Counted from the stretch's first letter, positions 1-64,000 are shown. The stretch is DNA of 64,000 nucleotides from Clostridia bacterium (GCA_017405765.1 JAFQZS010000042.1:687-64686), one strand, 5' to 3'. A program made the numbers and translations. The notes: a model not told the origin generated them from the sequence alone.

Positions 1-714
<714 letters not shown>

Positions 715-790
715 TCAAGGTTTTTTAATAAAAACGCACGAATAAGCGCCGCCGGCGCCTATACTTTAAGGATAAATTTGGAGAAAATTG

Positions 791-1861
791 ATGAACGAAA
801 AAGCTTTTAGTAAATTCTTTTTGGACTATATAAAGGATACGGCCGATGCGGTAATAGCGACCGACGCGAACATGAGGATAATATACGTAAGCGGCGCGGC
901 AAAGCATATCCTGCCCGGCCTCGACGCGGGATACGATATCACGGATATAATAAAGGATGCGGATATATCCGGCGGGCGCGTACTGTTCTATGAATACGAC
1001 GCCGAAGTCTGCACGCTCGGAAAAGGAAAGGACGCGCTTTATATATTCAGGTTCCCGAAAAGCACGTATGCCGTAAGTTACGCCTATCCCCCGCTTGAAA
1101 CGCGATATGCCGAAATGATAGAGAGCCTCGTTTCCTCTCTTTACAACCCGCTTACCGTAATATTCTCCGCAGCAGAGCTTTTTGCAAAAAAGAACGGCAC
1201 GAGACAGTCTCAAAAAGAGCTCGACATAGTTTGGCAAAACGGCTACAGACTTCTTAAAATCGCTCAGAACATAGAAGCTTTCGGCTCGGCCGGACAAAAA
1301 AAGAGCGAGGATAAACACAATATTATAAATATTGACGCCGTCGATTTTATAAACAAGACGGCTTCTTCGATCTCTTCGGCGCTTAAAATGAAAAAAATCA
1401 GCATACATGTAGAATCAACAAAGAACAGGATCTTCGTACAAGCTGACGAATATCGGTTTGAGCGCATCGTGCTGCTTCTCATTTCAAACGCCGTAAAGCG
1501 CTTGAAAAACGGCGGTGTGATCAAAATATCGGCGTTTGAAACGCCTTCGCATGCGGCTGTGTGCGTTGCCGATACGGGCGCTTTGGCAAACGCCTCGGAA
1601 ATTGAAAAAATGTTCGCGGGCGGCGATATCATATCATACGATACGTTCGATGCGGCGGCGGCGAAGCTGTATACGGAGCAGTTGTCGGGCACCATAGTCG
1701 TTTCCTCAAAAGAGGGCGAAGGACTGAAGGTCACTTTTTCGCTTCCCAAGGGCAGCGCGGTCGACGCGCTGTTTAAAAAAAAGCTTGAGATAACCAAAAA
1801 AGGACGCTTTGAGCAGAAATATATCGATCTTTCGGATATTTTTCTTTATACTGATCTGTGA
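791..1861 (+). CDS. PAS + GHKL-ATPase sensor-kinase-like protein with a degenerate H-box
   Basis: ATG 791 sits 6 nt after GGAGA (780-784). PAS-like N-terminus (DAVIATDANMRIIYVSGAAKHIL). N-box LLISNAVKRLKNGG and G2-like GTIVVSSKEGEGLKVTFSLP. The expected SHELRTPL phosphoacceptor box reads SSLYNPLT, with no His. Confidence 0.7.
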   Translation: MNEKAFSKFFLDYIKDTADAVIATDANMRIIYVSGAAKHILPGLDAGYDITDIIKDADISGGRVLFYEYDAEVCTLGKGKDALYIFRFPKSTYAVSYAYPPLETRYAEMIESLVSSLYNPLTVIFSAAELFAKKNGTRQSQKELDIVWQNGYRLLKIAQNIEAFGSAGQKKSEDKHNIINIDAVDFINKTASSISSALKMKKISIHVESTKNRIFVQADEYRFERIVLLLISNAVKRLKNGGVIKISAFETPSHAAVCVADTGALANASEIEKMFAGGDIISYDTFDAAAAKLYTEQLSGTIVVSSKEGEGLKVTFSLPKGSAVDALFKKKLEITKKGRFEQKYIDLSDIFLYTDL

Positions 1862-2072
1862 TGACCCTATCACAAAAAAATCGAGTCTCAAAAATCAAAC
1901 TAACTGTTGAGTTATCATTTTAAGGCACGGATCCGAAAAAAGCCGGTAAAGTGGAAGCAGAAAGCGTCCCTTTCTTTTTACAAATCCCCTCGTTTATACT
2001 AAAACTCCGGTCTTGGCAGGTGTCAAAACCGGAGTTTATCGACAGTTTGAAACCCGCCCAAAAGGGCGGATC

Positions 2073-2837
2073 TTATTTTATACCGAATAATTCTTTCCCA
2101 TTTCGCATGGCCGTGTCCGCCACTTCCTCGTACGCCACGCCGTGAAGCTCGGCAATTTTCTGTGCCACGAGATGAACGCGGGTGGAGTCGTTTCGCTTGC
2201 CGCGATACGGCGCCGGCGTAAGATACGGCGAGTCGGTCTCTATCATAATGCGCTCGAGCGGCACTTTTTTTACGACTTCCCTAAGCTTATGCGCGTTTGC
2301 AAACGTTATCGAGCCGGTAAAGGAGATATAATATCCGAGCTTTATTATCTCGCGCGCCATTTCCCAACTGCCCGAATAGCAGTGATAAACGCCGCGCACC
2401 TTCGGCGCGTGCTTTTTTATCGCCGCAAAAACGTCTGCGGCGGCTTCGCGCTCGTGGATTATAACGGGCAGCGAAAGCTCTCCTGCAAGCGAAAGCTGGC
2501 GGTCGAGCCATTTTTTCTGCACGTCGCGCGGGGACATATCGTAATAATAATCAAGCCCTATCTCGCCTATCGCCTTCACCTTCTCAAGCTTAGAAAGCTC
2601 GGCGTAAAGCGCCATATCCTCCTCTGTGGCCGCGTCCGCCTCGTGCGGATGAGTGCCGACGGCGGCGTATACGAACGGATACTTCTCTGAAAGCTCTACG
2701 GCTTTTTTCGAGGATCCGGCGTCGCAGCCGGGATTTAATATGAGCGATACCCCGTGCGAGGGCATGGACGATAAAAGCTCGTCGCGGTCGGGATCGAACT
2801 TTCTGTCGTCGTAGTGCGCGTGTGTGTCAAACAGCAT
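2073..2837 (-). CDS. tatD: TatD-family metal-dependent hydrolase
   Basis: 254 aa. Starts MLFDTHAHYDD, with later EIGLDYYY and HCYSGS motifs typical of TatD/YcfH. Starts 12 nt after the metG stop. Confidence 0.9.
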   Translation of the reverse strand: MLFDTHAHYDDRKFDPDRDELLSSMPSHGVSLILNPGCDAGSSKKAVELSEKYPFVYAAVGTHPHEADAATEEDMALYAELSKLEKVKAIGEIGLDYYYDMSPRDVQKKWLDRQLSLAGELSLPVIIHEREAAADVFAAIKKHAPKVRGVYHCYSGSWEMAREIIKLGYYISFTGSITFANAHKLREVVKKVPLERIMIETDSPYLTPAPYRGKRNDSTRVHLVAQKIAELHGVAYEEVADTAMRNGKELFGIK

Positions 2838-2849
2838 ACGTCTTACCTC

Positions 2850-4421
2850 TTACTTTTTCGCCGCTTCAAGCTCGGCAAGCTCTTTTTTAAGGTCGATGCG
2901 CGGGAAAAGCACCTCGCCCTTTTTAACGGTCAGCTCGGGCGACGAAGCTCCGAACGTATAAAGGCTTTCAAACGACGAAAGCGCGTCGTCCTCTGCGCCT
3001 ATCTGCTCTAGTATCTTTTTCGAGGTCGTGGGCATGAAGGGCGCTATCATTACGGCTATATGGCGAATGCTCTCGCAGAGGTTGTACAAAACCGTTGCAA
3101 GTCTGTCGCGGTCGTCTTCGTTCTTTGCAAGCACCCACGGCGCCGTCTCGTCGATATATTTATTGGTGCGCGATACGAAGCGCCAAATCTCGGTGAGCGC
3201 AAGCGGCGAGTTGAAGCTGTCCATATGCTCGCACATTTTTTCGCGCACCTCTGCGGCAAGCGCCAAAAGCGTGTCGTCTATCGGCTCGGCGCGGCGCGAA
3301 GCCGGCAGAGTGCCGCCGAAGTATTTTATGACCATTGCAACCGTGCGCGAAACGAGGTTTCCGAGATCGTTCGCAAGGTCGGAATTGATGCGGTTTATAA
3401 GCGCTTCGTTAGAGAATACGCCGTCCTGTCCGAACGGCACTTCTCTGAGCAGGAAGTATCTTATTGCGTCAGTGCCGTATTTTTCGCATAATACGACGGG
3501 GTCGACCACGTTGCCCTTCGACTTGCTCATCTTTCCGCCGTCTAGCACGAGCCAGCCGTGACCGAACACCTGCTTGGGAAGCGGCAGATCGAGCGCCATG
3601 AGCATAGCTGGCCATATTATCGTATGGAAGCGCACTATCTCCTTTGCCATTACGTGAACGTCGGCAGGCCAGTATTTTTTGAAGTCGGAGTCGTCGTCCG
3701 ACAGATAGCCCATCGCGGTGATGTAATTCGAGAGCGCGTCTATCCAAACGTATATTATATGCTTTTCGTCGAAAGGAACCTGTATGCCCCATTTGAACGA
3801 GGTCCTCGAAACGGCAAGATCCTCAAGTCCGGGACGAAGGAAGTTCTGGAGCATTTCGTTCGCACGGCTCTGGGGCAGAATGAAGTTGGGATTGTTCTCT
3901 ATAAGCTCTATAAGGCGGTCGTTGTACTTTGAGAGCTTGAAGAAATAGCTTTCCTCTTTCGTAAGCTCGACGTCGCGTCCGCAGTCGGGGCATTTGCCGT
4001 TTTCAAGCTGATGCTCTGTCCAGAAGGACTCGCACGGCGTGCAGTACCAGCCCTCGTAAGTGCTCTTGTATATATCGCCCTTTTCGTAGAGCTTCTCAAA
4101 TATCTTCTGAACGGCCTTTTCGTGGTATTCGTCCGTCGTGCGGATAAAGCGGTCGTTCGAGATGTCGAAAAGCTTCCATAGGTCTTTTATAGACGCAACT
4201 ATATCGTCAACATATTCCTTGGGCGTAACACCGGCAGCCTGAGCGTTTCTCTCTATCTTCTGGCCATGCTCATCGGTTCCGGTAAGAAACATCACGTCGT
4301 AGCCGCGCATTCGCTTATAGCGCGCGATGGCGTCGCACGCCACGGTGGAGTACGAATGTCCTATGTGCAGCTTAGCCGACGGAAAATATATCGGCGTAGT
4401 GATGTAAAATTTCTCTCCCAT
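2850..4421 (-). CDS. metG: Methionine--tRNA ligase (short form without C-terminal tRNA-binding domain)
   Basis: 523 aa. Class I signatures HIGH (LHIGHSYS) and KMSKS, plus a zinc knuckle CTPCESF...CPDCGR. Confidence 0.95.
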   Translation of the reverse strand: MGEKFYITTPIYFPSAKLHIGHSYSTVACDAIARYKRMRGYDVMFLTGTDEHGQKIERNAQAAGVTPKEYVDDIVASIKDLWKLFDISNDRFIRTTDEYHEKAVQKIFEKLYEKGDIYKSTYEGWYCTPCESFWTEHQLENGKCPDCGRDVELTKEESYFFKLSKYNDRLIELIENNPNFILPQSRANEMLQNFLRPGLEDLAVSRTSFKWGIQVPFDEKHIIYVWIDALSNYITAMGYLSDDDSDFKKYWPADVHVMAKEIVRFHTIIWPAMLMALDLPLPKQVFGHGWLVLDGGKMSKSKGNVVDPVVLCEKYGTDAIRYFLLREVPFGQDGVFSNEALINRINSDLANDLGNLVSRTVAMVIKYFGGTLPASRRAEPIDDTLLALAAEVREKMCEHMDSFNSPLALTEIWRFVSRTNKYIDETAPWVLAKNEDDRDRLATVLYNLCESIRHIAVMIAPFMPTTSKKILEQIGAEDDALSSFESLYTFGASSPELTVKKGEVLFPRIDLKKELAELEAAKK

Positions 4422-4542
4422 GAAAGTCTACCTCCAAATTAAACTGAGTATGTGTGTATAAAATATATTTTATCACGTATTATTCATTTTTTCAATTATT
4501 TTATAATTCAGGCTGTCAAAAAAGGCCAAAACGATGAAATCG

Positions 4543-5205
4543 TCAAATCTTTTCATTCGTGTCAAGCAGCTTAAAGCGGTTCTTTTTAAACGATATTATG
4601 CCGTCTCTCTGCATTTTCGACAGCTCCTTGGAAAGCGCGGTGCGCTCAACGTTCAGATAATCGGCAAGCTGGCTGCGGTCAAACGGTATATCGAATTCGG
4701 TTTTGCGCGTTTTCAGCGCCATGCCGCTAAGATACGAAAGGAGCCGCCTTCTTATCGTTTTCGGAGCCGTGTGAAAGCTGCGCCGCGAGAGCGCGAGATT
4801 TTTATGAAGCGATATAGTAAGCAGGTTTGCCGTCAGTTTTCTTTGCCAGCTTGCCGCGTCCTCACGTTCGGGGCGAAGCCTTCTCATATTTAAGAACATA
4901 ATGCGGCAGTCTTCGTTCGCGCGCACGTCTACCAGCATAACTTCGTCATTTAAGAGCGCGTAAGTCTCCGCAAAAAAGCCTTTCTCCCCCACGTGGCTCA
5001 AAATCGTGCAGTTGCCCCAAACGTCTACGCTTTCAATTGTGACGCTGCCCGAAATCACAACGCCCATATTTTCGGCGGTAGCGCCTGCGTGCATTATTAT
5101 ATCGCCCCTTTTATACTTCTTCTCATGCGCGCCCAGCGCGCGGCAGCATTCGTCTGTTTCGACGCCGCTCATGCCGTCGAAGAGTATTATTTTCGATAAG
5201 TCCAA
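4543..5205 (-). CDS. Crp/Fnr-family transcriptional regulator
   Basis: 220 aa. N-terminal cNMP-binding-like beta-roll (GDIIMHAGATAENMGVVISGSVTIE) and C-terminal HTH (RSQLADYLNVERTALSKELSKMQRDGII). Confidence 0.85.
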   Translation of the reverse strand: MDLSKIILFDGMSGVETDECCRALGAHEKKYKRGDIIMHAGATAENMGVVISGSVTIESVDVWGNCTILSHVGEKGFFAETYALLNDEVMLVDVRANEDCRIMFLNMRRLRPEREDAASWQRKLTANLLTISLHKNLALSRRSFHTAPKTIRRRLLSYLSGMALKTRKTEFDIPFDRSQLADYLNVERTALSKELSKMQRDGIISFKKNRFKLLDTNEKI

Positions 5206-5277
5206 ATTATCCGTCGGCCTCCCCTCTTATTAAGGCAAAGGCTTCCGCGAAACGCGAAAGCCTTCGGTTTTTACACT

Positions 5278-6138
5278 TTACTGCGCCGGTGTAAAGGCGA
5301 TAAGTTGAAGCGAGCCGTCCATGCCGCTTTGTTCAATAGTGAAATACTTTTTAACGCCCTGCTCGTTTACATACGAGAAGCCGTTGTTAGGTATCGTACC
5401 GAAAAATGTCGTTTCAAATATCAGCGCGTCCTGCGGAGTAAATTCGGGTACCGTATAAAGCTCCTCTGTTGAGAAAACAATATTTCCGTCCTCGTCTGCA
5501 TCCACAAACGTAAGCGACAAAAGCGTAAGCTCCTTTAAGCTATTATCCGTAAAGAATATAAGCTCCGTTTTCGGCCCTTCGGCTTCGAGCGTATAAGAAT
5601 ATTCGTTGATATAGGCAACTGTCGCGTATTCGATATCCTGAACATACAGCTCGTCGTCCGCGCTCGCCATATTTCCCACTCCCGCTCTGTCGTAAAGATC
5701 CGCGCCCGCGCCCATTGCGAAAACGAGCTGTCCGGGGTGATTTTCGTCGAACGAAAGACTTGCGCCCTCTAACGGCTCGTTGTTCTCAAGATACATATCG
5801 TACCTTGGAACGGGCGCCCACATATTGTTCTCGTCCTCTTCCTCGCTGTAGACGAGATATCCGTCGTAATGACCCATCGTGCCGTCCATCATAAAGCCGC
5901 CGTTCTCGTATACGGTTATAACGTTTTCGGTCTGTCCCTCCTGCCACGTTCCTGCAAGCGCGGAATAATCCTCCGAGGCCGCTTTTTCGCTCATAGACTT
6001 GTCGGGCACTTTGGTTTCGGTTGTCTGTTTCGTTTCCGTTTCCGCCGCCGTGTCGGCAGTTTCGCTTTTCTGCGTTCCGCAAGCGCAGGATATGATTATC
6101 ATCGCGAATATAAGTAAAGAGATAATAAGCTTTTTCAT
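5278..6138 (-). CDS. Lipoprotein of unknown function
   Basis: 286 aa. Signal peptide with lipobox (MKKLIISLLIFAMIIISC), followed by an acidic T/E-rich linker. Confidence 0.7.
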   Translation of the reverse strand: MKKLIISLLIFAMIIISCACGTQKSETADTAAETETKQTTETKVPDKSMSEKAASEDYSALAGTWQEGQTENVITVYENGGFMMDGTMGHYDGYLVYSEEEDENNMWAPVPRYDMYLENNEPLEGASLSFDENHPGQLVFAMGAGADLYDRAGVGNMASADDELYVQDIEYATVAYINEYSYTLEAEGPKTELIFFTDNSLKELTLLSLTFVDADEDGNIVFSTEELYTVPEFTPQDALIFETTFFGTIPNNGFSYVNEQGVKKYFTIEQSGMDGSLQLIAFTPAQ

Positions 6139-6350
6139 TTTTTATCCTTCTTTCTTCGTTTATGAATAAATAATATATTTATTATACCACTCTGTATCCG
6201 CAAGGTCAAATAAAGCCGTACTGTTTTCGCCGCGACCCGTTTTTTGTTCTTTGTTGAAATAATTGCGAATGTGCTGTATACTTATTAAAGAAGTTTTAAT
6301 GTCGATTTTAATTTCCGATAAAAACAATATTGAAGGACAAGGATAGTTAA

Positions 6351-8102
6351 ATGAAAAAAAGTGTGTTTTCGATGATCTTGGTTTTGCTATTATGCCTCTC
6401 CCTCGGCGTAAACGCCGGCGCGGTCAACAGGGCGGTATGGCAGGATCCCGGCAGCGCGGTGCTTTTATGGGATAACAGCGAAAACCCCGAGTATAACGTT
6501 TTTAGAAGCGACAGCCCCAACGGGGACTACGAATATATAGGGAGCTCAAACAGCGGTTCCTTTCGTGACGATACGGCAAAGTATCCGAACAAATATTATT
6601 ATAAGCTCCAAAAAAGCGACGCGGCAAATAATGATACAAGTCTCCTTGAGCCCTTTTCGCCGGTCGTTTCTCCCGAGGATATTTCCTCGGTTTACGTTAT
6701 CATGTACCACAATTTCATATCCGACGAGGATATAAAAAACGGCGTTGAGTTTGAGGAATACTCCATATCTCCGAAGGACTTCGAGGAGGATCTGATATGG
6801 CTTAAAAACAACGGCTGGATCACCGTGACCTCCGACGATCTTTTACGTCACCTCGAGGGCAAAAAAAGCCTGCCTCAAAAGGCTGTCATCATATCCATCG
6901 ACGACGGCACATGGGGCGTTTACACGAACGCATGGCCGCTTCTTAAAAAATACAATATGTGCGCCGATTTCAATATAATCGGCGCGCGCATCGACGCCGC
7001 ATGGGACGATTTTTATGCGGGCAAAACAAGAGACAATGATCCCGCCCCCTACTGCACCTGGGAGGAGCTTGCCGAAATGCAGAGAAGCGGAGAAATAAAT
7101 ATATGCTCTCACACATACGGCCTTCACGTTTACGGCACGGGCGGCCGCGTAGGCATGCGCATGAATGAAAACGAATCGGCGGAGGCGTTTGCCGAAGTCG
7201 TTAAAAAGGATTATGACCTGGCCGTACAATGCATCAACGGATGGACGGGCAAAACGCCCGAAACGGTCGCCTACCCTTATTCAGAGAGAAGCGCCGAAGG
7301 CGACAAGATCATTTTAGAGAACACGGGCTATAAGATCCTCATGGCGGGCGCTGGGGCAAGGGGTACCCTTGGCAACTATTTTGTAAAGGGCGCCGATATT
7401 TCAAGTCAGTCCATGCTTATAAGCAGATCCTGCCGAATGAACGGCACTCCGATAGGCGCGTATCTTGAAGAAATAACCGAAACGGACAATAAAAACGGCA
7501 TAAATACACAGCCCGATCTTATCCACGCAAAAAACACCGACGAGATCGCGAAGGACTATCAGAATTTCACTGACGTAAGAGGCGAAGCGTGGTTTTCCGG
7601 CAGTGTGTATTATTCGTATCTTAACGGCCTGATGAGAGGCGTTTCGGAAAGCGAATTTGCCCCGGACGCAAATATAAGCAGAGCAATGGCCGTAACTCTT
7701 CTTTGCAGGTTGGCCAAAGATCCCGATCCCAAGTCCGCCGGAAAGTTTACCGATTCAAACGGTTCGGAATGGTGGTTCAGATCCGCCGCATGGGCTGATG
7801 AGGCGGGCATACTCTCATCGTTTGAAGACGGCAGCTTCAGGCCCGACGACCCCATAAGCCGCGAGGAGCTTGCCGCATCAATGTATAACTGCGCAAAGTT
7901 TTTAAACCTCGATACGTCAAAAAGAGCCGATATCGAAAAATTCACCGATTCTCAGAATATTTCACGGGAATATAAAGAGGCTGTAAGCTGGGCGGCGTCA
8001 TACGGGATTTTTAACGGCAATGCCGACGGAAGCTTCGCCCCCGCCGGCAGCGTGACAAGGGCCCAGATGTCCATGATACTTCGAAACTGGCTTTGCAGAT
8101 AA
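6351..8102 (+). CDS. Secreted polysaccharide deacetylase (NodB-like) with C-terminal SLH domains
   Basis: 583 aa. Signal peptide. Motifs MYHNF, IISIDDG and CSHTYGLH typical of NodB/PgaB-type deacetylases. C-terminal S-layer-homology repeats (FTDV..AWFSGSVYYSYLNGLMRG; FRPDDPISREELA; FAPAGSVTRAQM). Confidence 0.8.
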   Translation: MKKSVFSMILVLLLCLSLGVNAGAVNRAVWQDPGSAVLLWDNSENPEYNVFRSDSPNGDYEYIGSSNSGSFRDDTAKYPNKYYYKLQKSDAANNDTSLLEPFSPVVSPEDISSVYVIMYHNFISDEDIKNGVEFEEYSISPKDFEEDLIWLKNNGWITVTSDDLLRHLEGKKSLPQKAVIISIDDGTWGVYTNAWPLLKKYNMCADFNIIGARIDAAWDDFYAGKTRDNDPAPYCTWEELAEMQRSGEINICSHTYGLHVYGTGGRVGMRMNENESAEAFAEVVKKDYDLAVQCINGWTGKTPETVAYPYSERSAEGDKIILENTGYKILMAGAGARGTLGNYFVKGADISSQSMLISRSCRMNGTPIGAYLEEITETDNKNGINTQPDLIHAKNTDEIAKDYQNFTDVRGEAWFSGSVYYSYLNGLMRGVSESEFAPDANISRAMAVTLLCRLAKDPDPKSAGKFTDSNGSEWWFRSAAWADEAGILSSFEDGSFRPDDPISREELAASMYNCAKFLNLDTSKRADIEKFTDSQNISREYKEAVSWAASYGIFNGNADGSFAPAGSVTRAQMSMILRNWLCR

Positions 8103-8164
8103 TGCTTTCATATAAAACAAAATGCCCGTTACAGGGATAAAACGACGAAAGAAGGAAAGGCGTT

Positions 8165-10339
8165 ATGAAAAAGAGAATAATAAGTATTGCTTTGGCTCTT
8201 TGTATGCTTCTCGTCATGCTCCCCGCCGCAGGACTTGCCGAGGACGAGCTGTCTTATCCCGTGGAGACAGGCTCTATATATTATGAAATAAACGACGGTG
8301 AAATAACTATAACGTCCGCAGGCCTGAGCGTGACAGCCGTGAATATTCCACAGGAGATAGACGGCCTGCCCGTGACGGCCATAGGCGATTATGCGTTTCG
8401 CGAGCATAATATTATGAAAACGGTCGTTATACCGAAAAGCGTAAAAACAATAGGAAGCAGCGCTTTCGAGCAATGCGCCGTTCTTAGGACCATAGAGCTT
8501 TCCGACGGCGTTGAGACCATCGGAAGCTATGCGTTTGCAAACTGCCCCAAGCTTCAGTCTGTCAATATCCCCGACAGCGTAACGTCCCTCGGCTCAGGGG
8601 CGTTCTCAGGCAGTTGGAACATGCCCACCGTAAGCATCCCGGGCAGCGTCGGCTACATCGAGGACGACACGTTTTACGGATGCGATCATCTTGCCTCAAT
8701 AGAAATCGGCGAGGGCGTGACAGGGATAGGCCTGACCGCCCTCAACGGCTGCGAAGCGCTGACGACCGTTTCTTTTCCCGCAAGCCTTACGGGGGAGCTG
8801 CCCGCTTTGTGGGGCTGCAAAAGCCTTACCTCGATAAGCGTTGACGCGGCGAACACCGCTTATATGTCGGAGGACGGCATCGTTTTTTCAAAAGATAAAA
8901 AAACGCTGGTGCGCTATCCTACGGGCCGAGAAGGCGAATACACTATCCCGTCAGGCGTGACTGTTGTAGGCGAAGGGGCGTTTTACGACTGTGACGGGCT
9001 TTTGGCCGTCGTGATACCCGAGGGCGTAACAGAGCTCGGCCACTCGGCTTTTGACAGCTGCGATTTTATAAAGTCTGTAAGCATTCCGTCTACAGTGACA
9101 AGCATAGGCGAGGCCGCCCTCGCCAACTGCCCTGCTCTTTCGACTGTCAAACTCTCCGAGGGTATTACGGAGGTCTCGGACGATATGTTCGCAAGCTGCC
9201 ACTCGCTTAAATCAGTAAGCCTGCCTTCCACTCTTACCCGTATAGGAGAATATGCGTTCTATGAATGTGTGTATCTTGAGAGCATAGATATACCGGCAGG
9301 CGTGACCGATATAGACCGCTGCGCGTTCTGGGTATGCTCGTCCTTAAAAGATGTCGGCTTCCCGTCCGGCGTGACCCGCGTCGGCGGCAATGCGTTTGAC
9401 GGCACGGCGTATTATAATGACGAGTCAAATTGGGAAAACGACGCGCTCTATATGGGGAACGCGCTGATCGCCGTAAAGGATAAAAGCATAACTGAATTTA
9501 CGTTCAAAGACGGCGTGACCTGCGTCGCCGATTATGCGTTTTCAGGTTGCGCTTCCCTTACGTCTGTAGATCTGCCCGAAGGCATAGAAAGAGTCGGCGA
9601 TTTTACGTTTTACGGCTGCGGAGCGCTAAAGAGCGTCGGTATCCCCGAAAGCGTAACGTATATAGGAGGCGGCGCGTTTTGGGAGTGTGTGTCCCTTGCG
9701 GCGATAGATATCCCCGAAAATGTCACGTTCATTGGAGAATCGGCGCTTCAGGAATGCGAAGCCCTTACGTATGTAAGACTGCCCGAGGGGATCGAGCGCA
9801 TAGATCGCGCCGCCTTTTACGGCTGCAAGTCCCTTATGTATATCGAGATACCGAAAAGCGTGCAGGTCATAGATGAGCTTGCCTTCTGGTTCTGTCCGTT
9901 TGAGGAGATCTACATACCGGCCCGTATAAAATACATAGACCAGTATGCATTCTGGGGATGCCAGAACCTTACCGACGTATATTACGCAGGCGCCGAGGAC
10001 GACTGGAACAAAATAAGCATAGGCTATGCAAACGACGATCTGACGAACGCCGCGCTCCACTGCCTGGGCGGCATGATAATACGCCGGGCCGACGATCCGG
10101 CCGAAGCCGTCAAAGTGATACGCTCGGGTTCCTCCTTCACCGTTTCGGGCGACGTTTCGTCTCTCGCCCCCGTCTTCATCGCCTCGTATGATAAATACGG
10201 AAGAAAGATGATGGGCCTAAAGATATTGGACCGCTCCGGCACTGTAGAACTGGGCGCGGGCGAGAAAGCGAAGGTGATCTGGCTCGACGCCGGTACATTC
10301 GGCGCGAAGTGCGACGCCATCGAATTTGATATAAATTAG
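8165..10339 (+). CDS. Secreted BspA-type leucine-rich-repeat surface protein
   Basis: 724 aa. Signal peptide. About 20 repeats of the pattern IPxSVTxIGxxAFxxCxxLxSV. The C-terminal ~70 aa form the shared YDxxG...W module (see findings). Confidence 0.85.
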   Translation: MKKRIISIALALCMLLVMLPAAGLAEDELSYPVETGSIYYEINDGEITITSAGLSVTAVNIPQEIDGLPVTAIGDYAFREHNIMKTVVIPKSVKTIGSSAFEQCAVLRTIELSDGVETIGSYAFANCPKLQSVNIPDSVTSLGSGAFSGSWNMPTVSIPGSVGYIEDDTFYGCDHLASIEIGEGVTGIGLTALNGCEALTTVSFPASLTGELPALWGCKSLTSISVDAANTAYMSEDGIVFSKDKKTLVRYPTGREGEYTIPSGVTVVGEGAFYDCDGLLAVVIPEGVTELGHSAFDSCDFIKSVSIPSTVTSIGEAALANCPALSTVKLSEGITEVSDDMFASCHSLKSVSLPSTLTRIGEYAFYECVYLESIDIPAGVTDIDRCAFWVCSSLKDVGFPSGVTRVGGNAFDGTAYYNDESNWENDALYMGNALIAVKDKSITEFTFKDGVTCVADYAFSGCASLTSVDLPEGIERVGDFTFYGCGALKSVGIPESVTYIGGGAFWECVSLAAIDIPENVTFIGESALQECEALTYVRLPEGIERIDRAAFYGCKSLMYIEIPKSVQVIDELAFWFCPFEEIYIPARIKYIDQYAFWGCQNLTDVYYAGAEDDWNKISIGYANDDLTNAALHCLGGMIIRRADDPAEAVKVIRSGSSFTVSGDVSSLAPVFIASYDKYGRKMMGLKILDRSGTVELGAGEKAKVIWLDAGTFGAKCDAIEFDIN

Positions 10340-10374
10340 GATACAAAAACAACGCATCGGTCACTTGATATGCT

Positions 10375-10414
10375 AATTGCGGCTTCCCCTACACAGGGGA
10401 GCCGCAATTTTTTG
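10375..10414 (+). terminator. Intrinsic terminator after the LRR gene
   Basis: Hairpin aattgcggcttcccc/ggggagccgcaatt (one bulged t) followed by tttttt. Confidence 0.65.
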
Positions 10415-10424
10415 GATCGCATTT

Positions 10425-10466
10425 CTAAAAAAAGCGGCTGCAGCGATTTTTTATTTCGCTGCAGCC
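10425..10466 (-). terminator. Intrinsic terminator after niaR
   Basis: Perfect 11-bp stem ggctgcagcga/tcgctgcagcc (10436-10446 / 10456-10466), followed on the minus strand by a U-run (complement of aaaaaaa at 10427-10433). Confidence 0.8.
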
Positions 10467-10472
10467 CATCTC

Positions 10473-11036
10473 TTACATACTGCTGTAATTCTTCGGTTCG
10501 TACATAACAACGGCTTTAAGGCTTTCAATAAGATATCCTTTTTTTAAAAGGCTCTCTTCTATCTCGTCAAGAAGCTCTTCGGACTTGGCTTCTATCGTAT
10601 GAAAATGATAGCCGTTCGTTATGTTTTTAAGAGGTGTGGATACGCCGCTCTTAAGGTCCGAAAGAAAATTGTCTATATCGCGCTTCGAGCCGATATCAAG
10701 CGGCTTTCGTATCGTGCCGTAGACCTTATGATCCACAAAAACGTCCATTACGCGGCCGCCCAGCTCGATTATAGAGACAAGTTCGTCCTCCGTCTGTTCA
10801 TCGGTATGGGTCACCTTAAAAACGCGGCGGCATTTGTCGGCGCGCAGCATAAGATAGCCCCTGCTCGTAGACATGAGGTTCGGGTGTCGGCTGCGCAGAA
10901 TTGCAATATCCGTCACTACGACCTGTCTGCTCACGCCGAACATATCGGCAAGGCAGCTTCCGGACAGCGGTACGGCGCTTGCTTCAATAGTCTGTAGTAT
11001 CCTGTTCCTTCTTTCTTCTGTCCTGAGCTTGCTCAA
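10473..11036 (-). CDS. niaR: NAD-biosynthesis transcriptional repressor NiaR (YrxA; HTH + 3H domain)
   Basis: 187 aa. N-terminal HTH (RRNRILQTIEASAVPLSGSCLADMFGVSRQVVVTDIAILRS). Last gene of the nadABC operon, as in Bacillus and Clostridium. Confidence 0.85.
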   Translation of the reverse strand: MSKLRTEERRNRILQTIEASAVPLSGSCLADMFGVSRQVVVTDIAILRSRHPNLMSTSRGYLMLRADKCRRVFKVTHTDEQTEDELVSIIELGGRVMDVFVDHKVYGTIRKPLDIGSKRDIDNFLSDLKSGVSTPLKNITNGYHFHTIEAKSEELLDEIEESLLKKGYLIESLKAVVMYEPKNYSSM

Positions 11037-11037
11037 T

Positions 11038-11892
11038 TCAACCCTCCTGCCTAAGATGCTTCATGGAAATATCGAGTATCGGCGCCGAATGCGTAAGGGC
11101 GCCGCTTGAGATATAGTCCACGCCGACGTCTTTCAACTTTGCAATGTTTTCTCTCGTAACATTTCCCGAACATTCGGTCTTTGCTCTTCCGTCTATAATG
11201 CGTATCGCCTCGGCCATGGTCGCGTGGTCCATATTGTCAAGCATTATTATATCTGCTCCCGCTTCAACGGCCTCTCTGACCATATCAAGATTTTCCGTTT
11301 CGACCTCTATTTTATGAACGAATGACGCATACGCCTTTGCCATAGCCACGGCCTTTTTAACTCCTCCCGCCGCCGCAATGTGATTGTCTTTAAGCATAAC
11401 GCCGTCGGAAAGATTGAATCTGTGATTTGAACCGCCGCCCGTGCGCACTGCGTATTTTTCAAACAGCCTGTTGTTGGGCGTAGTCTTTCTCGTATCGAGA
11501 AGCGTTGTTTTGCTTCCCTCGAGAAGCTTTACGACATCGCGCGTATAAGTCGCTATGCCGCTCATTCTCTGCAGATAATTAAGCGCCGTCCTCTCACCCG
11601 AAAGCAGCACGCGGATATCGGCGTGTACTACGGCGAGAAGCTGTCCCTCGCTCACCTCGTCGCCGTCGGAAACGAAAAACTCGGTGCGCGACTCGGGATC
11701 CAAAAGCGTAAATACGCGCGCGAAAACGGGAAGTCCCGCAATTATGCCCTTCTGCTTCGAAATAAGGTCAACGCATCCCGCGCATTTTTCGGGCATTACA
11801 CAGTTTGTGGAAATATCCTCGCTCGTAATATCCTCCTCAAGTGCCATCTTTATAAGTCTGTCAGCCTGGAGCTTTATCGTTATCTCGTTCAT
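11038..11892 (-). CDS. nadC: Nicotinate-nucleotide pyrophosphorylase (quinolinate phosphoribosyltransferase)
   Basis: 284 aa. Motifs LSGERTALNYLQRMSGIAT, DTRKTTP and MLDNM. The start overlaps the nadB stop (ATGA-type coupling at 11889-11892). Confidence 0.95.
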   Translation of the reverse strand: MNEITIKLQADRLIKMALEEDITSEDISTNCVMPEKCAGCVDLISKQKGIIAGLPVFARVFTLLDPESRTEFFVSDGDEVSEGQLLAVVHADIRVLLSGERTALNYLQRMSGIATYTRDVVKLLEGSKTTLLDTRKTTPNNRLFEKYAVRTGGGSNHRFNLSDGVMLKDNHIAAAGGVKKAVAMAKAYASFVHKIEVETENLDMVREAVEAGADIIMLDNMDHATMAEAIRIIDGRAKTECSGNVTRENIAKLKDVGVDYISSGALTHSAPILDISMKHLRQEG

Positions 11893-13226
11893 ATCTCTAT
11901 CCTTTCAACTTCCTTGAGAATACTTGCCTTATAATCTTCAAACAGTTTGCCCGTATTTCTGTAGCGCGTAAGATCCGTCTGCTTCGTCGCCTCGGGATCT
12001 ACCTTCTTGTCGTCAAACTCCTCGCGTATCCTGTTTGCCGCGCGTTGAGCGAACACGAGGCTTTCCAAAAGAGAATTGCTTGCAAGTCTGTTCGCGCCGT
12101 GTACGCCGTTGCAGCTCGTCTCGCCTACTGCGTAAAGCTGAGGCATGGAGGTCCTGCTGTCGCTGTTTACGTCCACGCCGCCCATAAAGTAATGCTGCGC
12201 GGGTACTACGGGAATAGGCTCCTTCGTTACGTCGTAGCCTTCTTTTAAGCACGTTTCGTAAATATTTCTGAAGTGGTGCAGTATGGTCTCCTTCGGTATG
12301 TTCTCCATAGAGAGCCAAACGTGCTTCTCGCCCGTTTTTTCCATTTCGGCGAATATCGCCTTGCTTACTACGTCTCTCGGCTGAAGCTCGTCTACGAAGC
12401 GTTCGCCTTTGCTGTTCAAAAGTATACCGCCCTCGCCTCTTACCGATTCGGAAATGAGAAACGATCTGCCCTTCTTGCCGGTGTAAAGCGTCGTCGGATG
12501 TATCTGAACGTATTCGGGGTCTCTAAGCCTTATGCCGTGCTTTATGGCTATGCCGAGCGCGTCGCCCGTAAGGTGCGGGAAGTTGGTCGAATGCTTGAAA
12601 AGCCCGCCTATGCCTCCGCACGCCCATACGACCTCCTTGGCTTCCATCGCAAGTATTAGCCTTCCGTCGTCCGTCTCGGGGCCGCTGAAGCTCATTCCCA
12701 GCTCGCTGTCGGGATTTACAAGCGCTACTATGCCCTGACAGTGGCCGTCGGAAACTATTATGTCAACCATTGTCGTATGCTCATACAGAGTTACGTTGGG
12801 CAGCTTCTGTACCGCCTCAAGCAGAGTGCTCGTTATCTCCTTGCCCGTAACGTCCTCGTGGAAGAGTATGCGCGGGGCCGAATGAGCGCCCTCCTTCGTA
12901 AAGATAAGCTCTCCGTTCTTATCTCTTTCAAATTCAACGCCGTAGCTAACAAGATCCTTTATAAGCTCCCTTGAGGACCTTATCATAATATCGACGGAGC
13001 TTCTGTCGTTCTGATAATGTCCCGCTCTTAGGGTGTCTTCATAATATGCATCGTAATCCTGCTCGTTTAACAGCACGCAGATGCCGCCTTGCGCGAGCCA
13101 CGAATCGCATTCCTCAAGACCTGCCTTCGTTATGACAGTTACGTGCTTGTCATGCGGCAGCTTGAGCGCGCAGTAAAGGCCTGCCACGCCGCTGCCTACT
13201 ATAAGAATATCGGTTTTGTAACTCAT
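11889..13226 (-). CDS. nadB: L-aspartate oxidase
   Basis: 445 aa. FAD dinucleotide fold DILIVGSGVAGLYCA, and HPT and GANRLASNSLLE motifs of the NadB/succinate dehydrogenase flavoprotein family. Confidence 0.95.
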   Translation of the reverse strand: MSYKTDILIVGSGVAGLYCALKLPHDKHVTVITKAGLEECDSWLAQGGICVLLNEQDYDAYYEDTLRAGHYQNDRSSVDIMIRSSRELIKDLVSYGVEFERDKNGELIFTKEGAHSAPRILFHEDVTGKEITSTLLEAVQKLPNVTLYEHTTMVDIIVSDGHCQGIVALVNPDSELGMSFSGPETDDGRLILAMEAKEVVWACGGIGGLFKHSTNFPHLTGDALGIAIKHGIRLRDPEYVQIHPTTLYTGKKGRSFLISESVRGEGGILLNSKGERFVDELQPRDVVSKAIFAEMEKTGEKHVWLSMENIPKETILHHFRNIYETCLKEGYDVTKEPIPVVPAQHYFMGGVDVNSDSRTSMPQLYAVGETSCNGVHGANRLASNSLLESLVFAQRAANRIREEFDDKKVDPEATKQTDLTRYRNTGKLFEDYKASILKEVERIEI

Positions 13227-13254
13227 TGTCGCATCTCCTTAGATCCGGACCCCG

Positions 13255-14163
13255 TTATTTGGCGCCGAGCCTGAGCATTTCATCGAGAGACTTCTGCGCC
13301 TTTAATCTTACGTCGTCCGGAACGTACGCCTTCGGCTCGTTGTTCCTTAAGCAGTCGGCCACCTTCTGAAGCGTCAGCTTTTTCATATCCTCGCATATTC
13401 TGTCATCTATAAAGTGAAACTCTTTGTCGGGATTTTGTTTTTTGAGCTTGTGAAGAACGCCCGTTTCCGTGCCGATTATGAATTCTTTGTCGCTGCTTTT
13501 CGTCGCGTAATCGATAATTCCGCTCGTGCTGCCGACGTAATCCGCCATACGGCTTACCTCAAGCGGACATTCGGGATGAACTAGCACCTTTGCGCCCGGA
13601 TACTTCGCTTTGTATCTCTTTACGTCCTCGGGCTTTATCTCGTGATGAATGGGGCAGTAGCCTTTGCCGAATATGAAGTTCTTTTCGGGTACCTGCGCGG
13701 CTATCCAGCTGCCCAGGTTCTGGTCGGGTATAAAATAAATATTCTTCTGGGGCAGCTTTCTTACGATGTCAAGCGCGTTTGACGACGTAACGCATACGTC
13801 AACTAGCGCCTTCGTCGCCGCCATTGAATTTATATAGCATACGACGGCCAGATCGTCGTATTCTTTACGCATTTTCGCTATCTCTTCCTCATCGACCATA
13901 AGCGCCATCGGGCATACTGCGTCTATATCGGGCATAAGCACGGTCTTTTCGGGGTCGAGGATACACGCGCTTTCGCCCATGAACGTAACGCCGCAGAAAA
14001 CGATAGTTCTGTTTTTTACCTGCTTTGCTATCTTCGCAAGATAAAACGAATCTCCCACGTAGTCCGCGATATCCTGCAAAGCGCCGTCAACGTAATAATG
14101 CGCTAAGATGACCGCGTCCCTCTCCTTCGCCAGACGGCGTATCTCATTTATCACTTTTTCCAT
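13255..14163 (-). CDS. nadA: Quinolinate synthase
   Basis: 302 aa. ILAHYY, VHPECP and three-fold repeat architecture typical of NadA. First gene of the operon. Confidence 0.95.
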   Translation of the reverse strand: MEKVINEIRRLAKERDAVILAHYYVDGALQDIADYVGDSFYLAKIAKQVKNRTIVFCGVTFMGESACILDPEKTVLMPDIDAVCPMALMVDEEEIAKMRKEYDDLAVVCYINSMAATKALVDVCVTSSNALDIVRKLPQKNIYFIPDQNLGSWIAAQVPEKNFIFGKGYCPIHHEIKPEDVKRYKAKYPGAKVLVHPECPLEVSRMADYVGSTSGIIDYATKSSDKEFIIGTETGVLHKLKKQNPDKEFHFIDDRICEDMKKLTLQKVADCLRNNEPKAYVPDDVRLKAQKSLDEMLRLGAK

Positions 14164-14208
14164 GCCTTTACCTCTTTTCTGAAAAAACGTAGTTGTCGTG
14201 TTAAGTGC

Positions 14209-14237
14209 ATAGTATCACATAGAAACAAAGCTGTCAA
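14209..14237 (-). promoter_or_regulatory. nadA operon promoter
   Basis: Minus strand reads TTGACA (14237-14232), a 17-nt spacer, then TACTAT (14214-14209), about 45 nt upstream of the nadA ATG. Confidence 0.65.
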
Positions 14238-14246
14238 GACAGCTGT
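14227..14246. promoter_or_regulatory. Candidate NiaR operator
   Basis: 20-bp near-palindrome aAGCTGTCaaGACAGCTgt (16/20 symmetric positions). The core TGTC-aa-GACA overlaps the -35 of the nadA promoter. Confidence 0.5.
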
Positions 14247-14316
14247 AAAAAATATTTTAGACAACATGCAATATCAACAGGTCTTCTGCGCTTTTTGCTA
14301 ATTTCTTTTTTTACGG

Positions 14317-14345
14317 TTGACAAGCGCAAAAATAGATAATATAAT
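14317..14345 (+). promoter_or_regulatory. Promoter of the T-box/ilvC-leu operon
   Basis: Consensus TTGACA (14317-14322), a 17-nt spacer, then TATAAT (14340-14345). Confidence 0.75.
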
Positions 14346-14351
14346 GATTTC

Positions 14352-15736
<1,385 letters not shown>

Positions 15737-15853
15737 AACCAAAACGCGCCGTTTTAACGGTCGAAGGCGACGCTTTATATCATAATACGCTTATATATGC
15801 CCGCTCCCGCGCATACGCTTGCCGCTTTTGGGCAGAGATAAGGAGGTAAAATC

Positions 15854-17512
15854 ATGGTAAACGCAAAAAAATATACCCGCCAGTTCTTCCCCGTGAAGAA
15901 CCCGCAGAGAAAATGGGCCGACAAACCGTATGTAGACCGTGCGCCGATATGGTGCTCCGTTGACCTGCGCGACGGCAACCAGTCGCTCATAACGCCTATG
16001 AGCCTCTCTGAAAAGCTCGACTTTTTCGAGCTTCTCGTTAAGATAGGCTTCAAGGAGATCGAAGTGGGCTTTCCGGCGGCTTCCGATACGGAATATACGT
16101 TTTTAAGAACGCTCATCGAGAAAAACATGATACCCGACGACGTGACCGTTCAGGTATTGACGCAGAGCCGCGAGCACATCATAAGAAAGACGTTCGAAGC
16201 GCTCGAGGGCTGCAAAAACGCGGTAGTCCATCTTTACAATTCGACCTCTCTCGCACAGCGCGAGCAGGTCTTTAAAAAGCCGAAATCGGAGATAATAGAT
16301 ATAGCGATAGAAGGCGCAAAGCTGTTTGAAAAGATAGCTGCGGAAACGGGCGCAAAGTACCGCTATGAATATTCGCCCGAGTCGTTCACCGGCACCGAGC
16401 CGGAGTTCGCACTCGAGATATGCAACGCCGTTTTGGACGTATGGAAGCCCACCGCAGACAGAAAGGCCATAATAAACCTGCCCGTAACGGTAGAGCTTTC
16501 TTCGCCGCACGTTTACGCGGATCAGGTCGAATATATGTGCGACAACTTAAAGTACAGAGAAAATGTGATCGTTTCCCTTCACCCGCATAACGACCGCGGC
16601 TGCGCCGTGGCAGATTCGGAGCTGGGGCTTTTGGCCGGCGCCGACAGGATAGAAGGCACGCTCTTCGGAAACGGCGAGCGCACCGGCAATGTGGATATAG
16701 TCACGCTCGCGCTGAATCTCTACACGCACGGCGTTGAACCGGGGCTTGATTTTACCGATATGCCGTCGATCGCAAGCCTCTACGAGAGAGTGACGCGCAT
16801 GCAGGTCTACGACCGCCAGCCTTACTCCGGAAAGCTTGTGTTCGCGGCGTTCTCCGGTTCGCATCAGGACGCCATCGCAAAGGGCATGAAGTGGCGCGAG
16901 GAGAAGAACATCGAAACGTGGACCGTACCGTATCTGCCGCTCGACCCGAACGACGTGGGCAGGGTGTACGAGACGGACGTTATCCGCATAAATTCGCAGT
17001 CCGGCAAGGGCGGCATAGGATACCTTCTCGAGAACAACTTCGGATACATACTTCCCGCAGCTATGCGCGAGGAGGTCGGCTATACGGTAAAGCGCGCGTC
17101 CGACGTGGCGCACGCAGAGCTCTCGCCCGCAGAGGTGCTCGACGTATTCACGAAGGAATACGTGAATGTGAACGCGCCGCTTAAGCTTATCGATTATCAC
17201 TTCAAGCGCACGCCCGAGATACACGTCGTAGTCACCGTAGAACAGGACGGCGTAGTGAAGGATATAACGGCAACGGGCAACGGCAGACTTGACGCCGTGA
17301 GCAACGCGATAAAGCAGCAGCTCGGCATAAAGTACTCGCAGATGACGTACGACGAGCACGCGCTTTCAAAGGGCTCGTTCTCACAGGCGATAACTTACCT
17401 GAGCATCACGCTGCCCGACGGCAAAAAGGTTTGGGGCGCGGGCATAAACGACGATATAATCGCGTCGTCGATAAACGCGCTGTTCTCCGCCCTCAACCGC
17501 AGAGATAAATAA
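15854..17512 (+). CDS. leuA: 2-isopropylmalate synthase (long form)
   Basis: 552 aa. DLRDGNQS and HPHNDRG catalytic motifs and a C-terminal LeuA dimerisation/regulatory domain. Confidence 0.93.
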
Positions 17513-17526
17513 GGAGGAAAAAATAT

Positions 17527-18786
17527 ATGGGAATGACCATGACTCAAAAGATATTAGCCGCGCACGCGGGGCTAGAGCACGTTACTGCCGGACAGCTCAT
17601 AAACGCGAAGCTCGACATAGTGCTGGGCAACGACATAACGACGCCCGTTGCGATAAACGAGTTCAACAAGGCCGGCTTTGACAAGGTCTTCGACAAGGAC
17701 AAGGTGGCGATAGTTTTGGACCACTTCGTACCGAACAAAGACATAAAGGCGGCTACTCAGTCGAAGCAGTGCCGCAATTTCGCCTGCTCGCACTGCGTTA
17801 GCCACTTCTACGACGTCGGCAAGATGGGCGTAGAGCACGCGCTTCTGCCCGAGCAGGGCGTAGTTACCGCAGGCGACTGCATCATAGGCGCCGACAGCCA
17901 CACCTGCACCTACGGCGCTTTGGGCGCGTTCTCCACGGGCGTGGGCAGCACCGACATGGCCGCCGGAATGGCCACGGGCATGGCATGGTTCAAGGTGCCG
18001 TCGGCAATAAAGTTCAACCTTACGGGAAAACTTCCGAAAAACTGCGGCGGCAAGGACGTAATACTTACGATAATCGGCATGATAGGCGTTGACGGCGCGC
18101 TCTATAAGAGCATGGAGTTCGTGGGCGACGGCGTAAAGAACCTTACGATGGACGACCGCCTCTGCATCTGCAACATGGCGATAGAGGCAGGTGCGAAGAA
18201 CGGCATATTCCCTGTTGACGACGTGACTATGGCATACCTTACGGGCAGAAGCGAAAGAGAGCCCGTCGTATATGCGGCCGACCCCGACGCAGAATACGAA
18301 AAAACGATAGACATCGACCTTTCGGCTATACGCCCGACGGTAAGCTGTCCGCATCTTCCCGAAAACACGCGCCCGGCAGCCGAGCTTTCCGATATAAAGA
18401 TAGACCAGGTAGTAATAGGAAGCTGCACGAACGGACGCATGGAGGATATGGAGAACGCCTATAAGGTACTCAAGGGCAACAAGGTTGCAGACGGCGTTCG
18501 CTGCATCATAATCCCCGCAACGATGCAGATAATGAAGGAATGCATCGAGAGAGGCTACGTCACCGCCTTCATGGAGGCGGGAGCCGTAGTATCAACGCCC
18601 ACCTGCGGCCCGTGCTTAGGCGGCTATATGGGCATACTTGCGGCGGGCGAACGCTGCGTTGCAACGACGAACCGCAACTTCGTGGGACGCATGGGCCACG
18701 TTGACAGCGAGGTATATCTCGCAAGCCCGCAGACGGCGGCTCAAAGCGCGCTTACGGGCCATATCACCGCTCCGAAGGAGGTATAA
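17527..18786 (+). CDS. leuC: 3-isopropylmalate dehydratase large subunit
   Basis: 419 aa. Aconitase-family Fe-S ligand regions GADSHT and GSCTNGR...CGPCLG. Confidence 0.95.
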
Positions 18787-18788
18787 GA

Positions 18789-19277
18789 ATGAATACTCAG
18801 GGAAAAGTTTTCAAATATCCCGATAACGTAGATACCGACGTTATCATACCGGCGCGATACTTAAACAGCTCCGATGCGAAGGAGCTCGCGCAGCACTGCA
18901 TGGAGGATATCGACGCGGATTTCGTAAACAAAGTAAAGGCGGGCGACGTTATGGTGGCCGGCTGGAACTTCGGCTGCGGCTCCTCGCGCGAGCACGCCCC
19001 CCTCGTTATAAAAACGTGCGAGACGGGCTGCGTTATAGCAAAGAGCTTTGCGCGCATATTCTACAGAAACGCGATAAACATCGGTCTCCCCATTTTGGAA
19101 TGCCCCGAGGCTGCCGAGGAGATAAATGCCGGCGACGAGGTGAGCGTTGACTTTACAACGGGCGTAATAACCGATATTACGACTGGCAAGACGTATAAGG
19201 CGCAGCCTTTCCCCGAATTTATACAGAATATAATCGAAAAGGGCGGACTTTTAAAGTCGCTGAAGGAGAAGGAATAA
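18789..19277 (+). CDS. leuD: 3-isopropylmalate dehydratase small subunit
   Basis: 162 aa. [13 protein letters not shown] swivel-domain motif. Starts 3 nt after leuC. Confidence 0.95.
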
Positions 19278-20348
19278 ATGAACAAAAAGATCACAGTGCT
19301 TTCGGGCGACGGCATAGGTCCCGAGATCATGGCGCAGGCAATAAAAGTGCTTGACAAAATAGGCGAAAAATACGGCCACAAATTTGAATATACCTACGTT
19401 GACATCGGAGGCTGCTCGATAGACAAATACGGCGTGCCGATAACCGACGAGGGCATGGAAAAGTGCAAAGCGTCCGACAGCGTGCTCCTCGGCGCGGTAG
19501 GCGGCCCCAAGTGGGACGGCTGCCCCGCAGACGTCCGCCCCGAAAAGGCGCTTTTGGCAGTAAGAAAGGAGCTTGAGCTCTTTGCAAACTTACGCCCCAC
19601 AAAGCTCTTTTTGCAGCTTGCCGACGCATCGCCCTTAAAGAGCGAGATAACGAAGAACGGCATAGACCTGCTTATAGTAAGAGAGCTTACGGGCGGCGTA
19701 TACTTCGGCCCCAAGAAGACCGAAGAGGTGAACGGCGAGCTTGTTGCGACAGACGTTATGCCCTACTCCGAGCATGAGATAGAGCGCATAGGCAGAGTTG
19801 CGTTCGAGACGGCGATGAAGCGTAACAAGAAGCTTGCAAGCGTTGATAAGGCGAACGTAATAGAGACGTCGCGCCTTTGGAGAAAGGTGATGCACAGGCT
19901 GAGCGAGGAGTATCCCGAGGTGCAGTACAGCGACGTGCTCGTTGACAACGCCGCAATGCAGCTTATAAAGAACCCGACTCAGTTTGACGTTATCGTGACC
20001 GAGAACATGTTCGGCGACATCCTCTCCGACGAGGCGTCCATGCTCACGGGCTCCATCGGCATGATGCCGTCGGCGTCGCTGTCTTCCGGCACGCGCGGCA
20101 TGTACGAGCCGATACACGGCTCCGCGCCCGACATCGCGGGCAAGGACCTGGCAAATCCGCTTGGAACGATACTTTCCGTTGCGATGATGCTTCGCTACTC
20201 GTTCGATATGGCGAAGGAGGCCGACGACATAGAGGCGGCCGTAAACGACGTGCTCGACGAGGGATACCGCACCGCGGACATAATGCAGGACGGCGCAAAG
20301 CGCGTTTCCTGCACCGAAATGGGCGCGCTCGTTCTTAAGAAGCTGTAA
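19278..20348 (+). CDS. leuB: 3-isopropylmalate dehydrogenase
   Basis: 356 aa. GDGIGPEI and NMFGDILSDEASMLTGSIGM motifs. The ATG directly abuts the leuD stop. Confidence 0.95.
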   Translation: MNKKITVLSGDGIGPEIMAQAIKVLDKIGEKYGHKFEYTYVDIGGCSIDKYGVPITDEGMEKCKASDSVLLGAVGGPKWDGCPADVRPEKALLAVRKELELFANLRPTKLFLQLADASPLKSEITKNGIDLLIVRELTGGVYFGPKKTEEVNGELVATDVMPYSEHEIERIGRVAFETAMKRNKKLASVDKANVIETSRLWRKVMHRLSEEYPEVQYSDVLVDNAAMQLIKNPTQFDVIVTENMFGDILSDEASMLTGSIGMMPSASLSSGTRGMYEPIHGSAPDIAGKDLANPLGTILSVAMMLRYSFDMAKEADDIEAAVNDVLDEGYRTADIMQDGAKRVSCTEMGALVLKKL

Positions 20349-20376
20349 AAAACGATAAAAAATGCGATATTTCAAA

Positions 20377-20416
20377 GCACCTGCCGGCAGAAAGCGCACG
20401 GCGGGTGCTTTTTTTT
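20377..20416 (+). terminator. Intrinsic terminator of the ilvC-leu operon
   Basis: gcacctgccg/cggcgggtgc stem followed by tttttttt. Confidence 0.8.
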
Positions 20417-20572
20417 AAAAAACACCCTTTCTCTTGCATTGCGGGATCTAATATGGTAAGCTGAAAATATATAATGGAAATATTTTGGTGTTCAGGGTTT
20501 TTGTCAAAATATCGTAAAACTCAAATGTGGACAAGAAGATACTTAAGTCACGCACATGATAAGGAGGACTGC

Positions 20573-22201
20573 ATGAAAAATAAGATTATTTGTATGATGA
20601 TCGCGCTGTGCATGATACTTGCCATGCTGCCCTCATTCGGAATGGCGAGCGGCATATCCGTGATGCGATCCCGCACGGACGAAGCTGCGGGAGAAGCTAT
20701 ACTATATTCCCTTTCAGACGGTGTGCTGACTGTTTCTGGCAGCGTTTCGGAAAGCGCCCCCGCATATGCGGCAGTCTACGACAAAAACGGGAAAATGATA
20801 TCTATAAATGTTTTAAGCTCACCCGGGGCGATAGACGTAAGCTTGGGCGACAGCGTGAAGCTCATCTGGCTCAACGCGGGCACATTCACGGCGAAGACCG
20901 AATGCACCCAAATGCCCTCAGACGGCGGGAAAATCGTTCCGGATGAAGGCTTCTTCGTACTTACGAAACTTTCGTCATCCGCTTCGGGCGTCGGTGACCA
21001 AAGCGAAAGCTTTACGGCTTACGGATACAACGAAAACGGCAAGCTTACGGAATTTTCAATAAAAGCAGACGACAGCGGCGGACTTGATGAATACTTAACG
21101 GGCAACGGCCAAAGCAAAACACGGGCAGACGCTCCGCTGACATATCAGGAGCTTCGTTCTGCCTTTGACGAGGCTCAGGCCGCAAGCGGTATGCCTTACG
21201 CGCTCTGCGAATACATAACGGACGATCTCGGCCGCATCGCTTCGCTCAGTATATACGGAAACACTCTGGATATCGTCGATACGTCGGGAAGTTATTCCGC
21301 GTATTACAACAGCACAACGAAAATGCTCAAAAACAAATATCGTTTTACCGACAAGACGCTTGTGTTCGCGACCGACGCGACGGGCGACACTGTCAGCGTG
21401 CTTACCGGCGTATATCCGCACTTTACCGGGAAAAGCGCCGCAATAGTAGGCTATAAAATGAATGCGAACAACACTGTTGCCGCCATGATAACGATACGTG
21501 ATTGGAAAGAGGCGCAAAACTCCGATACGAGAGACATTATAGGCTACCTTAAATCTATAGAACGATACGCTGACCACTACGAATACACCATCGCCTTCGG
21601 CGACAACGCATCGACGATCCTTTCAAGCCGCACAGGCGACGTCGACGCCATCATAGCAGATGACGATCTCTTCACGACCGACGACTGGATAACTCAGATG
21701 GGCCGTAATGCCGGCATGATCATGTTCAATATAAGCAGCCGGGGCAATATAGAGAAAATGCGGGCTCTCACCACCGCCGCTATGACTACCACCCCAAGCG
21801 GACAGGGCAGCGAGTATCTTGCGGCATTTATGGTCGTGGATATCGACAGCGCGAAGAACACGCTTGTCCTTCGTCCCCTTTCAAACGCTTATGTAAACTC
21901 ATCCGGCAAACCTATAAGCGGCGCATACAGTTGGAGCGACGAGGAAGTCGCGGGCATATTCGCAGAGTATAACGCAGGCGCGAACAAGGCCTTCTACCTT
22001 GCGAAAAACGCGAATGTATTCATAATAGATCCGCATACCACGAACCAAGCAGGCACGAAGCTCGGCACTCTTTCGGACCTTATTCCCGCATCGGTGAACG
22101 GCTCGGGCAGCATAACCGAAGGAATGGTCGTAACTCTCGCTTACAACGGCACCAGCAAAAGAGTCGTTTCAATATTCGTAAACAAGGAGCTTGTTAAATA
22201 A
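20573..22201 (+). CDS. Secreted protein of unknown function
   Basis: Start refined to ATG 20573 (AAGGAGGA SD at 20561-20568; signal peptide MKNKIICMMIALCMILAMLPSFGMASG). The N-terminal region carries the shared YDxxG...W module. The rest has no motif I recognise. Confidence 0.75.
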   Translation: MKNKIICMMIALCMILAMLPSFGMASGISVMRSRTDEAAGEAILYSLSDGVLTVSGSVSESAPAYAAVYDKNGKMISINVLSSPGAIDVSLGDSVKLIWLNAGTFTAKTECTQMPSDGGKIVPDEGFFVLTKLSSSASGVGDQSESFTAYGYNENGKLTEFSIKADDSGGLDEYLTGNGQSKTRADAPLTYQELRSAFDEAQAASGMPYALCEYITDDLGRIASLSIYGNTLDIVDTSGSYSAYYNSTTKMLKNKYRFTDKTLVFATDATGDTVSVLTGVYPHFTGKSAAIVGYKMNANNTVAAMITIRDWKEAQNSDTRDIIGYLKSIERYADHYEYTIAFGDNASTILSSRTGDVDAIIADDDLFTTDDWITQMGRNAGMIMFNISSRGNIEKMRALTTAAMTTTPSGQGSEYLAAFMVVDIDSAKNTLVLRPLSNAYVNSSGKPISGAYSWSDEEVAGIFAEYNAGANKAFYLAKNANVFIIDPHTTNQAGTKLGTLSDLIPASVNGSGSITEGMVVTLAYNGTSKRVVSIFVNKELVK

Positions 22202-22238
22202 GCCGATCCGCTCCTTCGTATATGAAATAATGCACATG

Positions 22239-22274
22239 ATCCCCGCAGACGAAACGTTCTGCGGGGATTCTTAT
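22239..22274 (+). terminator. Probable intrinsic terminator
   Basis: Perfect 11-bp stem atccccgcaga/tctgcggggat, then a weak U-tract (tcttat). Confidence 0.55.
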
Positions 22275-22397
22275 ACAAAATCGCGCAAAATGTTGAAAGT
22301 ATGCTTTTGTCTTTAGTAAAATAAAAGTATAAGCATGAAAAAACGGGTGCGAAGCCCCTTCGGGCTTCCTCTTTAACGAAGAAAGGGAGGCGACTTT

Positions 22398-25300
22398 ATG
22401 AAAATCAAGGGAAAAAGGCTTTTGGGTCTTCTTCTTGCCCTTGTTATGCTGGCGGGGCTTTTGCCCGCCCTCGGCATGACGGCGCGGGCAGAGGAGGATA
22501 TTTACAGCCTCGCGTACGATGAGGAGGGCAACATCCATGTTTTAACGCTCTGGCATAACTATACGGAGGTCGGCCACCGGGTCGGATACACTTATGCGCT
22601 TGGCGGATTGGCACACGCGATAGAAGGCGTCATATTTGATAAAGAGGCGTCCGTATCGGACTGCGGCTTCGATCTTATAGAGAAGGATACGGGCCGGATC
22701 GTCCCGATCATTCCGTACAGCGACGAAGAACGCTTCGACTACAAGCGCTATACGCTGCGTGTCTATTTGCAGACCGAAGCGATCTGGGTACGCAATACGC
22801 TTCTCGATCTGCGCTTTGCCGACGACGTGCAGATCTGTCTTGGGCATCACGTAGACAAGGGCATCACGGATAAGTATGTGTATCTGCCGGTCTCTCACTT
22901 CTATTTCATGGACGAAGACGGCCATGAAATATGCGCGGAGTTCGACCTCGACTTCTCTTACTTCAATGCTTTCAGCTTTGGGAAGACAATAATCAGCCCA
23001 AGAGGCGACACCCTTGATGTGGGATACCCCGTGGCCTGGTTCAACAAGGACGATATCATGGGCGACGGGACGGCGTCCTTTGACCCGGACACCGGCACGC
23101 TTCACTTAAAGGGCGATGTTGACAGGCTTTGGTTCAACCGCTGGGCGGGAGAGGACCCGCCTTCCATCAGCGTCGACAGCGACGTGAACGTGAACTACCT
23201 GTATCTTAACAGCTACGATTACGACAAGCTGGTCATAGGCGGCGCGGGCACGCTGAACCTCAGAACGCTCCAAAACGGCACATTTGTTAATCTCATCTTA
23301 TCGAACTGCAGCGCCTATATCGAAAACTGGGCAGACCATACTGTCGTCGAGCTTGAGGATACTAAGCTTGCAGGCCCCGCAGGCGCTTTTATCGACTACA
23401 TCGGACATGTGTACAGCGACGAAGGCTTTGTGAAATCGGACGTGGCGTTCCGGCGCGATTTCAAGACGCTTGAAGACAGCGGCGACGCGGGGAGCATCCA
23501 CTGGCATTATGACTTTGCGACAAAGACCTTCTCCGTAAGCGGCAGCGGCCGGTTCGAGCGCCTTTCGCCCTACGACAAATACCTCGACGTTGCGGAGTAT
23601 TTCCGAACGGAGAGCGGAGTTACACAGCTTGGCGACAATATCATAAAGGACAGCCCCCACCTTAAAAAGGTCTTTCTTTCAATGACAGTAAAGCGCATAG
23701 GCCGAAACAATTTCTCGGGCTGCAAAAATCTCACTGAAGCGAATCTCCCCATCGGCCTTGAGTACATATCGAGCGGCTGCTTTTCCGGCAGCGGCCTTAA
23801 AACGGTCACCATCCCGAAGACGCTTCTTCGCATAGACGACGGCTGCTTTTCGCGCATGCCGGAGCTTGATACCATATTATTCCCATATAATAACGAGGCA
23901 AACTGGCTCGTAATAGGTGACGACTGCTTTGCCCACCTGCCGTGGACAAAGGAGATCCGCTTCGGCGACGGGCCCTGGATCGTGGGCTCTTCAAGCTTCT
24001 GCGATATGCCCCGGCTTCGCAAGGTGAGGATGGTCACGGCTTCCGACAGCTGGCTGTACTCTAATGATCTGTACCGCATAAAACTCGGCAACAGCCTGCG
24101 CTATATCGGAGACTACAGCTTTTCCGATATCCCCAAGGCAAACTACAGGGATTATCCGTTGAAGATTGGTGATAATTTCCCTTCCTGTTATCAGAACTAC
24201 CAGCTTCCGTATATGCTCAGAGACATCGGCAGAGGCTCCCTTGGCTTTGAAAACGGCGCGGCGGGCAATGTGGTCCTCGACAGCGTACCGCCTCCGGCAA
24301 GCACATCCGGTCCGGCTCTGCCTTTCGCCCGTTACGCCTGGGCCAACCGTCTTCCCACCATATCGCGCCTCACAACGGGATCGAAGGTTCCCGGGAGATT
24401 TAATATGGGCGATGTTTCCTACAAATCCGACGGCGACGTGGTAGGCGAATACGACATCGAGGCGCTTTTGGAATATCTTAACCGTCCCGTAAAGGCCATA
24501 GGCCCCGGCGCCCGCCAGGTAGGAAGCGGCGACCGCGAAGCGCTTGCAGACGTCGATTTCAGCGCAAAGGTGGACCACAAGGATCTTATCCTTATCAAAC
24601 GGTACGTGGCCGGCTGGTCAGGTCTTGACAGATATTTTGACCGCGAATACCTTTGGGACGCGATCGGCAACCCGCTCTATGTGCAGATCTACCGCTACTC
24701 GTGCGAGAGCAACTACACCGCCGATACAGGGCTTAGGCTAAGGGCGGGCAGCGTGACCGCGGACTACGAGGACGGCACGACGGTCAGAGTGCCGGTATTC
24801 TCCTCATACAACGAAGGCTACATCGGCGGCAGCGTCACGGCGAAATGGAACCCCGACGCGATGGATCTTATCGATATAGAATATAACGACGCGCTCGCGC
24901 CGGACAACGGCACGGGCCCGATAGACAACAGCCTTTCCTACGCCCTTTTCACGAACCAGTTAGAGGATGCGCATATGAGCCTTGATTACGCGGGCGAGCA
25001 TGTCATCCGCTTCGGCGACGATTTCAGAACGTCGAACATAACAGGCACGGGAGAGCTCTTTACGCTTGTCTTCCGCCTGAAGGAGGGCGCGAAGCCCGAT
25101 GACTACAATGCGGCGAAGATCCTCGATTTCGACGTGAGCCTCAAGGGCTTCGATATCTACAACGCAGACCTTGACTTTGTAAGAACCGAGCTTGTCGAAG
25201 CCGGCACGATAACCGTGAGAGGCGACGACGCTGTCATCCGCACGGTAAACGCAGATGACGTTGTCATTCCGCTTGCGGGGCAGAAGCCCGCGTTTTCAGT

Positions 25301-26474
25301 CTCCGTTCCCACAGGAGCGCCCTATAAGCTCATGAATACCTCGCTTGGCTCCATCGTTTGGCTCAATTACCCAAAGAACAAAGACGGCTACTATATGGTG
25401 GTGGAAAAAAAAGATACCTTCGAGGCGGGGAAAGAATACATGGTCAGCATATCCCTCGAACGCGCCTCGGACGCGTTCCTCTTCCCTGACGCCGCGGAGA
25501 TCAAAGGCACGATCAACGGCGCATTTGACGCCGATGTCTGGGTAAGCGACGACCATACCCAGGCGGCGCTTACGGCTGTCTTTACATGCGCGGAGGGCGT
25601 TCCCGCCACCGGCCTTGTCCTTAATAAGACCGACGCCGCGCTCACCGTGGGCGAAAGCACCGGCCTGCAGGTGGTGACCTTTATCCCCTACGAGGCCGCC
25701 GATCTCGGCGTAAGCTGGCAAAGCTCGGACAGCAGCGTTGCCGTAGTCGACCCCAACGGCAAGGTAACGGCGCTGAAATCCGGCACCGCCGTCATCACAG
25801 CCATCTCCGCAAACGGCGGCGTACACGCCGACTGCAGCGTAACGGTCGAAAAGCGCGCCCATACTATCCGCGCACTTAGCGTGACCGATGTTTGTGCGCC
25901 TGTTCCCAAAAGGGCGCCCTCGTTCACGGCCTCGGTCCCCCTGGGCGCGCACTATCGGATAAGCGACAAAAGCCTCTTTGGAGGCGGAGTGGTTTGGCTG
26001 GGAACATCGGCTGACGACAGCCTTTATACACTTTATGAAAGCAGCACCTTCACCGAGGGAGGAACGTATCGCGTATTGGTCTACATAGATCCCGAAGAAA
26101 CGGCGACCGACGTCTACCGCTTCCTCTCAAAGGAGGAAATGAGCGCGGTGCTGAACGGTCACGACGCAGAGATCCAATGGGTGAGCGACGACGGCACGCA
26201 GGCATGCGTACAATATATGTTTACGGCAGAAGCGCCCTGGCGCTTTGATAAGACTACGGGGTCTATAACGACTTCGGACGCCGTCACTTCGTCTCGCCCC
26301 GTGATCGTGGCCTCCTACGATGAAAACGGCAGATTCTTGGGCTCCGTCTTTGTAACGGGCGCCAAAGAAAAGGCTTCCGTTGTAAAGGACGGCGCGGATC
26401 GCGTTTCAATCTTCTGGGTTGACATCGATACGGGCAAGCCGCTCTACGACCCGGAGACGGTCACGATAGATTAG
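22398..26474 (+). CDS. Giant secreted multidomain surface protein (LRR + dockerin-like + cohesin-like + Big_2 + shared C-terminal module)
   Basis: 1358 aa. Signal peptide. BspA-type LRRs at about 23600-24130. Dockerin-like duplicated Ca-binding segments (GDVSYKSDGDVVGEYDIEALLEYL; ADVDFSAKVDHKDLILIKRYV) at about 24408-24620. Cohesin-like segment at about 24725-25225. Big_2-like segment (LVLNKTDAALTVGESTGLQV...SSDSSVAVVDPNGKVTALKSGTAVITA) at about 25606-25850. Confidence 0.8.
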   Translation: MKIKGKRLLGLLLALVMLAGLLPALGMTARAEEDIYSLAYDEEGNIHVLTLWHNYTEVGHRVGYTYALGGLAHAIEGVIFDKEASVSDCGFDLIEKDTGRIVPIIPYSDEERFDYKRYTLRVYLQTEAIWVRNTLLDLRFADDVQICLGHHVDKGITDKYVYLPVSHFYFMDEDGHEICAEFDLDFSYFNAFSFGKTIISPRGDTLDVGYPVAWFNKDDIMGDGTASFDPDTGTLHLKGDVDRLWFNRWAGEDPPSISVDSDVNVNYLYLNSYDYDKLVIGGAGTLNLRTLQNGTFVNLILSNCSAYIENWADHTVVELEDTKLAGPAGAFIDYIGHVYSDEGFVKSDVAFRRDFKTLEDSGDAGSIHWHYDFATKTFSVSGSGRFERLSPYDKYLDVAEYFRTESGVTQLGDNIIKDSPHLKKVFLSMTVKRIGRNNFSGCKNLTEANLPIGLEYISSGCFSGSGLKTVTIPKTLLRIDDGCFSRMPELDTILFPYNNEANWLVIGDDCFAHLPWTKEIRFGDGPWIVGSSSFCDMPRLRKVRMVTASDSWLYSNDLYRIKLGNSLRYIGDYSFSDIPKANYRDYPLKIGDNFPSCYQNYQLPYMLRDIGRGSLGFENGAAGNVVLDSVPPPASTSGPALPFARYAWANRLPTISRLTTGSKVPGRFNMGDVSYKSDGDVVGEYDIEALLEYLNRPVKAIGPGARQVGSGDREALADVDFSAKVDHKDLILIKRYVAGWSGLDRYFDREYLWDAIGNPLYVQIYRYSCESNYTADTGLRLRAGSVTADYEDGTTVRVPVFSSYNEGYIGGSVTAKWNPDAMDLIDIEYNDALAPDNGTGPIDNSLSYALFTNQLEDAHMSLDYAGEHVIRFGDDFRTSNITGTGELFTLVFRLKEGAKPDDYNAAKILDFDVSLKGFDIYNADLDFVRTELVEAGTITVRGDDAVIRTVNADDVVIPLAGQKPAFSVSVPTGAPYKLMNTSLGSIVWLNYPKNKDGYYMVVEKKDTFEAGKEYMVSISLERASDAFLFPDAAEIKGTINGAFDADVWVSDDHTQAALTAVFTCAEGVPATGLVLNKTDAALTVGESTGLQVVTFIPYEAADLGVSWQSSDSSVAVVDPNGKVTALKSGTAVITAISANGGVHADCSVTVEKRAHTIRALSVTDVCAPVPKRAPSFTASVPLGAHYRISDKSLFGGGVVWLGTSADDSLYTLYESSTFTEGGTYRVLVYIDPEETATDVYRFLSKEEMSAVLNGHDAEIQWVSDDGTQACVQYMFTAEAPWRFDKTTGSITTSDAVTSSRPVIVASYDENGRFLGSVFVTGAKEKASVVKDGADRVSIFWVDIDTGKPLYDPETVTID

Positions 26475-26550
26475 CGCCAGATCTGTACTTTGCTTTTCAC
26501 AGACGGGACACGTCTGTATAAGAAATAATATCCATGGAAGAATTTTTGCA

Positions 26551-26579
26551 TTGAAAAGCGCATAATATTACTGTAAAAT
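26551..26579 (+). promoter_or_regulatory. Promoter of the CAP-domain gene
   Basis: TTGAAA (26551-26556), a 17-nt spacer, then TAAAAT (26574-26579). Confidence 0.5.
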
Positions 26580-26677
26580 CTAAATATACCGATAAATGGT
26601 ACCTATTCGGTCAAAGAAGGATATATCTTTCAATAAGGGCTCGTCCCGAGCCTTATATGAAAGGAGTTCTATTTAAT

Positions 26678-27430
26678 ATGCGAAAATTCTTTAAACGCAC
26701 CGCCGGCGTCTGCGCCGCGCTAATACTTACTGTCTCGGCTGCAGGCGCATCCGCCATGGGAGCGCCGTGTGATCCTTCAAAGCTGCCCCTGCCCGCAGAC
26801 GCGGGCGCAGATGTATACGAAACGGGCATAAAGCTATGGGCAGGCGGCAAAGACTTCATAACCGTAAGCGAGAATATTATAAGCCTCGTTTTCAAAAGCC
26901 CCGTCATGATCAACGAAGCACCGCAGAGCATTCCCGCCGACGCCCCCGCCTACGAAACGCCGCCCGCTTCCGACACTCCCCTATCCCCCGATGCGTCGGG
27001 ACCCGAAGACAGCAATGCAGCGCCCTCTGCGCAAAGCGCCGTAAGCGAAACAGAGCGCGAAGTCGTAAGGCTCACAAATGAGATAAGAGCCTCATACGGC
27101 CTTGCGGAGCTTTCGTTAAACGAGGATCTGTCGCGCGTCGCGCGCTCAAAGGCAGAGGACATGGCCAAATACGGCTATTTCTCGCACGAAAGCCCAACCT
27201 ACGGCTCGCCCTTTGATATGATGCGCGCCTTCGGCATAGAGTTTGTAAGCGCCGGCGAAAACATAGCAATGGGATATAAAAGCGCCGAGGCCGCAGTAAA
27301 CGCCTGGATGAACTCGGAGGGGCACCGCGCCAATATACTTGACCCCTCTTATACTGAAATAGGCGTGGGATATTGGGAAAACGGCAGCTTCTGGTCGCAG
27401 ATGTTCGTAAGACCGCAGGCAAAGCAATAA
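26678..27430 (+). CDS. Secreted CAP/SCP (YkwD-like) domain protein
   Basis: Start refined to ATG 26678 (signal peptide MRKFFKRTAGVCAALILTVSAAGASA). C-terminal CAP domain motifs (YFSHESPTYGSPFDM, GENIA, WMNSEGHRANIL, IGVGY). Confidence 0.8.
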   Translation: MRKFFKRTAGVCAALILTVSAAGASAMGAPCDPSKLPLPADAGADVYETGIKLWAGGKDFITVSENIISLVFKSPVMINEAPQSIPADAPAYETPPASDTPLSPDASGPEDSNAAPSAQSAVSETEREVVRLTNEIRASYGLAELSLNEDLSRVARSKAEDMAKYGYFSHESPTYGSPFDMMRAFGIEFVSAGENIAMGYKSAEAAVNAWMNSEGHRANILDPSYTEIGVGYWENGSFWSQMFVRPQAKQ

Positions 27431-27542
27431 TTTATATGGCTCATGCAAGCCGCCCTCACCGGCGGCTTGTTTTTTTCTTTAAATTGCAATTTATGTCGTA
27501 TTCCTTTATAATAAGAATATGAATCCATACGGAGGGATCGAT

Positions 27543-28367
27543 ATGAAAAAGCCTGCACTTCTTATCATGGCGGCCATAGTAATATTTATGCTCTTTTTGT
27601 TTTCGGCGTGCTCATCCGGCACACAAAGCGGCGAAAGCCCATCTGCCGCCGAAGCCGAAACATCTGCTGCCGCCGCCGATGAAAGCGCGGCCGCTTTAAA
27701 CGAGGAAAAAGGCGACGCAGACGACGTCATCGAAGACAGTAACATTCCGTCTCCAAACGAAGAAAGTCCCGATCTTTCTTACAATGATGATCCGCCCGCC
27801 GCAAACGCAAATGACAAAGTGCTCATTGCATACTTTACGCGCGCGGAAAACATAGATCTTGACCCCGAGACAGACGCAGTTGCCTCGGCAAGTATAAACA
27901 TCAGCGGAAGCGAGGCGTCGGGCAATGCAAAGCTGCTTTCGGATATGGTTTCTTCTGTTGTGCGCGGCGACGTTTTTTCCATACGTGTAAGTGACAAATA
28001 TCCTAAAAGCTACAGCGAAACTACCGATATAGCGAAAAAAGAGCTCTCGGAGGGCACAAGGCGCGCGCTTTCGTCGCACGTTGAAAATATGGATGAATAC
28101 GGTACGATAATACTTATTTATCCCTGCTGGTGGGGCTCGCTGCCGGGTCCCGTTTCGGCATTTTTAGATGAATACGACTTCAGCGGCAAGACTATCCTTC
28201 CGCTTTGTACAAGCGGCGGCGGCGCCATGGGAGACACACAGGCCGAAATTGAAGCCGCATGCCCCGCATCTTACGTAAGGGAAGGTATTGTGATACGCGG
28301 CGATAGCATTTATGGCTCGGAAAGCGTTGTTGCAGACTGGCTCACGCGAGAAATATACGTAGATTAA
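27543..28367 (+). CDS. Lipoprotein with extracytoplasmic flavodoxin-like (Flavodoxin_4-type) domain
   Basis: Start refined to ATG 27543 (GGAGGG SD 6 nt upstream). Lipobox LFLFSAC. The C-terminal domain is paralogous to the next gene (LIAYFTRAEN..., IYPCWWGSLP, LPLCTSGGG). Confidence 0.75.
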   Translation: MKKPALLIMAAIVIFMLFLFSACSSGTQSGESPSAAEAETSAAAADESAAALNEEKGDADDVIEDSNIPSPNEESPDLSYNDDPPAANANDKVLIAYFTRAENIDLDPETDAVASASINISGSEASGNAKLLSDMVSSVVRGDVFSIRVSDKYPKSYSETTDIAKKELSEGTRRALSSHVENMDEYGTIILIYPCWWGSLPGPVSAFLDEYDFSGKTILPLCTSGGGAMGDTQAEIEAACPASYVREGIVIRGDSIYGSESVVADWLTREIYVD

Positions 28368-28393
28368 AAAATAAATAGAAGGAGCATATTAAA

Positions 28394-28909
28394 ATGACGT
28401 CAAATCTTATAATCTATTATTCAAGAAAAGGCGAAAACTATTTGGGCGGCGAGATCAAAAAGCTGGAGCGCGGCAATACGGGAAAAATTGTCTCTTATAT
28501 TAAAGACGCCTTATCGGCAGATATATTTGAAATAGAAACCGTAAAGGAATATCCGGCTGATTATATGGCCTGCACCGAGGTCGCAAAGGCCGAATTAAAG
28601 GCGGGCGCGCGTCCCGAGCTTAAAAGATACCTTGAAAGTCTTGACGGCTACGACAATGTTTTCATCTGCGGCCCGTGCTGGTGGGGCACATTCCCCTGCG
28701 CCGTTTTTTCACAGCTAGAACGATTAAGCTGGAAGGGCAAAAATGTGCTGCCCGTTATGACCCACGAGGGAAGCGGGCTCGGAAACGTGCAGAAGGACTT
28801 AAAAAAGATATGTAAAGGCGCTTCTTTTAAAAAAGCTCTGGCTGTGGAAGGCCACAGCGCAGACAGCGCAAGAGATCAGGTAGTATCTTGGGCAAAATCT
28901 CAGATATGA
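28394..28909 (+). CDS. Flavodoxin-like protein (cytoplasmic paralog)
   Basis: 171 aa with no signal peptide. Motifs IIYYSRKGEN, CGPCWWGTFP and PVMTHEGSG parallel the preceding gene. Confidence 0.8.
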   Translation: MTSNLIIYYSRKGENYLGGEIKKLERGNTGKIVSYIKDALSADIFEIETVKEYPADYMACTEVAKAELKAGARPELKRYLESLDGYDNVFICGPCWWGTFPCAVFSQLERLSWKGKNVLPVMTHEGSGLGNVQKDLKKICKGASFKKALAVEGHSADSARDQVVSWAKSQI

Positions 28910-28931
28910 CGATATATTTCGGGAGGCAAAA

Positions 28932-29273
28932 ATGCTTATCGATCTTAATGCTTTTGAAACGCTTAAAATACCGAATTTAAACGGCGGCGACGGCTCCGTC
29001 TCCGCAAAAATGTTTTCGGACGATCGTGGAAAGATAATAATAAGCCGCATACCCGCAGGCTCTTCGATAGGACAGCATCTGCAGAAAACCGGCGACGACA
29101 TAAATTACGTGATAAGCGGAACGGGTACGGCAATATGCGACGGAGTGTCGGAAAAGCTGAAAGCGGGCGTGTGCCACATCTGTCCCGAGGGCTCGGTACA
29201 CAGTATAATAAATACGGGCGATCGAGACCTTGTGCTCTTTAGCGTAGTTGCACATCGCAAAAAAAACGAATAA
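28932..29273 (+). CDS. Cupin-domain protein
   Basis: 113 aa. Cupin motifs GSSIGQHLQKTGDDINYVISG and CPEGSVHSIINTG. Confidence 0.75.
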   Translation: MLIDLNAFETLKIPNLNGGDGSVSAKMFSDDRGKIIISRIPAGSSIGQHLQKTGDDINYVISGTGTAICDGVSEKLKAGVCHICPEGSVHSIINTGDRDLVLFSVVAHRKKNE

Positions 29274-29352
29274 TGAATATTATAATTTGCATTTTATCAA
29301 AAGTTATGTTAATATATTGATTATTACACTTGACTCGGAGGTTCATTAAAAA

Positions 29353-32112
29353 ATGGCTCAGAGCAATCAGAAAGCTCAACCTAAAAGCAATACTTCAAAT
29401 TCCAGGCCGTCTTCGAGAAGCCCAAAAAGGCCGCAGGCCCAAAAAAGCTCTTCTTCCAAAAAGAGACGAACTACCAGAAATAAAGATCAGACAAACAAGC
29501 TTGTTATGCGCGCGCTGAAGGGCATACTTCTTATCCTTATAGGCGCGTTCGTGCTGCTCTGTCTTTTTGTTGACTCTATGGGAAGTGTGGGCGGCGCGAT
29601 AAGATCGGTGCTTATGGGCATAACCGGCGGCGCGGGTTATACCGTCCCCTTCTTTCTTATATATTTCGGAATACTGCTGGTAATGCGCGAAACGCATAAA
29701 GGCATAAGAGTAAAGACAGTGGCGGCGATAATCATAGTATGCATGCTGGCCGCATTTATACATACCTTTACACCGTATGCCTCGCTTACGGGCACATTTG
29801 CGGAAAACGTAAGCGCATATTACGTTTCGGGAGGTCGCGGAATATCGGGCGGCTTTTTGGGCGGCGTGATATCGGGCGTACTTTTACCGCTTCTCGGCAA
29901 AACAGGCTCCGTTATCATTCTGATAATCGTACTTATAATCGCGCTTATGATACTTACGGGCGTTACTCCGGTTTCCGTATATAAGTTCTTAAAACAGCGC
30001 GGAGAGAAAAAAGCCATACGCGACCGCGAAGACGTTGAAATATTAAAGCGGCGCGAGGCCGAAAAAGTTGAACGCGAAGCAAAAAACGAAATAAGGCGGC
30101 GCGAAGCGGCGGCAGTACGTCCGCAAAGGCCCCAGCCCCAGCCGCGTATCTTTCACAGAAAGCAGCCCCAGGGGAAGCCGCAGATAGATATAAAGCTTGA
30201 GGATACATATAAATTCACTCCGATAAGCGATGAAATGGTTGCCGCCGTAAAGCGCGACCGTAATATCGGCGAAGCGGAAGGCTCCGGAGAAAACGCAAAG
30301 CCCAAGCATAAATTCACAAATCTTTCGACCGAAGAATTTGACGCAAAGGTAGCGCAGTTTTCAAAAAAAGCGGCTCAGGCAAAAAAGCTGGAAGCCATAG
30401 AGGGCGAGATAGCCGCTCAGGAAATGCAAAGCGAGCTTGAAGCGGCGGCTCATCAGTCGGGCGCTTCGGCCTCTGCTAAAGAAACGCAGACCGCCTCGGG
30501 CGCACAGAAGCCCTCCCAAAAGGACGCTCCGCCCGAAAAAAAGGCGGAAGGCGGCGCGTCTCCCACTCCCATAGCCAATCTTAAGCAAAACGGCGCGGAA
30601 GCTCCCGCGGAAAGCGAACCCGAATACGTATATCCGCCCATCACGCTTTTAAAGCAGGATCTGTCGCGTATGAGCCACGACGTATCGGACGAGCTTCGCT
30701 CCACCGCTACAAAGCTCGTTGAAACGCTTAACAACTTCAACGTATCGACGCAGATAGTAGACGTATCGCGCGGACCGACCGTTACGCGCTACGAGCTTCA
30801 GCCTAATGCGGGCGTAAAGGTGTCGAAGATAGTAAATCTCTCCGATGACATCGCGCTAAATCTTGCAACGGCGGGCGTGCGTATAGAGGCGCCGATCCCG
30901 GGAAAAGCCGCCGTAGGCATCGAGGTGCCGAACAGAGTCACGGCCAACGTATATCTTCGCGATATAATAACCTCGCCCGAATTTATAAAGCAAAAGAGCC
31001 GCCTAACATACGCGCTGGGCAAGGACGTTTCCGGTGCGGTAATGGTCGGCGATATAGCGAAAATGCCGCATATGCTCATTGCGGGCGCGACAGGCAGCGG
31101 TAAGTCCGTCTGCATAAACTCGATGATAATGAGCCTGCTTTACAAATCAACGCCCGACGAAGTACGGCTTCTTTTGGTCGATCCCAAGGTCGTTGAGCTT
31201 GGCGTATACAACAGCATACCGCATCTTCTGATACCTGTCGTTACCGACCCTAAAAAGGCGGCCGGCGCTCTCAGGTGGGCCGTAAACGAAATGCTCGGCA
31301 GATATAAGCTGTTCGCCGAAAACAACGTGCGCGACTTAAAGTCGTACAACGAGGCGATACTGCAAAAGAACGATCCGGCGCAGAAGCCTCTGCCGCAGAT
31401 AGTCATAATCATCGACGAGCTTGCCGACCTTATGATGGCTGCTCCCAATGAAGTTGAGGATTCAATATGCCGCCTTGCTCAAATGGCGCGCGCTGCGGGA
31501 ATGCATCTCGTAATAGCTACGCAGCGTCCCTCGGTAGACGTTATCACCGGCCTTATAAAGGCAAATATCCCTTCAAGAATATCGTTTGCCGTATCGAGCC
31601 AGGTGGACAGCCGCACGATACTTGACATGGGCGGCGCGGAAAAGCTTTTGGGCAAGGGCGATATGCTCTATTCACCCATAGGCGCTCCTAAGCCGATACG
31701 CATACAGGGCTGCTTTGTAAGCGACGCCGAAATAGAAGCGGTAGTCGATTTCATAAAGCAGTCACAGCAGAAGGAAGTTACCTACGATCAGGGCATCCTC
31801 GACGATATCGAAAAGGAGAGCATAATAGGTCAAAAAGGCAAAAGCGGCTCTCATCAGAACGGCAACGGAGAGGATATGGATGCGGCCGACGAAATGCTTG
31901 AGGCTGCTATCGAGATAGTAGTCGAAGCGGAAATGGCGTCGGTATCGCTTCTGCAAAGAAAACTCAAGCTTGGCTACGCAAGAGCGGCGCGCATAATCGA
32001 TCAGATGGAGCAGCGCGGCATTGTAGGGCCTTATGAAGGGTCAAAGCCGCGAAAGGTGCTGCTTTCAAAGCAGGATTTCATGGAAAAGAAAATGGCTCAA
32101 AGCGATTGGTGA
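29353..32112 (+). CDS. ftsK: DNA translocase FtsK/SpoIIIE
   Basis: 919 aa. N-terminal TM helices, a charged linker, Walker A GATGSGKS, Walker [12 protein letters not shown] and a C-terminal gamma wHTH ([24 protein letters not shown]). Confidence 0.95.
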
Positions 32113-32127
32113 TCGTCCGATAAACAG

Positions 32128-32154
32128 CGCCGCAGGTCTTCCTGCGGCGTTTTA
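32128..32154 (+). terminator. Intrinsic terminator after ftsK
   Basis: Perfect 9-bp stem cgccgcagg/cctgcggcg with loop tctt, followed by tttt. Confidence 0.75.
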
Positions 32155-32178
32155 ACGACTTTATAAGGAGATACCGAG

Positions 32179-34032
32179 ATGGCTTTCTTACCTATGACAA
32201 AAGAAGAACTTGTCGCCATGGGCAGATATTACTGCGATTTCATTATAGTAACGGGCGACGCATACGTAGACCATCCGTCGTTCGGTATCGCTATAATCTC
32301 TCGCCTTTTGGAGGCGGAGGGCTTCTGCGTCGGCATTATAGCCCGTCCAGACTATAAGTCTTCGGACAGCTTCAAGACGCTTGGCCGCCCAAGATACGGC
32401 TTTATGGTGACAAGCGGAGCGATAGACTCCATGGTATCAAATTATACCGCCGCAAAAAAAGTGCGAAGCGACGATCTGTATGCGCCGGGCGGAAAGGGCT
32501 TCGGCCGTCCCGACCGCGCCGTTATCGTATATACGAACAAGATACGCGAGGCATATCCCGACGTACCCGTGGCCATAGGCGGGCTTGAGGCGTCGCTCAG
32601 GCGTTTTGCGCATTACGACTACTGGGACGACAAGGTAAGACGTTCCATACTTATAGATTCGGGCGCGGACCTCTTAATGTACGGCATGGGAGAAAAGCAG
32701 ATAATAGAAATAGCGCGCCGCGCGAAAGCGGGAGAAAGCATCAAGGATATGGAAGGCATACGCGGCACGTGCGTCGTGCGTTCAGCCGCTCCGCCCGCGT
32801 CAAGCGAAGTAGTATACTGCGACTCGTTCGATAAGGTCGCATCTGACAAGCGCGCCTACGCAAAATCGTTCAAGCTTCAGTCTGACGAGCACGACCCGGT
32901 ACGCGGGTGCACCGTAGTGCAGAAGCACGACAAGCGCTTTCTCATACAATATCCTCCTCAGCCTCCGCTTACTACAAAAGAGATGGACGCGGTGTACGCC
33001 CTGCCCTACGAGCGCACATATCATCCCTCATACGAATCACAGGGCGGCGTTCCCGCCATAAAAGAGGTGGAGTTTTCCATAACGGTGAACCGCGGCTGTT
33101 TCGGCGCGTGCGCTTTTTGTTCGCTCGCATTCCATCAGGGACGCATGATACAGACACGCTCCGATGAATCCGTCATCGCGGAGGCAAAATCGTTTTTAAA
33201 AAATCCGCGCTTCAAGGGATATATTTCCGACGTCGGAGGCCCTACGGCAAATTTTCACGTGCCGTCGTGCGAAAAGCAGAAAGAATACGGCATGTGTAAG
33301 GACAGGCGCTGCCTTACGCCAAAGCCCTGCCCCAATCTCAACGTGAGCCATAAAAGCTATAACGAGCTTCTTTCAAAGCTCCGCAGTATAAACGGCGTGA
33401 AAAAGGTGTTCATACGCTCCGGCATAAGATTTGATTATCTCATGCTCGACGACGACAGGCGTTTCTTTGAAGATCTCGTAAAGTATCATATAAGCGGACA
33501 GCTCAAGGTAGCACCCGAGCATTGCAGCGATCACGTGCTCTCATGCATGGGCAAGCCGCGCTTTTCGGTCTATGAGTCTTTTGTAAAAGAATACGAGCGG
33601 CTAAATAAAAAGTTCGGCAAGGATCAGTATCTCGTGCCGTATCTTATGTCCTCGCATCCGGGAAGCGAGCTTTCAGACGCCGTGGAGCTTGCGCTTTATC
33701 TGAAGAAAAATCATATGTCGCCCGAGCAGGTGCAGGATTTTTACCCCACTCCCGGCACTATGGCGACGGCGGCGTATTATTCCGGCATAGATCCTATGAC
33801 GGGTAAGGAAGTTTTCGTGCCGAACACAAAAGAGGAAAAAGCGATGCAGCGCGCGCTTTTACAGTTCTCGCGCGAGGAAAACCGCGAGCGCGTTATCACA
33901 GCCTTAAAGCGCGCGGGCAGATACGACCTTATAGGACGCGGCCCCGGCGCGCTTGTATCCCCCGAGCCGACAAAACGCAGCTTCAAGGACAAAAAGAACT
34001 CGCACGGCAATAAAAGAGGCAAAAAACAATGA
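32179..34032 (+). CDS. ygiQ: YgiQ-family radical SAM protein (UPF0313)
   Basis: 617 aa. Starts MAFLPMTKEEL... and carries the radical-SAM cluster motif CFGACAFCS and a basic C-terminal tail. Confidence 0.88.
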   Translation: MAFLPMTKEELVAMGRYYCDFIIVTGDAYVDHPSFGIAIISRLLEAEGFCVGIIARPDYKSSDSFKTLGRPRYGFMVTSGAIDSMVSNYTAAKKVRSDDLYAPGGKGFGRPDRAVIVYTNKIREAYPDVPVAIGGLEASLRRFAHYDYWDDKVRRSILIDSGADLLMYGMGEKQIIEIARRAKAGESIKDMEGIRGTCVVRSAAPPASSEVVYCDSFDKVASDKRAYAKSFKLQSDEHDPVRGCTVVQKHDKRFLIQYPPQPPLTTKEMDAVYALPYERTYHPSYESQGGVPAIKEVEFSITVNRGCFGACAFCSLAFHQGRMIQTRSDESVIAEAKSFLKNPRFKGYISDVGGPTANFHVPSCEKQKEYGMCKDRRCLTPKPCPNLNVSHKSYNELLSKLRSINGVKKVFIRSGIRFDYLMLDDDRRFFEDLVKYHISGQLKVAPEHCSDHVLSCMGKPRFSVYESFVKEYERLNKKFGKDQYLVPYLMSSHPGSELSDAVELALYLKKNHMSPEQVQDFYPTPGTMATAAYYSGIDPMTGKEVFVPNTKEEKAMQRALLQFSREENRERVITALKRAGRYDLIGRGPGALVSPEPTKRSFKDKKNSHGNKRGKKQ

Positions 34033-34081
34033 ACGCACACGCTTGACAGTATCCTCGCGTCATAGTAAAATCGTATCATAC

Positions 34082-34164
34082 GCGGGTGTGGTGAAATTGG
34101 CAGACACGCAAGATTTAGGTTCTTGTGCCCACGCGTGCAGGTTCAAGTCCTGTCACCCGCACCA
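34082..34164 (+). tRNA. tRNA-Leu (anticodon UAG), with encoded CCA
   Basis: Acceptor GCGGGTG/CACCCGC, 3-bp D stem, anticodon stem caaga/tcttg with loop ttTAGgt, long variable region, T arm gcagg-ttcaagt-cctgt, discriminator A, CCA. Confidence 0.9.
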
Positions 34165-34167
34165 ATA
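34136..34167 (+). repeat. attL core (32-bp direct repeat, inside the tRNA-Leu 3' end)
   Basis: tgcaggttcaagtcctgtcacccgcaccaata is identical to 42681-42712. Confidence 0.9.
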
Positions 34168-34174
34168 CAGCAAA

Positions 34175-34205
34175 ACGCCCATGCTCTAAAGCATAGGCGT
34201 TTTTT
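34175..34205 (+). terminator. Element-supplied terminator for tRNA-Leu
   Basis: acgcccatgc/gcataggcgt stem (one mismatch) followed by ttttt. Confidence 0.75.
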
Positions 34206-34348
34206 ATAGGTTTTATGCAGGTTTTTGGGCTTTTGTCACCCCTTTGCCGTTTGGCTTGCTATGCCGTTTTTACCCGTTTTGTATACATAAAAATGCTAAC
34301 AAATTGCTAACGGCAACGTCAAACCTGCACACACAGCACAGCCACGCG

Positions 34349-34378
34349 CAAAAAGACCGCCGTGAAGCGGTCTTTTTG
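34349..34378. terminator. Bidirectional terminator (serves the minus-strand gene at 34417-34686)
   Basis: agaccgc/gcggtct stem flanked by aaaa and ttttt. Confidence 0.65.
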
Positions 34379-34416
34379 CTACAGAGCTATTACAGGCTAA
34401 GCCTCACCGTGCGCCC

Positions 34417-34686
34417 TTATGCCACGGAGAAGCGGCGCGTTTTGCTTTCCTTCGTGAAGGCAGCCGCCACGTCCGGCATCGCCTTTTTTAAGGCCGTCGT
34501 ATCGATGCGGCGGCTCGTAACATACGTCCAGCGGATTTTATACTCCCCTGCCGTTATTTCCTCCGCTTCGCCCATATGCGCCTTTATAGCGTCCTCGATC
34601 GCAGAGATCTCCGCCGCCAGCTCCTCGGCCATGATCTTCAGCTCTTTAAGCTCTCTTACCTTCAAAGTCAATTCATTAGTACTCAT
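34417..34686 (-). CDS. Hypothetical element protein (coiled-coil N-terminus)
   Basis: 89 aa. AAGGGGG SD 6 nt upstream of ATG 34686. I recall similar small proteins (…GEYKIRWTYVTSRRIDTTALKK…) from Firmicute mobile elements, with no assigned function. Confidence 0.7.
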   Translation of the reverse strand: MSTNELTLKVRELKELKIMAEELAAEISAIEDAIKAHMGEAEEITAGEYKIRWTYVTSRRIDTTALKKAMPDVAAAFTKESKTRRFSVA

Positions 34687-34732
34687 TGTGTACCCCCTTG
34701 ATTTTTTCGCCTTACGTTGATATAATCAAGGC

Positions 34733-34812
34733 GTGGGCGGCGGTAAGGCTCGCCGCTTACGCCTTTTGCTTTGGAATAGCGGGACGTGTGCATGGTGTCC
34801 GCTATTCTTTTT
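34733..34812 (+). ncRNA. Candidate small RNA (promoter + two hairpins + terminator)
   Basis: TTGATT (34698-34703), a 17-nt spacer, then TATAAT (34721-34726). Downstream hairpin 34739-34763 plus uuuu. Then an 11-bp-stem terminator gaatagcgggac/gtccgctattc (34773-34806) plus uuuuuu. It lies antisense to the spacer between two minus-strand genes. Confidence 0.4.
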
Positions 34813-34818
34813 TATGCC

Positions 34819-34926
34819 CTACTTGCCGATGTACTTCAAGCATTCGACGATCTTTTCTTTGGTGAAGCCCTGCGCTTCAAGCCACTCGATCAGCCGCGTT
34901 ATATCTCGGCTTGTCATGCCTTCCAT
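34819..34926 (-). CDS. Small hypothetical protein (35 aa)
   Basis: Below the ORF-track cutoff. Translation is MEGMTSRDITRLIEWLEAQGFTKEKIVECLKYIGK. A purine-rich SD-like sequence (GGAAGTGAGGGC) lies upstream of the ATG at 34926. It is downstream of the TTGATA-17-TATCAT promoter. Confidence 0.45.
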   Translation of the reverse strand: MEGMTSRDITRLIEWLEAQGFTKEKIVECLKYIGK

Positions 34927-34974
34927 GCCCTCACTTCCTTTCGTAAAAGGCTTTCGCCCTTGCCTTACGAGTAT

Positions 34975-35081
34975 ATGATACTATATTCACGTGAATATAT
35001 CAATAGACATAGTAAACAATATTCACGTAAATATATTGTGCATTATTTATATTGACGTGAATATATCGCTTATGCTATCAT
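34975..35081. promoter_or_regulatory. Divergent promoter/operator region with three 17-bp repeats
   Basis: Repeats ATT(C/G)ACGT(G/A)AATATAT(C/T) at 34985-35001, 35021-35037 and 35051-35067. Plus-strand promoter TTGACG (35052-35057), 18-nt spacer, TATCAT (35076-35081). Minus-strand promoter TTGATA (35003-34998), 17-nt spacer, TATCAT (34980-34975). Confidence 0.6.
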
Positions 35082-35143
35082 GGTATCGTAAAGAAGCGGG
35101 CTTTTTTATAAGCCGCTTCCGGATCCGGAAGGGAGTGAAAGCC

Positions 35144-35335
35144 GTGGCAATAAGCAAGGCACAACAAAAGGCTGTCAGAAAGTACAAGGAGAACAATTAC
35201 GACCGTGTAGAGCTATCAGTGACGAAAGGCAAAAAGGACGTTATCAAAGCCCACGCATCGGCGCAGGGCGAAAGCTTGAACGCCTTTATAAACCGCGCCA
35301 TAGACGAAACCATGAAGCGGGACGCGGGGGAATAA
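35144..35335 (+). CDS. Ribbon-helix-helix (Arc/CopG-like) DNA-binding protein
   Basis: GTG start at 35144 after GGGAGTGA. 63 aa. RVELSVTKGKKDVIKAHASAQGESLNAFINRAIDE fits the RHH beta-alpha-alpha pattern. Confidence 0.7.
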   Translation: MAISKAQQKAVRKYKENNYDRVELSVTKGKKDVIKAHASAQGESLNAFINRAIDETMKRDAGE

Positions 35336-35534
35336 TATACCCCCTGTATATCTTTCCTCTATGCAGCCGTTGTGATCTGCGCAGATATATGCACTCATCG
35401 GCGACAAATTTAATACTGTTCGTATAAAAACAGCGAAGCGGCAGACCCTCACGGCCTGCCGCCTTTTTATTTTGCGCCGGTGCTGCGCTTTTTTATATAT
35501 CCGCAAAATTCGGTATTATCAGCGTTCCAACGCC

Positions 35535-36179
35535 TTAAAAGTTTTCTACCGTTTCAGCAAAAAGCCCGTCCCAGTCTTTGATCATATAAGGATTGTCGGC
35601 GCACCGTCTAAACGCATCGATCATTGTATCAAACGTCTGCAACAGTTCGCCGCCGTCCGCTTCTTTGCTTTTAAGCTCCAGCGCGCGAAGCTGCATAGCC
35701 TCCCTGTCACCGTGCGGGAGCTTGTCCGCCGCTTCCTTCGCATATTTGCCTATAAGCCTTGCCATGGTATAATTTTTCGACGACAGCGCGCCGTCTAACA
35801 TGCGCCCATATTCACCGGTTTTTAATATGCCGCTTTTTAAAAGCTCCAGCATGTTCGCGTCAATGTCTGACGGATCCGCGCCATAAGCTTCATCAAGCGC
35901 GCTTATAAGTCCCTCTCGGAGCGTCCGAAGTTCTCTTGTGCCGTCTTCAAAAGCGTGTTGCGCCTTATATAAAGCGTTTCTTGCTTCTATAAGGTCAGCT
36001 TGCGCCCTTGCGCTCTTCGCCGCGTATTCCGCATCTGTAGAATTGGCGCGCACGGGATACGCTCTCACTCTCAATTCCGCATCCTTAACCGCGCTGTTAG
36101 CATTAAGATATCTTTCAAAAGCCGCCTTTGCTATAGCGTCAGCTTCGCGCGCATATTTATTAAATCTGCTCATTTTCAT
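35535..36179 (-). CDS. Hypothetical alpha-helical protein (element accessory module)
   Basis: 214 aa. Clean ORF with coding-like composition. No motif recognised. Confidence 0.7.
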   Translation of the reverse strand: MKMSRFNKYAREADAIAKAAFERYLNANSAVKDAELRVRAYPVRANSTDAEYAAKSARAQADLIEARNALYKAQHAFEDGTRELRTLREGLISALDEAYGADPSDIDANMLELLKSGILKTGEYGRMLDGALSSKNYTMARLIGKYAKEAADKLPHGDREAMQLRALELKSKEADGGELLQTFDTMIDAFRRCADNPYMIKDWDGLFAETVENF

Positions 36180-36193
36180 TTACTCCCTTTTCA

Positions 36194-36583
36194 TTAGTTT
36201 TTCGTTGCGGTAAGCGTACACCCCCCGTTATATAGGGCGCATAGAGAACCGCAAAAAGATCTGCCGAACGGGCATTTACGCCCTGCTGTGTCTCTTTGTG
36301 GCCTGCCGCTCGCCAAAGCGCACCCGTCCACATATAGCGCGCATGCTTCGCCGTCGCACCCCGTGTGCAAACCATCTTTGAACGGGCAAGCCTTAATCGG
36401 TTTCACCTGTTCAAACGCGGTTTTGCCGGTCTCATGGCGGTTAATAGCTTCAAGCTGGCTTTGCGTGACTGTGCCGTGCGACGTCAGTACCGTCATTTCG
36501 TATTCTTTGATCCGTCCTATCATGCGATAGCGTTTGCCGTTTTCGTCCGTCTGCCACTCTCCGGACTTCGTTTCATCGTTCAT
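36194..36583 (-). CDS. Hypothetical Cys-rich protein (element accessory module)
   Basis: Start refined to ATG 36583 (AAGGGGGGTGA SD). The C-terminal half has 9 Cys (CPFKDGLHTGCDGEACALYVDGC...CPFGRSFCGSLCALYNGGC). Confidence 0.65.
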   Translation of the reverse strand: MNDETKSGEWQTDENGKRYRMIGRIKEYEMTVLTSHGTVTQSQLEAINRHETGKTAFEQVKPIKACPFKDGLHTGCDGEACALYVDGCALASGRPQRDTAGRKCPFGRSFCGSLCALYNGGCTLTATKN

Positions 36584-36789
36584 TTTTTCACCCCCCTTGC
36601 TGTTTCCGAGCATTGTGTTCAAAATGCCGTTTCTCTAGACTTCGCTCGGGCTTCGTTCACGCTTCTCTCGCGCTTTGCTCGGGCTTCAACGCCTTTTTGC
36701 CGTGATCTTGAGCACCTTCATTGCCTCAGAAAAAAGAGCGTCAGACAAGCCCCTGTCAGCATTAAGCAGCGCCGCTTGCATCGCCCGCC

Positions 36790-37245
36790 TTAAAGTCGCC
36801 TTTCTGCGTCTGGCCTTGCCGGAAGCAATACCGCCCTTTCTGCCGTTTTCTCGGAGTTCGCTCGGGCTTCGCTTGCTGTTAGGTATAAGGTTCCCTGCGT
36901 TTGCCGTAGTTCCTCACCGTCCTTTCTTGCCCCCTCAACGCTTAAAGCCTTCAGCGCGTGCCTGTGCAGCCGGTGCGCGGTTTCGCGCCGTATACCCATT
37001 TCTGCCGCTATATCGCGCCATATAAGGCCGTGTACATAGCGAAGGTATAAAACCCGTCTTAGATCATCGTCACCGATTTCGTCAATTCTGCGCCCGATTT
37101 CAAGCCTCATTTCGGCAAGTTCTGATATACGCTGCACTATTTCCGCGTCACTGTCGACCGCTTCGCGCTGTCTTATAAGCGCGTCCAGCTCTTGCGCCTT
37201 GCGTCGGTATAGTTCTAACGTCTGCGCCGCGTCCTTATTCGTCAT
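36790..37245 (-). CDS. Sigma-70 region-4-like / ArpU-type phage transcriptional regulator
   Basis: Probable start at ATG 37245, overlapping the upstream stop by 11 nt. Coiled-coil N-terminus followed by RRVLYLRYVHGLIWRDIAAEMGIRRETAHRLHRHALKAL. Confidence 0.65.
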   Translation of the reverse strand: MTNKDAAQTLELYRRKAQELDALIRQREAVDSDAEIVQRISELAEMRLEIGRRIDEIGDDDLRRVLYLRYVHGLIWRDIAAEMGIRRETAHRLHRHALKALSVEGARKDGEELRQTQGTLYLTASEARANSEKTAERAVLLPARPDAERRL

Positions 37246-38050
37246 GATCCGCCCTGCTCTGAAGATCTTCGCTGAAGCGGTCATACGCTGCCTTTAACAT
37301 AGCTTGCCGCTTCCCGTATGATAAATACCTTTGCGCCGCTTCGCGCGCGATCTCACGCCTTACCGCCGCATATTCGGCGGATTGCGTCCACATATGCCGC
37401 GTCTGCCATTCCCGCCCGTCGTAATGCCGCCTGTATTCTTCCCACAGTCCCCGCAGCTCCGGAGCACGCCTAAGCTTCAGCAAAGCTGCCGTACACCGCC
37501 CTGCGATATATGACACGCTGCGGCCTTCCGCTTTTGCTATATCGGTAAACGTTACCCCGTGCCAAAAGTGGAGCTCCAATATGTGACGCTGCCTTTTCGT
37601 AAGTCTCAGCATTGCCGCCCTTACCTTCTCTTGCGCGTCCGAAAGCTCCACCGCGTCAAAGGCGTCGCCTGCCCGTTCATCGGGGAGCGCATCCCATAAA
37701 ATAAGACTTTCGTCATCGTTTATGGGCGCGTCCCCGCTCACTTCCGTATACGGCTTCTTGCGAAGCGGCAGGCCGGAGCGTCTGACGGCAGCCGTGCGCA
37801 AATGCAGGCTCAAATACGCCGTGAAGGCAAAGCCTTTGTATGGATCATACGCCTTTACCGCGTTCAAAAAGCCGAAATATGCACATTGTACGACGTCCTC
37901 AGCATCGATCCAATTCGGCAGGGCAAGCCGCCGCGCATATTCGCGCATGAGCTTTATGCACAGCCGTTCCACCGCTTCCCACAGCGGCGTTAAATACTCC
38001 GTATGCCCCCCCTGCACCATAAGCGCCATGTGTTCCTTGCTCGTTTCCAA
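37235..38050 (-). CDS. Sigma-70-family RNA polymerase sigma factor (regions 2 and 4)
   Basis: 271 aa. Region 2-like DAEDVVQCAYFGFLNAVKAYDPYKGFAFTAYL. Region 4 LTKRQRHILELHFWHGVTFTDIAKAEGRSVSYIAGRCTAALLKLR. Confidence 0.8.
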   Translation of the reverse strand: METSKEHMALMVQGGHTEYLTPLWEAVERLCIKLMREYARRLALPNWIDAEDVVQCAYFGFLNAVKAYDPYKGFAFTAYLSLHLRTAAVRRSGLPLRKKPYTEVSGDAPINDDESLILWDALPDERAGDAFDAVELSDAQEKVRAAMLRLTKRQRHILELHFWHGVTFTDIAKAEGRSVSYIAGRCTAALLKLRRAPELRGLWEEYRRHYDGREWQTRHMWTQSAEYAAVRREIAREAAQRYLSYGKRQAMLKAAYDRFSEDLQSRADHDE

Positions 38051-38099
38051 AATCCGCGCCCCCCTGTGATATAATATTGGCAGGGACGCGGCGGCAGCC

Positions 38100-39374
38100 T
38101 TAAAACATCTTTGTCTTTATTACGCCCGTTGCGGGGTACATATCCGCGTACACACCGCCGCATCTTCCGTGCCTGTTTTTCGCTATGTTCATTTTAAGGC
38201 ACTTAAAATCGCCCAGCTTGTCCCGCGTTCCTTCCGTTTCCGTCTGCGAAAGCAGTATAACGCCGTCTGCGTCTTGCTCTATCGTGCCACTGTCTCTAAG
38301 GTGGAATACTTCCGGTTCGCCCTTTGCCGCTTCGCGGTTGAGCTGGGCGAGGCATAAAACGGGAATATTAAACTTTATCGCCGTCTGCTTCAGTTCAGCC
38401 GAAAAATCGCTCATAACGTCGTATCTCGTGCGTTTATCGCCGCTCTGACGCGATATAAGGCCGATATAGTCGATAACCAACAGCCCCGCTTTTTCCTTCA
38501 TACGGCGAAGCTGGGCGCGTATCTGCGCCGTCGTAGGCCTTCCCGTTATAAGACGGAAGCGGCTGCCTTTAAGCCTATGTATGGCGTCTATGACCGCGCT
38601 TTGTTCGTCCTCGCTCATATCCCCGTTCAAGATCTTGAAGTACTGTACATGAGCTTCACGCGATACGCGCCGCGCCGCGATCTGATCCGCGCCCATCTCC
38701 ATATTGACGTACAGCACGGGAACGCCGCGCGCCGCCACATTCTGCGCTATCGTCAGCGCAACTGTCGTTTTTCCCACGGCCGGACGCGCCGCCAGCACAT
38801 AAAGGCCGCCTTTTACAAAGCCGTCGCCCAAAGCCTTGTCAAGCATCTTTAAGCCGGTCGGCACGGTCACCTTTTCATTGCTTGAAAGCCGCTGCGTAAG
38901 CGTGATAAGGTCGGAATTATAAGCCGCTTCCCGCGCGTACGTGTCCTTTTCCTTTGCCGCTTCAAGCTCGGACAATATAGCGTCGGCAACCTCGCCGCTG
39001 TCCTTGCCGGTCATGAGATCTTCGCTTATCTGTAAGCTCAACTCATACAGCCGTCTTTGCGCGTTCTTCTCTTTCAGCATGAGGCAGTAATCATAAAGCC
39101 CCGCCGTTGACGGCACCGCTTCCATGGCATTCATCCATACCCTTTTATCGATCGGCTTGCCCTTCTTCTCAAGCAAGGCCGTAACGGTAAACGGATCTAT
39201 CAAAGCCCCTTCGTCGAAAAGCTCGGAAGCGGCTTCGTATATGTCCCTGTATTCCGGCGTTGAAAAATCGTCGGCGTTTATCGTTTCCGCCGCCGTGATA
39301 ATCCCTTTTTCGCCGTCGATCAGTATCGCCCCTATGATCGCCTGCTCTATGTCTTGAGCATTAAGAACGTTCAT
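38100..39374 (-). CDS. DnaB-like replicative DNA helicase
   Basis: Start refined to ATG 39374 (AGGAGA SD). IEQAIIGAILIDG N-terminal domain, Walker A ARPAVGKT, LVIDYIGLI, and RecA-like C-terminus LRDSGTIEQDAD. Confidence 0.9.
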   Translation of the reverse strand: MNVLNAQDIEQAIIGAILIDGEKGIITAAETINADDFSTPEYRDIYEAASELFDEGALIDPFTVTALLEKKGKPIDKRVWMNAMEAVPSTAGLYDYCLMLKEKNAQRRLYELSLQISEDLMTGKDSGEVADAILSELEAAKEKDTYAREAAYNSDLITLTQRLSSNEKVTVPTGLKMLDKALGDGFVKGGLYVLAARPAVGKTTVALTIAQNVAARGVPVLYVNMEMGADQIAARRVSREAHVQYFKILNGDMSEDEQSAVIDAIHRLKGSRFRLITGRPTTAQIRAQLRRMKEKAGLLVIDYIGLISRQSGDKRTRYDVMSDFSAELKQTAIKFNIPVLCLAQLNREAAKGEPEVFHLRDSGTIEQDADGVILLSQTETEGTRDKLGDFKCLKMNIAKNRHGRCGGVYADMYPATGVIKTKMF

Positions 39375-39429
39375 TTGCTTCTCCTTTCGTTTCCCTTCTA
39401 TAGGCGGGGGCGTTTCACGCGCCCCCGCC

Positions 39430-39546
39430 GTCTTATGTCTTTGTCTTATGTCTTTACTGTGTGCCCATTTTGCACTACCTGTAGTGCCCATTTTGCACTA
39501 TCTGTAGTGCCCATTTTGCACTATCTGTAGTGCCCATTTTGCACTA
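39430..39546. repeat. Iteron array (putative replication origin)
   Basis: Four identical 17-bp cores GTGCCCATTTTGCACTA at 39461, 39484, 39507 and 39530 (period 23 bp), preceded by 2x13-bp gtcttatgtcttt (39430-39455) and a 10-bp GC hairpin (39403-39429). Confidence 0.85.
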
Positions 39547-39552
39547 CCCGCA

Positions 39553-39846
39553 TTATTGTTGAAGCGGCTTTTTGAGCTTGTACAGCGTCGTTTTATGGCC
39601 GCTTATTCGGTACGCCAAGAATCCGCCCGCTATAAGCTCGTTTCGCGCACGAAGTACCGTGTGCCGCTTCAGCCCCGTATAATCCGCAAGCAGGCTTAAA
39701 GAAGCGGGAAACCATTCTTGCCAATATGCCGAATTGTTTATATCAACAAGCATTACCCACAAAAGCCGCGCGCTCGGACTTAGCTTTGCCCTTCGCGCCG
39801 TCTGAATATTTGTCCTCATTTCGTCCGTATATGTTCTTTCGGCCAT
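39553..39846 (-). CDS. Winged-helix DNA-binding protein, putative replication initiator
   Basis: ATG 39846 with GGAGG SD 6 nt upstream gives 97 aa. wHTH-like LADYTGLKRHTVLRARNELIAGGFL. It sits directly upstream of the iterons. An alternative GTG start at 39981 would add a 45-aa Arg-rich extension. Confidence 0.6.
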   Translation of the reverse strand: MAERTYTDEMRTNIQTARRAKLSPSARLLWVMLVDINNSAYWQEWFPASLSLLADYTGLKRHTVLRARNELIAGGFLAYRISGHKTTLYKLKKPLQQ

Positions 39847-40172
39847 TCGCCGCCTCCGTCTGTGCCTTCGTCTGTCCTCGCCCCAAAAGTCAAAATCCTG
39901 CCGTGCATGTACCGAATAAACGGCCACAGTCTGACCGTCTGCGCCTATTCTCACACACCACGGGGGGCATACGCCCGTCACTCAAGCCACCCGCTTAACC
40001 TTGCTTCACTTATAAGCATCTTCAGCGTTTCCGGATCGCTCAGGTCCGGCAGAATGAACGTTACGACGCCGCTTTCGTTGTTGTGCCTCAGCTCCGGCAC
40101 GCTGCCCGTTGTCAGTATGACGCGCCTTTCCCCCCCTTGACACGCGCCGCTAATATCGCGTATAATAACAGT

Positions 40173-40248
40173 GTGAGAAATTGACGGTCATTCGTCAAAG
40201 CCTTCTTCCCGCGTTTCCTGTTGCCCACAGGCGCGGGATTTTCTTTTG
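40173..40248 (+). ncRNA. Candidate antisense small RNA upstream of the initiator gene
   Basis: Consensus TTGACA (40137-40142), 18-nt spacer, TATAAT (40161-40166). Hairpin ttgacg/cgtcaa (40181-40198). Terminator cccgcg..cctgt/acagg cgcggg (40208-40237) plus auuuucuuuu. Confidence 0.4.
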
Positions 40249-40250
40249 CC

Positions 40251-40505
40251 CTATACGTCATTTTCGCCACCCCTCGCATCAAACAGATCTTCGGCGTGTC
40301 TGTCCAAAATCTTTTTACTGCTCGCTAATAGTTCGCTTAACGCGTACATACACGACAGCGCGCCCCCGTCATCTACTTTGTTTGAGCTTATGTTAAAACG
40401 ACTTTCTAAAACAAATAGGCTTACTTTTTGAAGCCCCTCGCATATCTCCAACGTTGAATATACGGCCTCTATATCGTCTATGGCTTTTGAAATATCCATG
40501 TTCAT
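40251..40505 (-). CDS. Hypothetical protein
   Basis: Start refined to ATG 40505 (AAGGGGG SD 8 nt upstream). 84 aa with no motif recognised. Confidence 0.6.
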   Translation of the reverse strand: MNMDISKAIDDIEAVYSTLEICEGLQKVSLFVLESRFNISSNKVDDGGALSCMYALSELLASSKKILDRHAEDLFDARGGENDV

Positions 40506-40518
40506 TATTTTTGCCCCC

Positions 40519-40770
40519 TTATAAGACATATTTTTTCAATTCCGTTTCTAACGGCACTTCGCGGCTTTCGTATAATTTCCGTGCGACGTCTGTTACTCTC
40601 CACCTAAGCCGCCCGTTAATACGGACGGCCGGCAGATCTTGCGCCCACTTTTTGCCCGTGGCGGGCTTCACCGCGCCTATTTCGCGCGTAATGTCCGCAA
40701 GCGTCATAGCCCCGCCGTAAAGCTCCCTAAGCTCACGTACAAGAGCTTTTTCTTCCCGTGTCTGTCTCAT
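40519..40770 (-). CDS. Small DNA-binding protein, possible excisionase
   Basis: 83 aa. GGGGGGTGA SD. MTLADITREIGAVKPATGKKWAQDLPAVRINGRLRW resembles Xis/MerR-like wHTH proteins. Its position between cro-like and replication genes fits that role. Confidence 0.5.
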   Translation of the reverse strand: MRQTREEKALVRELRELYGGAMTLADITREIGAVKPATGKKWAQDLPAVRINGRLRWRVTDVARKLYESREVPLETELKKYVL

Positions 40771-40990
40771 TCGTTTTCACCCCCCTTCCGTCTGCCGCTT
40801 CATCGAAGAGATATTCAATGCTCAGCGGTGAGAAAAACGCTTTGTGAATTGCCAGTGCTTCCGCAACCGAAAACTCCGACACGCCGCAGATTTTGTTACG
40901 CACACTTTTGGGGGAGCACCCTAATACCTTTTGAATGTCTTTATTTCGCACCCCCGCGCGCGCCATTTCCGCCTTTAAATTCGCTTTCAT
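40733..40990 (-). CDS. XRE-family HTH protein (Cro-like)
   Basis: 85 aa. MARAGVRNKDIQKVLGCSPKSVRNKICGVSEFSVAEALAI HTH. First gene of the leftward operon. Confidence 0.75.
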   Translation of the reverse strand: MKANLKAEMARAGVRNKDIQKVLGCSPKSVRNKICGVSEFSVAEALAIHKAFFSPLSIEYLFDEAADGRGVKTNETDTGRKSSCT

Positions 40991-41031
40991 TTTTTGCGCC
41001 CCCTTTCACCCTAAAAGGTTATTATACGGGC

Positions 41032-41060
41032 ATTTTACACCTTATTAGGGGATATGTCAA
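41032..41060 (-). promoter_or_regulatory. Leftward (cro-like) early promoter
   Basis: Minus strand reads TTGACA (41060-41055), a 17-nt spacer, then TAAAAT (41037-41032). It is divergent from a weaker TTTACA-17-TAAGCT (41091-41119) serving the cI-like gene. Confidence 0.6.
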
Positions 41061-41140
41061 CACTTTTTTACCCTTTACGGGAAATTTTTCTTTACAAGTT
41101 CGTCTTTTTGCGTTAAGCTAAAAATAAGGAGTGACGCAAA

Positions 41141-41467
41141 ATGACATTAGAAGAACAATTAAAAGCCATAATCTTAGAACAATACAAGAGCATACGCGCC
41201 TTTGCGCAAGAAATCGGCGTACCATACTCAACGCTTGATAATATCTTAAAGCGGCCAAACGGCATAAATAACGCCGGCGTAAGCCTCATGCTAAAAATTT
41301 TCAACGCATTAAACCTTGATATCGAAAGCACACAGACGGGCACCCTTACTCCAAAAATGCAGACGGAAATTGACCCCGAACCTTTAATTGATGCTATAAA
41401 TAAGGTTTTAAGCGAACAAATAAAGGAACAAATCTGCCGAAAGCTACGGAAAAATAAAAGCGAATAA
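41141..41467 (+). CDS. XRE-family HTH repressor (CI-like)
   Basis: 108 aa. SIRAFAQEIGVPYSTLDNILKRPNG HTH. Divergent from the cro-like gene and upstream of int. Confidence 0.8.
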   Translation: MTLEEQLKAIILEQYKSIRAFAQEIGVPYSTLDNILKRPNGINNAGVSLMLKIFNALNLDIESTQTGTLTPKMQTEIDPEPLIDAINKVLSEQIKEQICRKLRKNKSE

Positions 41468-41522
41468 GGCATCGTCGAAAACTCATATAAGCCGCTTCAA
41501 AGTATAAAAAAGAGGTGCAGAC

Positions 41523-42578
41523 ATGAAGATACCGAAAATAAGAAAGCTAGCGTCAGGCGCGTACACTTGCCAGCTTCGCATAAACGGGCAAAGCATAAGT
41601 ATAACCGATTATGACAAAAAGAAAGTTGAACGGCTTGCCGTGGGATATAAAACGGGCATAATAAAAGCCCGCCGTGCGCCGGAACGTATAACCGTAGGCG
41701 AAGCGGTCAACAGATACGCGGAAGAAAAGCGCAACATACTTTCACCGGCCACGGTAAGAGAATATAAGCGCGTAGCACGCACTGACCTTGCCGACATTGC
41801 ATATATGCCCATTGAGGCAATAGCGAAGCAAAGGCCGCTTCAGCGTTTCATAAATGACTTTGCCGCCGACCATTCGCCTAAGAGCGTTCTCAATGTTTAT
41901 AGCCTGCTCACAGCCGCATTAAAAAACGCCGGAGCCGATTTGAGCGATATAAGCGTAACGCTCCCCGAAAAGCATAAGACAAGGCAGCGCACACCCACGG
42001 AACGCGATATAAGCCGCCTTATCGCCTCTATAACGGGCACTCCGCTTGAGGTGCCCGTATACCTTGCCGCGTTCGGTTCGCTGCGCAGAAGCGAAATTTG
42101 CGCCCTCAGGCGCGAAGATATAGCCGATACGGGCGTATGGATAACAAAAGCGTGCGTTAGAAACGATAAAAACAAATGGATCATAAAAGTGCCGAAAGAA
42201 GTTGAAAGCGCACGACATGCCGCGCTGCCGCCTGCCGTTGTAAAAAAGCTGAAGGCCTTGCCGGAAAACAGCCCCGTCACGCAGTTAAACCCTAATCAAA
42301 TCACTATGCGCTTTAATAGACTGCTCAAAAAAGAGGGAATACCCGCGTTCCGCTTCCACGATCTGCGCGCATATTGGGCAAGCGTAGCACACGCGGCAGG
42401 AATGCCGGATTATTACTTGATGAAAAACGGCGGATGGTCTACCATGGAAACGCCGCGTAAACATTATATGCGCGATATGTCGGAGCTTATAACACCGGCG
42501 CAAGACGCCGCGCAGAGCCATTTTGAAAGCCTTCTCGAAGCGGAAAAAGAGGAGAAAAAAATAAAGCTTGTTTTGTGA
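41523..42578 (+). CDS. int: Tyrosine-type site-specific integrase
   Basis: 351 aa. Catalytic signature FGSLRRSEICAL (R), HDLRAYWAS (HxxR) and GWSTMETPRKHYMR (Y). SAM-like N-terminal domain. Confidence 0.92.
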   Translation: MKIPKIRKLASGAYTCQLRINGQSISITDYDKKKVERLAVGYKTGIIKARRAPERITVGEAVNRYAEEKRNILSPATVREYKRVARTDLADIAYMPIEAIAKQRPLQRFINDFAADHSPKSVLNVYSLLTAALKNAGADLSDISVTLPEKHKTRQRTPTERDISRLIASITGTPLEVPVYLAAFGSLRRSEICALRREDIADTGVWITKACVRNDKNKWIIKVPKEVESARHAALPPAVVKKLKALPENSPVTQLNPNQITMRFNRLLKKEGIPAFRFHDLRAYWASVAHAAGMPDYYLMKNGGWSTMETPRKHYMRDMSELITPAQDAAQSHFESLLEAEKEEKKIKLVL

Positions 42579-42680
42579 TTGCCGTGCGCTTTTATCCCCT
42601 TTTATCCCTTAAAATTGCTAACAAAAATGCTAACGCTTTTTAAAAAACGCAGTAATTACGCGGATTTTCAGCCTTTCGTT

Positions 42681-42712
42681 TGCAGGTTCAAGTCCTGTCA
42701 CCCGCACCAATA
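42681..42712 (+). repeat. attR core (displaced tRNA-Leu 3' end)
   Basis: Identical 32-mer to 34136-34167. Confidence 0.9.
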
Positions 42713-42772
42713 AGGTCGTCATGCTCCATCGGGGCATGTCGGCCTTTTCTTATTGTGACAGGACTTGAACCT
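42684..42772. repeat. tRNA-derived inverted repeat unit A
   Basis: aggttcaagtcctgtcac (42684-42701) and its exact reverse complement gtgacaggacttgaacct (42755-42772) flank a terminator-like hairpin. Confidence 0.8.
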
Positions 42773-42979
42773 TATGAAGGCGATGAGTGCGAGCGCTGCC
42801 GGTGGCAGATGAAGCGAGCATGAATCGGCGCAGCGGTCGTAAAGCGGGCTGCCGCAAGGCGGCGGCGTGATTCGGGCACCGCAAGAGAAGACGTTAAGAA
42901 AACAGTCCGGTGGACTGTTTTCAGGCGGCCGGAGCGCGGACGGCTGTGCCGTCAAGCTCGGCAGATGCTCTGCATCTGC

Positions 42980-43063
42980 GGTCCTGTCACCCGCGCCACG
43001 AAAGACCGTCATGCTCCATCGGAGCATGGCGGTCTTTTTGTATTGTGACAGGACTTGAACCTT
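42980..43063. repeat. tRNA-derived repeat unit B (direct repeat of unit A)
   Basis: gtcctgtcacccgcGcca..., then a perfect 14-bp-stem terminator gaccgtcatgctcc/ggagcatggcggtc (43004-43034) plus ttttt, then tattgtgacaggacttgaacctt. It matches unit A at most positions by eye, 290 bp downstream. Confidence 0.75.
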
Positions 43064-43176
43064 GTTTTTTACGTAAGTATTGCTTTATTCGCTTATGTAT
43101 TATATTATAATATCAGGATGATAGCCCATAGTTTTACTTGACCTTACGATCACGAACACGCAAAGGAGGATGCTTA

Positions 43177-44316
43177 ATGAAACGCATCGTTTTACGCATT
43201 ACCCTGCTATGTTTCCTTTTTATGCTTATTCTGCCCTCCTCCGCGCTGGGGGACACGCAGCCGCGAAACTCATGCGGAGAAAATCTTACGTGGGAGCTTA
43301 ATGAGGAAAGCGGAGTTCTGACCATAACAGGCACCGGAGCTATGCCGAAATATGTATCAAATACCATGAACCGCATCTTCGATGCGCCTCCTTGGTGGTA
43401 TAAACGTGACATGATCCGCTCAGTCGTTTTTGAGGAAGGCGCTACCGAGATCGGCGAGTGCGCTTTCTATGGCTGCGAAAATCTTACCAATGTTCATCTG
43501 CCCGATACGCTCGAGACGATCCACAATTCGGCATTCTCCGGCTGCTCTGCTCTCAAAAAAATAAATTTCCCGGGCAGCCTTAAATATATCTACTCCAATG
43601 CGTTTGCCGACTGCTCGAGTCTTGAAAGCGTGGATTTCCCCGAAGGCATTGAGACGATAAACGGCTTTAGTGACTGCACGGGACTTACGTCTGTGACCAT
43701 TCCCGAAAGCGTGACGACTCTTGGAGCCAACAGCTTCATGGGATGCGAAAATCTTGTGACTGCAGTCATCGGCCGCGGAGTCACGACGATTAAGGGCAGT
43801 GTTTTTCGTGACTGTGTAAGCCTTAAAAGCGTGAGAATACCCGACACTGTTACAAAGATCGAATCATTCGCTTTTTCCGGATGCCCCGACCTTGAAGACG
43901 TATATTACGAAGGCACGGAAACTCAGTGGAAAAATGTCGATATCTCCTTCTATTCTCGCCTTGTGGGCACTCCCGACGACGTAAACGACGCCATGAGCAC
44001 GGCCCGCATCCATTACGATATGTACGAGCCCGCGGCCTGGGCGCAGTATGACCGCTATCACGATATCATGATATGGGATCCCGCTCTGCTCGCCGAAACG
44101 TATGTTTATGCCGAAGGCGCGGCCGAAGCCTTCAGCGTTTCCTATGACGCAGAGGGACAATTCCTTGAGGTAGAGCATCATACGCTTGTCTCGGGTGAAA
44201 TCAACTTCGTGACATTCGAAGTGCCCGAGGAAGCCGCAACCGTGAAGGTTTTCGTCTTTGACGAAACTTTTGCCCCCCTTTGTCCATGCGCCTTTGTAAC
44301 TACATTGGTTGAATGA
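43177..44316 (+). CDS. Secreted BspA-type leucine-rich-repeat protein
   Basis: Start refined to ATG 43177 (AAAGGAGGA SD; signal peptide MKRIVLRITLLCFLFMLILPSSALG). LRRs of the form IxxxAFxxCxxLxxV. The C-terminus carries the shared module. Confidence 0.85.
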   Translation: MKRIVLRITLLCFLFMLILPSSALGDTQPRNSCGENLTWELNEESGVLTITGTGAMPKYVSNTMNRIFDAPPWWYKRDMIRSVVFEEGATEIGECAFYGCENLTNVHLPDTLETIHNSAFSGCSALKKINFPGSLKYIYSNAFADCSSLESVDFPEGIETINGFSDCTGLTSVTIPESVTTLGANSFMGCENLVTAVIGRGVTTIKGSVFRDCVSLKSVRIPDTVTKIESFAFSGCPDLEDVYYEGTETQWKNVDISFYSRLVGTPDDVNDAMSTARIHYDMYEPAAWAQYDRYHDIMIWDPALLAETYVYAEGAAEAFSVSYDAEGQFLEVEHHTLVSGEINFVTFEVPEEAATVKVFVFDETFAPLCPCAFVTTLVE

Positions 44317-44355
44317 CATTTTTTATTGTATTCCCAACAGACGATAAAACAATGC

Positions 44356-44389
44356 GCCCCGCCTGTTTGAAGTTTACAGGCGGGGCTTT
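44356..44389. terminator. Bidirectional terminator between convergent genes
   Basis: Perfect 11-bp stem gccccgcctgt/acaggcggggc, with a T-run on the plus side. Confidence 0.7.
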
Positions 44390-44403
44390 CGTATGCTTTT
44401 TTA

Positions 44404-45825
44404 TCACTTCTTCTTGTCGCCCACGACGAAAGCGCGGCGCTTCATGCTTCCCCATGACGACTTGTTCTTTCTGTATCCCCAAGTCGCCTCGACCTTATAT
44501 ATCGAGTTTAACTGTCTGTATCCGAAATTGTCTATTATAGCATACAGATACAGCTTGAGTATCTGGCTTATCTTCGGATATTTGCGGAAGGTCTTCTCCT
44601 CCATGAGCAGGGCTCCCGTCGAAAGGATTATGCCGTACAGTACAGCCACCAAGAAGAAGCTTATCATAAAATGAATATTGATGACGCCCAATATAAAGGA
44701 TATGGGTACGGAGATGTATCCCATTACCTCAAAGATAGGACCGATAAGCTCAAATATCCAGAAATACGGCAGGCAAAAAAGTCCCACGCGCCCGTATTTG
44801 GCACGAAAAGCCATATCCTTGTGTCTTAAAAGCGTATCTATGAGACCAATGTGCCAGCGCTTGCGCTGCTTTTTTAAGTCGCCCAGATTATCGGGCGGCT
44901 GCGTCCAGCAGACGGGGTCAGGCAGGAACTTAATGGAGTATACGCGCCCATTTTTCATCATATTCTTATGAAGCTTTACTACAAGCTCCATGTCCTCGCC
45001 TATGCAGCGCGGCGTATATCCTCCGGCGTCGATGACTACCTGCTTATTGAACGCGCCGAACGCTCCCGATATTATAAGGAGCATACCCATTTTATGAAAG
45101 CCTATCCTGCCCGTAAGGAAAGCCCTGAGATACTCGTTCGTTTGAAGCATCAAAAGCGGATTGCCCGAAAGATCTATCTCGTGAAGCTCGCCGTCAACTA
45201 TCTCGCATCCGCTTGCGATCCTTATAATTCCACCTACTGCGACGCATTTCGGGTCTATCATAAAGGCGTATATTATCTTAGCGAGTGACGATTTCTCAAG
45301 TATCGAGTCGGCGTCGATGGAAACGAAAACGGGATACATCGATATGTTTATCCCCGCGTTCAAAGCGTCTGCCTTTCCTCCGTTTTCCTTATCTACTACG
45401 ACAAGATTGGGATAAGCCGCCGAACGGTAAATATCCCTGACCTTTTGAGTGGGTATTGACCGCTTATACGGCTGATCTATCTTTATAAGGTGAAATGCGT
45501 CCTTTAAAAGCTCAAGCGTGTTGTCCTTAGATCCGTCGTTGATAACTATGACCTCATAGTGGCCGAAATCGAGGGACAAGAGGTTCTTCGTATTGTCTAC
45601 GATAGTCGCAGATTCGTTATACGCGGGAACGAGCACGCTTATAGGCACCATATTATCCGAGAAAACGAAACGCGCATAGTCGGTATATTTCATGGATCGG
45701 CTGTATTCGCCAAGGCCGCTTACGGCGCATATGAGCTGTATAAGGTATATCGTGCTTATGGCAAGCACGTAAAACAGGGAAACATAGTTTATCACCATTA
45801 CTATATCGTAAAGACTTATGCTCAT
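44404..45825 (-). CDS. Processive family-2 glycosyltransferase (PgaC/IcaA/cellulose-synthase-like polysaccharide synthase)
   Basis: 473 aa. N-terminal and C-terminal TM helices. VLVPAYNE, NDGSKD, DADS and GEDMEL motifs and the processive-synthase motif QRKRW. The ATG overlaps the upstream stop (ATGA at 45822-45825). Confidence 0.85.
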   Translation of the reverse strand: MSISLYDIVMVINYVSLFYVLAISTIYLIQLICAVSGLGEYSRSMKYTDYARFVFSDNMVPISVLVPAYNESATIVDNTKNLLSLDFGHYEVIVINDGSKDNTLELLKDAFHLIKIDQPYKRSIPTQKVRDIYRSAAYPNLVVVDKENGGKADALNAGINISMYPVFVSIDADSILEKSSLAKIIYAFMIDPKCVAVGGIIRIASGCEIVDGELHEIDLSGNPLLMLQTNEYLRAFLTGRIGFHKMGMLLIISGAFGAFNKQVVIDAGGYTPRCIGEDMELVVKLHKNMMKNGRVYSIKFLPDPVCWTQPPDNLGDLKKQRKRWHIGLIDTLLRHKDMAFRAKYGRVGLFCLPYFWIFELIGPIFEVMGYISVPISFILGVINIHFMISFFLVAVLYGIILSTGALLMEEKTFRKYPKISQILKLYLYAIIDNFGYRQLNSIYKVEATWGYRKNKSSWGSMKRRAFVVGDKKK

Positions 45826-46934
45826 GCCGGCACCTCCGCTGCAAGCAGCCTTTTTCTCTCAAGCATATAATTCATCATCTCATAGGCGAACTTGTCGCCC
45901 AGCGCCCTTGCGTCGGCAAGCAGGCTCTCATGTCCCGAAAGCTCGCTCAAAGCCTGCGCCGCATGGAAGCGCACCCACCATTCGCTGTCGCACAGACACG
46001 AAAGCAGGTGATCGTAGCAGTCGTCCGGGCATATCTGTGAAAGAGCCGTTACCGCCGTGCTTCTCACGCTCCATGCGCTGTGCTTCGTTCTCTCCCGTAT
46101 GACGTCGGCGGCAGGGCGATAACGCATTTTACCGAGCGAACGTATGCTTTCTATCATAAGGTTAATGTTTTCAGACGAAAGATACGGCTCGATCTCGTGA
46201 CACATATCGCGTATCTCCTCCGCGCCCACGCCTCTTATGCATACGCGGGTCACGTATACGTCGCAGTCGATCCCCAAAAGCTCATGATAGAGCTTTGCGT
46301 GGTCGCCGGCGTAGTTGTCGAAAAGCTCCTGAAGCTGCCTGAACGACAATATTATTCTGAATTTCTTATCGGAGAAAAGCGAGATAAGTTTTTCCTCGCA
46401 GCCGCACATGAACAGCGCAAGCATGCTTATCTCCTGAATGTCAGCCGAGCTGTTCCATCTGTAAAGGTTTTCATATACCTCGTCCTCAAAGCCCGTAAGC
46501 TTAAGGTCTGCAATAAGCTTTGTAAACACGCCCACCTGCGCCACATTTCCCGAATGCAGCTTTTTATGTATGTGCGCGCCGTACCATTCGTCGCGCAGTA
46601 TCATATTTCGAAGAGTATCCCTCTGCTCGGGTGTAATATCCGCAACGACCATTGACAACGCTACGGTGCCTCGTCCGGAGCGTATGCCCTTTATATCCCT
46701 GAGCGTCTTTTTCTCTCCCTTTTCGTCAAGCAGGCTGTATATCTGCTCCCGTCTGTACTCCAAGTCTTGGTTTACGCTGAGTATGCGCATTATCCATCTT
46801 TTTATCCGTTCTACCCTTATTTTGTTCGACGTTGAGATAATATGCAGTATAAACAGCAAAAGCGTGAACAATATAAGAATGCCCGCCATTCCTATTATAA
46901 GAACGTCGATAAATATCTGTACCCACTCGTGCAC
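45822..46934 (-). CDS. Membrane-anchored HEAT-repeat protein
   Basis: 370 aa. GTG start with AGGGGGA SD overlapping the upstream stop. N-terminal TM helix. C-terminal HEAT/PBS-lyase-type repeats (SAWSVRSTAVTALSQI...DSEWWVRFHAAQALSEL). Confidence 0.75.
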   Translation of the reverse strand: MHEWVQIFIDVLIIGMAGILILFTLLLFILHIISTSNKIRVERIKRWIMRILSVNQDLEYRREQIYSLLDEKGEKKTLRDIKGIRSGRGTVALSMVVADITPEQRDTLRNMILRDEWYGAHIHKKLHSGNVAQVGVFTKLIADLKLTGFEDEVYENLYRWNSSADIQEISMLALFMCGCEEKLISLFSDKKFRIILSFRQLQELFDNYAGDHAKLYHELLGIDCDVYVTRVCIRGVGAEEIRDMCHEIEPYLSSENINLMIESIRSLGKMRYRPAADVIRERTKHSAWSVRSTAVTALSQICPDDCYDHLLSCLCDSEWWVRFHAAQALSELSGHESLLADARALGDKFAYEMMNYMLERKRLLAAEVPA

Positions 46935-46945
46935 CTGTACTCCCC

Positions 46946-49045
46946 CTATTGCTGACTTGCAAAATAATCGCGCAAAATTGCATAAGACGCTTTAAGTCTC
47001 TCATGGAAAACCGGCGTTTCCCAATCATCCCATGAAAAAAGACCCATCGAAACGGCGCCGTCATACCCTTCGCGGACAACGCCTAAGCGTATTCCGTCAA
47101 CGGTTTTGGGCGTTATATTATCAGTTGCCTTACTAAGATCTCCCACGACCTGCTTTTGCGACGGATCCATAAAACCTATAAGCTGCCACGGCAGCCTTAT
47201 TTCAACGCAGTTCTCTCCGGCGCATATATCGGCGAGCGAATCCTCTTTCGCATCGCCGTACCTTAGCCGACCCGTTTCGTGACGCGAAAACTCTGTTGTT
47301 TCTCCCGTTTCCGGCATATACATAGGCCGGTTCATAGCTATATAGATCGGATTGTAATATCCCGAATTATCTTCATACTGACCCGGCAGAGGATCGAAGA
47401 ACGAATGCATATGGGAATAGCTGTATTGAAATATGTCGCATGAGGCTTCTGTCAATATTCTGCTGTTTTCCCTGCCGTCAAGTATCATAAGGTAATTTGC
47501 CCGATCCGAAAAAACAAGTCCTCCGTTGATATGGTCGCTTCCTGTTGATTTTGACGTGCCTATGGGAACATAAACCGTATCGCGCTCAAGATCCCAGTCC
47601 TCGCCTTTTATCATTAGATAAAGATATGCCGCATCGCACCGTGCATAAACTTCCATACCGTCCTGTTTTGCCACCGGTCTGTCTTCGCTCCATTCCGATA
47701 TGCTGCCATCCACAGATACAAGCGGCGCAGACTCTCCCGGCTCGAACGAGAGTATTCCGAAGCATTCCTCGGGACATTGTACATTATACCAAAACGGACG
47801 TCTTTCCGGTATCTCATAATCCATAGTATTCCAGTTGCGCTTGAACCACTCGTCCTGCCAGCTGAATATGATCGCTCCGCAGCAGCCGGCTTCGCGTATA
47901 TCCTTATTGAGAGAGATAAGCCATTCGGCCTGATCTGTCTCGCTTGCGTATCCTTGCGTCATTCCCGTAACTGAATTGACGTGCGCTATCCCGCGCGACG
48001 TAGGTATACCGTACTCCGACACGAGTACCGGCATGGAATGATAGGCCGTAAGCTCTTTTAAATATTCAAGATAAGGATCCGGCGTTTCTCCTTTTAAATA
48101 TTTTGTATCGTAGCTTAAAAACTCCGGATAGTAGGGATAAACGTGATATGAAGCGAAAAAGCCCGCCGAAAAGTTTTCGGTCGCGCATATATGCTCGGCG
48201 TCGACTACGGCTGCATCCTCAACTTCCGGACTCGGCTCGTTGGGATGATCTAGCGGGTCGGTCGTGCACCAGTTGCATATCGCCACGGGACGTTCGTCTC
48301 CGTAAACTTCCAGATCGCGCTCTATCGCAGTTTCGGCCGCCTCTGCTAAAAACACCTCAAACGGAGACGCGCCCTGCGTATACACGTATTTCCCTTTAAA
48401 TCCGCGCCTCTCGGACTCCGCCTCATTTGTAGCGTTCACAAAATCGGCGCTCCACTCGATGCCGAGTATCCAGCCTATGACCCATGAGGATACATCGGCA
48501 GTATATGTACCTCCCGCGTTTCCGGGCCTTATTTCAATATCGCAGCTGCCGTGTATCATATCAACGGCATTTTGTATATCCGTAAAGAAAATTTCTTTAA
48601 AATCATTCTGAAATGCGTTCTGATATTCTTCTATGAGCTCCTCGTTGGCATAAACGCCCTGAATGAGATAAAGCGGACACTCCGATGCTAAGTTGAACTC
48701 CAAAAGCGCCTCATAAAACTGCGGCGTCTGGTTTACATATACGCGAATTACCCGAACGTTCATATCGCTTATATAACCGAACCAGCGAATATAGTCTTCT
48801 TTAGATATCGCAAACTCCCCCGGAAAATTGCCTACTGAGGCCGCGCCTATATTAACGCCGTTTAAAAACGCCTTTTCGTACTCTCCCTGCTCGCTTTGGA
48901 TACAAAAATCTGTGCCCTGTATAACTGCCGGCATTCTTATATGCTCATAAGTCTTCATATTATTCAAACTGCACCCCGACAACATCGTAAAGAATACTGC
49001 GCATATAACTAAATAACAAAGATGCTTTTTTATCTTTTCGGACAA
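46946..49045 (-). CDS. Lipoprotein with clan GH-A (GH5-like TIM-barrel) glycoside hydrolase/transglycosylase features
   Basis: 699 aa. TTG start after GAGGAGG. Lipobox TMLSGC. NVRVIRVY, the acid/base-like motif HPNEP and the nucleophile-like motif VSEYGIP, spaced as in clan GH-A enzymes. Confidence 0.65.
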   Translation of the reverse strand: MSEKIKKHLCYLVICAVFFTMLSGCSLNNMKTYEHIRMPAVIQGTDFCIQSEQGEYEKAFLNGVNIGAASVGNFPGEFAISKEDYIRWFGYISDMNVRVIRVYVNQTPQFYEALLEFNLASECPLYLIQGVYANEELIEEYQNAFQNDFKEIFFTDIQNAVDMIHGSCDIEIRPGNAGGTYTADVSSWVIGWILGIEWSADFVNATNEAESERRGFKGKYVYTQGASPFEVFLAEAAETAIERDLEVYGDERPVAICNWCTTDPLDHPNEPSPEVEDAAVVDAEHICATENFSAGFFASYHVYPYYPEFLSYDTKYLKGETPDPYLEYLKELTAYHSMPVLVSEYGIPTSRGIAHVNSVTGMTQGYASETDQAEWLISLNKDIREAGCCGAIIFSWQDEWFKRNWNTMDYEIPERRPFWYNVQCPEECFGILSFEPGESAPLVSVDGSISEWSEDRPVAKQDGMEVYARCDAAYLYLMIKGEDWDLERDTVYVPIGTSKSTGSDHINGGLVFSDRANYLMILDGRENSRILTEASCDIFQYSYSHMHSFFDPLPGQYEDNSGYYNPIYIAMNRPMYMPETGETTEFSRHETGRLRYGDAKEDSLADICAGENCVEIRLPWQLIGFMDPSQKQVVGDLSKATDNITPKTVDGIRLGVVREGYDGAVSMGLFSWDDWETPVFHERLKASYAILRDYFASQQ

Positions 49046-49174
49046 TCCGCTCCACCTCCTCGATTTGCGTACGCATCGTCTATGAGAGCAAAAATCGTAT
49101 GCTATAAATAGAATTATATCATAAAAAACGGCTTTTGGGGAAATCCCCGTGTACTGCGCCGCACTATTTTCGTG

Positions 49175-50440
49175 TCAGGTCATCTCCGTTTCGACTATAC
49201 GGCTGTATTCACGCAAAGGATATACGCCGTCGTGCGCCTCGCCGCACACCGTGCGCGACATATTGCCTGCGGATGTTATGCGCACCACGCCGACAAGAGC
49301 AAGCATATTTGATATCTCTTTTCGTTTTTCCTTGTCCTGTGTAAGCACCGCCGCCGTTTGCAGATAATTCTTATGCTTTTTAAGCGAATATAACTTATCA
49401 AGCGGCAACCGCTTTATCCATACGTTCCTGTAAAGATATGAAAGCGCAAGCTCGGAATCTTCACATATCATCACGCTTATTCCGTTTTCGCTCAAGACTT
49501 CGGTCCCCGTAATGTGGCGCTCAAGTCTCTCGTTATAAAGATTTATGGCATTCTTTGCCCTCATGCCGTAATCCTGGGGACGTGATTTTTCATTAGCCTC
49601 TTTTAATATCCGAAAAAATCTTCGGGCAAATTCGTTTTGCGCCTCTTTTGATGTTGTATCGATAAAGATACCCTGACATGAAGAGCATAGAAGCTGATTT
49701 GTATCGCAGATCGACTTTGCCAGCAGATAAAGCTCCGAATCGGAGGCGTCCGGCTCGGCGTATGCAAACGACAGCTTATGGCCCCACGCGATTATCTTTG
49801 TATTTACGTCTGCAAGGCTCCTTGCGGCTTTCACGGCGGCGTCGCCTCCCCACACTACCACGCCGTCGCAAAGATCGGCCAAAGCTTTAAGCGACGCCGT
49901 ATCGGTGGACGGTACATCGAAAACGTAAATATACTCCGAAAGGAGCGGCTCCGTTTTTATAAGCTCGTAAAGGAGCAATACGGAAAGCCCCGAATCGCCC
50001 ATAGGCAGCTTGAGTATATTTATATTGCCCGATAAAAGCCCCTCCACTACGCTGTACGCGGGCAGCGCGTCAACATTGCCTGCGGCTATATGAAGAAGCG
50101 CGCCCAGAGGGTATCTTTTTCTTATTATCTTCCCGTCTATCACCTTTTCGTCGTCGCAAAGCTCAACGGCGCATTTTTTGGTAAGTCCCTCTTTTGTAAA
50201 CAGCTCGCACATGGCGTCAAACTGAGCTTCACTTATATTAAAAAAATCCAAAAACGGCTTTACAACGCTGTCAAATTCTCCTTCTTTGACCCTTCGTACC
50301 AGGGAGTCGCAGGCGTTTATCACCGTTCGGCTTTTAAGCGTCTCTCCTCGATTCAAGGGGGCGTAAAGGTCAGCCCGAAGCGAGGCGATAAGCTCCTCCT
50401 GGCGGCTGTTTTCATAAAGCTTTCCCTTATATAAGATCAT
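49175..50440 (-). CDS. LuxC-like acyl-CoA reductase (aldehyde-forming)
   Basis: Start refined to ATG 50440, overlapping the upstream TGA (ATGA). LHIAAGNVDALPAYSVVEGLLSGNINILKLP and the Cys motif QLLCSSCQGIF resemble the LuxC family. Confidence 0.7.
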   Translation of the reverse strand: MILYKGKLYENSRQEELIASLRADLYAPLNRGETLKSRTVINACDSLVRRVKEGEFDSVVKPFLDFFNISEAQFDAMCELFTKEGLTKKCAVELCDDEKVIDGKIIRKRYPLGALLHIAAGNVDALPAYSVVEGLLSGNINILKLPMGDSGLSVLLLYELIKTEPLLSEYIYVFDVPSTDTASLKALADLCDGVVVWGGDAAVKAARSLADVNTKIIAWGHKLSFAYAEPDASDSELYLLAKSICDTNQLLCSSCQGIFIDTTSKEAQNEFARRFFRILKEANEKSRPQDYGMRAKNAINLYNERLERHITGTEVLSENGISVMICEDSELALSYLYRNVWIKRLPLDKLYSLKKHKNYLQTAAVLTQDKEKRKEISNMLALVGVVRITSAGNMSRTVCGEAHDGVYPLREYSRIVETEMT

Positions 50441-51600
50441 GACTGCTCCTTTAAATACTCCTGTGCGCCTGCGGCGCATGTTATTACATCGCTTATGCCT
50501 ACGCGCCCGATTATCTCAAGCCACGGCGAGGGCGCGCCGCAGGGGCACCCCTCGTTGTGAAGTACGCCCAGGTCGTCCGTCATTACGCTCAAAAGCGGTC
50601 CGCTCTGCATCATCGGCGTAAGTAGATTTATAAGCCCAGCGCGCCCGTTTTCAACAGGCAGAAATGTGTCCGGATCGCGTATTATTACCCTGCTGTAGAC
50701 CGGTATATGAAAATGATGATATTTGCAGTCTGTGTAAAGTATGGGATGCTCGACCGCGCCGAAAAATTCGATAACGTGCTCCTCATCTATGCCGAGCACG
50801 TCCCAAACGAGCTCGTAAAACGCCTTTTTATCGGGCTGCTCTGCGTAAAACTGCTTCCAGCCGCCTCCCAAGGTCACCAAACTGCCGTGCGGCATCTTAT
50901 ATCTTATTTTGCGCTCTTTTAAGCTTCTTAACAGAAAATACGTATAGGCGGGGAAGCCTATCGTGCGCATGGGAAAGCGTGAGCGCGAGGCACGTTCAAA
51001 GGCGCTTAAAACTCTGTCCCACGAAAGCTCGTATCCGTTCTTCGTCACCTCAAGCGCGAACGTGCGGCTCAGTGCCGGAGCGAAGAAGGTAAAGCCCAGC
51101 GCCGTTTTGCTCACAGCCGTCTTATTCGTTTTTGTGGGCTGATATCCGAAGATTATATAATTAGTCGGCACTGGCGACCAGAGCTTATGATATCTGCCCA
51201 CGTTTATGACCATGCGCGAGCCTATGGCGAGAGTCTTTAAATCAAAGCCTATATTCGACATGACTCCGCTAGTGCCGGACGACGTTGCTTTTATGAGCAT
51301 CCGGCTGTCGGGCAGGCTGAAAAGGTCGTGATGCTTAAAATAGAGCGTCGGCAGAAACGGCAGGCGCGCAAGGTCGTCTGCGCCGCGTATCATATCGGGC
51401 GAAAAAGAAAACTCGTCGAGTATTCTCCTGTAATCGGCGCAGTTGTCGTACTGAAAGCGCGCGTTCTCCCGCATTGCGAGAACGAAAAGCTCCTCGCTTC
51501 CCTTCGTGTCGTATATATTTTTATATCCGAAAAGACGACGGGTGTATTTCACCTGTCTCACCTCCGTACTGTCTTTCGCGCCCTTCTTATTTGTCATCAT
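50437..51600 (-). CDS. LuxE-like acyl-protein synthetase / adenylate-forming enzyme
   Basis: 387 aa ORF. ATSSGTSG nucleotide-binding loop and LuxE-like length. There is no SD before ATG 51600. A GTG at 51552 with ACGGAGGTGA 8 nt upstream is a plausible true start. Confidence 0.7.
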   Translation of the reverse strand: MMTNKKGAKDSTEVRQVKYTRRLFGYKNIYDTKGSEELFVLAMRENARFQYDNCADYRRILDEFSFSPDMIRGADDLARLPFLPTLYFKHHDLFSLPDSRMLIKATSSGTSGVMSNIGFDLKTLAIGSRMVINVGRYHKLWSPVPTNYIIFGYQPTKTNKTAVSKTALGFTFFAPALSRTFALEVTKNGYELSWDRVLSAFERASRSRFPMRTIGFPAYTYFLLRSLKERKIRYKMPHGSLVTLGGGWKQFYAEQPDKKAFYELVWDVLGIDEEHVIEFFGAVEHPILYTDCKYHHFHIPVYSRVIIRDPDTFLPVENGRAGLINLLTPMMQSGPLLSVMTDDLGVLHNEGCPCGAPSPWLEIIGRVGISDVITCAAGAQEYLKEQS

Positions 51601-51635
51601 AAGCTGATTTTACCACAATATTCTTTTATATGAAC

Positions 51636-51676
51636 AAAAAAGCCTGAAAAGAGGGAAACGAACTTAGTTTCCCTCT
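51636..51676 (-). terminator. Terminator after the zinc-ribbon/RPTQ-repeat gene
   Basis: Perfect 10-bp stem agagggaaac/gtttccctct, followed on the minus strand by ttttcaggctttttt. Confidence 0.7.
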
Positions 51677-51695
51677 TTCTTTTAAGACTATGTTC

Positions 51696-53156
51696 TTATT
51701 TGTCTTTCCCGAAAAGTCCGCCCAATCCTCCCGTAGGTTTCTGCGGCTTCTGCGGGCTTGATGCGCCGGGACGCGGCGGCTTCGGCGGATTTGACGTCCC
51801 CGGGCGCGGAGCGCTCTGTGTCGGGCGCGGTACGCCTGAGCTTTGCGTGGGTCTCGGAGGCTGTGCGGGAGTCGGCTTGTGGCCTATGCCCGTACTTCCA
51901 GCCTGTGCGGGGCGCGGCTGCTGTGTGGGGCGCGCCTGCTGGCCCGATCCTGTCTGCGTCGGACGCGGTATTCCTGAGCTTTGCGCAGGTCTGGGCGTCT
52001 GCACAGGTCTCGCCTGCTGACCTAAGCCCATACCCGCCTGCGTCGGACGGGGAGTCTGCTGCGTCGTGTGCGGCTGAGTCGGCTTCGGAATGCCCGAGCC
52101 CTGCGGATGCGGCGGCTTCGGCACTGCCTGCGTCGGACGCGGTATGCCTGAGCTTTGCGTAGGTCTCGGCGGCTGCGTAGGTCTTGGCGGCTGTGTTGGA
52201 CGTGCCTGCTGTGTGGGACGCGCCTGCTGACCCAATCCCATGCCTCCCATCTGATTAGGGCGCGGCATGCCCTGATTGGGGCGCGGCATACCTTGCTGCG
52301 GTCTCTGATTATATCCGAACATGTCGCCCTGCGGGCGCATCGAATTCATGCCGAACATCTGCTGACCCTGCGCGCCGTTATTCATCATATTTCCCATAAG
52401 TCCGCTCATCATCATTGCGGCGGCAGCCGAGCCAAATCCCATTCCCGGCTGTTCTCCGACGCCCATGCCCAGCTGACCGCCGAATCCTCCGTCCATTTGG
52501 ACGTTTCCTTCGCGCTTCGCCTGTTCATACGCCTTTTTACGCTCGAGCGTAAGATATTTGCCGTTGTCAAGGCCGTTAAGATATGTACTTAAAGAAACGC
52601 CGTATATAGATGCGGCTTCCGTTATATCCTCCTTGCTCATGCGAGCGCCTAAGCCCTCCGACTCGCTCTCCGAATCGCCGAGCAGACCTATAAGCATGGA
52701 GAGAATGCTTCCGCCCGTCTGCATCGAATCGGACGAGCTCTCGCCGCCGTATCTGCTCACAACGTCGGCGTGGCGGTCGTATATTATGTCGCGCGCCTCT
52801 ATTATCGGGTCGGGTATCTCATTTGCGCTTCCTACGCGTATCTTTCCGTCGTCTTCCTTTAGCTGCATACCGCAGTAGTCGCATTTGAACGGATTTTCGC
52901 TGGCCCCGCCGCAATACGGGCAAAGCGTCGTCTGTCCCGCAGACTGCGCGCTTGTGGTCACTTCATAGCGGCTGTAATATTCATCTATATGATCCACATT
53001 ATAAAGCACTTCGTTGAGCTTTTCCTTATAGGGGCTGCACTCACTGCACGCATCGGGACCCATTGGGCAGTCGGTGGGACAGAGGGGACAGGGCGGCGTG
53101 AAGTTCTTATTGACTTTTTCCGATGAACCTCCGAACAAATCATCAAACAGTGACAT
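51696..53156 (-). CDS. Zinc-ribbon protein with Q/M/G-rich and RPTQ-repeat low-complexity C-terminal half
   Basis: 486 aa. AAAGGAGA SD. N-terminal Cys clusters (CPLCPTDCP...CSEC; CPYCGG...CDYCG). C-terminal approximately 250 aa of GMG/QQ repeats and more than 10 copies of (Q/P)xRPTQ. Confidence 0.8.
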   Translation of the reverse strand: MSLFDDLFGGSSEKVNKNFTPPCPLCPTDCPMGPDACSECSPYKEKLNEVLYNVDHIDEYYSRYEVTTSAQSAGQTTLCPYCGGASENPFKCDYCGMQLKEDDGKIRVGSANEIPDPIIEARDIIYDRHADVVSRYGGESSSDSMQTGGSILSMLIGLLGDSESESEGLGARMSKEDITEAASIYGVSLSTYLNGLDNGKYLTLERKKAYEQAKREGNVQMDGGFGGQLGMGVGEQPGMGFGSAAAAMMMSGLMGNMMNNGAQGQQMFGMNSMRPQGDMFGYNQRPQQGMPRPNQGMPRPNQMGGMGLGQQARPTQQARPTQPPRPTQPPRPTQSSGIPRPTQAVPKPPHPQGSGIPKPTQPHTTQQTPRPTQAGMGLGQQARPVQTPRPAQSSGIPRPTQTGSGQQARPTQQPRPAQAGSTGIGHKPTPAQPPRPTQSSGVPRPTQSAPRPGTSNPPKPPRPGASSPQKPQKPTGGLGGLFGKDK

Positions 53157-53296
53157 TTATTGTATCTCCTTTCATCATACGCGCGCGTATGCGGCTTTTT
53201 CTTTTATTATATCAACCGCAGGCGGCTATTTCAACACAAACAGTATCACTTTACGTCGTATTTTTGTTAAAAAAGGCTAAAAAAATAAAAAAAACA

Positions 53297-53322
53297 AGCT
53301 CGCAAAAACGAGCTCGTTTTTT
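53297..53322. terminator. Probable bidirectional terminator
   Basis: 6-bp stem agctcg/cgagct flanked by a long A-run and tttttttt. Confidence 0.5.
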
Positions 53323-53337
53323 TTATAAGAATTATCC

Positions 53338-54462
53338 TTACAGTATCTCGGCGAAAGCCTGAAGTCTGGTGCGCGCCTGGTCGTAATTCGTCGGCTGCTG
53401 GTCGATATCGAGCGAGAGCGACGGAATGCCGGCTTCGCGAAGCTGCTTGTTGTAAAGCGGGAAGTCGTACTCCTCGGGGTCGCAGAACTTCATAAGGCAA
53501 ACGACAACGCCCGTAGCCTTCGTCTTATTGCAGAGGTCTAAAAGATGGTCGCCGCGCGAGAATTCTTCGTCGTGAGCGAGGGGGCATGCGAATCTGTTGT
53601 TCCACTGACGCGCGATGCGCTCCATAACAGTCTTGCCCTCGTCGGGGATAAGCGTGCGGTACTGGCGCATTTCCTGGCCGAGGTCGTCTGCAACTACTGC
53701 AAGGCCGTTGTCCTCAAATATCTTAAGGAAGCTTTCTGGCTCCGCAGTTATACCGGTGAGCACTACGCGCTTGCCGGTCCAGTTGTATACGGGGCTTGCC
53801 TCAAGGCCTGCTATGATATCCTTCATTATCTCGATATGCTCGCTCTTCTCAACGAACATGGCGCTCTTCATTACGTTATGGCGAACGGTTGGCGTAATAA
53901 CGTCGAGGTGATCGGGTACGAGGTCGGCGAACTTCATCATAAGCTTTGCGTGCTCGTTGTAAATACTAACGCTGTTTTCAAGAGCCTCGTCGGTTATCTT
54001 CGTGCCGAGAATTTCCTCGATGCAGTTCTTTACGTGATTGTATTCGGTCTCAAGGAATTCCACCGAAGCCGCGAGCTTTCTGTTCTGCGGGAAGCTGAAC
54101 GATATCATGGGAACCTTGACGCCGGACTTCCAGTTCTGCGATACGCAGCGGAAGGTGTCGCACATCGTGGGGATCATTGCCGCCGTCATGCCCTCGTAAG
54201 TGCCGCGAAGACCGAGCTCCATATTCGACTGCATGAGCGGACACGCGAACGCCGGAAGATAGAGCTTTGAGAGCTTCTGCTCCGTCTGAGCGCCCCACAT
54301 GCCCATCGGCACCATGCCTGCCGCGTGAGCTATTACCTCGGGAACGTACATGGGGAAGCAGCCCATTACCTTTTTGCCTGCCGCCAAATATTTTTTGAAC
54401 TGCGCCTTGGGGCTTCTTGCGATTATCTTTACTTCATTGAGTCTTTCTTCAAGATTAGCCAT
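53338..54462 (-). CDS. 2-hydroxyacyl-CoA dehydratase family, small (HgdB/HadC/FldC-like) subunit
   Basis: 374 aa. The length and the N-terminal pattern (KKVMGCFPMYVPEVIAHAAGMVPMGMWG) are typical of the beta subunit. The SD AAGGAGG lies inside the end of the preceding gene. Confidence 0.8.
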   Translation of the reverse strand: MANLEERLNEVKIIARSPKAQFKKYLAAGKKVMGCFPMYVPEVIAHAAGMVPMGMWGAQTEQKLSKLYLPAFACPLMQSNMELGLRGTYEGMTAAMIPTMCDTFRCVSQNWKSGVKVPMISFSFPQNRKLAASVEFLETEYNHVKNCIEEILGTKITDEALENSVSIYNEHAKLMMKFADLVPDHLDVITPTVRHNVMKSAMFVEKSEHIEIMKDIIAGLEASPVYNWTGKRVVLTGITAEPESFLKIFEDNGLAVVADDLGQEMRQYRTLIPDEGKTVMERIARQWNNRFACPLAHDEEFSRGDHLLDLCNKTKATGVVVCLMKFCDPEEYDFPLYNKQLREAGIPSLSLDIDQQPTNYDQARTRLQAFAEIL

Positions 54463-54467
54463 TGTTC

Positions 54468-55727
54468 TTACGCCTCCTTATTTTTCTTGGTTGCTTTAAA
54501 TTCATCCATCAGTTCCGCAAAAGCCTCCATGCGGGTCTCGAACTGCGCCTCGGAATAATTTCTGAAGTCGGACTGGTCGCCGTCGAACGATACGAACGGA
54601 ACGCCCGTTTTCGCCTGTATCTGGCGCTGTACCTCGGCCTGCTGCATATCCATGACCTTGCAGCTTCTGTTTAAGTGGTATATCATGCCGTCGCAGTTGA
54701 ACTTTATAAGGTCGCGGCTGCGGCGTTCGACGAACGTTTCTATCGGCGTATTGTTGCTTGCGTTGAAGGTGTACGCCCGCGCGAGGCTGTCGAGGTCGCC
54801 GGGGATGTAGTCGAGCGCCCATGCGCGCACGTAAGCCGTTACGACCATGTTCATACCGAGCTTTCTCATTATTTTAAGGTTGTGAGCAACGTGCGGCCAG
54901 CATGCGATGCCCTCCCAGTAAACGCGGTATTTCTGCTCGCCCTGATACGTCGAGGTGCCGTTCTTTATGTGCTCCTCTATTTCGGCGATGAGCTGCTTCA
55001 TTATCTCGGTAGTGGAACGTCTGCCGCGGCAGCATACCATTGCCGACATATAGTTGAAAAGCTCGAAGCCGTTTAAGGGCGCGGGGATATTAGTAAGAAG
55101 CTCGTTTGCCTTTATCCAGAGGTCCTTGTTCTCGGTCGATATCTCCATGATCTCGCGGAAGCGGTCCTGGTCGAACTTCTTGCCCGTAAGCTTTTCAAGC
55201 TGCTCTATAATATCGTCCATCTGGGCGCGTATGTACTTCTCACGCGATGGCGTTACGAAGTTCTGATGATTGAACGACATGTCGAGCATAAAAAGCGGGA
55301 TATCGTACTTCCGGCTTAAATTCTCGTACCATTTCGTTACCTGATTGCAGATGTTGTTCGCGCACAGAAGGAAGTCGGGCATGGGCATATTATGCTCGGG
55401 CAGGTCTCGCGACTCGATATACGCAAGGTTTATCTTCGCGTATGAGCATAAGTCGTTGTTGTACTCCTGCTCGCCCTCGGCGCGCTGCAGATACGGCTCC
55501 GCCTGATGGCGCGCCGCGATGCCTGCGGAATGGTTCTCGGGATAAACTACCACGATGCCCAAGGTCTCGCATAATTCCTGCGGGAATATGGAGGCCGACC
55601 AGCCTATCTTTTCTCCGCGGGCCTTTGCCTCCTGCGCCTCCTTATAAAGGTCTGCAAGCTGCTGGCGGACCATTATAAGCGACTTTGACATAGGGCGCTT
55701 GGGCTTTTTTGCTTGCTGCTCACTCAT
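54468..55727 (-). CDS. 2-hydroxyacyl-CoA dehydratase family, large-subunit paralog 3
   Basis: 419 aa. GWSASIFPQELCETLGI, YPENHSA and DLCSYAKINL motifs of the HGD-D family. Near-identical N- and C-termini to the two upstream paralogs. Confidence 0.85.
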   Translation of the reverse strand: MSEQQAKKPKRPMSKSLIMVRQQLADLYKEAQEAKARGEKIGWSASIFPQELCETLGIVVVYPENHSAGIAARHQAEPYLQRAEGEQEYNNDLCSYAKINLAYIESRDLPEHNMPMPDFLLCANNICNQVTKWYENLSRKYDIPLFMLDMSFNHQNFVTPSREKYIRAQMDDIIEQLEKLTGKKFDQDRFREIMEISTENKDLWIKANELLTNIPAPLNGFELFNYMSAMVCCRGRRSTTEIMKQLIAEIEEHIKNGTSTYQGEQKYRVYWEGIACWPHVAHNLKIMRKLGMNMVVTAYVRAWALDYIPGDLDSLARAYTFNASNNTPIETFVERRSRDLIKFNCDGMIYHLNRSCKVMDMQQAEVQRQIQAKTGVPFVSFDGDQSDFRNYSEAQFETRMEAFAELMDEFKATKKNKEA

Positions 55728-55821
55728 TAAAATTTCTCCTAACTTTTATAGTTTTCGGGCTGCGTTTTACGCGTCCCGCGCCGCCGTCCAAGGCAGTACC
55801 TTTGGGCGGCGGATAATTTCT

Positions 55822-57075
55822 TTATTTTTCGTTCTTCATGGCCTTAAATTGGTCCATTACTTCCGTGAACGCTTCCATGCGCGTTTCAAACTGCGCCTCA
55901 GAGTAATTTCTGAAGTCGGACTGATCGCCGTCGAACGAAACGTAGGGCACGCCGGTCTTCTCAGTTACTCTGCGCTGGAGCTCGGCCTGCTGCATATCCA
56001 TTACCTTGCAGCTTCTGTTCAAATGATAGACCATTCCGTCGCACTTGAACTTAATAAGATCGCGGCTGCGCCGTTCGACGAGCGTCTCTATCGGAACGTT
56101 ATTGCTCGACGTAAACGAATACGCACGCGCAAGGCTGTCAAGGTCGCCGGGGATATAGTCGAGCGCCCACGAGCGCACGTAAGCCGTTGCGACGATGTTC
56201 ATGCCGAGCCGCTTCATCACTTTAAGATTATGCGAAACGTGCGGCCAGCACGCGATGCCCTCCCAGAATATGCGGTACTTCTCTTCCACCGGATACGTTG
56301 AGGTGCCGTTTTTTATATGCTCCTCGATCTCCGAGATGAGCTGCTTCATTATCTCGGTAGTAGAGCGCTTGCCGCGGCAGCATACCATGGCGGACATATA
56401 GTTGAAAAGCTCAAAACCGTTAAGCGGAGCAGGGGTGTTTGAAAGAAGCTCGTTGGCCTTCATCCATAAGTCCTTGTTCTCGCTCGATATTTCCATTACC
56501 TCGCGGAAGCGATCCTGGTCGAACTTTTTGCCGGTAAGCTCCTCGAGCGAGGCTATTATATCGTCCATCTGAGCGCGTATATATTTCATGCGCGTGGGCG
56601 TCACGAATGGCTGATGGTTATATACCATATCGAGCATATACACCGGCACGCCGTACTTATCTCCTATGTTTTCGTACCACTTCGTTACCTGATTGCAGAT
56701 GTTGTTCGCACACAACAGAAAATCGGGCATCGGCATATTATGCTCGGGCAGGTCTCTCGTCTCGATATACGCAAGATTTATCTTCGCATAGGAGCATAAG
56801 TCGTTGTTGTACTCCTGCTCTCCCTCAGCGCGGTTAAGATACGGCTCCGCCTGATGACGCGCCGCAACACCCGCCGAATGGTTCTCCGGGAACACGACTG
56901 TTATGCCGAGCGTTTCGCAGATCTCCTGCGGGAATATCGAAGCCGACCAGCCTATCTTTTCGCCGCGCGCTTTTGCGGCTTCGGCCTCTTTATAAAGGTC
57001 GGCAAGCTGCTGACGCACCATTATGAGCGACTTTGACATGGGGCGCTTCGGCTTTTTTACCTGCTGTTCACTCAT
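55822..57075 (-). CDS. 2-hydroxyacyl-CoA dehydratase family, large-subunit paralog 2
   Basis: 417 aa. Colinear with paralogs 1 and 3 over its full length. Confidence 0.85.
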   Translation of the reverse strand: MSEQQVKKPKRPMSKSLIMVRQQLADLYKEAEAAKARGEKIGWSASIFPQEICETLGITVVFPENHSAGVAARHQAEPYLNRAEGEQEYNNDLCSYAKINLAYIETRDLPEHNMPMPDFLLCANNICNQVTKWYENIGDKYGVPVYMLDMVYNHQPFVTPTRMKYIRAQMDDIIASLEELTGKKFDQDRFREVMEISSENKDLWMKANELLSNTPAPLNGFELFNYMSAMVCCRGKRSTTEIMKQLISEIEEHIKNGTSTYPVEEKYRIFWEGIACWPHVSHNLKVMKRLGMNIVATAYVRSWALDYIPGDLDSLARAYSFTSSNNVPIETLVERRSRDLIKFKCDGMVYHLNRSCKVMDMQQAELQRRVTEKTGVPYVSFDGDQSDFRNYSEAQFETRMEAFTEVMDQFKAMKNEK

Positions 57076-57109
57076 TGCGGATTCTCCTTATACTTCGGAT
57101 TTTACGATA

Positions 57110-58369
57110 TCAGCCTTTCTTTGCTTCTCTTATTGCCTTATGCTGATCCATTATCTCGGTAAACGCCTCCATACGCGTCTCGAACTGCGCCTCGGAGTAA
57201 TTTCTGAAGTCGGACTGGTCGCCGTCGAACGAAACGTAGGGTACGCCCGTCTTCTCTGTAAGTCTGCGCTGTATCTCGGACTGCTGCATAGCCATTACCT
57301 TGCAGCTTCTGTTCAAATGATAGATCATGCCGTCGCAGTTGAACTTGATAAGGTCGCGGCTGCGCCGTTCAACGAGCGTTTCTACCGGCGTGTTGTTCGA
57401 CGGCGTGAAGGTGTACGCCTTTATAAGGCTGTCAAGGTCGCCGGGAACGTAGTCGAGCGCCCACGCGCGCACATAAGCCGTCGCTACGATGTTCATGCCG
57501 AGCCGCTTCATCGTCTTGAAGTTATGCGAGAAATGCGGCCAGCACGCGATGCCCTCCCAGAAGATGCGGTACTTCTGCTCTCCGGGATACGTGGAATCGC
57601 CCTTCGCTATATGCTCCTCTATTTCGGAGATGAGCTGCTTCATTATCTCGGTAGTGGAGCGCTTGCCTCGGCAGCATACCATTGCCGACATATAATTGAA
57701 AAGCTCAAAGCCGTTAAGCGGAGCGGGGCTGTTTGCCATAAGCTCGTTCGCCTTTATCCAAAGGTCCTTGTTCTCCGCCGATATCTCCATTACCTCGCGG
57801 AAGCGGTCCTGGTCGAACTTTTTGCCCGTAAGCTTCTCGAGCGACGCGATTATATCGTCCATCTGAGCGCGAATATATTTAAGGCGCGAATCAGTAACGA
57901 AGTTCTGATGATTGAACGACATATCGAGCATATATACGGGAACGTTGTATCTCTTGCCGATATTTTCGTACCACTTTGTTACCTGGTTGCAAATGTTGTT
58001 CGCAATAAGCATGAAGTCCGGCAGCGGCATATTGTTCGCTTCAAGATTTCTCGTGTCGATATACGACAGGTTTATCTTTGCGTAAGAGCATATGTCGTTG
58101 TTGTACTCAAGCTCGCCCTCGGCGCGCTGAAGGAACGGGTCCGCCTGATGACGCGCCGCAATGCCTGCCGAATGGTTCTCGGGATAGAGCACCACGAGAC
58201 CAAGCGTCTCGCAGATCTCCTGCGGGAATATAGATGCGGCCCAACCGATCTTTTCACCGCGTGCTTTTGCCTCTCCCGCTTCCGTATAAAGGTCGGCCAG
58301 CTGCTGGCGCACCATGATAAGCGATTTTGACATGGGCCTCTTCGGCTTTTTTACCTGCTGTTCACTCAT
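57110..58369 (-). CDS. 2-hydroxyacyl-CoA dehydratase family, large-subunit paralog 1
   Basis: 419 aa. Colinear with paralogs 2 and 3 over its full length. Confidence 0.85.
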   Translation of the reverse strand: MSEQQVKKPKRPMSKSLIMVRQQLADLYTEAGEAKARGEKIGWAASIFPQEICETLGLVVLYPENHSAGIAARHQADPFLQRAEGELEYNNDICSYAKINLSYIDTRNLEANNMPLPDFMLIANNICNQVTKWYENIGKRYNVPVYMLDMSFNHQNFVTDSRLKYIRAQMDDIIASLEKLTGKKFDQDRFREVMEISAENKDLWIKANELMANSPAPLNGFELFNYMSAMVCCRGKRSTTEIMKQLISEIEEHIAKGDSTYPGEQKYRIFWEGIACWPHFSHNFKTMKRLGMNIVATAYVRAWALDYVPGDLDSLIKAYTFTPSNNTPVETLVERRSRDLIKFNCDGMIYHLNRSCKVMAMQQSEIQRRLTEKTGVPYVSFDGDQSDFRNYSEAQFETRMEAFTEIMDQHKAIREAKKG

Positions 58370-58446
58370 TACAAAACCTCCCTGATATTTATTTTATAAA
58401 TAATATTTTTAATATTGCTTCTGCTGCCTTTATACTGATGTGCGCA

Positions 58447-59064
58447 CTATCTTATCCTCGGAAGCTTCCAGCGATAATGCGCGGCTATGATGCGAAGGAT
58501 CACGATGACCACCGCTCCGATGAACATGGCCGGCACCTCGCCTAAAAAGCGCCACAACACCACGCATACGACGGCGCCTATCAAAGACGCAGTCGCGTAG
58601 AAGTGCTTTACGAAGATGAACGGTATATCCTTTGCCAGCACGTCTCTTAAAATGCCGCCGCCCACTCCCGTTATGACTCCTACCGATACGATAAGAAACG
58701 CATTCGCTTTAAGATCTGCCGAATACGCGACCTGCATACCGCTGACAGTAAATATTCCCAGTCCTATCGAATCCATCCACAAGAGCACCGTCTCATAGCT
58801 TTTCGGCATACGCCTAAACAGGCGCAGCGCCTCAAGCGTGAAGACGGCGACGCCCACGCCGAACGCCGTAAGCGCGTAGACGGGAGCCCGAAACGCCGTC
58901 GGCGGCGTGACGCCCAATATAACGTCGCGTATTATCCCGCCGCCTACGGCCGTAGCCATTGCGAGGATAGTTACGCCGAAGACGTCCATTTTCTTCTGTA
59001 TGCCCACCAAGGCGCCCGATATGGCGAAGGCTATGGTGCCGATGATCTCAAGGAAGAATATCAT
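58447..59064 (-). CDS. TRIC/UPF0126-family (YadS-like) membrane protein
   Basis: 205 aa. Seven predicted TM helices with the duplicated glycine-rich motif GGGIIRDV / GGGILRDV. Confidence 0.8.
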   Translation of the reverse strand: MIFFLEIIGTIAFAISGALVGIQKKMDVFGVTILAMATAVGGGIIRDVILGVTPPTAFRAPVYALTAFGVGVAVFTLEALRLFRRMPKSYETVLLWMDSIGLGIFTVSGMQVAYSADLKANAFLIVSVGVITGVGGGILRDVLAKDIPFIFVKHFYATASLIGAVVCVVLWRFLGEVPAMFIGAVVIVILRIIAAHYRWKLPRIR

Positions 59065-59125
59065 TTTTTAACACCTGCCGTTTTAAAACGCGATGACGTA
59101 CGCATCTTTTGAAAAGGCGGCCGAT

Positions 59126-59926
59126 TTATTTGCTCTCTTTTGCTTTTTTCTCCTTTAAAAGCTCATCCCATGCAAAAAGCGCCGCTCCCAGCGCTCCCGC
59201 AAGCTGACAATCCTCGGGAACGGTGATCTTATGGCCGATCTCTTTTTCCATTGCGCGTACAATGCCCTTATTTCTTGCAACGCCGCCGCTCATAACAACG
59301 TCGTCTATAACGCCTACGCGTAAAGCCTGACCGCTTACTCTCTTTGCTACCGAAGCATGTATGCCCGCTATTATATCCTCGATCTTTTCTTTTGAAGAAA
59401 GCCTGGATATTACTTCGGATTCCGCAAATACGGTGCATGTATTGTTTATCGTTATCTCCTTCGTAGAAAGCTCGGATATGTCGCCCATATCCTCGACCTT
59501 TACGTCGAGCACGCGCGCCATAACGTCCAAGAATCTGCCCGTGCCCGCCGCGCATTTGTCGTTCATAACGAAGTTCATAAGCGCGCCGTTCGGCGCAAGC
59601 GACAGCGCCTTCGCGTCCTGTCCGCCTATATCTATTATAGTGCGCGCCGTGGGCACGAGAAAGCGTATGCCCTTCGCATGGCACGATACTTCGCTTATCT
59701 GACGCTTTGCAAACTCAAAGCTGTAGCGCCCGTAGCCTGTGGAAAGCGCATAATCTATCTCGTCGGTCGTGATGCCTGCCATTTCAAGCACCGTATCGAA
59801 TACCGTCTGAGCGCCGCTTGTACCGGTGCCGAGCGGGATTATCTTTTTTGCGAGGATCTTTTCCCCGTCCTCCAAAAGAACGGCCTTAGAAGTGGTCGAA
59901 CCTATGTCAATGCCGAGTGTTATCAT
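59126..59926 (-). CDS. Radical-enzyme activase (HgdC/HadI-type ASKHA ATPase, BcrAD_BadFG family)
   Basis: Start refined to ATG 59926 (GGAGG SD 5 nt upstream), giving 266 aa. LGIDIGSTTSKAV phosphate-1 motif, IIDIGGQDAK, and CAAGTGRFLD carrying the cluster-ligand Cys. Confidence 0.88.
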   Translation of the reverse strand: MITLGIDIGSTTSKAVLLEDGEKILAKKIIPLGTGTSGAQTVFDTVLEMAGITTDEIDYALSTGYGRYSFEFAKRQISEVSCHAKGIRFLVPTARTIIDIGGQDAKALSLAPNGALMNFVMNDKCAAGTGRFLDVMARVLDVKVEDMGDISELSTKEITINNTCTVFAESEVISRLSSKEKIEDIIAGIHASVAKRVSGQALRVGVIDDVVMSGGVARNKGIVRAMEKEIGHKITVPEDCQLAGALGAALFAWDELLKEKKAKESK

Positions 59927-59990
59927 TTCTTCCTCCGTATTTATATTTTTATACAATTTGTTGCTTTTTTAATGACGTAAATACATAATC

Positions 59991-60019
59991 ATTATACTAT
60001 AAATATAAATTCTTGTAAA
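59991..60019 (-). promoter_or_regulatory. Promoter of the activase-dehydratase operon
   Basis: Minus strand reads TTTACA (60019-60014), a 17-nt spacer, then TATAAT (59996-59991). Confidence 0.65.
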
Positions 60020-60039
60020 TACAAATTGTGAAAATAATA

Positions 60040-61089
60040 TTAAGAGAATCTATCTTTTCCCGCCGCCGCCTTTATGCGGCTCCATATGAAATAGAGAATA
60101 AAAGGCACGCTGTAGCAAACGAGAGCGCGCACGCCTATAACGGCAGAAAGCCGCACGATCCCCTGTCCGTCCAAGAATCTCTGCGCAGCTGTCAAAAAAA
60201 GGCTGTGCGCCAAAAACACGAAAAACGAACTTCGGTAGATCGCAGAAAGCGTTTTCTTTATAAGTTCGTGCGCCGACAAAAGCGAGACTGCTATAAAGTG
60301 GAGAACTAATATCGACAGCACGTCTGCTATGAGCTTTACGTTCAGTATATCAAAGGGAGTCGCGTATCCGAGAAGCCTTATGTAATATATCCATGCATAT
60401 ATAAGTATAAGCGCGATGCATACTACCTTGTCCCATTTTTTCGTTGTGAGCATTTCAAGCGTCCTGTCGTAATTCTTTCCGGCGTAAAGCCCCAGTACCC
60501 AGAACACGATATAAGTAAGAAAGATCCTGTCGCCGTAGGGGAACGATATGCCGAGCGCCCAGGTTATATCAGGATAATATTCTAAAAAGAACCATATAAG
60601 AAGCGAGACTGCCAGCGAAAGATAAAAGGGCACGCGGCGCATTACCCATACCCATAGCGGCATCAAAAGATAAAACTGCATTATAATGATGACATAATAA
60701 AAAGGAGCGGCCAGAGAGCCCGAGAACAGGTAGGAAAAGAATTCCCCCACGCCGCCTTCAACATACCCTATTGCGAGGAAGCAAAAGTAATATATGCACA
60801 CCCATACGGCGTAAGGAAGAAATATCTTCTTTATGCGCCTTAAAGCGTATCTTAGATATACGGCTCCCGTAACGCGCTTATTCTCAAACTGCATGGCCAT
60901 TTTCACGGCTCCCGTATATAAGAAAAGCGGCACTACAAAGGCCGCGATCCTCCACGGGAAATATATAAGCGCCGACTGCCACGACATCGTGTCTATCCGC
61001 TCAATGCCCACCGACAGCACGTGAATGAGTATCACGAGAAGGCAGGCTATGGCGTTCATATAGTCTAATTCAACCGTTTTCTTGTTCAT
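60040..61089 (-). CDS. Acyltransferase-3 family membrane O-acyltransferase
   Basis: Start refined to ATG 61089 (MNKKTVELDYMNAIACLLVILIHV, typical Acyl_transf_3 start). About 10 TM helices. Confidence 0.75.
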   Translation of the reverse strand: MNKKTVELDYMNAIACLLVILIHVLSVGIERIDTMSWQSALIYFPWRIAAFVVPLFLYTGAVKMAMQFENKRVTGAVYLRYALRRIKKIFLPYAVWVCIYYFCFLAIGYVEGGVGEFFSYLFSGSLAAPFYYVIIIMQFYLLMPLWVWVMRRVPFYLSLAVSLLIWFFLEYYPDITWALGISFPYGDRIFLTYIVFWVLGLYAGKNYDRTLEMLTTKKWDKVVCIALILIYAWIYYIRLLGYATPFDILNVKLIADVLSILVLHFIAVSLLSAHELIKKTLSAIYRSSFFVFLAHSLFLTAAQRFLDGQGIVRLSAVIGVRALVCYSVPFILYFIWSRIKAAAGKDRFS

Positions 61090-61498
61090 TTTCGTTCTTC
61101 CACACGTCGGGCGCGCTATCCCAATCAAATTCGGCGTCCTCGTCGAATGCGGGCGCGTCGGCAAGTATCTTTTTTGCGCGCTCAAGCTCGTTTTCGGGCA
61201 CTATGACGTACACGCCTATGCTCGTCATGCCGGTAAAAATGCTTACGTACTGGCTCGAGCCCTTGTAATATTTTCTCGCCGGTATGCCGTAAAATCCGAG
61301 TACGGATATCATCTGGTCCGCTTGCATATCGCCCGTGTTCTTTTCAAGCACTGCCCATGTGGAAACGTCGTCGCGGGCTATCCACGGCTTTTTCGGGGAC
61401 AGTTTTTCATGGCAGGCGGGACATTCGGTCATATCGGGCTCGAATTCGCGGCCGCATTTTACGCAGTATTTCGGTTTAGACTGCTTCAAGAGCGTCAC
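61070..61498 (-). CDS. Zinc-ribbon + DUF2007-like small protein
   Basis: 142 aa. CVKCG...CPAC ribbon, then a region resembling the PII-like putative signal-transducing fold. Overlaps both neighbours, which suggests translational coupling. Confidence 0.5.
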   Translation of the reverse strand: MTLLKQSKPKYCVKCGREFEPDMTECPACHEKLSPKKPWIARDDVSTWAVLEKNTGDMQADQMISVLGFYGIPARKYYKGSSQYVSIFTGMTSIGVYVIVPENELERAKKILADAPAFDEDAEFDWDSAPDVWKNENEQENG

Positions 61499-62423
61499 TC
61501 TCCTTCAATCTGTAATAGAGCGTGTTGTCTTTGAAAAAGTATTCAAACACGCCGCTCAGAACGAAATTATTCGCCATGGAATGTATCATTATTCTCGCCG
61601 TGCTGTAATACGCCAGATTTTCAAGATGCAGACGCACGTCGCCCGCCACTTTCGTAAGAAGGTCGTCAAGATGCACCGGCATACGCGCCGCTTTTTTCAT
61701 GCTTGTCTCAAGTCTTTTCGTCATTTTAAAGTAATACTCCCCCGCAAGGCGCGCATCGTCGAAAGCGGTCCCGTGGGCGGGTATGTATTTTATACATTCG
61801 GTCTCCATTATGCGCTCGATCGAGCGGCTCATCGCCTCGGGCGAAGTAACGTACATGACCTTGTTTCTCCTCATTGATTCGGGGTCCAAAAGCGCGTCGC
61901 CCGTGAAGAACACGCCGTCGCATATAACGCCTATGTGGCCGTCGGAGTGGCCCGGAAGCGACACCGTGCGAAGCTCTCTGCCGTCAATATTTATCGTGCT
62001 GTCGGCCTCTATTACGACAGGCTCCGTCTTTTGAAGGCTTCCGAAGTCCTCGAGGCCGTTCTTTAACGGCAGCACCATCTCCGAGAACAACACGTGGAAC
62101 ATATTCTCCGTGCCGCGCATAAAAAGCGACTCGAAGAGCGTACAGTATATGGGACAGCCCGTGCGGTCGGCGATGTATTTATTCGCTCCGGCGTGGTCGA
62201 GGTGCGCGTGCGTGTTTATTATGGCGGCGGGCTTCTTTCCGATGCGCTCAAGCTCCGAAAGTATGGCTCTGCCCTGCTTTTCTCCCCATCCTGTATCTAT
62301 AAGTATGACGCCGTGATCGCTCATTATAAGTCCCACGTTAGTGAACAGCTCCAAATATCCGAGCTCGACGCCCTCGAAGCTTTTTATATATCCGACTCTG
62401 TCGGTTATCATTTCAATAGCCAT
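61476..62423 (-). CDS. MBL-fold metallo-hydrolase (paralog 1)
   Basis: 315 aa. THAHLDHAG (HxHxDH) motif and a downstream PGHSDGH. Confidence 0.85.
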   Translation of the reverse strand: MAIEMITDRVGYIKSFEGVELGYLELFTNVGLIMSDHGVILIDTGWGEKQGRAILSELERIGKKPAAIINTHAHLDHAGANKYIADRTGCPIYCTLFESLFMRGTENMFHVLFSEMVLPLKNGLEDFGSLQKTEPVVIEADSTINIDGRELRTVSLPGHSDGHIGVICDGVFFTGDALLDPESMRRNKVMYVTSPEAMSRSIERIMETECIKYIPAHGTAFDDARLAGEYYFKMTKRLETSMKKAARMPVHLDDLLTKVAGDVRLHLENLAYYSTARIMIHSMANNFVLSGVFEYFFKDNTLYYRLKESDALEAV

Positions 62424-62436
62424 AACAAATCTCCCG

Positions 62437-63372
62437 TCACGCTCTCGTTTTGAGTTTTGCTTCCCTGATCTCGCCGGGCATAAGCTTTTTATAATAAAAC
62501 ATATTGTCTTTTACGATATAATCCATGGTATCATGCATTACGCAGTCGTTCAAAACGCATTGTATGGTCACGCGCGCCGTGTTGTAGGTGCGAAGGTCGC
62601 GAAGCCTGAGCGCAAGCTTTGTCGAAACATGCTGTACCGCCGTATCAAGCGTTACGGGGCCGTTCTCAAGCGCCTCGCGCGTAAATGTTTCGATGCGCGA
62701 CAGCATCTCCACCATCATGTCGCAGGCCTCGTTCGGGTCTTTTACGGGCGAGCCGTGCGAGGGCACATACAGATCGTAGGACGATTCGCGTATGCGGGCA
62801 AGAGTTTCAAGCTCAAGCGTCGGATTTGTCATGTATATAAGCTTTCTGGGGCGCATCCAGTCGGGGCCTACTATCGCGTCGCCGCAGAAAAGGATATTGT
62901 CCACGGCTATGGCCACATGACCGTCGGAATGACCGGGCGTCGATATTATATCAAACGTCACGCCGTCTATCGTCACTTGTCCGTTATCGGGTATCACGCT
63001 CAGCTTGGTGGGATTTAAGGCCTCCGATATCCCCAGTCCGTCCATGATCGGGTTTGGGCATCCCGTAAAAAGCGCCGGAAAAAGCTGCTTTGCGCCTCTC
63101 ACCATAAGAGATTCGTAAAGCGTGCAGTATACGGTGCAGTCCGTCTCCTTATAAAGAAAATAATTGGCTCCCGCATGGTCAAGATGCGTATGCGTGTTGA
63201 TTATAGCAATAAGCTTTTTGTCTATTGCCTCAAGCTCCGCAAGTATCTCGCGTCCCTGCTTTCGCCCCCAGCCGTTATCTATCATTATAACGCCGTTGTC
63301 TGAGAAGACAACGCCGTCAACCGTAAGTTCACCCGTAAGCCCTACGCGGGGCGTAAGCATTTTAATTGCCAT
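62437..63372 (-). CDS. MBL-fold metallo-hydrolase (paralog 2)
   Basis: Start refined to ATG 63372 (MAIKMLTPRVG, parallel to MAIEMITDRVG of paralog 1). THTHLDHAG and PGHSDGH motifs. Confidence 0.85.
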   Translation of the reverse strand: MAIKMLTPRVGLTGELTVDGVVFSDNGVIMIDNGWGRKQGREILAELEAIDKKLIAIINTHTHLDHAGANYFLYKETDCTVYCTLYESLMVRGAKQLFPALFTGCPNPIMDGLGISEALNPTKLSVIPDNGQVTIDGVTFDIISTPGHSDGHVAIAVDNILFCGDAIVGPDWMRPRKLIYMTNPTLELETLARIRESSYDLYVPSHGSPVKDPNEACDMMVEMLSRIETFTREALENGPVTLDTAVQHVSTKLALRLRDLRTYNTARVTIQCVLNDCVMHDTMDYIVKDNMFYYKKLMPGEIREAKLKTRA

Positions 63373-63520
63373 AACGCAAAATCCTTTCATAATTAAAAAC
63401 ACATTCCTATTTAATATAATAAAACAGTAATTAAATGTCAAGCAAGCCTTAAATATAACGCCTTGAAGCGCGCACAAAAACATGATATATTATAATAAAC
63501 GTCTAAAAACGGAGGACGAT

Positions 63521-64000
63521 ATGGAAAACAACAAAAAATACGCAAAGCCGCGCACTATAGAAGAGCTTCTCGCCTTCTGCCGCGACAAGGGAATGCCCCT
63601 TGAAAAAATGCGTTTTTTCATAGGAGAGGACTATCGCGGGGCTGAAGCATTCGGCATATACAGGGACGACGACGGCGATTTTGTAGTATATAAAAACAAA
63701 TCCGACGCAAGCCGCGCCGTGCGCTACAAGGGGCCCGACGAGGCTTACGCAGTGAACGAAATATACGAAAAAATAAAGGCGGAAGCGGAGCTTCGCAAAA
63801 GAAAAACGCATATGTACCGCGCAGACGTCTCCCGCGCCGAGCCGTCGTACACCGCGCGCGCGTCAAGCAGTATGCCTAAGACGCCGAAGCTTAGGAAATT
63901 TAGGGGACTTATAATATTCGCCGTCATAGCCGTTCTGATAATCGCCTTCGCACATCTGGACAAGTCGCCCTCAAGAGGATATTATCACTACAATAACAAC
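63521..64000 (+). CDS. Membrane-anchored protein of unknown function (5' part; runs off the window)
   Basis: Absent from the ORF track because there is no stop in-window. ATG 63521 follows a GGAGG SD. 160 stop-free codons (MENNKKYAKPRTIEELLAFCRDKGMPLEKM...) with a TM helix GLIIFAVIAVLIIAFA. Confidence 0.7.
   Translation, partial: MENNKKYAKPRTIEELLAFCRDKGMPLEKMRFFIGEDYRGAEAFGIYRDDDGDFVVYKNKSDASRAVRYKGPDEAYAVNEIYEKIKAEAELRKRKTHMYRADVSRAEPSYTARASSSMPKTPKLRKFRGLIIFAVIAVLIIAFAHLDKSPSRGYYHYNNN

Follow-up and report, generated by a model that had tools for sequence, protein, structure and literature searches.

An 8.5-kb island in a tRNA-Leu gene of a Clostridia bacterium is an unusual, terminase-less member of an island family resembling bacteriophage parasites

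The 3' end of a tRNA-Leu gene in an uncultured gut or rumen Clostridia bacterium borders a small island that carries an integrase, a switch, a replicon and two sigma-like regulators, and the question raised by this locus is what kind of element travels with such a set of genes. The target of integration within the 64-kb stretch of DNA analysed here (the window) was identified by ARAGORN and Rfam (RF00005, 54.6 bits) as tRNA-Leu with anticodon TAG (34082-34164, +), the sole tRNA that ARAGORN found in the window. The last 29 nt of this gene (T-arm through CCA) plus ATA form a 32-nt direct repeat, whose first copy supplies the 3' end of the tRNA (attL, 34136-34167) and whose second copy, 100% identical, closes the island (attR, 42681-42712). 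By our own calculation, the chance expectation of an exact 32-mer repeated within 10 kb is ~3e-12. The perfect repeat bounding 8,577 bp from outer edge to outer edge, as given in the initial annotation, was recovered by our repeat search; from start to start the element unit measures 8,545 bp. All ORFs of the island are intact, and the picture of a fixed, syntenic remnant with degraded att sites, which would speak against a mobile element, was not encountered.

The layout is SaPI/PICI-like, the cI-like gene and int pointing to attR and a divergent operon running leftward in the order cro-like gene, Xis-like gene, orf92, HTH_36 gene, iterons, DnaB, sigma factor and Ltr-like gene, followed by a control region, the orf142-orf214 pair and an RHH/orf89 end module. 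The tyrosine integrase that had been claimed (41523-42578, +) is borne out by profile matches (PF00589, E = 5e-10; NF040815, E = 2e-11), its sequence being 31-33% identical to those of prophages using the same tRNA-Leu 3' end. The cI/cro pair stands as a switch layout and lacks profile support: the 108-aa cI-like repressor (41141-41467, +) matches HTH_3 (E = 5e-4) at 20.5 bits, below the Pfam cut-off of 23, and the small cro-like protein that opens the leftward early operon (40733-40990, -), recognised by position and orientation, gave no significant match in profile searches, PADLOC included. No domain besides the HTH was detected in the repressor by profile search, and its length leaves no room for a self-cleavage domain. 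Near-consensus promoters had been described for both genes; the one on the cro side is present (41060-41032, -; 11/12 consensus match), and the region 5' of the cI-like gene holds no match of 9/12 or better. The Xis-like gene did not find significant profile support, its 83-aa product (40519-40770, -) having no match in Pfam, PHROGs or NCBIfam; its assignment as a possible excisionase is a weak one, made from an E-value of 0.015 against the profile of the 62-75 aa proteins of cluster C19, which were equated by size and position with the HTH_17 proteins adjoining the integrases of relatives. The neighbouring orf92 (40251-40529, -; 84-92 aa) is specific to the window element, with no match in Pfam, PHROGs, NCBIfam or PADLOC and no cluster partner among the compared elements.

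The replication module proposed in the initial annotation, made up of a winged-helix protein, an iteron array and a DnaB-like helicase, was confirmed in its three parts. The HTH_36 winged-helix protein (39553-39846, -; PF13730, E = 8e-7) matches phrog_270, 186, 678 and 345, which are families of replication initiators or helicase loaders, and judging from these matches it is probably the initiator that binds the iterons. The repeat search retrieved four 23-bp copies at 39461-39552, the probable origin of replication. A near-identical contig (L001) has one iteron fewer, a 23-bp indel, and this variation in copy number between two otherwise near-identical sequences suggests that the array is active. 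The DnaB-type replicative helicase lies beyond (38100-39374, -; DnaB_C, E = 2e-54; DnaB_N, E = 2e-18; phrog_19, E = 4e-84).

Two sigma-like regulators had been recognised downstream of this module. One is a full sigma-70-family factor (37235-38050, -) with regions 2 and 4 and a C-terminal extension of ~70 aa (PF04542, E = 1e-9; PF04545, E = 3e-7; TIGR02937, E = 2.5e-15), which also matches the phage sigma family phrog_351 (E = 1e-20). The other, of 164 aa (36790-37284, -), stands as a region-4 protein (PF04545, E = 1e-7; phrog_36, E = 5e-13), whereas its identity as ArpU itself was rejected: within the Ltr superfamily (RinA, ArpU, LtrA, LtrB and LtrC; PMC3753634) it matches LtrA (Sigma70_r4) and LtrB (DUF1492; PF07374, 32 bits for a cut-off of 21.5), being a homologue of late-operon activators of Gram-positive phages. 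Members of these two families have been experimentally shown to activate terS and the late operons, and their genes close the replication module (PMC3753634), as does the Ltr-like gene here. The family membership lends indirect support to the speculation of the initial annotation that the sigma-like genes could redirect late transcription of a helper. The intergenic stretch that follows (36584-36789, -) contains a weak terminator 3' of the ltr-like gene and 11-nt-phased GAAGC-type repeats, and a 26-nt motif within it (36630-36655) recurs at 36846-36871 (2 matches for 0.00 expected). By analogy with the Ltr paradigm (PMC3753634), in which intergenic direct repeats also precede the next operon, we infer that this stretch would be the regulatory region of the orf142-orf214 pair and the repeats candidate binding sites. 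Unlike in Ltr phages, the activator gene sits here on a non-phage island, and the operon downstream is orf142-orf214 instead of terS and the morphogenesis genes.

The remaining genes, previously set aside as about 2 kb of unknown accessory genes, turned out to be conserved signature genes of an island family and are not accessory. The hallmark protein is encoded by orf214 (35535-36179, -; 214 aa), which was found in 18 of the 19 elements compared and has 977 homologues as representatives at the 50% identity cluster level, with at least 155 clusters at 90% identity, many of them on 11-12.4 kb contigs. It matches nothing in Pfam, PHROG, NCBIfam, PADLOC or PDB; its predicted structure consists entirely of helices, arranged as a long hairpin and a bundle (AlphaFold2 pLDDT 95.8), and found no Foldseek match below E = 0.1. 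From its synteny we propose that orf214 may act as a hijack or packaging factor. Always directly 5' of it is orf142 (36194-36583, -; neighbours in 12 of the 19 elements), encoding a Cys-rich protein with two CPF..C..CALY..GC motifs and eight invariant Cys, 129 aa long if started at the ATG at 36583 and poorly modelled (pLDDT 51). Towards the att-distal end, a gene for an RHH (Arc/CopG-like) protein (35132-35335, +, start codon uncertain; phrog_13890, E = 1e-19, and phrog_582, an Arc-like repressor) diverges from orf89 (34417-34686, -), whose small family-conserved product matches the C-terminal part of phrog_434 (E = 1.5e-15) and phrog_1956. Three 18-bp palindromes (TATATTCACGTGAATATA; 34982-35065) were found by repeat search over the divergent promoter-like sites 35052-35081 (+) and 35003-34975 (-) and nowhere else in the window (3 matches for 0.03 expected); they are probably operators of the RHH protein. 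Homologues of orf89 with 42-57% identity occur in eight relatives (L049, L060, L070, L072, L073, L088, L103 and L105), in two of which, L049 and L103, they adjoin RHH homologues in opposite orientation.

These genes place the window element in a family of 6-13 kb islands that resemble bacteriophage parasites. The orf214 protein recurs together with the 142-aa Cys-rich, the 89-aa and the RHH proteins in 6.1-13 kb elements of Oscillospiraceae-type genomes, and the islands bearing orf214 make up a large, apparently undescribed family. Direct repeats of tRNA 3' ends flank ten relatives of 6.6-11.6 kb, the targets being eight genes (tRNA-Pro, two tRNA-Ser, two tRNA-Met, two tRNA-Thr and tRNA-Trp), and two further relatives adjoin tmRNA genes. 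The order orf142-orf214 is conserved across the family, and close to the far end the RHH and orf89 genes are again found side by side. In a gene-family table based on a crude calling of ORFs in MAG contigs, 15 of the 19 compared elements have a terS-like gene (phrog_2538) and 7 have terL; in the 12-kb members the two genes overlap by 4-8 nt, at the start of terL. The island genes examined gave no match to a capsid or portal family, L097 being read by eye only. This minimal 6.1-kb circle has, beyond int, the repressor pair, replication genes and an uncharacterised 204-aa ORF, only orf214 and the terS-like gene. Sigma genes also occur in eight members (L005, L068, L070, L073, L099, L102, L103 and L106), and in relatives they adjoin the terS/orf142/orf214 module.

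Relatives are also found in excised and virome forms. Seven family contigs are circular (L047, L050, L088, L091, L092, L094 and L097); the source of one of these was very probably a preparation of virus particles treated with DNase. In a collection of 50,697 phage records, homologues of orf214 were confined to two small contigs of a Mexican human faecal study; the sigma homologue was likewise found on two small contigs of this study, one of them circular and 8.39 kb long, and altogether three of its contigs, two of them circular, are related to the window element. Very probably the study worked on virus-like particles treated with chloroform and DNase (PMC8361208), a link that we draw for the MT83xxxx records from country, sample type, record naming and a 124-nt overlap (assembler k = 125). 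In IMG/VR, 19 contigs carry orf214, nearly all of 4-12.6 kb. Virus-particle preparations may also hold vesicle-protected or contaminating DNA.

We consider it reasonably probable that the island is of the phage-satellite (PICI-like) type, intact, integrative and self-replicating, and that it belongs to a large family found in Oscillospiraceae-type Clostridia. Anatomy and family context uphold the satellite reading of the initial annotation, with orf214 and orf142 marking 6.1-13 kb tRNA/tmRNA islands whose relatives include bearers of terS-like genes and terL, circles and virome contigs; terS, a helper phage, an empty attB and an excised form did not come to light for the window copy. The earlier statement that virion, lysis, relaxase and T4SS genes are lacking agrees with searches of the scanned ORFs in Pfam, PHROGs and NCBIfam, which returned no capsid, portal, terminase, tail, lysis, relaxase or T4SS match, including in the ORFs of unknown function. 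An empty attB was not found in JGI metagenomes, nor an attP junction or excised form of the window copy in the contigs searched; each of the six contigs with the flanking gene either includes the element or ends inside the tRNA. A search for co-resident prophages had also been suggested, and the remaining 55 kb of the window showed neither terL nor similarity to prophages using the tRNA-Leu site. The window element is an unusual terminase-less member with a sigma factor and a late-activator homologue, and its dependence on a helper is inferred.

The life cycle of such a satellite can be envisaged as follows. The short cI-like repressor would silence the island until inactivated, probably by a helper-phage product as for SaPI Stl, and the early operon would then drive excision and replication from the iterons by DnaB. 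The sigma factor and the LtrA/LtrB-type activator would turn on orf142-orf214 and possibly the helper late operon too, and orf214 with orf142 might work on the helper's packaging or capsid assembly, leading to encapsidation of island DNA. Lacking the terS and terL of many relatives, the window copy would therefore rely entirely on the helper's terminase, acting at a pac- or cos-like site, probably on concatemers as in PICMIs and cos-SaPIs.

An alternative is an integrative plasmid-like element or IME that excises and replicates by itself and spreads, independently of any helper phage, by conjugative mobilisation (oriT mimicry), transformation or vesicles; its sigma and Ltr-like proteins would control its own genes only. 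The replicon indeed looks autonomous (iterons, HTH_36 initiator, DnaB), the window copy has neither terS nor terL, the 12-kb circular relatives bear ParA-type partition genes, and relaxase-free islands riding conjugative elements have recently been described; as in IMEs, a small tRNA-gene island has its own integrase and no transfer apparatus. We nevertheless regard this explanation as unlikely. Profile searches of the island ORFs matched no relaxase, coupling protein or T4SS family, and no oriT was recognisable in the window element; in the relatives examined the signature genes accompany terS and terL, never conjugation genes, terminase genes standing where an IME would have mobilisation genes. 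Furthermore, orf214 has no homologue in 72,556 plasmid records, yet is present in virome and IMG/VR contigs, and the regulators are of the phage-late-gene type.

Still less probable is a satellite-derived island that has lost transfer and been domesticated for anti-phage or regulatory purposes, kept since orf142/orf214, RHH/orf89 or the sigma factor hamper phage infection. Host protection is common among satellites, the element was seen at one site only, in near-identical contigs, and the RHH/orf89 pair with its three operators is reminiscent of a cassette for addiction or regulation; against this, PADLOC matched no known defence system in the island, the integrase, att sites and replicon are intact, and the varying iteron number suggests an active array. 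A defective prophage remnant, immobile after deletion of its late region and retaining the lysogeny and replication arm, is very improbable: the order int, cI, cro, xis, replication, Ltr is that of the early arm of a Gram-positive temperate siphophage, where terS would come after Ltr (PMC3753634), and the tRNA-Leu 3' end is a hot-spot of 20-50 kb prophages, but the att repeats are perfect and all ORFs intact, the genes beyond Ltr are the conserved orf142-orf214 and RHH/orf89 modules and no random leftovers, these modules recur in small circles and, at eight other tRNA genes, in compact repeat-bounded islands of 6.6-11.6 kb, and orf214 is missing from all complete phage genomes of the 50,697-record collection.

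Among known satellites, the island that we read as PICI-like shares with PICIs its size (8.5 kb for a PICI median of 9.5 kb; PMC10085698), a specific att site with direct repeats, co-oriented int and repressor genes at one end, a divergent xis and replication operon with its own ori followed by a packaging/hijack module, the lack of virion and lysis genes, and a repressor with no detectable self-cleavage domain; many relatives, like SaPIs, carry terS. It differs in missing terS, a PICI core component, at profile level, in having DnaB and an HTH_36 initiator instead of the PICI primase-replicase, and in the orf142 and orf214 products, for which no homology to Cpm, Ppi, Pti, Ccm or Rpp was detected because they matched nothing in Pfam, PHROGs, NCBIfam or PADLOC. 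It also differs by its full sigma factor and Ltr homologue, to our knowledge phage genes and not PICI genes. Some relatives, unlike PICIs, have terL yet no capsid- or portal-family match. The 11-13 kb ones (L047, L050, L088 and L091-L094) encode terS and terL as cf-PICIs do; membership in that group fails because neither they nor the window element matched a capsid, portal, protease or head-tail connector family. PICMIs, minimalist Vibrionaceae satellites next to fis with virulent helpers and three core proteins required for excision and replication (PMC10803314), are comparable by description as very small islands with no capsid-remodelling genes; reliance of the window element on the helper packaging machinery would be complete, concatemer packaging being plausible for an 8.5 kb unit. 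In contrast to them, the window element is equipped with a switch of the lysogeny type, with sigma and Ltr regulators and with the orf142/orf214 pair. The likeness to P4 is one of concept only, namely a satellite transcription factor possibly turning on helper late genes (delta transactivation): general profile libraries detected none of the P4 core genes (delta, sid, psu, alpha primase, ash/eps), the host belongs to another phylum, and a sigma factor is a mechanism distinct from delta.

The element combines intact att sites, an integrase, a divergent switch, a replicon, regulators, a conserved late gene pair and an end module. Its target, the tRNA-Leu(TAG) gene at 34082-34164, is the only tRNA gene of the window (Rfam, 54.6 bits), and a mismatch-free second copy of its last 29 nt plus ATA (34136-34167) lies at 42681-42712; by our own calculation, about 3e-12 such repeats are expected by chance in 10 kb. 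This perfect 32-nt pair bears out the tRNA-Leu-bounded 8,577 bp proposed in the initial annotation (outer span; the unit is 8,545 bp). All ORFs listed there are present, and profile searches recovered the domains of the tyrosine integrase, the DnaB helicase (38100-39374, minus strand), the HTH_36 protein, the sigma-70 factor with regions 2 and 4 (271 aa; 37235-38050, minus) and the Sigma70_r4/DUF1492 protein (36790-37284, minus). The switch genes stood only in part: the divergent pair encoding 108 and 85 aa is there, with one promoter at 11/12, but the cro-like (40733-40990, minus) and Xis-like (40519-40770, minus) products are without significant profile match, and the pair's only profile support is an HTH_3 match of the cI-like protein (41141-41467, plus) below the Pfam cut-off.

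The replicon comprises the HTH_36 protein, with PHROG replication-initiator matches, and DnaB, four 23-bp iterons lying between the two genes. This set is a functional analogue of the primase-replicase and origin of PICIs; homologues of a primase or of a PICI-type Rep were not found in the element. Compared with the near-identical contig L001, which has three iterons (17300-17350), the window has exactly one 23-bp iteron more (39461-39552) and is otherwise 99.9% identical, with one SNP in the integrase at 42123; therefore, the iteron array varies in copy number within the population. A 12/12 sigma-70 consensus promoter (TTGACA, 18 nt, TATAAT) lies at 40137-40166 on the plus strand, directed rightwards, antisense to the early operon (orf92 at 40251-40529, minus; Xis-like; cro-like) and facing the cI-like gene and int. 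Possible products are an antisense RNA or maintenance transcripts of cI and int.

From the sequence alone, no capsid, portal, terminase, tail, lysis, relaxase or T4SS gene had been recognised in the element, and the profile searches agree: the ORFs scanned matched none of these families in Pfam, PHROGs and NCBIfam, nor, with PADLOC, defence families. In particular, terS was not found in the element with these three databases, the terS-like profile of the relatives described below reaching E = 0.11 at best; profiles of their terS, terL and orf108 (a 108-aa ORF) gave nothing against the element, and terL is absent from the window. The PICI core has been listed as an integrase with its att site, a repressor of the stl, alpA or merR type, a primase-replicase with its origin, terS and a morphogenesis or interference gene (PMC10085698). 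Gram-positive PICIs are the closest match to the element in both logic and layout: the integrase (PF00589, 41523-42578) lies at one end, with the 32-nt direct repeats as specific att site; tail, holin, portal and other virion genes are absent from the ORFs scanned; and orf142 (36194-36583, minus) and orf214 (35535-36179, minus) hold the capsid-morphogenesis/interference position, without homology or fold match. The element departs from PICIs in lacking terS, and none of its genes showed detectable homology to the hijack genes known from PICIs, cf-PICIs or P4. With PICMIs it shares minimalism. Unlike cf-PICIs, the window element is devoid of its own capsid, portal, head-tail connectors and terL; its relatives carry terL with no capsid or portal family match. 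P4-like satellites differ as well, psu, delta, sid, alpA, eps and the alpha primase being without match in the element (Pfam, PHROGs, NCBIfam).

What the initial annotation had set aside as unknown accessory genes turned out instead to be the key to a family. Homologues of orf214 form at least 155 clusters at 90% identity, many of them on contigs of 11-12.4 kb, and a profile search of 1.84 billion representatives retrieved 977 matches (50% identity clusters), all of about 210-220 aa. We define the orf214 family as islands of 6-13 kb with an orf214 homologue, usually after orf142, a site-specific recombinase and tRNA- or tmRNA-derived repeats, or in circular form; the element falls within this definition and shares orf214, orf142, orf89 (34417-34686, minus), RHH (35132-35335, plus) and sigma with other members. 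A one-genome-per-species scan with the orf214 alignment identified 31 loci, nearly all in Oscillospiraceae, Ruminococcaceae, Acutalibacteraceae and unclassified Clostridia MAGs. Marker mapping, tRNA calls and repeat searches delimited ten islands by direct repeats of tRNA 3' ends: L049 at tRNA-Pro (10,011 bp), L056, L077 and L080 at tRNA-Ser(gct) (6,922, 6,623 and 7,089 bp), L060 and L064 at tRNA-Met (7,908 and 7,330 bp), L065 at tRNA-Thr(cgt) (7,233 bp), L067 at tRNA-Thr(ggt) (6,998 bp), L070 at tRNA-Trp (11,571 bp) and L073 at tRNA-Ser(gga) (8,677 bp). Family islands occupy eight tRNA genes, and the loci L058 and L069 adjoin tmRNA genes.

Gene content was tabulated for 19 elements with crude ORF calling, and our conclusions on the family derive from MAG and metagenome contigs. 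An orf214 gene was scored in 18 of the 19 and a terS-like gene in 15, followed by the integrase and orf142 (12 each), DnaB-like (11), terL and orf108 (seven each), sigma and orf89 (five each) and RHH (three). The loci L047, L048, L050 and L051 (11-13 kb) encode a primase-helicase, small ORFs, a terS-like protein (phrog_2538), terL, the 108-aa ORF, orf142, orf214, an integrase, HTH_17 and ParA, the end of the terS-like gene overlapping the terL start by 4-8 nt. The chromosomal island at tRNA-Pro (10 kb) carries an integrase, orf214, terL and homologues of orf89 and RHH in the divergent arrangement of the window, and nearest to the window in architecture are L073 and L103, with int, repressor, sigma, terS-like, (orf142), orf214 and orf89 or RHH. 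At the lower end, the 6.1-kb circle L097, whose translations were read by eye, consists of int, an ImmA-like peptidase, a repressor, two replication genes, orf214, terS-like and an uncharacterised 204-aa ORF, and nothing else. Six circles of 11-13 kb (L047, L050, L088, L091, L092, L094) have terS, terL, ParA-type partition, integrase and primase-helicase and no gene with a capsid or portal family match, a combination that fits none of the satellite families compared.

The ends of L047 and of L050 overlap by k-1 = 30 nt, so both assembled as circles. Scans of IMG/VR with sigma and orf214 as single proteins returned nothing; relatives emerged only with the orf214 alignment, which added 19 contigs, nearly all of 4-12.6 kb, with L091, L092, L094 and L097 circular. 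The collection of 50,697 deposited phage records has orf214 homologues in just two entries, MT837364.1, a 7.0-kb fragment, and MT836267.1 (11,458 bp: int, orf89, orf214, orf108, terL), which has a 124-nt terminal overlap and is therefore circular; the complete phage genomes of this collection hold none, and megablast of the whole element against it gave no match. These two records and MT836843.1 are entered as "Bacteriophage sp. clone scaffold_N" from human faeces, Mexico. In Bikel et al. (2021), virus-like particles were treated with chloroform and DNase before sequencing, and the IDBA-UD assembly went up to k = 125 (PMC8361208); the three records fit an origin in that study, as we infer. That relatives turn up in viromes and IMG/VR as small circles would be consistent with induction and packaging by a helper.

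The orf214 protein itself has no Pfam, PHROG or NCBIfam match. Its model (pLDDT 95.8) is a long helical hairpin with a helical bundle; Foldseek found nothing below E = 0.1 in PDB and BFVD, the best BFVD match being an uncharacterised gut siphovirus protein (TM-score 0.51). In the orf142 protein, modelled poorly (pLDDT 51), eight invariant Cys lie in two CPF..C..CALY..GC motifs; an HNH nuclease was rejected, there being no invariant His. In relatives, these genes directly follow terS and terL, and orf214 is kept even in the minimal 6.1-kb member. From this position and the near-universality of orf214, a packaging or capsid-hijack role of the pair is possible, and we propose it with reserve; obvious candidates are internal or external scaffold-like functions, or a terminase- or portal-adaptor. 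Two sigma-bearing loci, L005 (2835-6736) and L068 of the isolate POC01 (2536-6234), have genes for a phrog_11299 protein and a tape-measure-like protein (717-755 aa) after orf214, and L005 additionally has a Phage_Gp15 protein. A tail gene was nonetheless rejected for orf214, since most relatives are without such genes and L068 has nothing tail-like further on. Between the divergent RHH and orf89 genes, three 18-bp palindromes (34982-35065), found nowhere else in the window, coincide in part with promoter-like sites of either strand. The arrangement at this att-distal end resembles a cassette under its own control and is conserved in several relatives.

In Gram-positive phages, LtrB (DUF1492) and LtrA (Sigma70_r4) are two of four families that activate the terS/late operon, their genes sitting at the end of the replication module and their products binding direct repeats just 3' of their own gene (Quiles-Puchalt et al., PMC3753634). 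The 164-aa Ltr-like protein of the element matches PF07374 (32.0 bits, cut-off 21.5) and PF04545 (31.6 bits, cut-off 24.1), and its gene ends the early operon ahead of repeats and an operon; by domain and gene order it falls in the Ltr superfamily, as a putative activator with the layout seen in those phages. The 206-bp intergenic region that separates it from the next two genes (36584-36789) holds a weak terminator and 11-nt-phased GAAGC-type repeats, and a 26-nt motif occurs at 36630-36655 and 36846-36871, only these two times in the window. The ltr-like gene occupies the position where relatives carry terS. Only four close homologues of the sigma factor were found, all on short contigs; in the metagenome locus L087, DnaB and sigma are followed by unrelated DNA. 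Among the phage records this sigma matched only MT837364.1 and the 8,390-bp circle MT836843.1, which carries int, a cI-like gene, Abi_2 (abortive infection), a HIRAN protein, DUF6291 and a sigma 32% identical to that of the window; orf214 is missing from this circle, and small elements with a sigma gene may therefore also exist outside the orf214 family. A Tn916-type regulatory remnant with a sigma-like Orf7 was rejected in view of the phage-type replicon and the family context of terminase genes.

The element is probably a phage-satellite-like island. A bolder reading, plausible rather than likely, makes it a member of a large family of phage satellites, so far without description, whose hosts are Oscillospiraceae-type Clostridia of gut and rumen, with orf214 and orf142 as hallmark, ranging from the 6.1-kb minimal circle to 13-kb terS/terL circles without capsid or portal match. 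The element would belong to a sub-lineage with its own sigma; in the element itself the terminase genes are gone, and sigma and the LtrA/LtrB-type activator would run the hijack operon, and possibly helper late genes, by taking over promoter recognition. Derepression would probably require a helper product, because a repressor of 108 aa leaves no room for a self-cleavage domain; the early operon would then lead to excision and replication, sigma and Ltr would drive orf142-orf214 and perhaps late genes of the helper, and the island would be packaged by the helper terminase, as the window copy has none. For this terminase-less copy, a conjugatively mobilised or plasmid-like island is an unlikely alternative: integrative mobilizable elements differ, no relaxase or coupling-protein family match being found in the element, and 72,556 plasmids contain no orf214 homologue. 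A domesticated interference island seems improbable, and the PADLOC defence-system models gave no meaningful match with the element. A prophage remnant is essentially excluded by the orf214-family data. As a phage satellite, the element would be PICI-like in kind, with new hallmark genes and a sigma factor of its own.

Much is known about the phage satellites of staphylococci, enterobacteria and vibrios; to our knowledge, they are nearly unknown from the anaerobic Clostridia that dominate gut and rumen, and the searchable literature yielded no description of the orf214 family, of a sigma-factor-bearing satellite or of satellites in Oscillospiraceae. Current tools that look for the core genes of known satellites would probably overlook this family because its hallmark genes are unannotated, and orf214 gives a handle on it (977 protein clusters at 50% identity, eight tRNA genes, two tmRNA-adjacent loci, virome circles). 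Some members have terS and terL without detectable capsid or portal and others no terminase at all, so that the family forms a gradient along which the minimal capsid-hijack gene set can be sought. We know of no characterised satellite that takes over promoter recognition with a sigma factor and an LtrA/LtrB-type activator; a satellite sigma combined with a late-activator homologue would, if true, be a new mode of helper control. Among small virome contigs (6-13 kb) under the label "Bacteriophage sp.", satellites may often be mistaken for phage fragments.

No helper was found for the window copy; a helper prophage in the window was rejected, since tblastx against 39 prophage loci using this tRNA matched only tRNA and integrase and the window lacks terL. 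Positions 1-19827 of the 55.8-kb IMG/VR contig L096 carry a family member with a D5-type primase, terS, terL, orf108, orf142, orf214 and, in place of a tyrosine integrase, a large serine recombinase. Behind it come a second serine recombinase, truncated, and early genes of phages (SLT, Hjc, helicase, ERF, YqaJ). This may be a satellite beside or inside a prophage, and that prophage would therefore be a candidate helper.

The element is known at a single site, from a few near-identical contigs of an NCBI MAG labelled "Clostridia bacterium"; its strain is present in the samples ERZ28018966, SRR12529052 and SRR12529053, and no sequence identical to the window integrase or LRR protein is on record. 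An exact 50-nt junction search of JGI metagenomes for the empty attB returned nothing, and neither an excised form nor an empty site was seen in the contigs and JGI metagenomes searched; L002, L003, L109 and L110 end in or just before the repeat and are uninformative on occupancy. Directly beyond attR, two 62-nt copies (42712-42773 and 43002-43063, 89% identical) each hold a terminator-like hairpin and then an inverted tRNA T-arm copy (GTGACAGGACTTGAACCT), and the tRNA 3' end appears a third time, degenerate and in direct orientation, at 42981-42998 (GTCCTGTCACCCGCGCCA). An earlier integration event at this tRNA may have left these repeats as a scar, or they may stem from duplication of a native terminator. 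In IMG/VR, 39 viral contigs (L008-L046) also contain the 28-nt 3' end of tRNA-Leu; they are mostly predicted prophages of 20-50 kb with integrases only 31-33% identical to that of the window, and tRNA-Leu is an integration hot-spot for unrelated elements.

Follow-up and report, generated by a model that had tools for sequence, protein, structure and literature searches.

A three-alpha array in a HadBC-type dehydratase operon of an uncultured ruminant-gut Clostridia bacterium suggests interchangeable catalytic subunits

2-Hydroxyacyl-CoA dehydratases carry out a key and chemically difficult step of reductive amino-acid fermentation, and they shape the gut metabolite pool (phenylpropionate, indolepropionate and isocaproate among others). 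To our knowledge, all characterised members are fixed 1:1 pairs of an alpha and a beta subunit. The window studied here, a stretch of 64,000 nucleotides from an uncultured ruminant-gut Clostridia bacterium, holds an operon of this kind in which three alpha paralogs (A1, A2 and A3) are encoded together with one beta and one activase. The question raised by this locus is what three alphas do beside a single beta. The enzyme family is a known one; what is novel is the presence of three old, selectively maintained alphas per beta.

Gene content and family assignment

Six ORFs on the minus strand, in the order activase, UPF0126/TRIC protein, A1, A2, A3 and beta (Table 1), agree in coordinates and sizes with the gene set described in an earlier note on this DNA, which had listed an activase, a seven-TM TRIC/UPF0126 protein, three proteins of 417–419 aa and a single 374-aa partner. 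They form a single transcription unit from promoter to terminator hairpin, as judged by the one promoter, the one terminator, the short RBS-bearing spacers and the absence of a leader element. The promoter, also pointed out in that note, is the best promoter-like site between 49 and 61.5 kb and lies ~65 nt upstream of the activase ATG, and the gene after the terminator has its own promoter (53234→53206). Searches for a riboswitch or leader upstream of or within the operon gave nothing with a meaningful score. The spacer between A2 and A3 is structured (MFE -34.3 kcal/mol, z = -3.8), and its hairpin is not followed by a U-tract. The activase ORF spans 59126–59956; the ATG at 59926, with a GGAGGA RBS in front of it, is likely the true start, and independent gene calls also give 266 aa.

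Table 1. Features of the dehydratase operon, with positions counted along the window
Feature	Position	Strand	Evidence or remark
Sigma-70-type promoter TTTACA-17-TATAAT	59991..60019	-	11/12 consensus positions matched
HAD activase (component A, HadI/HgdC type), 266 aa	59126..59926	-	TIGR00241, PF01869
UPF0126/TRIC-family membrane protein, 205 aa	58447..59064	-	PF03458 twice, 1.5e-45
A1 (HadB-like catalytic subunit), 419 aa	57110..58369	-	PF06050; 3O3M_A E 2e-126
A2 alpha paralog, 417 aa, strain-variable copy	55822..57075	-	PF06050; HadB-like model
Structured A2-A3 spacer, 94 nt	55728..55821	-	13-bp GC-rich hairpin + A3 RBS
A3 alpha paralog, 419 aa, ancestral position directly before beta	54468..55727	-	PF06050
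Beta (HadC-like electron-storage subunit), 374 aa	53338..54462	-	PF06050 at 3e-81
Terminator-like hairpin + T-run, operon end	53285..53326	-	19-pair stem, 12 nt past beta stop codon

The activase scores 285 bits against TIGR00241 (cut-off 125) and 2e-67 against PF01869, has both candidate cluster cysteines (Cys125 and Cys164) and shows an omega of ~0.05 against its orthologs. The beta subunit matches HadC (3O3M_B) with an E of 2e-119 and 49.7% identity; seven of its cysteines (C35, C74, C101, C106, C293, C322 and C327) align with HadC cysteines, and its omega is 0.05–0.09. PF06050 (HGD-D) covers the whole of A1, A2 and A3 (254–257 bits against a cut-off of 28.4, E ~1e-75). As the earlier note had observed, the three alphas are colinear, much alike (84% aa identity for A1/A2, 81% for A1/A3 and 85% for A2/A3) and begin with a common N-terminus, MSEQQ(V/A)KKPKRPMSKSLIMVRQQLADLY. 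Their core catalytic motifs are identical, and Cys94, Cys127, Cys356 and Glu64 are invariant in all three as well as in 14 of 14 aligned relatives. The three cysteines align with C84, C117 and C346 of HadB and, together with Glu64, with Cys95, Cys128, Cys380 and Glu65 of BzdO, whose cluster coordination is that of HadB (PMC11971306). A2, the sole alpha modelled, superimposes on HadB (3O3M_A) with a TM of 0.89–0.93 and an rmsd of 2.0 Å, compared with a TM of ~0.7 for beta-type chains.

The best sequence and fold match to alpha, beta and activase is the HadBC + HadI system of Clostridioides difficile (PDB 3O3M/3O3N/3O3O), which has the same [4Fe-4S] cysteine ligands, the same Glu of the PEN motif, the same activase-alpha-beta order and presumably the same mechanism, an ATP-primed ketyl-radical dehydration. 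However, the identity is 46–50% and the NCBIfam HadB/HadC equivalog cut-offs are missed (505–513 bits against 750 for the alphas, 473 against 700 for beta), so the substrate cannot be assigned from HadBC; the alphas and beta are family members, not assignable as HadBC (2-hydroxyisocaproyl-CoA) equivalogs. Class I BCRs (BzdNOPQ, MbdONPQ and BcrABCD) share the superfamily, the fold and the three-Cys cluster coordination of the substrate-binding subunit, but the similarity is much weaker (E 1e-33, 21–25% identity) and the equivalog scores are 103–135 bits against cut-offs of 421–487 (BcrB/C, BzdO/N). These enzymes also have two different ATPase subunits and use ATP stoichiometrically, whereas there is only one activase gene here. 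The alphas match HadB far better than they match BCR or double-cubane proteins. As judged from the sequences, the operon encodes a HadBC-type radical 2-hydroxyacyl-CoA dehydratase system with its activase. The family named in the earlier note is therefore retained, and the placement is in the dehydratase branch rather than the BCR branch, a non-dehydratase position having been the outcome that the note held against its own reading.

Rarity and age of the three-alpha array

The 3:1 gene ratio of alpha to beta, likewise recorded in the earlier note, is real. Relatives of the same lineage with two alphas also have just one beta in the operon (2:1), and in each of the 83 other loci the ratio is 1:1. 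These 83 loci, all outside the lineage, lack both a second alpha and a UPF0126 gene, and 72 of them carry a family-III CoA-transferase, which bears out the note's view that the architecture is unusual. Here, in agreement with the note, a scan of ORFs across the 64-kb window turned up neither a CoA-transferase nor a dedicated 2-hydroxyacid dehydrogenase, and the flanks of relatives (L001 flanks) had none either. The single-alpha HadBC-like loci of Oscillospiraceae and other gut Clostridia (L005–L009, L016–L093), with alphas 53–81% identical, share the activase, alpha, beta order and often have a transporter gene nearby, but differ in their one alpha, their lack of a UPF0126 gene and, mostly, their family-III CoA-transferase. 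HadBC too has one alpha per beta, and unlike the HadBC locus the operon described here has a UPF0126 gene between activase and alphas and no adjoining hadA-type CoA-transferase or acyl-CoA dehydrogenase/ETF genes. FldABC-FldI (Clostridium sporogenes), HgdAB-HgdC and LcdAB-LcdC follow the same family and two-component logic (PMC11574389). Compared by description only, FldBC, HgdAB and LcdAB each consist of one alpha and one beta, usually with a CoA-transferase gene as neighbour. FldBC and the transferase FldA associate in a complex. No multi-alpha HAD operon was found in the literature, a weak negative as subscription journals lay mostly outside coverage.

An assembly artefact, or a contig chimeric between strains in which the third copy is apparent only, is a very improbable source of the array. 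The source is a metagenome-assembled genome, and the abrupt identity shift at the A2 indel of the L001 contig could reflect strain mixing. However, the same array is reproduced at at least 99.97% identity in three separate ENA assemblies (two from named samples, the third of unknown sample) whose contig naming styles differ, which may mean different assemblers; in another strain, L015, an A2-type gene comes after A1; and the copies, ~82% identical in DNA, are too divergent for assembler collapse or duplication. GCA_016648615.1 had been considered a single genome carrying another HAD locus and was set aside, its JAEEGL01... accessions being a bulk metagenome assembly.

A1, A2 and A3 form one clade (91% bootstrap) with single-alpha loci as its sister, indicating that the copies arose within their own lineage. 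Their branching is an old, unresolved trichotomy that is older than the strain splits. The array is best explained by two tandem duplications that followed closely on each other in the ancestor of the ruminant-gut lineage, with A2 later lost or variably present in some strains. A2 was also considered as an old A3/A1 hybrid generated by unequal crossing-over, as the raw informative sites looked mosaic. This was rejected because polarising with outgroups left mostly A1-specific derived changes, with five shared-derived states for A1+A2 against four for A2+A3.

The paralogs are separated by a dS of 0.8–1.1 at an omega of 0.08–0.125 and a DNA identity of 80–82%. Among orthologs, those of A1 in L001 and L002 are 96–98% identical (omega 0.02–0.03), those of A3 in the same two loci 95–99%, and ortholog omega for the alphas is 0.02–0.06. 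For A2, no ortholog above 87% identity was present among 5.8e9 proteins, its own strain aside; the partial A2 ortholog of L015 (97% aa identity, dS 0.27, omega 0.08) keeps the A2-specific residues. At a dS of ~0.8, amino-acid change is three to four times greater between paralogs than between orthologs, an excess indicating that the copies diverged after duplication and then came under constraint.

These values leave hardly any room for the recent dosage amplification raised in the earlier note, that is, more enzyme with no functional difference between copies. Such amplification would agree with the colinear, tandem genes and with a copy number of two or three across strains, A2 being present in some and absent in others, but not with paralogs as diverged as these, with 96–99% identical orthologs of A1 and of A3 in other genomes, or with a trichotomy predating the strain splits. 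Moreover, with alpha alone multiplied and beta still single, no more holoenzyme would be formed. Of the pattern that the note had taken as a sign of plain amplification, the variable copy number is thus seen, but the substitutions are selected amino-acid changes and not just synonymous ones.

Probable alternative alphas on a common beta

In enzymes of this family, the activase spends ATP and injects one low-potential electron into the [4Fe-4S] cluster of beta; from beta the electron moves on to the cluster of alpha, where the thioester is bound and the ketyl radical arises, allowing the 2-hydroxyl to leave, and the returned electron is afterwards stored by beta (PMC11574389, PMC7317905). Alpha holds the substrate site, and electron storage and contact with the activase fall to beta (PMC11574389, PMC7317905). 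We consider it probable, though well short of certain, that A1–A3 are alternative catalytic subunits of a HadBC-type dehydratase with one beta and one activase. Each alpha would pair with the single beta and use the single activase to give up to three isoenzymes, which would differ in active-site tuning and so probably in their 2-hydroxyacyl-CoA substrates or kinetics. The idea that subunits are swapped to suit different substrates is consistent with the data, and we infer that beta is shared and that the alphas differ in specificity. It should be underlined that the A3 stop codon lies 5 nt ahead of the beta ATG (alpha and beta genes overlap in single-alpha relatives) and that beta is translationally coupled to A3 only, which could leave A1 and A2 short of beta.

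Copy-specific changes were scored where the alignment of 72 family members is at least 85% conserved. They number nine in A1, including S44A, L93I, T258D, A316I and D360A; A2 has three, Y62F (two residues before Glu64), A302S and I349V; and A3 has four. In a hand count (7 sites in 55 positions), paralog-specific substitutions were not enriched within ±5 residues of the catalytic anchors, 7 being observed against ~9 expected, and many are conservative I/L/V changes. Together with the identical core motifs, this would suit paralogs that are equivalent, or that are kinetic or regulatory isoforms for the same substrate (for example in oxygen/redox tolerance or expression), with no substrate diversification. 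That A2 is dispensable in several related strains points the same way and counts against alternative alphas. Nevertheless, we regard such equivalence as rather unlikely, since each copy has been under strong purifying selection over a dS of ~1, non-conservative changes have been fixed at family-invariant sites (T258D, A316I and D360A in A1, Y62F and A302S in A2), and one promoter common to all copies limits separate regulation. If the copies were functionally equivalent after all, the array would be a lineage-specific gene-family expansion.

Less probable still, though not negligible, is that not every alpha pairs with the operon's beta, and that the alphas instead form alpha-alpha' heteromers, use betas from elsewhere or include one non-catalytic alpha. 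Alpha and beta are homologous with a common fold, translational coupling to beta applies only to A3, and the remainder of the genome is unseen. Against such pairing speak the alpha-type features kept in all three alphas, the A2 model (TM 0.9 to alpha chains against 0.7 to beta chains) and the single operon beta of the two-alpha lineage relatives. Beyond the 64-kb window, the genome may hold additional beta genes or a CoA-transferase.

If one beta and one activase do serve several alphas, substrate range could evolve by a swap of the catalytic subunit alone. That principle would be usable in engineering, and annotation pipelines would have to allow for several alphas per beta.

The UPF0126 gene and its possible part in the supply of acids

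The UPF0126 protein has seven hydrophobic segments and two GGG motifs (AVGGGIIRDV and GVGGGILRDV), and it shares the two PF03458 repeats, the seven TM segments and the glycine-rich kinks of its family (bacterial TRIC channels, proposed glycine transporters), none of whose members is known from the interior of a radical-dehydratase operon. Members are treated in the literature as cation channels or in connection with glycine transport (PMC5477506; 10.1101/072470), and mutant-fitness evidence shows that UPF0126 mutants of five bacteria are impaired in glycine use (10.1101/072470). The earlier note had left the channel gene unexplained; the transporter genes of related HAD loci (GntP, TRAP and MFS), taken together with these glycine fitness data, now offer a plausible account. 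The co-transcribed UPF0126 protein would most likely be an importer or exporter of the acid substrate or product, in place of those transporters, and CoA activation would have to be supplied by a gene in another part of the genome.

A wider proposal, which we put forward tentatively as a possibility only, is a modular dehydratase in which one beta and the activase serve strain-variable, interchangeable alpha cassettes with different pockets, the UPF0126 protein supplies or removes the acids, and several 2-hydroxyacyl-CoAs are dehydrated, for example ones derived from different amino acids. Thioester formation would then be uncoupled from an operon CoA-transferase, possibly via a syntenic LuxE-type acyl-activating enzyme. 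A HAD operon can exist without its own CoA-transferase, and the locus is a concrete genetic context for testing what a bacterial UPF0126/TRIC protein transports.

Outside the lineage, no UPF0126-HAD linkage was found; the nearest UPF0126 homologs there adjoin HxlR regulators and not HAD genes, so the association with HAD is lineage-specific and could be incidental. Within the lineage, the UPF0126 gene lies in the operon in all relatives, with 78–85% aa identity and an omega of 0.09–0.15.

Layout and family of the operon

The genes of the transcription unit and the signals that flank them are given in the table. Six consecutive minus-strand open reading frames lie between 60019 and 53285; the observation of the earlier note was confirmed, each frame lying where it had been placed. 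They encode an activase (component A, HadI/HgdC type), a seven-segment UPF0126/TRIC protein (UPF0126), three tandem HadB-like catalytic paralogs (A1, A2 and A3) and a single HadC-like partner subunit (beta). The promoter is the top-ranking promoter-like site of the region, the terminator hairpin begins 12 nt past the beta stop, and the gene downstream of it has a separate promoter, which together indicate a six-gene operon. No leader or riboswitch was found in the operon by an Rfam search.

Features of the operon and its surroundings in the window
Feature	Coordinates	Strand	Details
Promoter	60019 to 59991	-	TTTACA-17-TATAAT
Activase	59126-59956 (ORF)	-	266 aa from ATG 59926; PF01869 2e-67; TIGR00241 285 bits, cut-off 125
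UPF0126	58447-59064	-	205 aa; two PF03458 repeats
Alpha A1	57110-58369	-	419 aa; PF06050 (HGD-D)
Alpha A2	55822-57075	-	417 aa; PF06050 (HGD-D)
A2-A3 spacer	55728-55821	-	94 nt; -34.3 kcal/mol, z = -3.8
Alpha A3	54468-55727	-	419 aa; PF06050 (HGD-D)
Beta	53338-54462	-	374 aa; PF06050 (HGD-D)
Terminator	53326 to 53285	-	19-pair hairpin and T-run
486-aa protein	51696-53156	-	N-terminal Cys-rich zinc-ribbon-like motifs; long C-terminal Pro-rich PRPTQ-type repeat
LuxE/LuxC-like pair	49175-51600	-	overlapping acyl-activating enzyme (PF04443) and acyl-CoA reductase (PF05893)
Metallo-beta-lactamase-fold pair	61476-63483	-	tandem paralogs, 315 and 348 aa
T-box leader	14363-14623	+	111 bits
ilvC-leuA-leuCD-leuB operon	14720-20348		downstream of T-box leader
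tRNA-Leu	34082-34164
Tyrosine integrase	41523-42578

The activase start is preceded by a GGAGGA ribosome binding site (RBS), and independent gene calls also give 266 residues. For A2, the NCBI record MBQ3379716.1 annotates a 399-aa protein from Met19. However, an AAGGAG RBS stands before the ATG further upstream, and every paralog and outgroup conserves the 18 N-terminal residues, which makes a length of 417 aa the more likely one. The A3 stop lies 5 nt ahead of the beta start, with AAGGAGG, as read by eye, within the A3 3' end, and the alpha and beta genes of single-alpha relatives overlap. A3 holds the ancestral position directly before beta, and A1 and A2, upstream and each with its own RBS, are the added copies. 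The structured A2-A3 spacer, which contains a 13-bp GC-rich hairpin without a U-tract, might tune relative expression. A similar hairpin-type spacer parts A1 from A3 in the lineage relatives L002 and L014, and the short A1-A2 spacer of the window resembles the A1-A3 spacer of a third relative, L001.

With regard to family, A1 matched the alpha chain (3O3M_A, HadB) of C. difficile 2-hydroxyisocaproyl-CoA dehydratase at 2e-126 and beta matched the HadC chain (3O3M_B) at 2e-119, whereas benzoyl-CoA reductase and double-cubane proteins scored far weaker. Identity is 46–47% between the alphas and HadB, 50% between beta and HadC, and about 23% between any of the alphas and beta. Of the NCBIfam models, the HadB and HadC equivalogs ranked first, yet the scores stayed under their cut-offs (505–513 against 750 for the alphas, 473 against 700 for beta), so that the proteins can be placed in the HadBC branch, with no substrate assignable. 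The AlphaFold model of A2 (pLDDT 82.8, pTM 0.85) superimposed on HadB with TM 0.89–0.93 and an rmsd of 2.0 Å, above every beta-type chain. C94, C127, C356 and E64 are invariant in A1, A2, A3 and all aligned relatives and align with Cys95, Cys128, Cys380 and Glu65 of the benzoyl-CoA reductase subunit BzdO, whose cluster coordination HadB shares according to the BzdNO structure paper (PMC11971306). Beta retains the cysteines common to HadC, and the activase its two candidate cluster cysteines.

Relatives and age of the alpha genes

A family-alignment scan of metagenome contigs gave 80 loci; together with loci fetched earlier, 83 loci outside the lineage were compared, whose alphas share 53–81% identity with A2. 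Every one of the 83 encodes a single alpha; a family-III CoA-transferase occurs in 72, and UPF0126 and LuxE/LuxC genes are absent throughout. Two or three alphas plus UPF0126 without a CoA-transferase thus occur, among the loci compared, only in the lineage of the window; the ORFs scanned across the 64-kb window included no CoA-transferase, nor did the flanks of L001. We found no description of a multi-alpha dehydratase operon in the literature, which is weak evidence as coverage was incomplete. In L009, the closest single-alpha locus, a biotin/lipoyl-carrier domain protein is encoded right upstream of the activase (3-344), a possible sign of a connection with a biotin-dependent decarboxylase there.

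The three alphas are colinear, with amino acid identities of 84% (A1/A2), 81% (A1/A3) and 85% (A2/A3), and the pairs show 80–82% DNA identity, dS 0.8–1.1 and omega 0.08–0.125. A two-alpha version of the operon occurs in two ruminant-gut Clostridia metagenome-assembled genomes (MAGs), L001 (sheep duodenum) and L002 (dairy cattle), and in several metagenome contigs; one alpha is 96–98% identical to A1 and the other 95–99% to A3. Omega between orthologs is 0.02–0.06. At a dS of about 0.8, dN reaches 0.09–0.11 between paralogs versus 0.025–0.03 between orthologs, indicating faster protein change after duplication and tight constraint later. In a neighbour-joining tree A1, A2 and A3 form one clade (91% bootstrap) with the single-alpha loci L009 and L016 as sister, which points to two closely spaced duplications within the lineage; the branching order inside the clade is not settled (46%). 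The earlier note had proposed subunit swapping or recent dosage amplification. This interpretation was partly supported: the radical dehydratase family and the 3:1 array stand, but recent amplification is refuted and has practically no probability left, as the paralogs are old by dS and both A1 and A3 have their own orthologs in other MAGs.

Among 5.8 billion proteins searched, A2 itself had no ortholog above 87% identity outside its own strain. On L015, a contig from another metagenome, the activase, UPF0126 and an A1 with 99.8% identity to the L001 copy precede the initial 145 codons of an A2-type gene; this stretch is 97% identical to A2 in protein and 94% in DNA, against only 90% and 84% to A3. 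This partial ortholog retains the A2-specific residues (dS 0.27, omega 0.08 to A2). L015 is 96–100% identical to L001 as far as the A1 stop codon and diverges directly beyond. About 1.36 kb of the window, running from the A1 end almost to the start of A3, is missing from L001, and past this gap the identity climbs from about 89% to about 97% over A3 and ~300 bp into beta (window 55728-54200, L001 11288-12900), the boundary of the tract being the A2 indel. Between window and L001, dS is 0.15 for A3 and 0.43 (beta) to 1.16 for the remaining operon genes, which are about 82–90% identical. The identity jump at the indel points either to recent recombination in this tract or to a MAG contig (L001) that is a chimera of strains; in both cases the A1-A2 adjacency is confirmed independently by L015. 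The presence of A2 is variable among close strains. That the three-alpha array is an assembly artefact is refuted and can be set aside; the complete array is found in three ENA assemblies at an identity of at least 99.97%.

A proposed shared partner subunit and its alternatives

In 2-hydroxyacyl-CoA dehydratases alpha holds the substrate site and the catalytic cluster, and beta receives the electron from the activase and stores the recycled electron (PMC11574389, PMC7317905). Alternative catalytic alphas could share one electron-delivery module, made up of the single beta and the single activase, and multiplication of alpha alone, with the other two kept single, would be expected under such sharing. 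We infer, and consider it rather probable, that the alphas share beta and differ in specificity. That they are isoforms for the same substrate is unlikely, though a serious alternative; that alphas pair with each other, or with products of beta genes unlinked to the operon, appears less likely still.

In total, 68 positions set at least one of A2, the A1 clade and the A3 clade apart from the others. Polarised by outgroups, these comprise 18 A1-derived, 17 A2-unique and 10 A3-derived positions, five shared-derived by A1 and A2, four by A2 and A3, seven where all three differ and seven unpolarised. At family-conserved positions (at least 85% conserved among 72 family members), A1 has changed S44A, L93I, A102S, L120M, T258D, L284F, A316I, R317K and D360A, A2 Y62F, A302S and I349V, and A3 I52L, K236R, K288R and A296V. 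Positions 44 and 93 adjoin W43 and C94, 62 lies two residues ahead of E64, and 360 lies four past C356. By hand count, copy-specific sites were not enriched within ±5 residues of the catalytic anchors (7 versus about 9 expected). The enzyme system is well known, and the operon varies its architecture in one uncultured lineage of the ruminant gut; it would be of greater interest if its subunits do swap and differ in specificity.

UPF0126 and neighbouring genes

The UPF0126 protein has seven hydrophobic segments and two GGG kink motifs, and is retained in the operon of all lineage relatives with omega 0.09–0.15. Solved structures of bacterial TRIC homologs are those of cation channels (PMC5477506), and in five bacteria UPF0126 genes were specifically required for glycine use and proposed to encode glycine transporters (10.1101/072470). 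As other transporter genes also occur at related dehydratase loci (GntP and MFS at L005, TRAP at L007), the simplest reading would be transport of substrate or product. The nearest homologs outside the lineage adjoin HxlR regulators, so the association with the dehydratase is lineage-specific.

Directly 3' of beta in all lineage relatives lies the gene for the 486-aa protein, which has its own promoter and terminator and no Pfam match. The LuxE/LuxC-like pair is likewise syntenic in all of them and could be a putative supply or consumption of acyl thioesters in place of the missing CoA-transferase. Upstream, an HTH_3 (Xre-type) regulator gene stands between an Acyl_transf_3 gene and the activase in the two-alpha loci L004 (580-1080) and L014, and is absent from the window and the identical ENA copies. 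The metallo-beta-lactamase-fold pair, upstream of the Acyl_transf_3 gene, is a second instance of tandem paralogs close to the operon. Farther away, the T-box leader precedes the ilvC-leuA-leuCD-leuB operon, and the block at 34082-42578, in which tRNA-Leu is followed by a DnaB-like helicase, two sigma-70-like or DUF1492 proteins and the tyrosine integrase, is probably a mobile element integrated at the tRNA gene.
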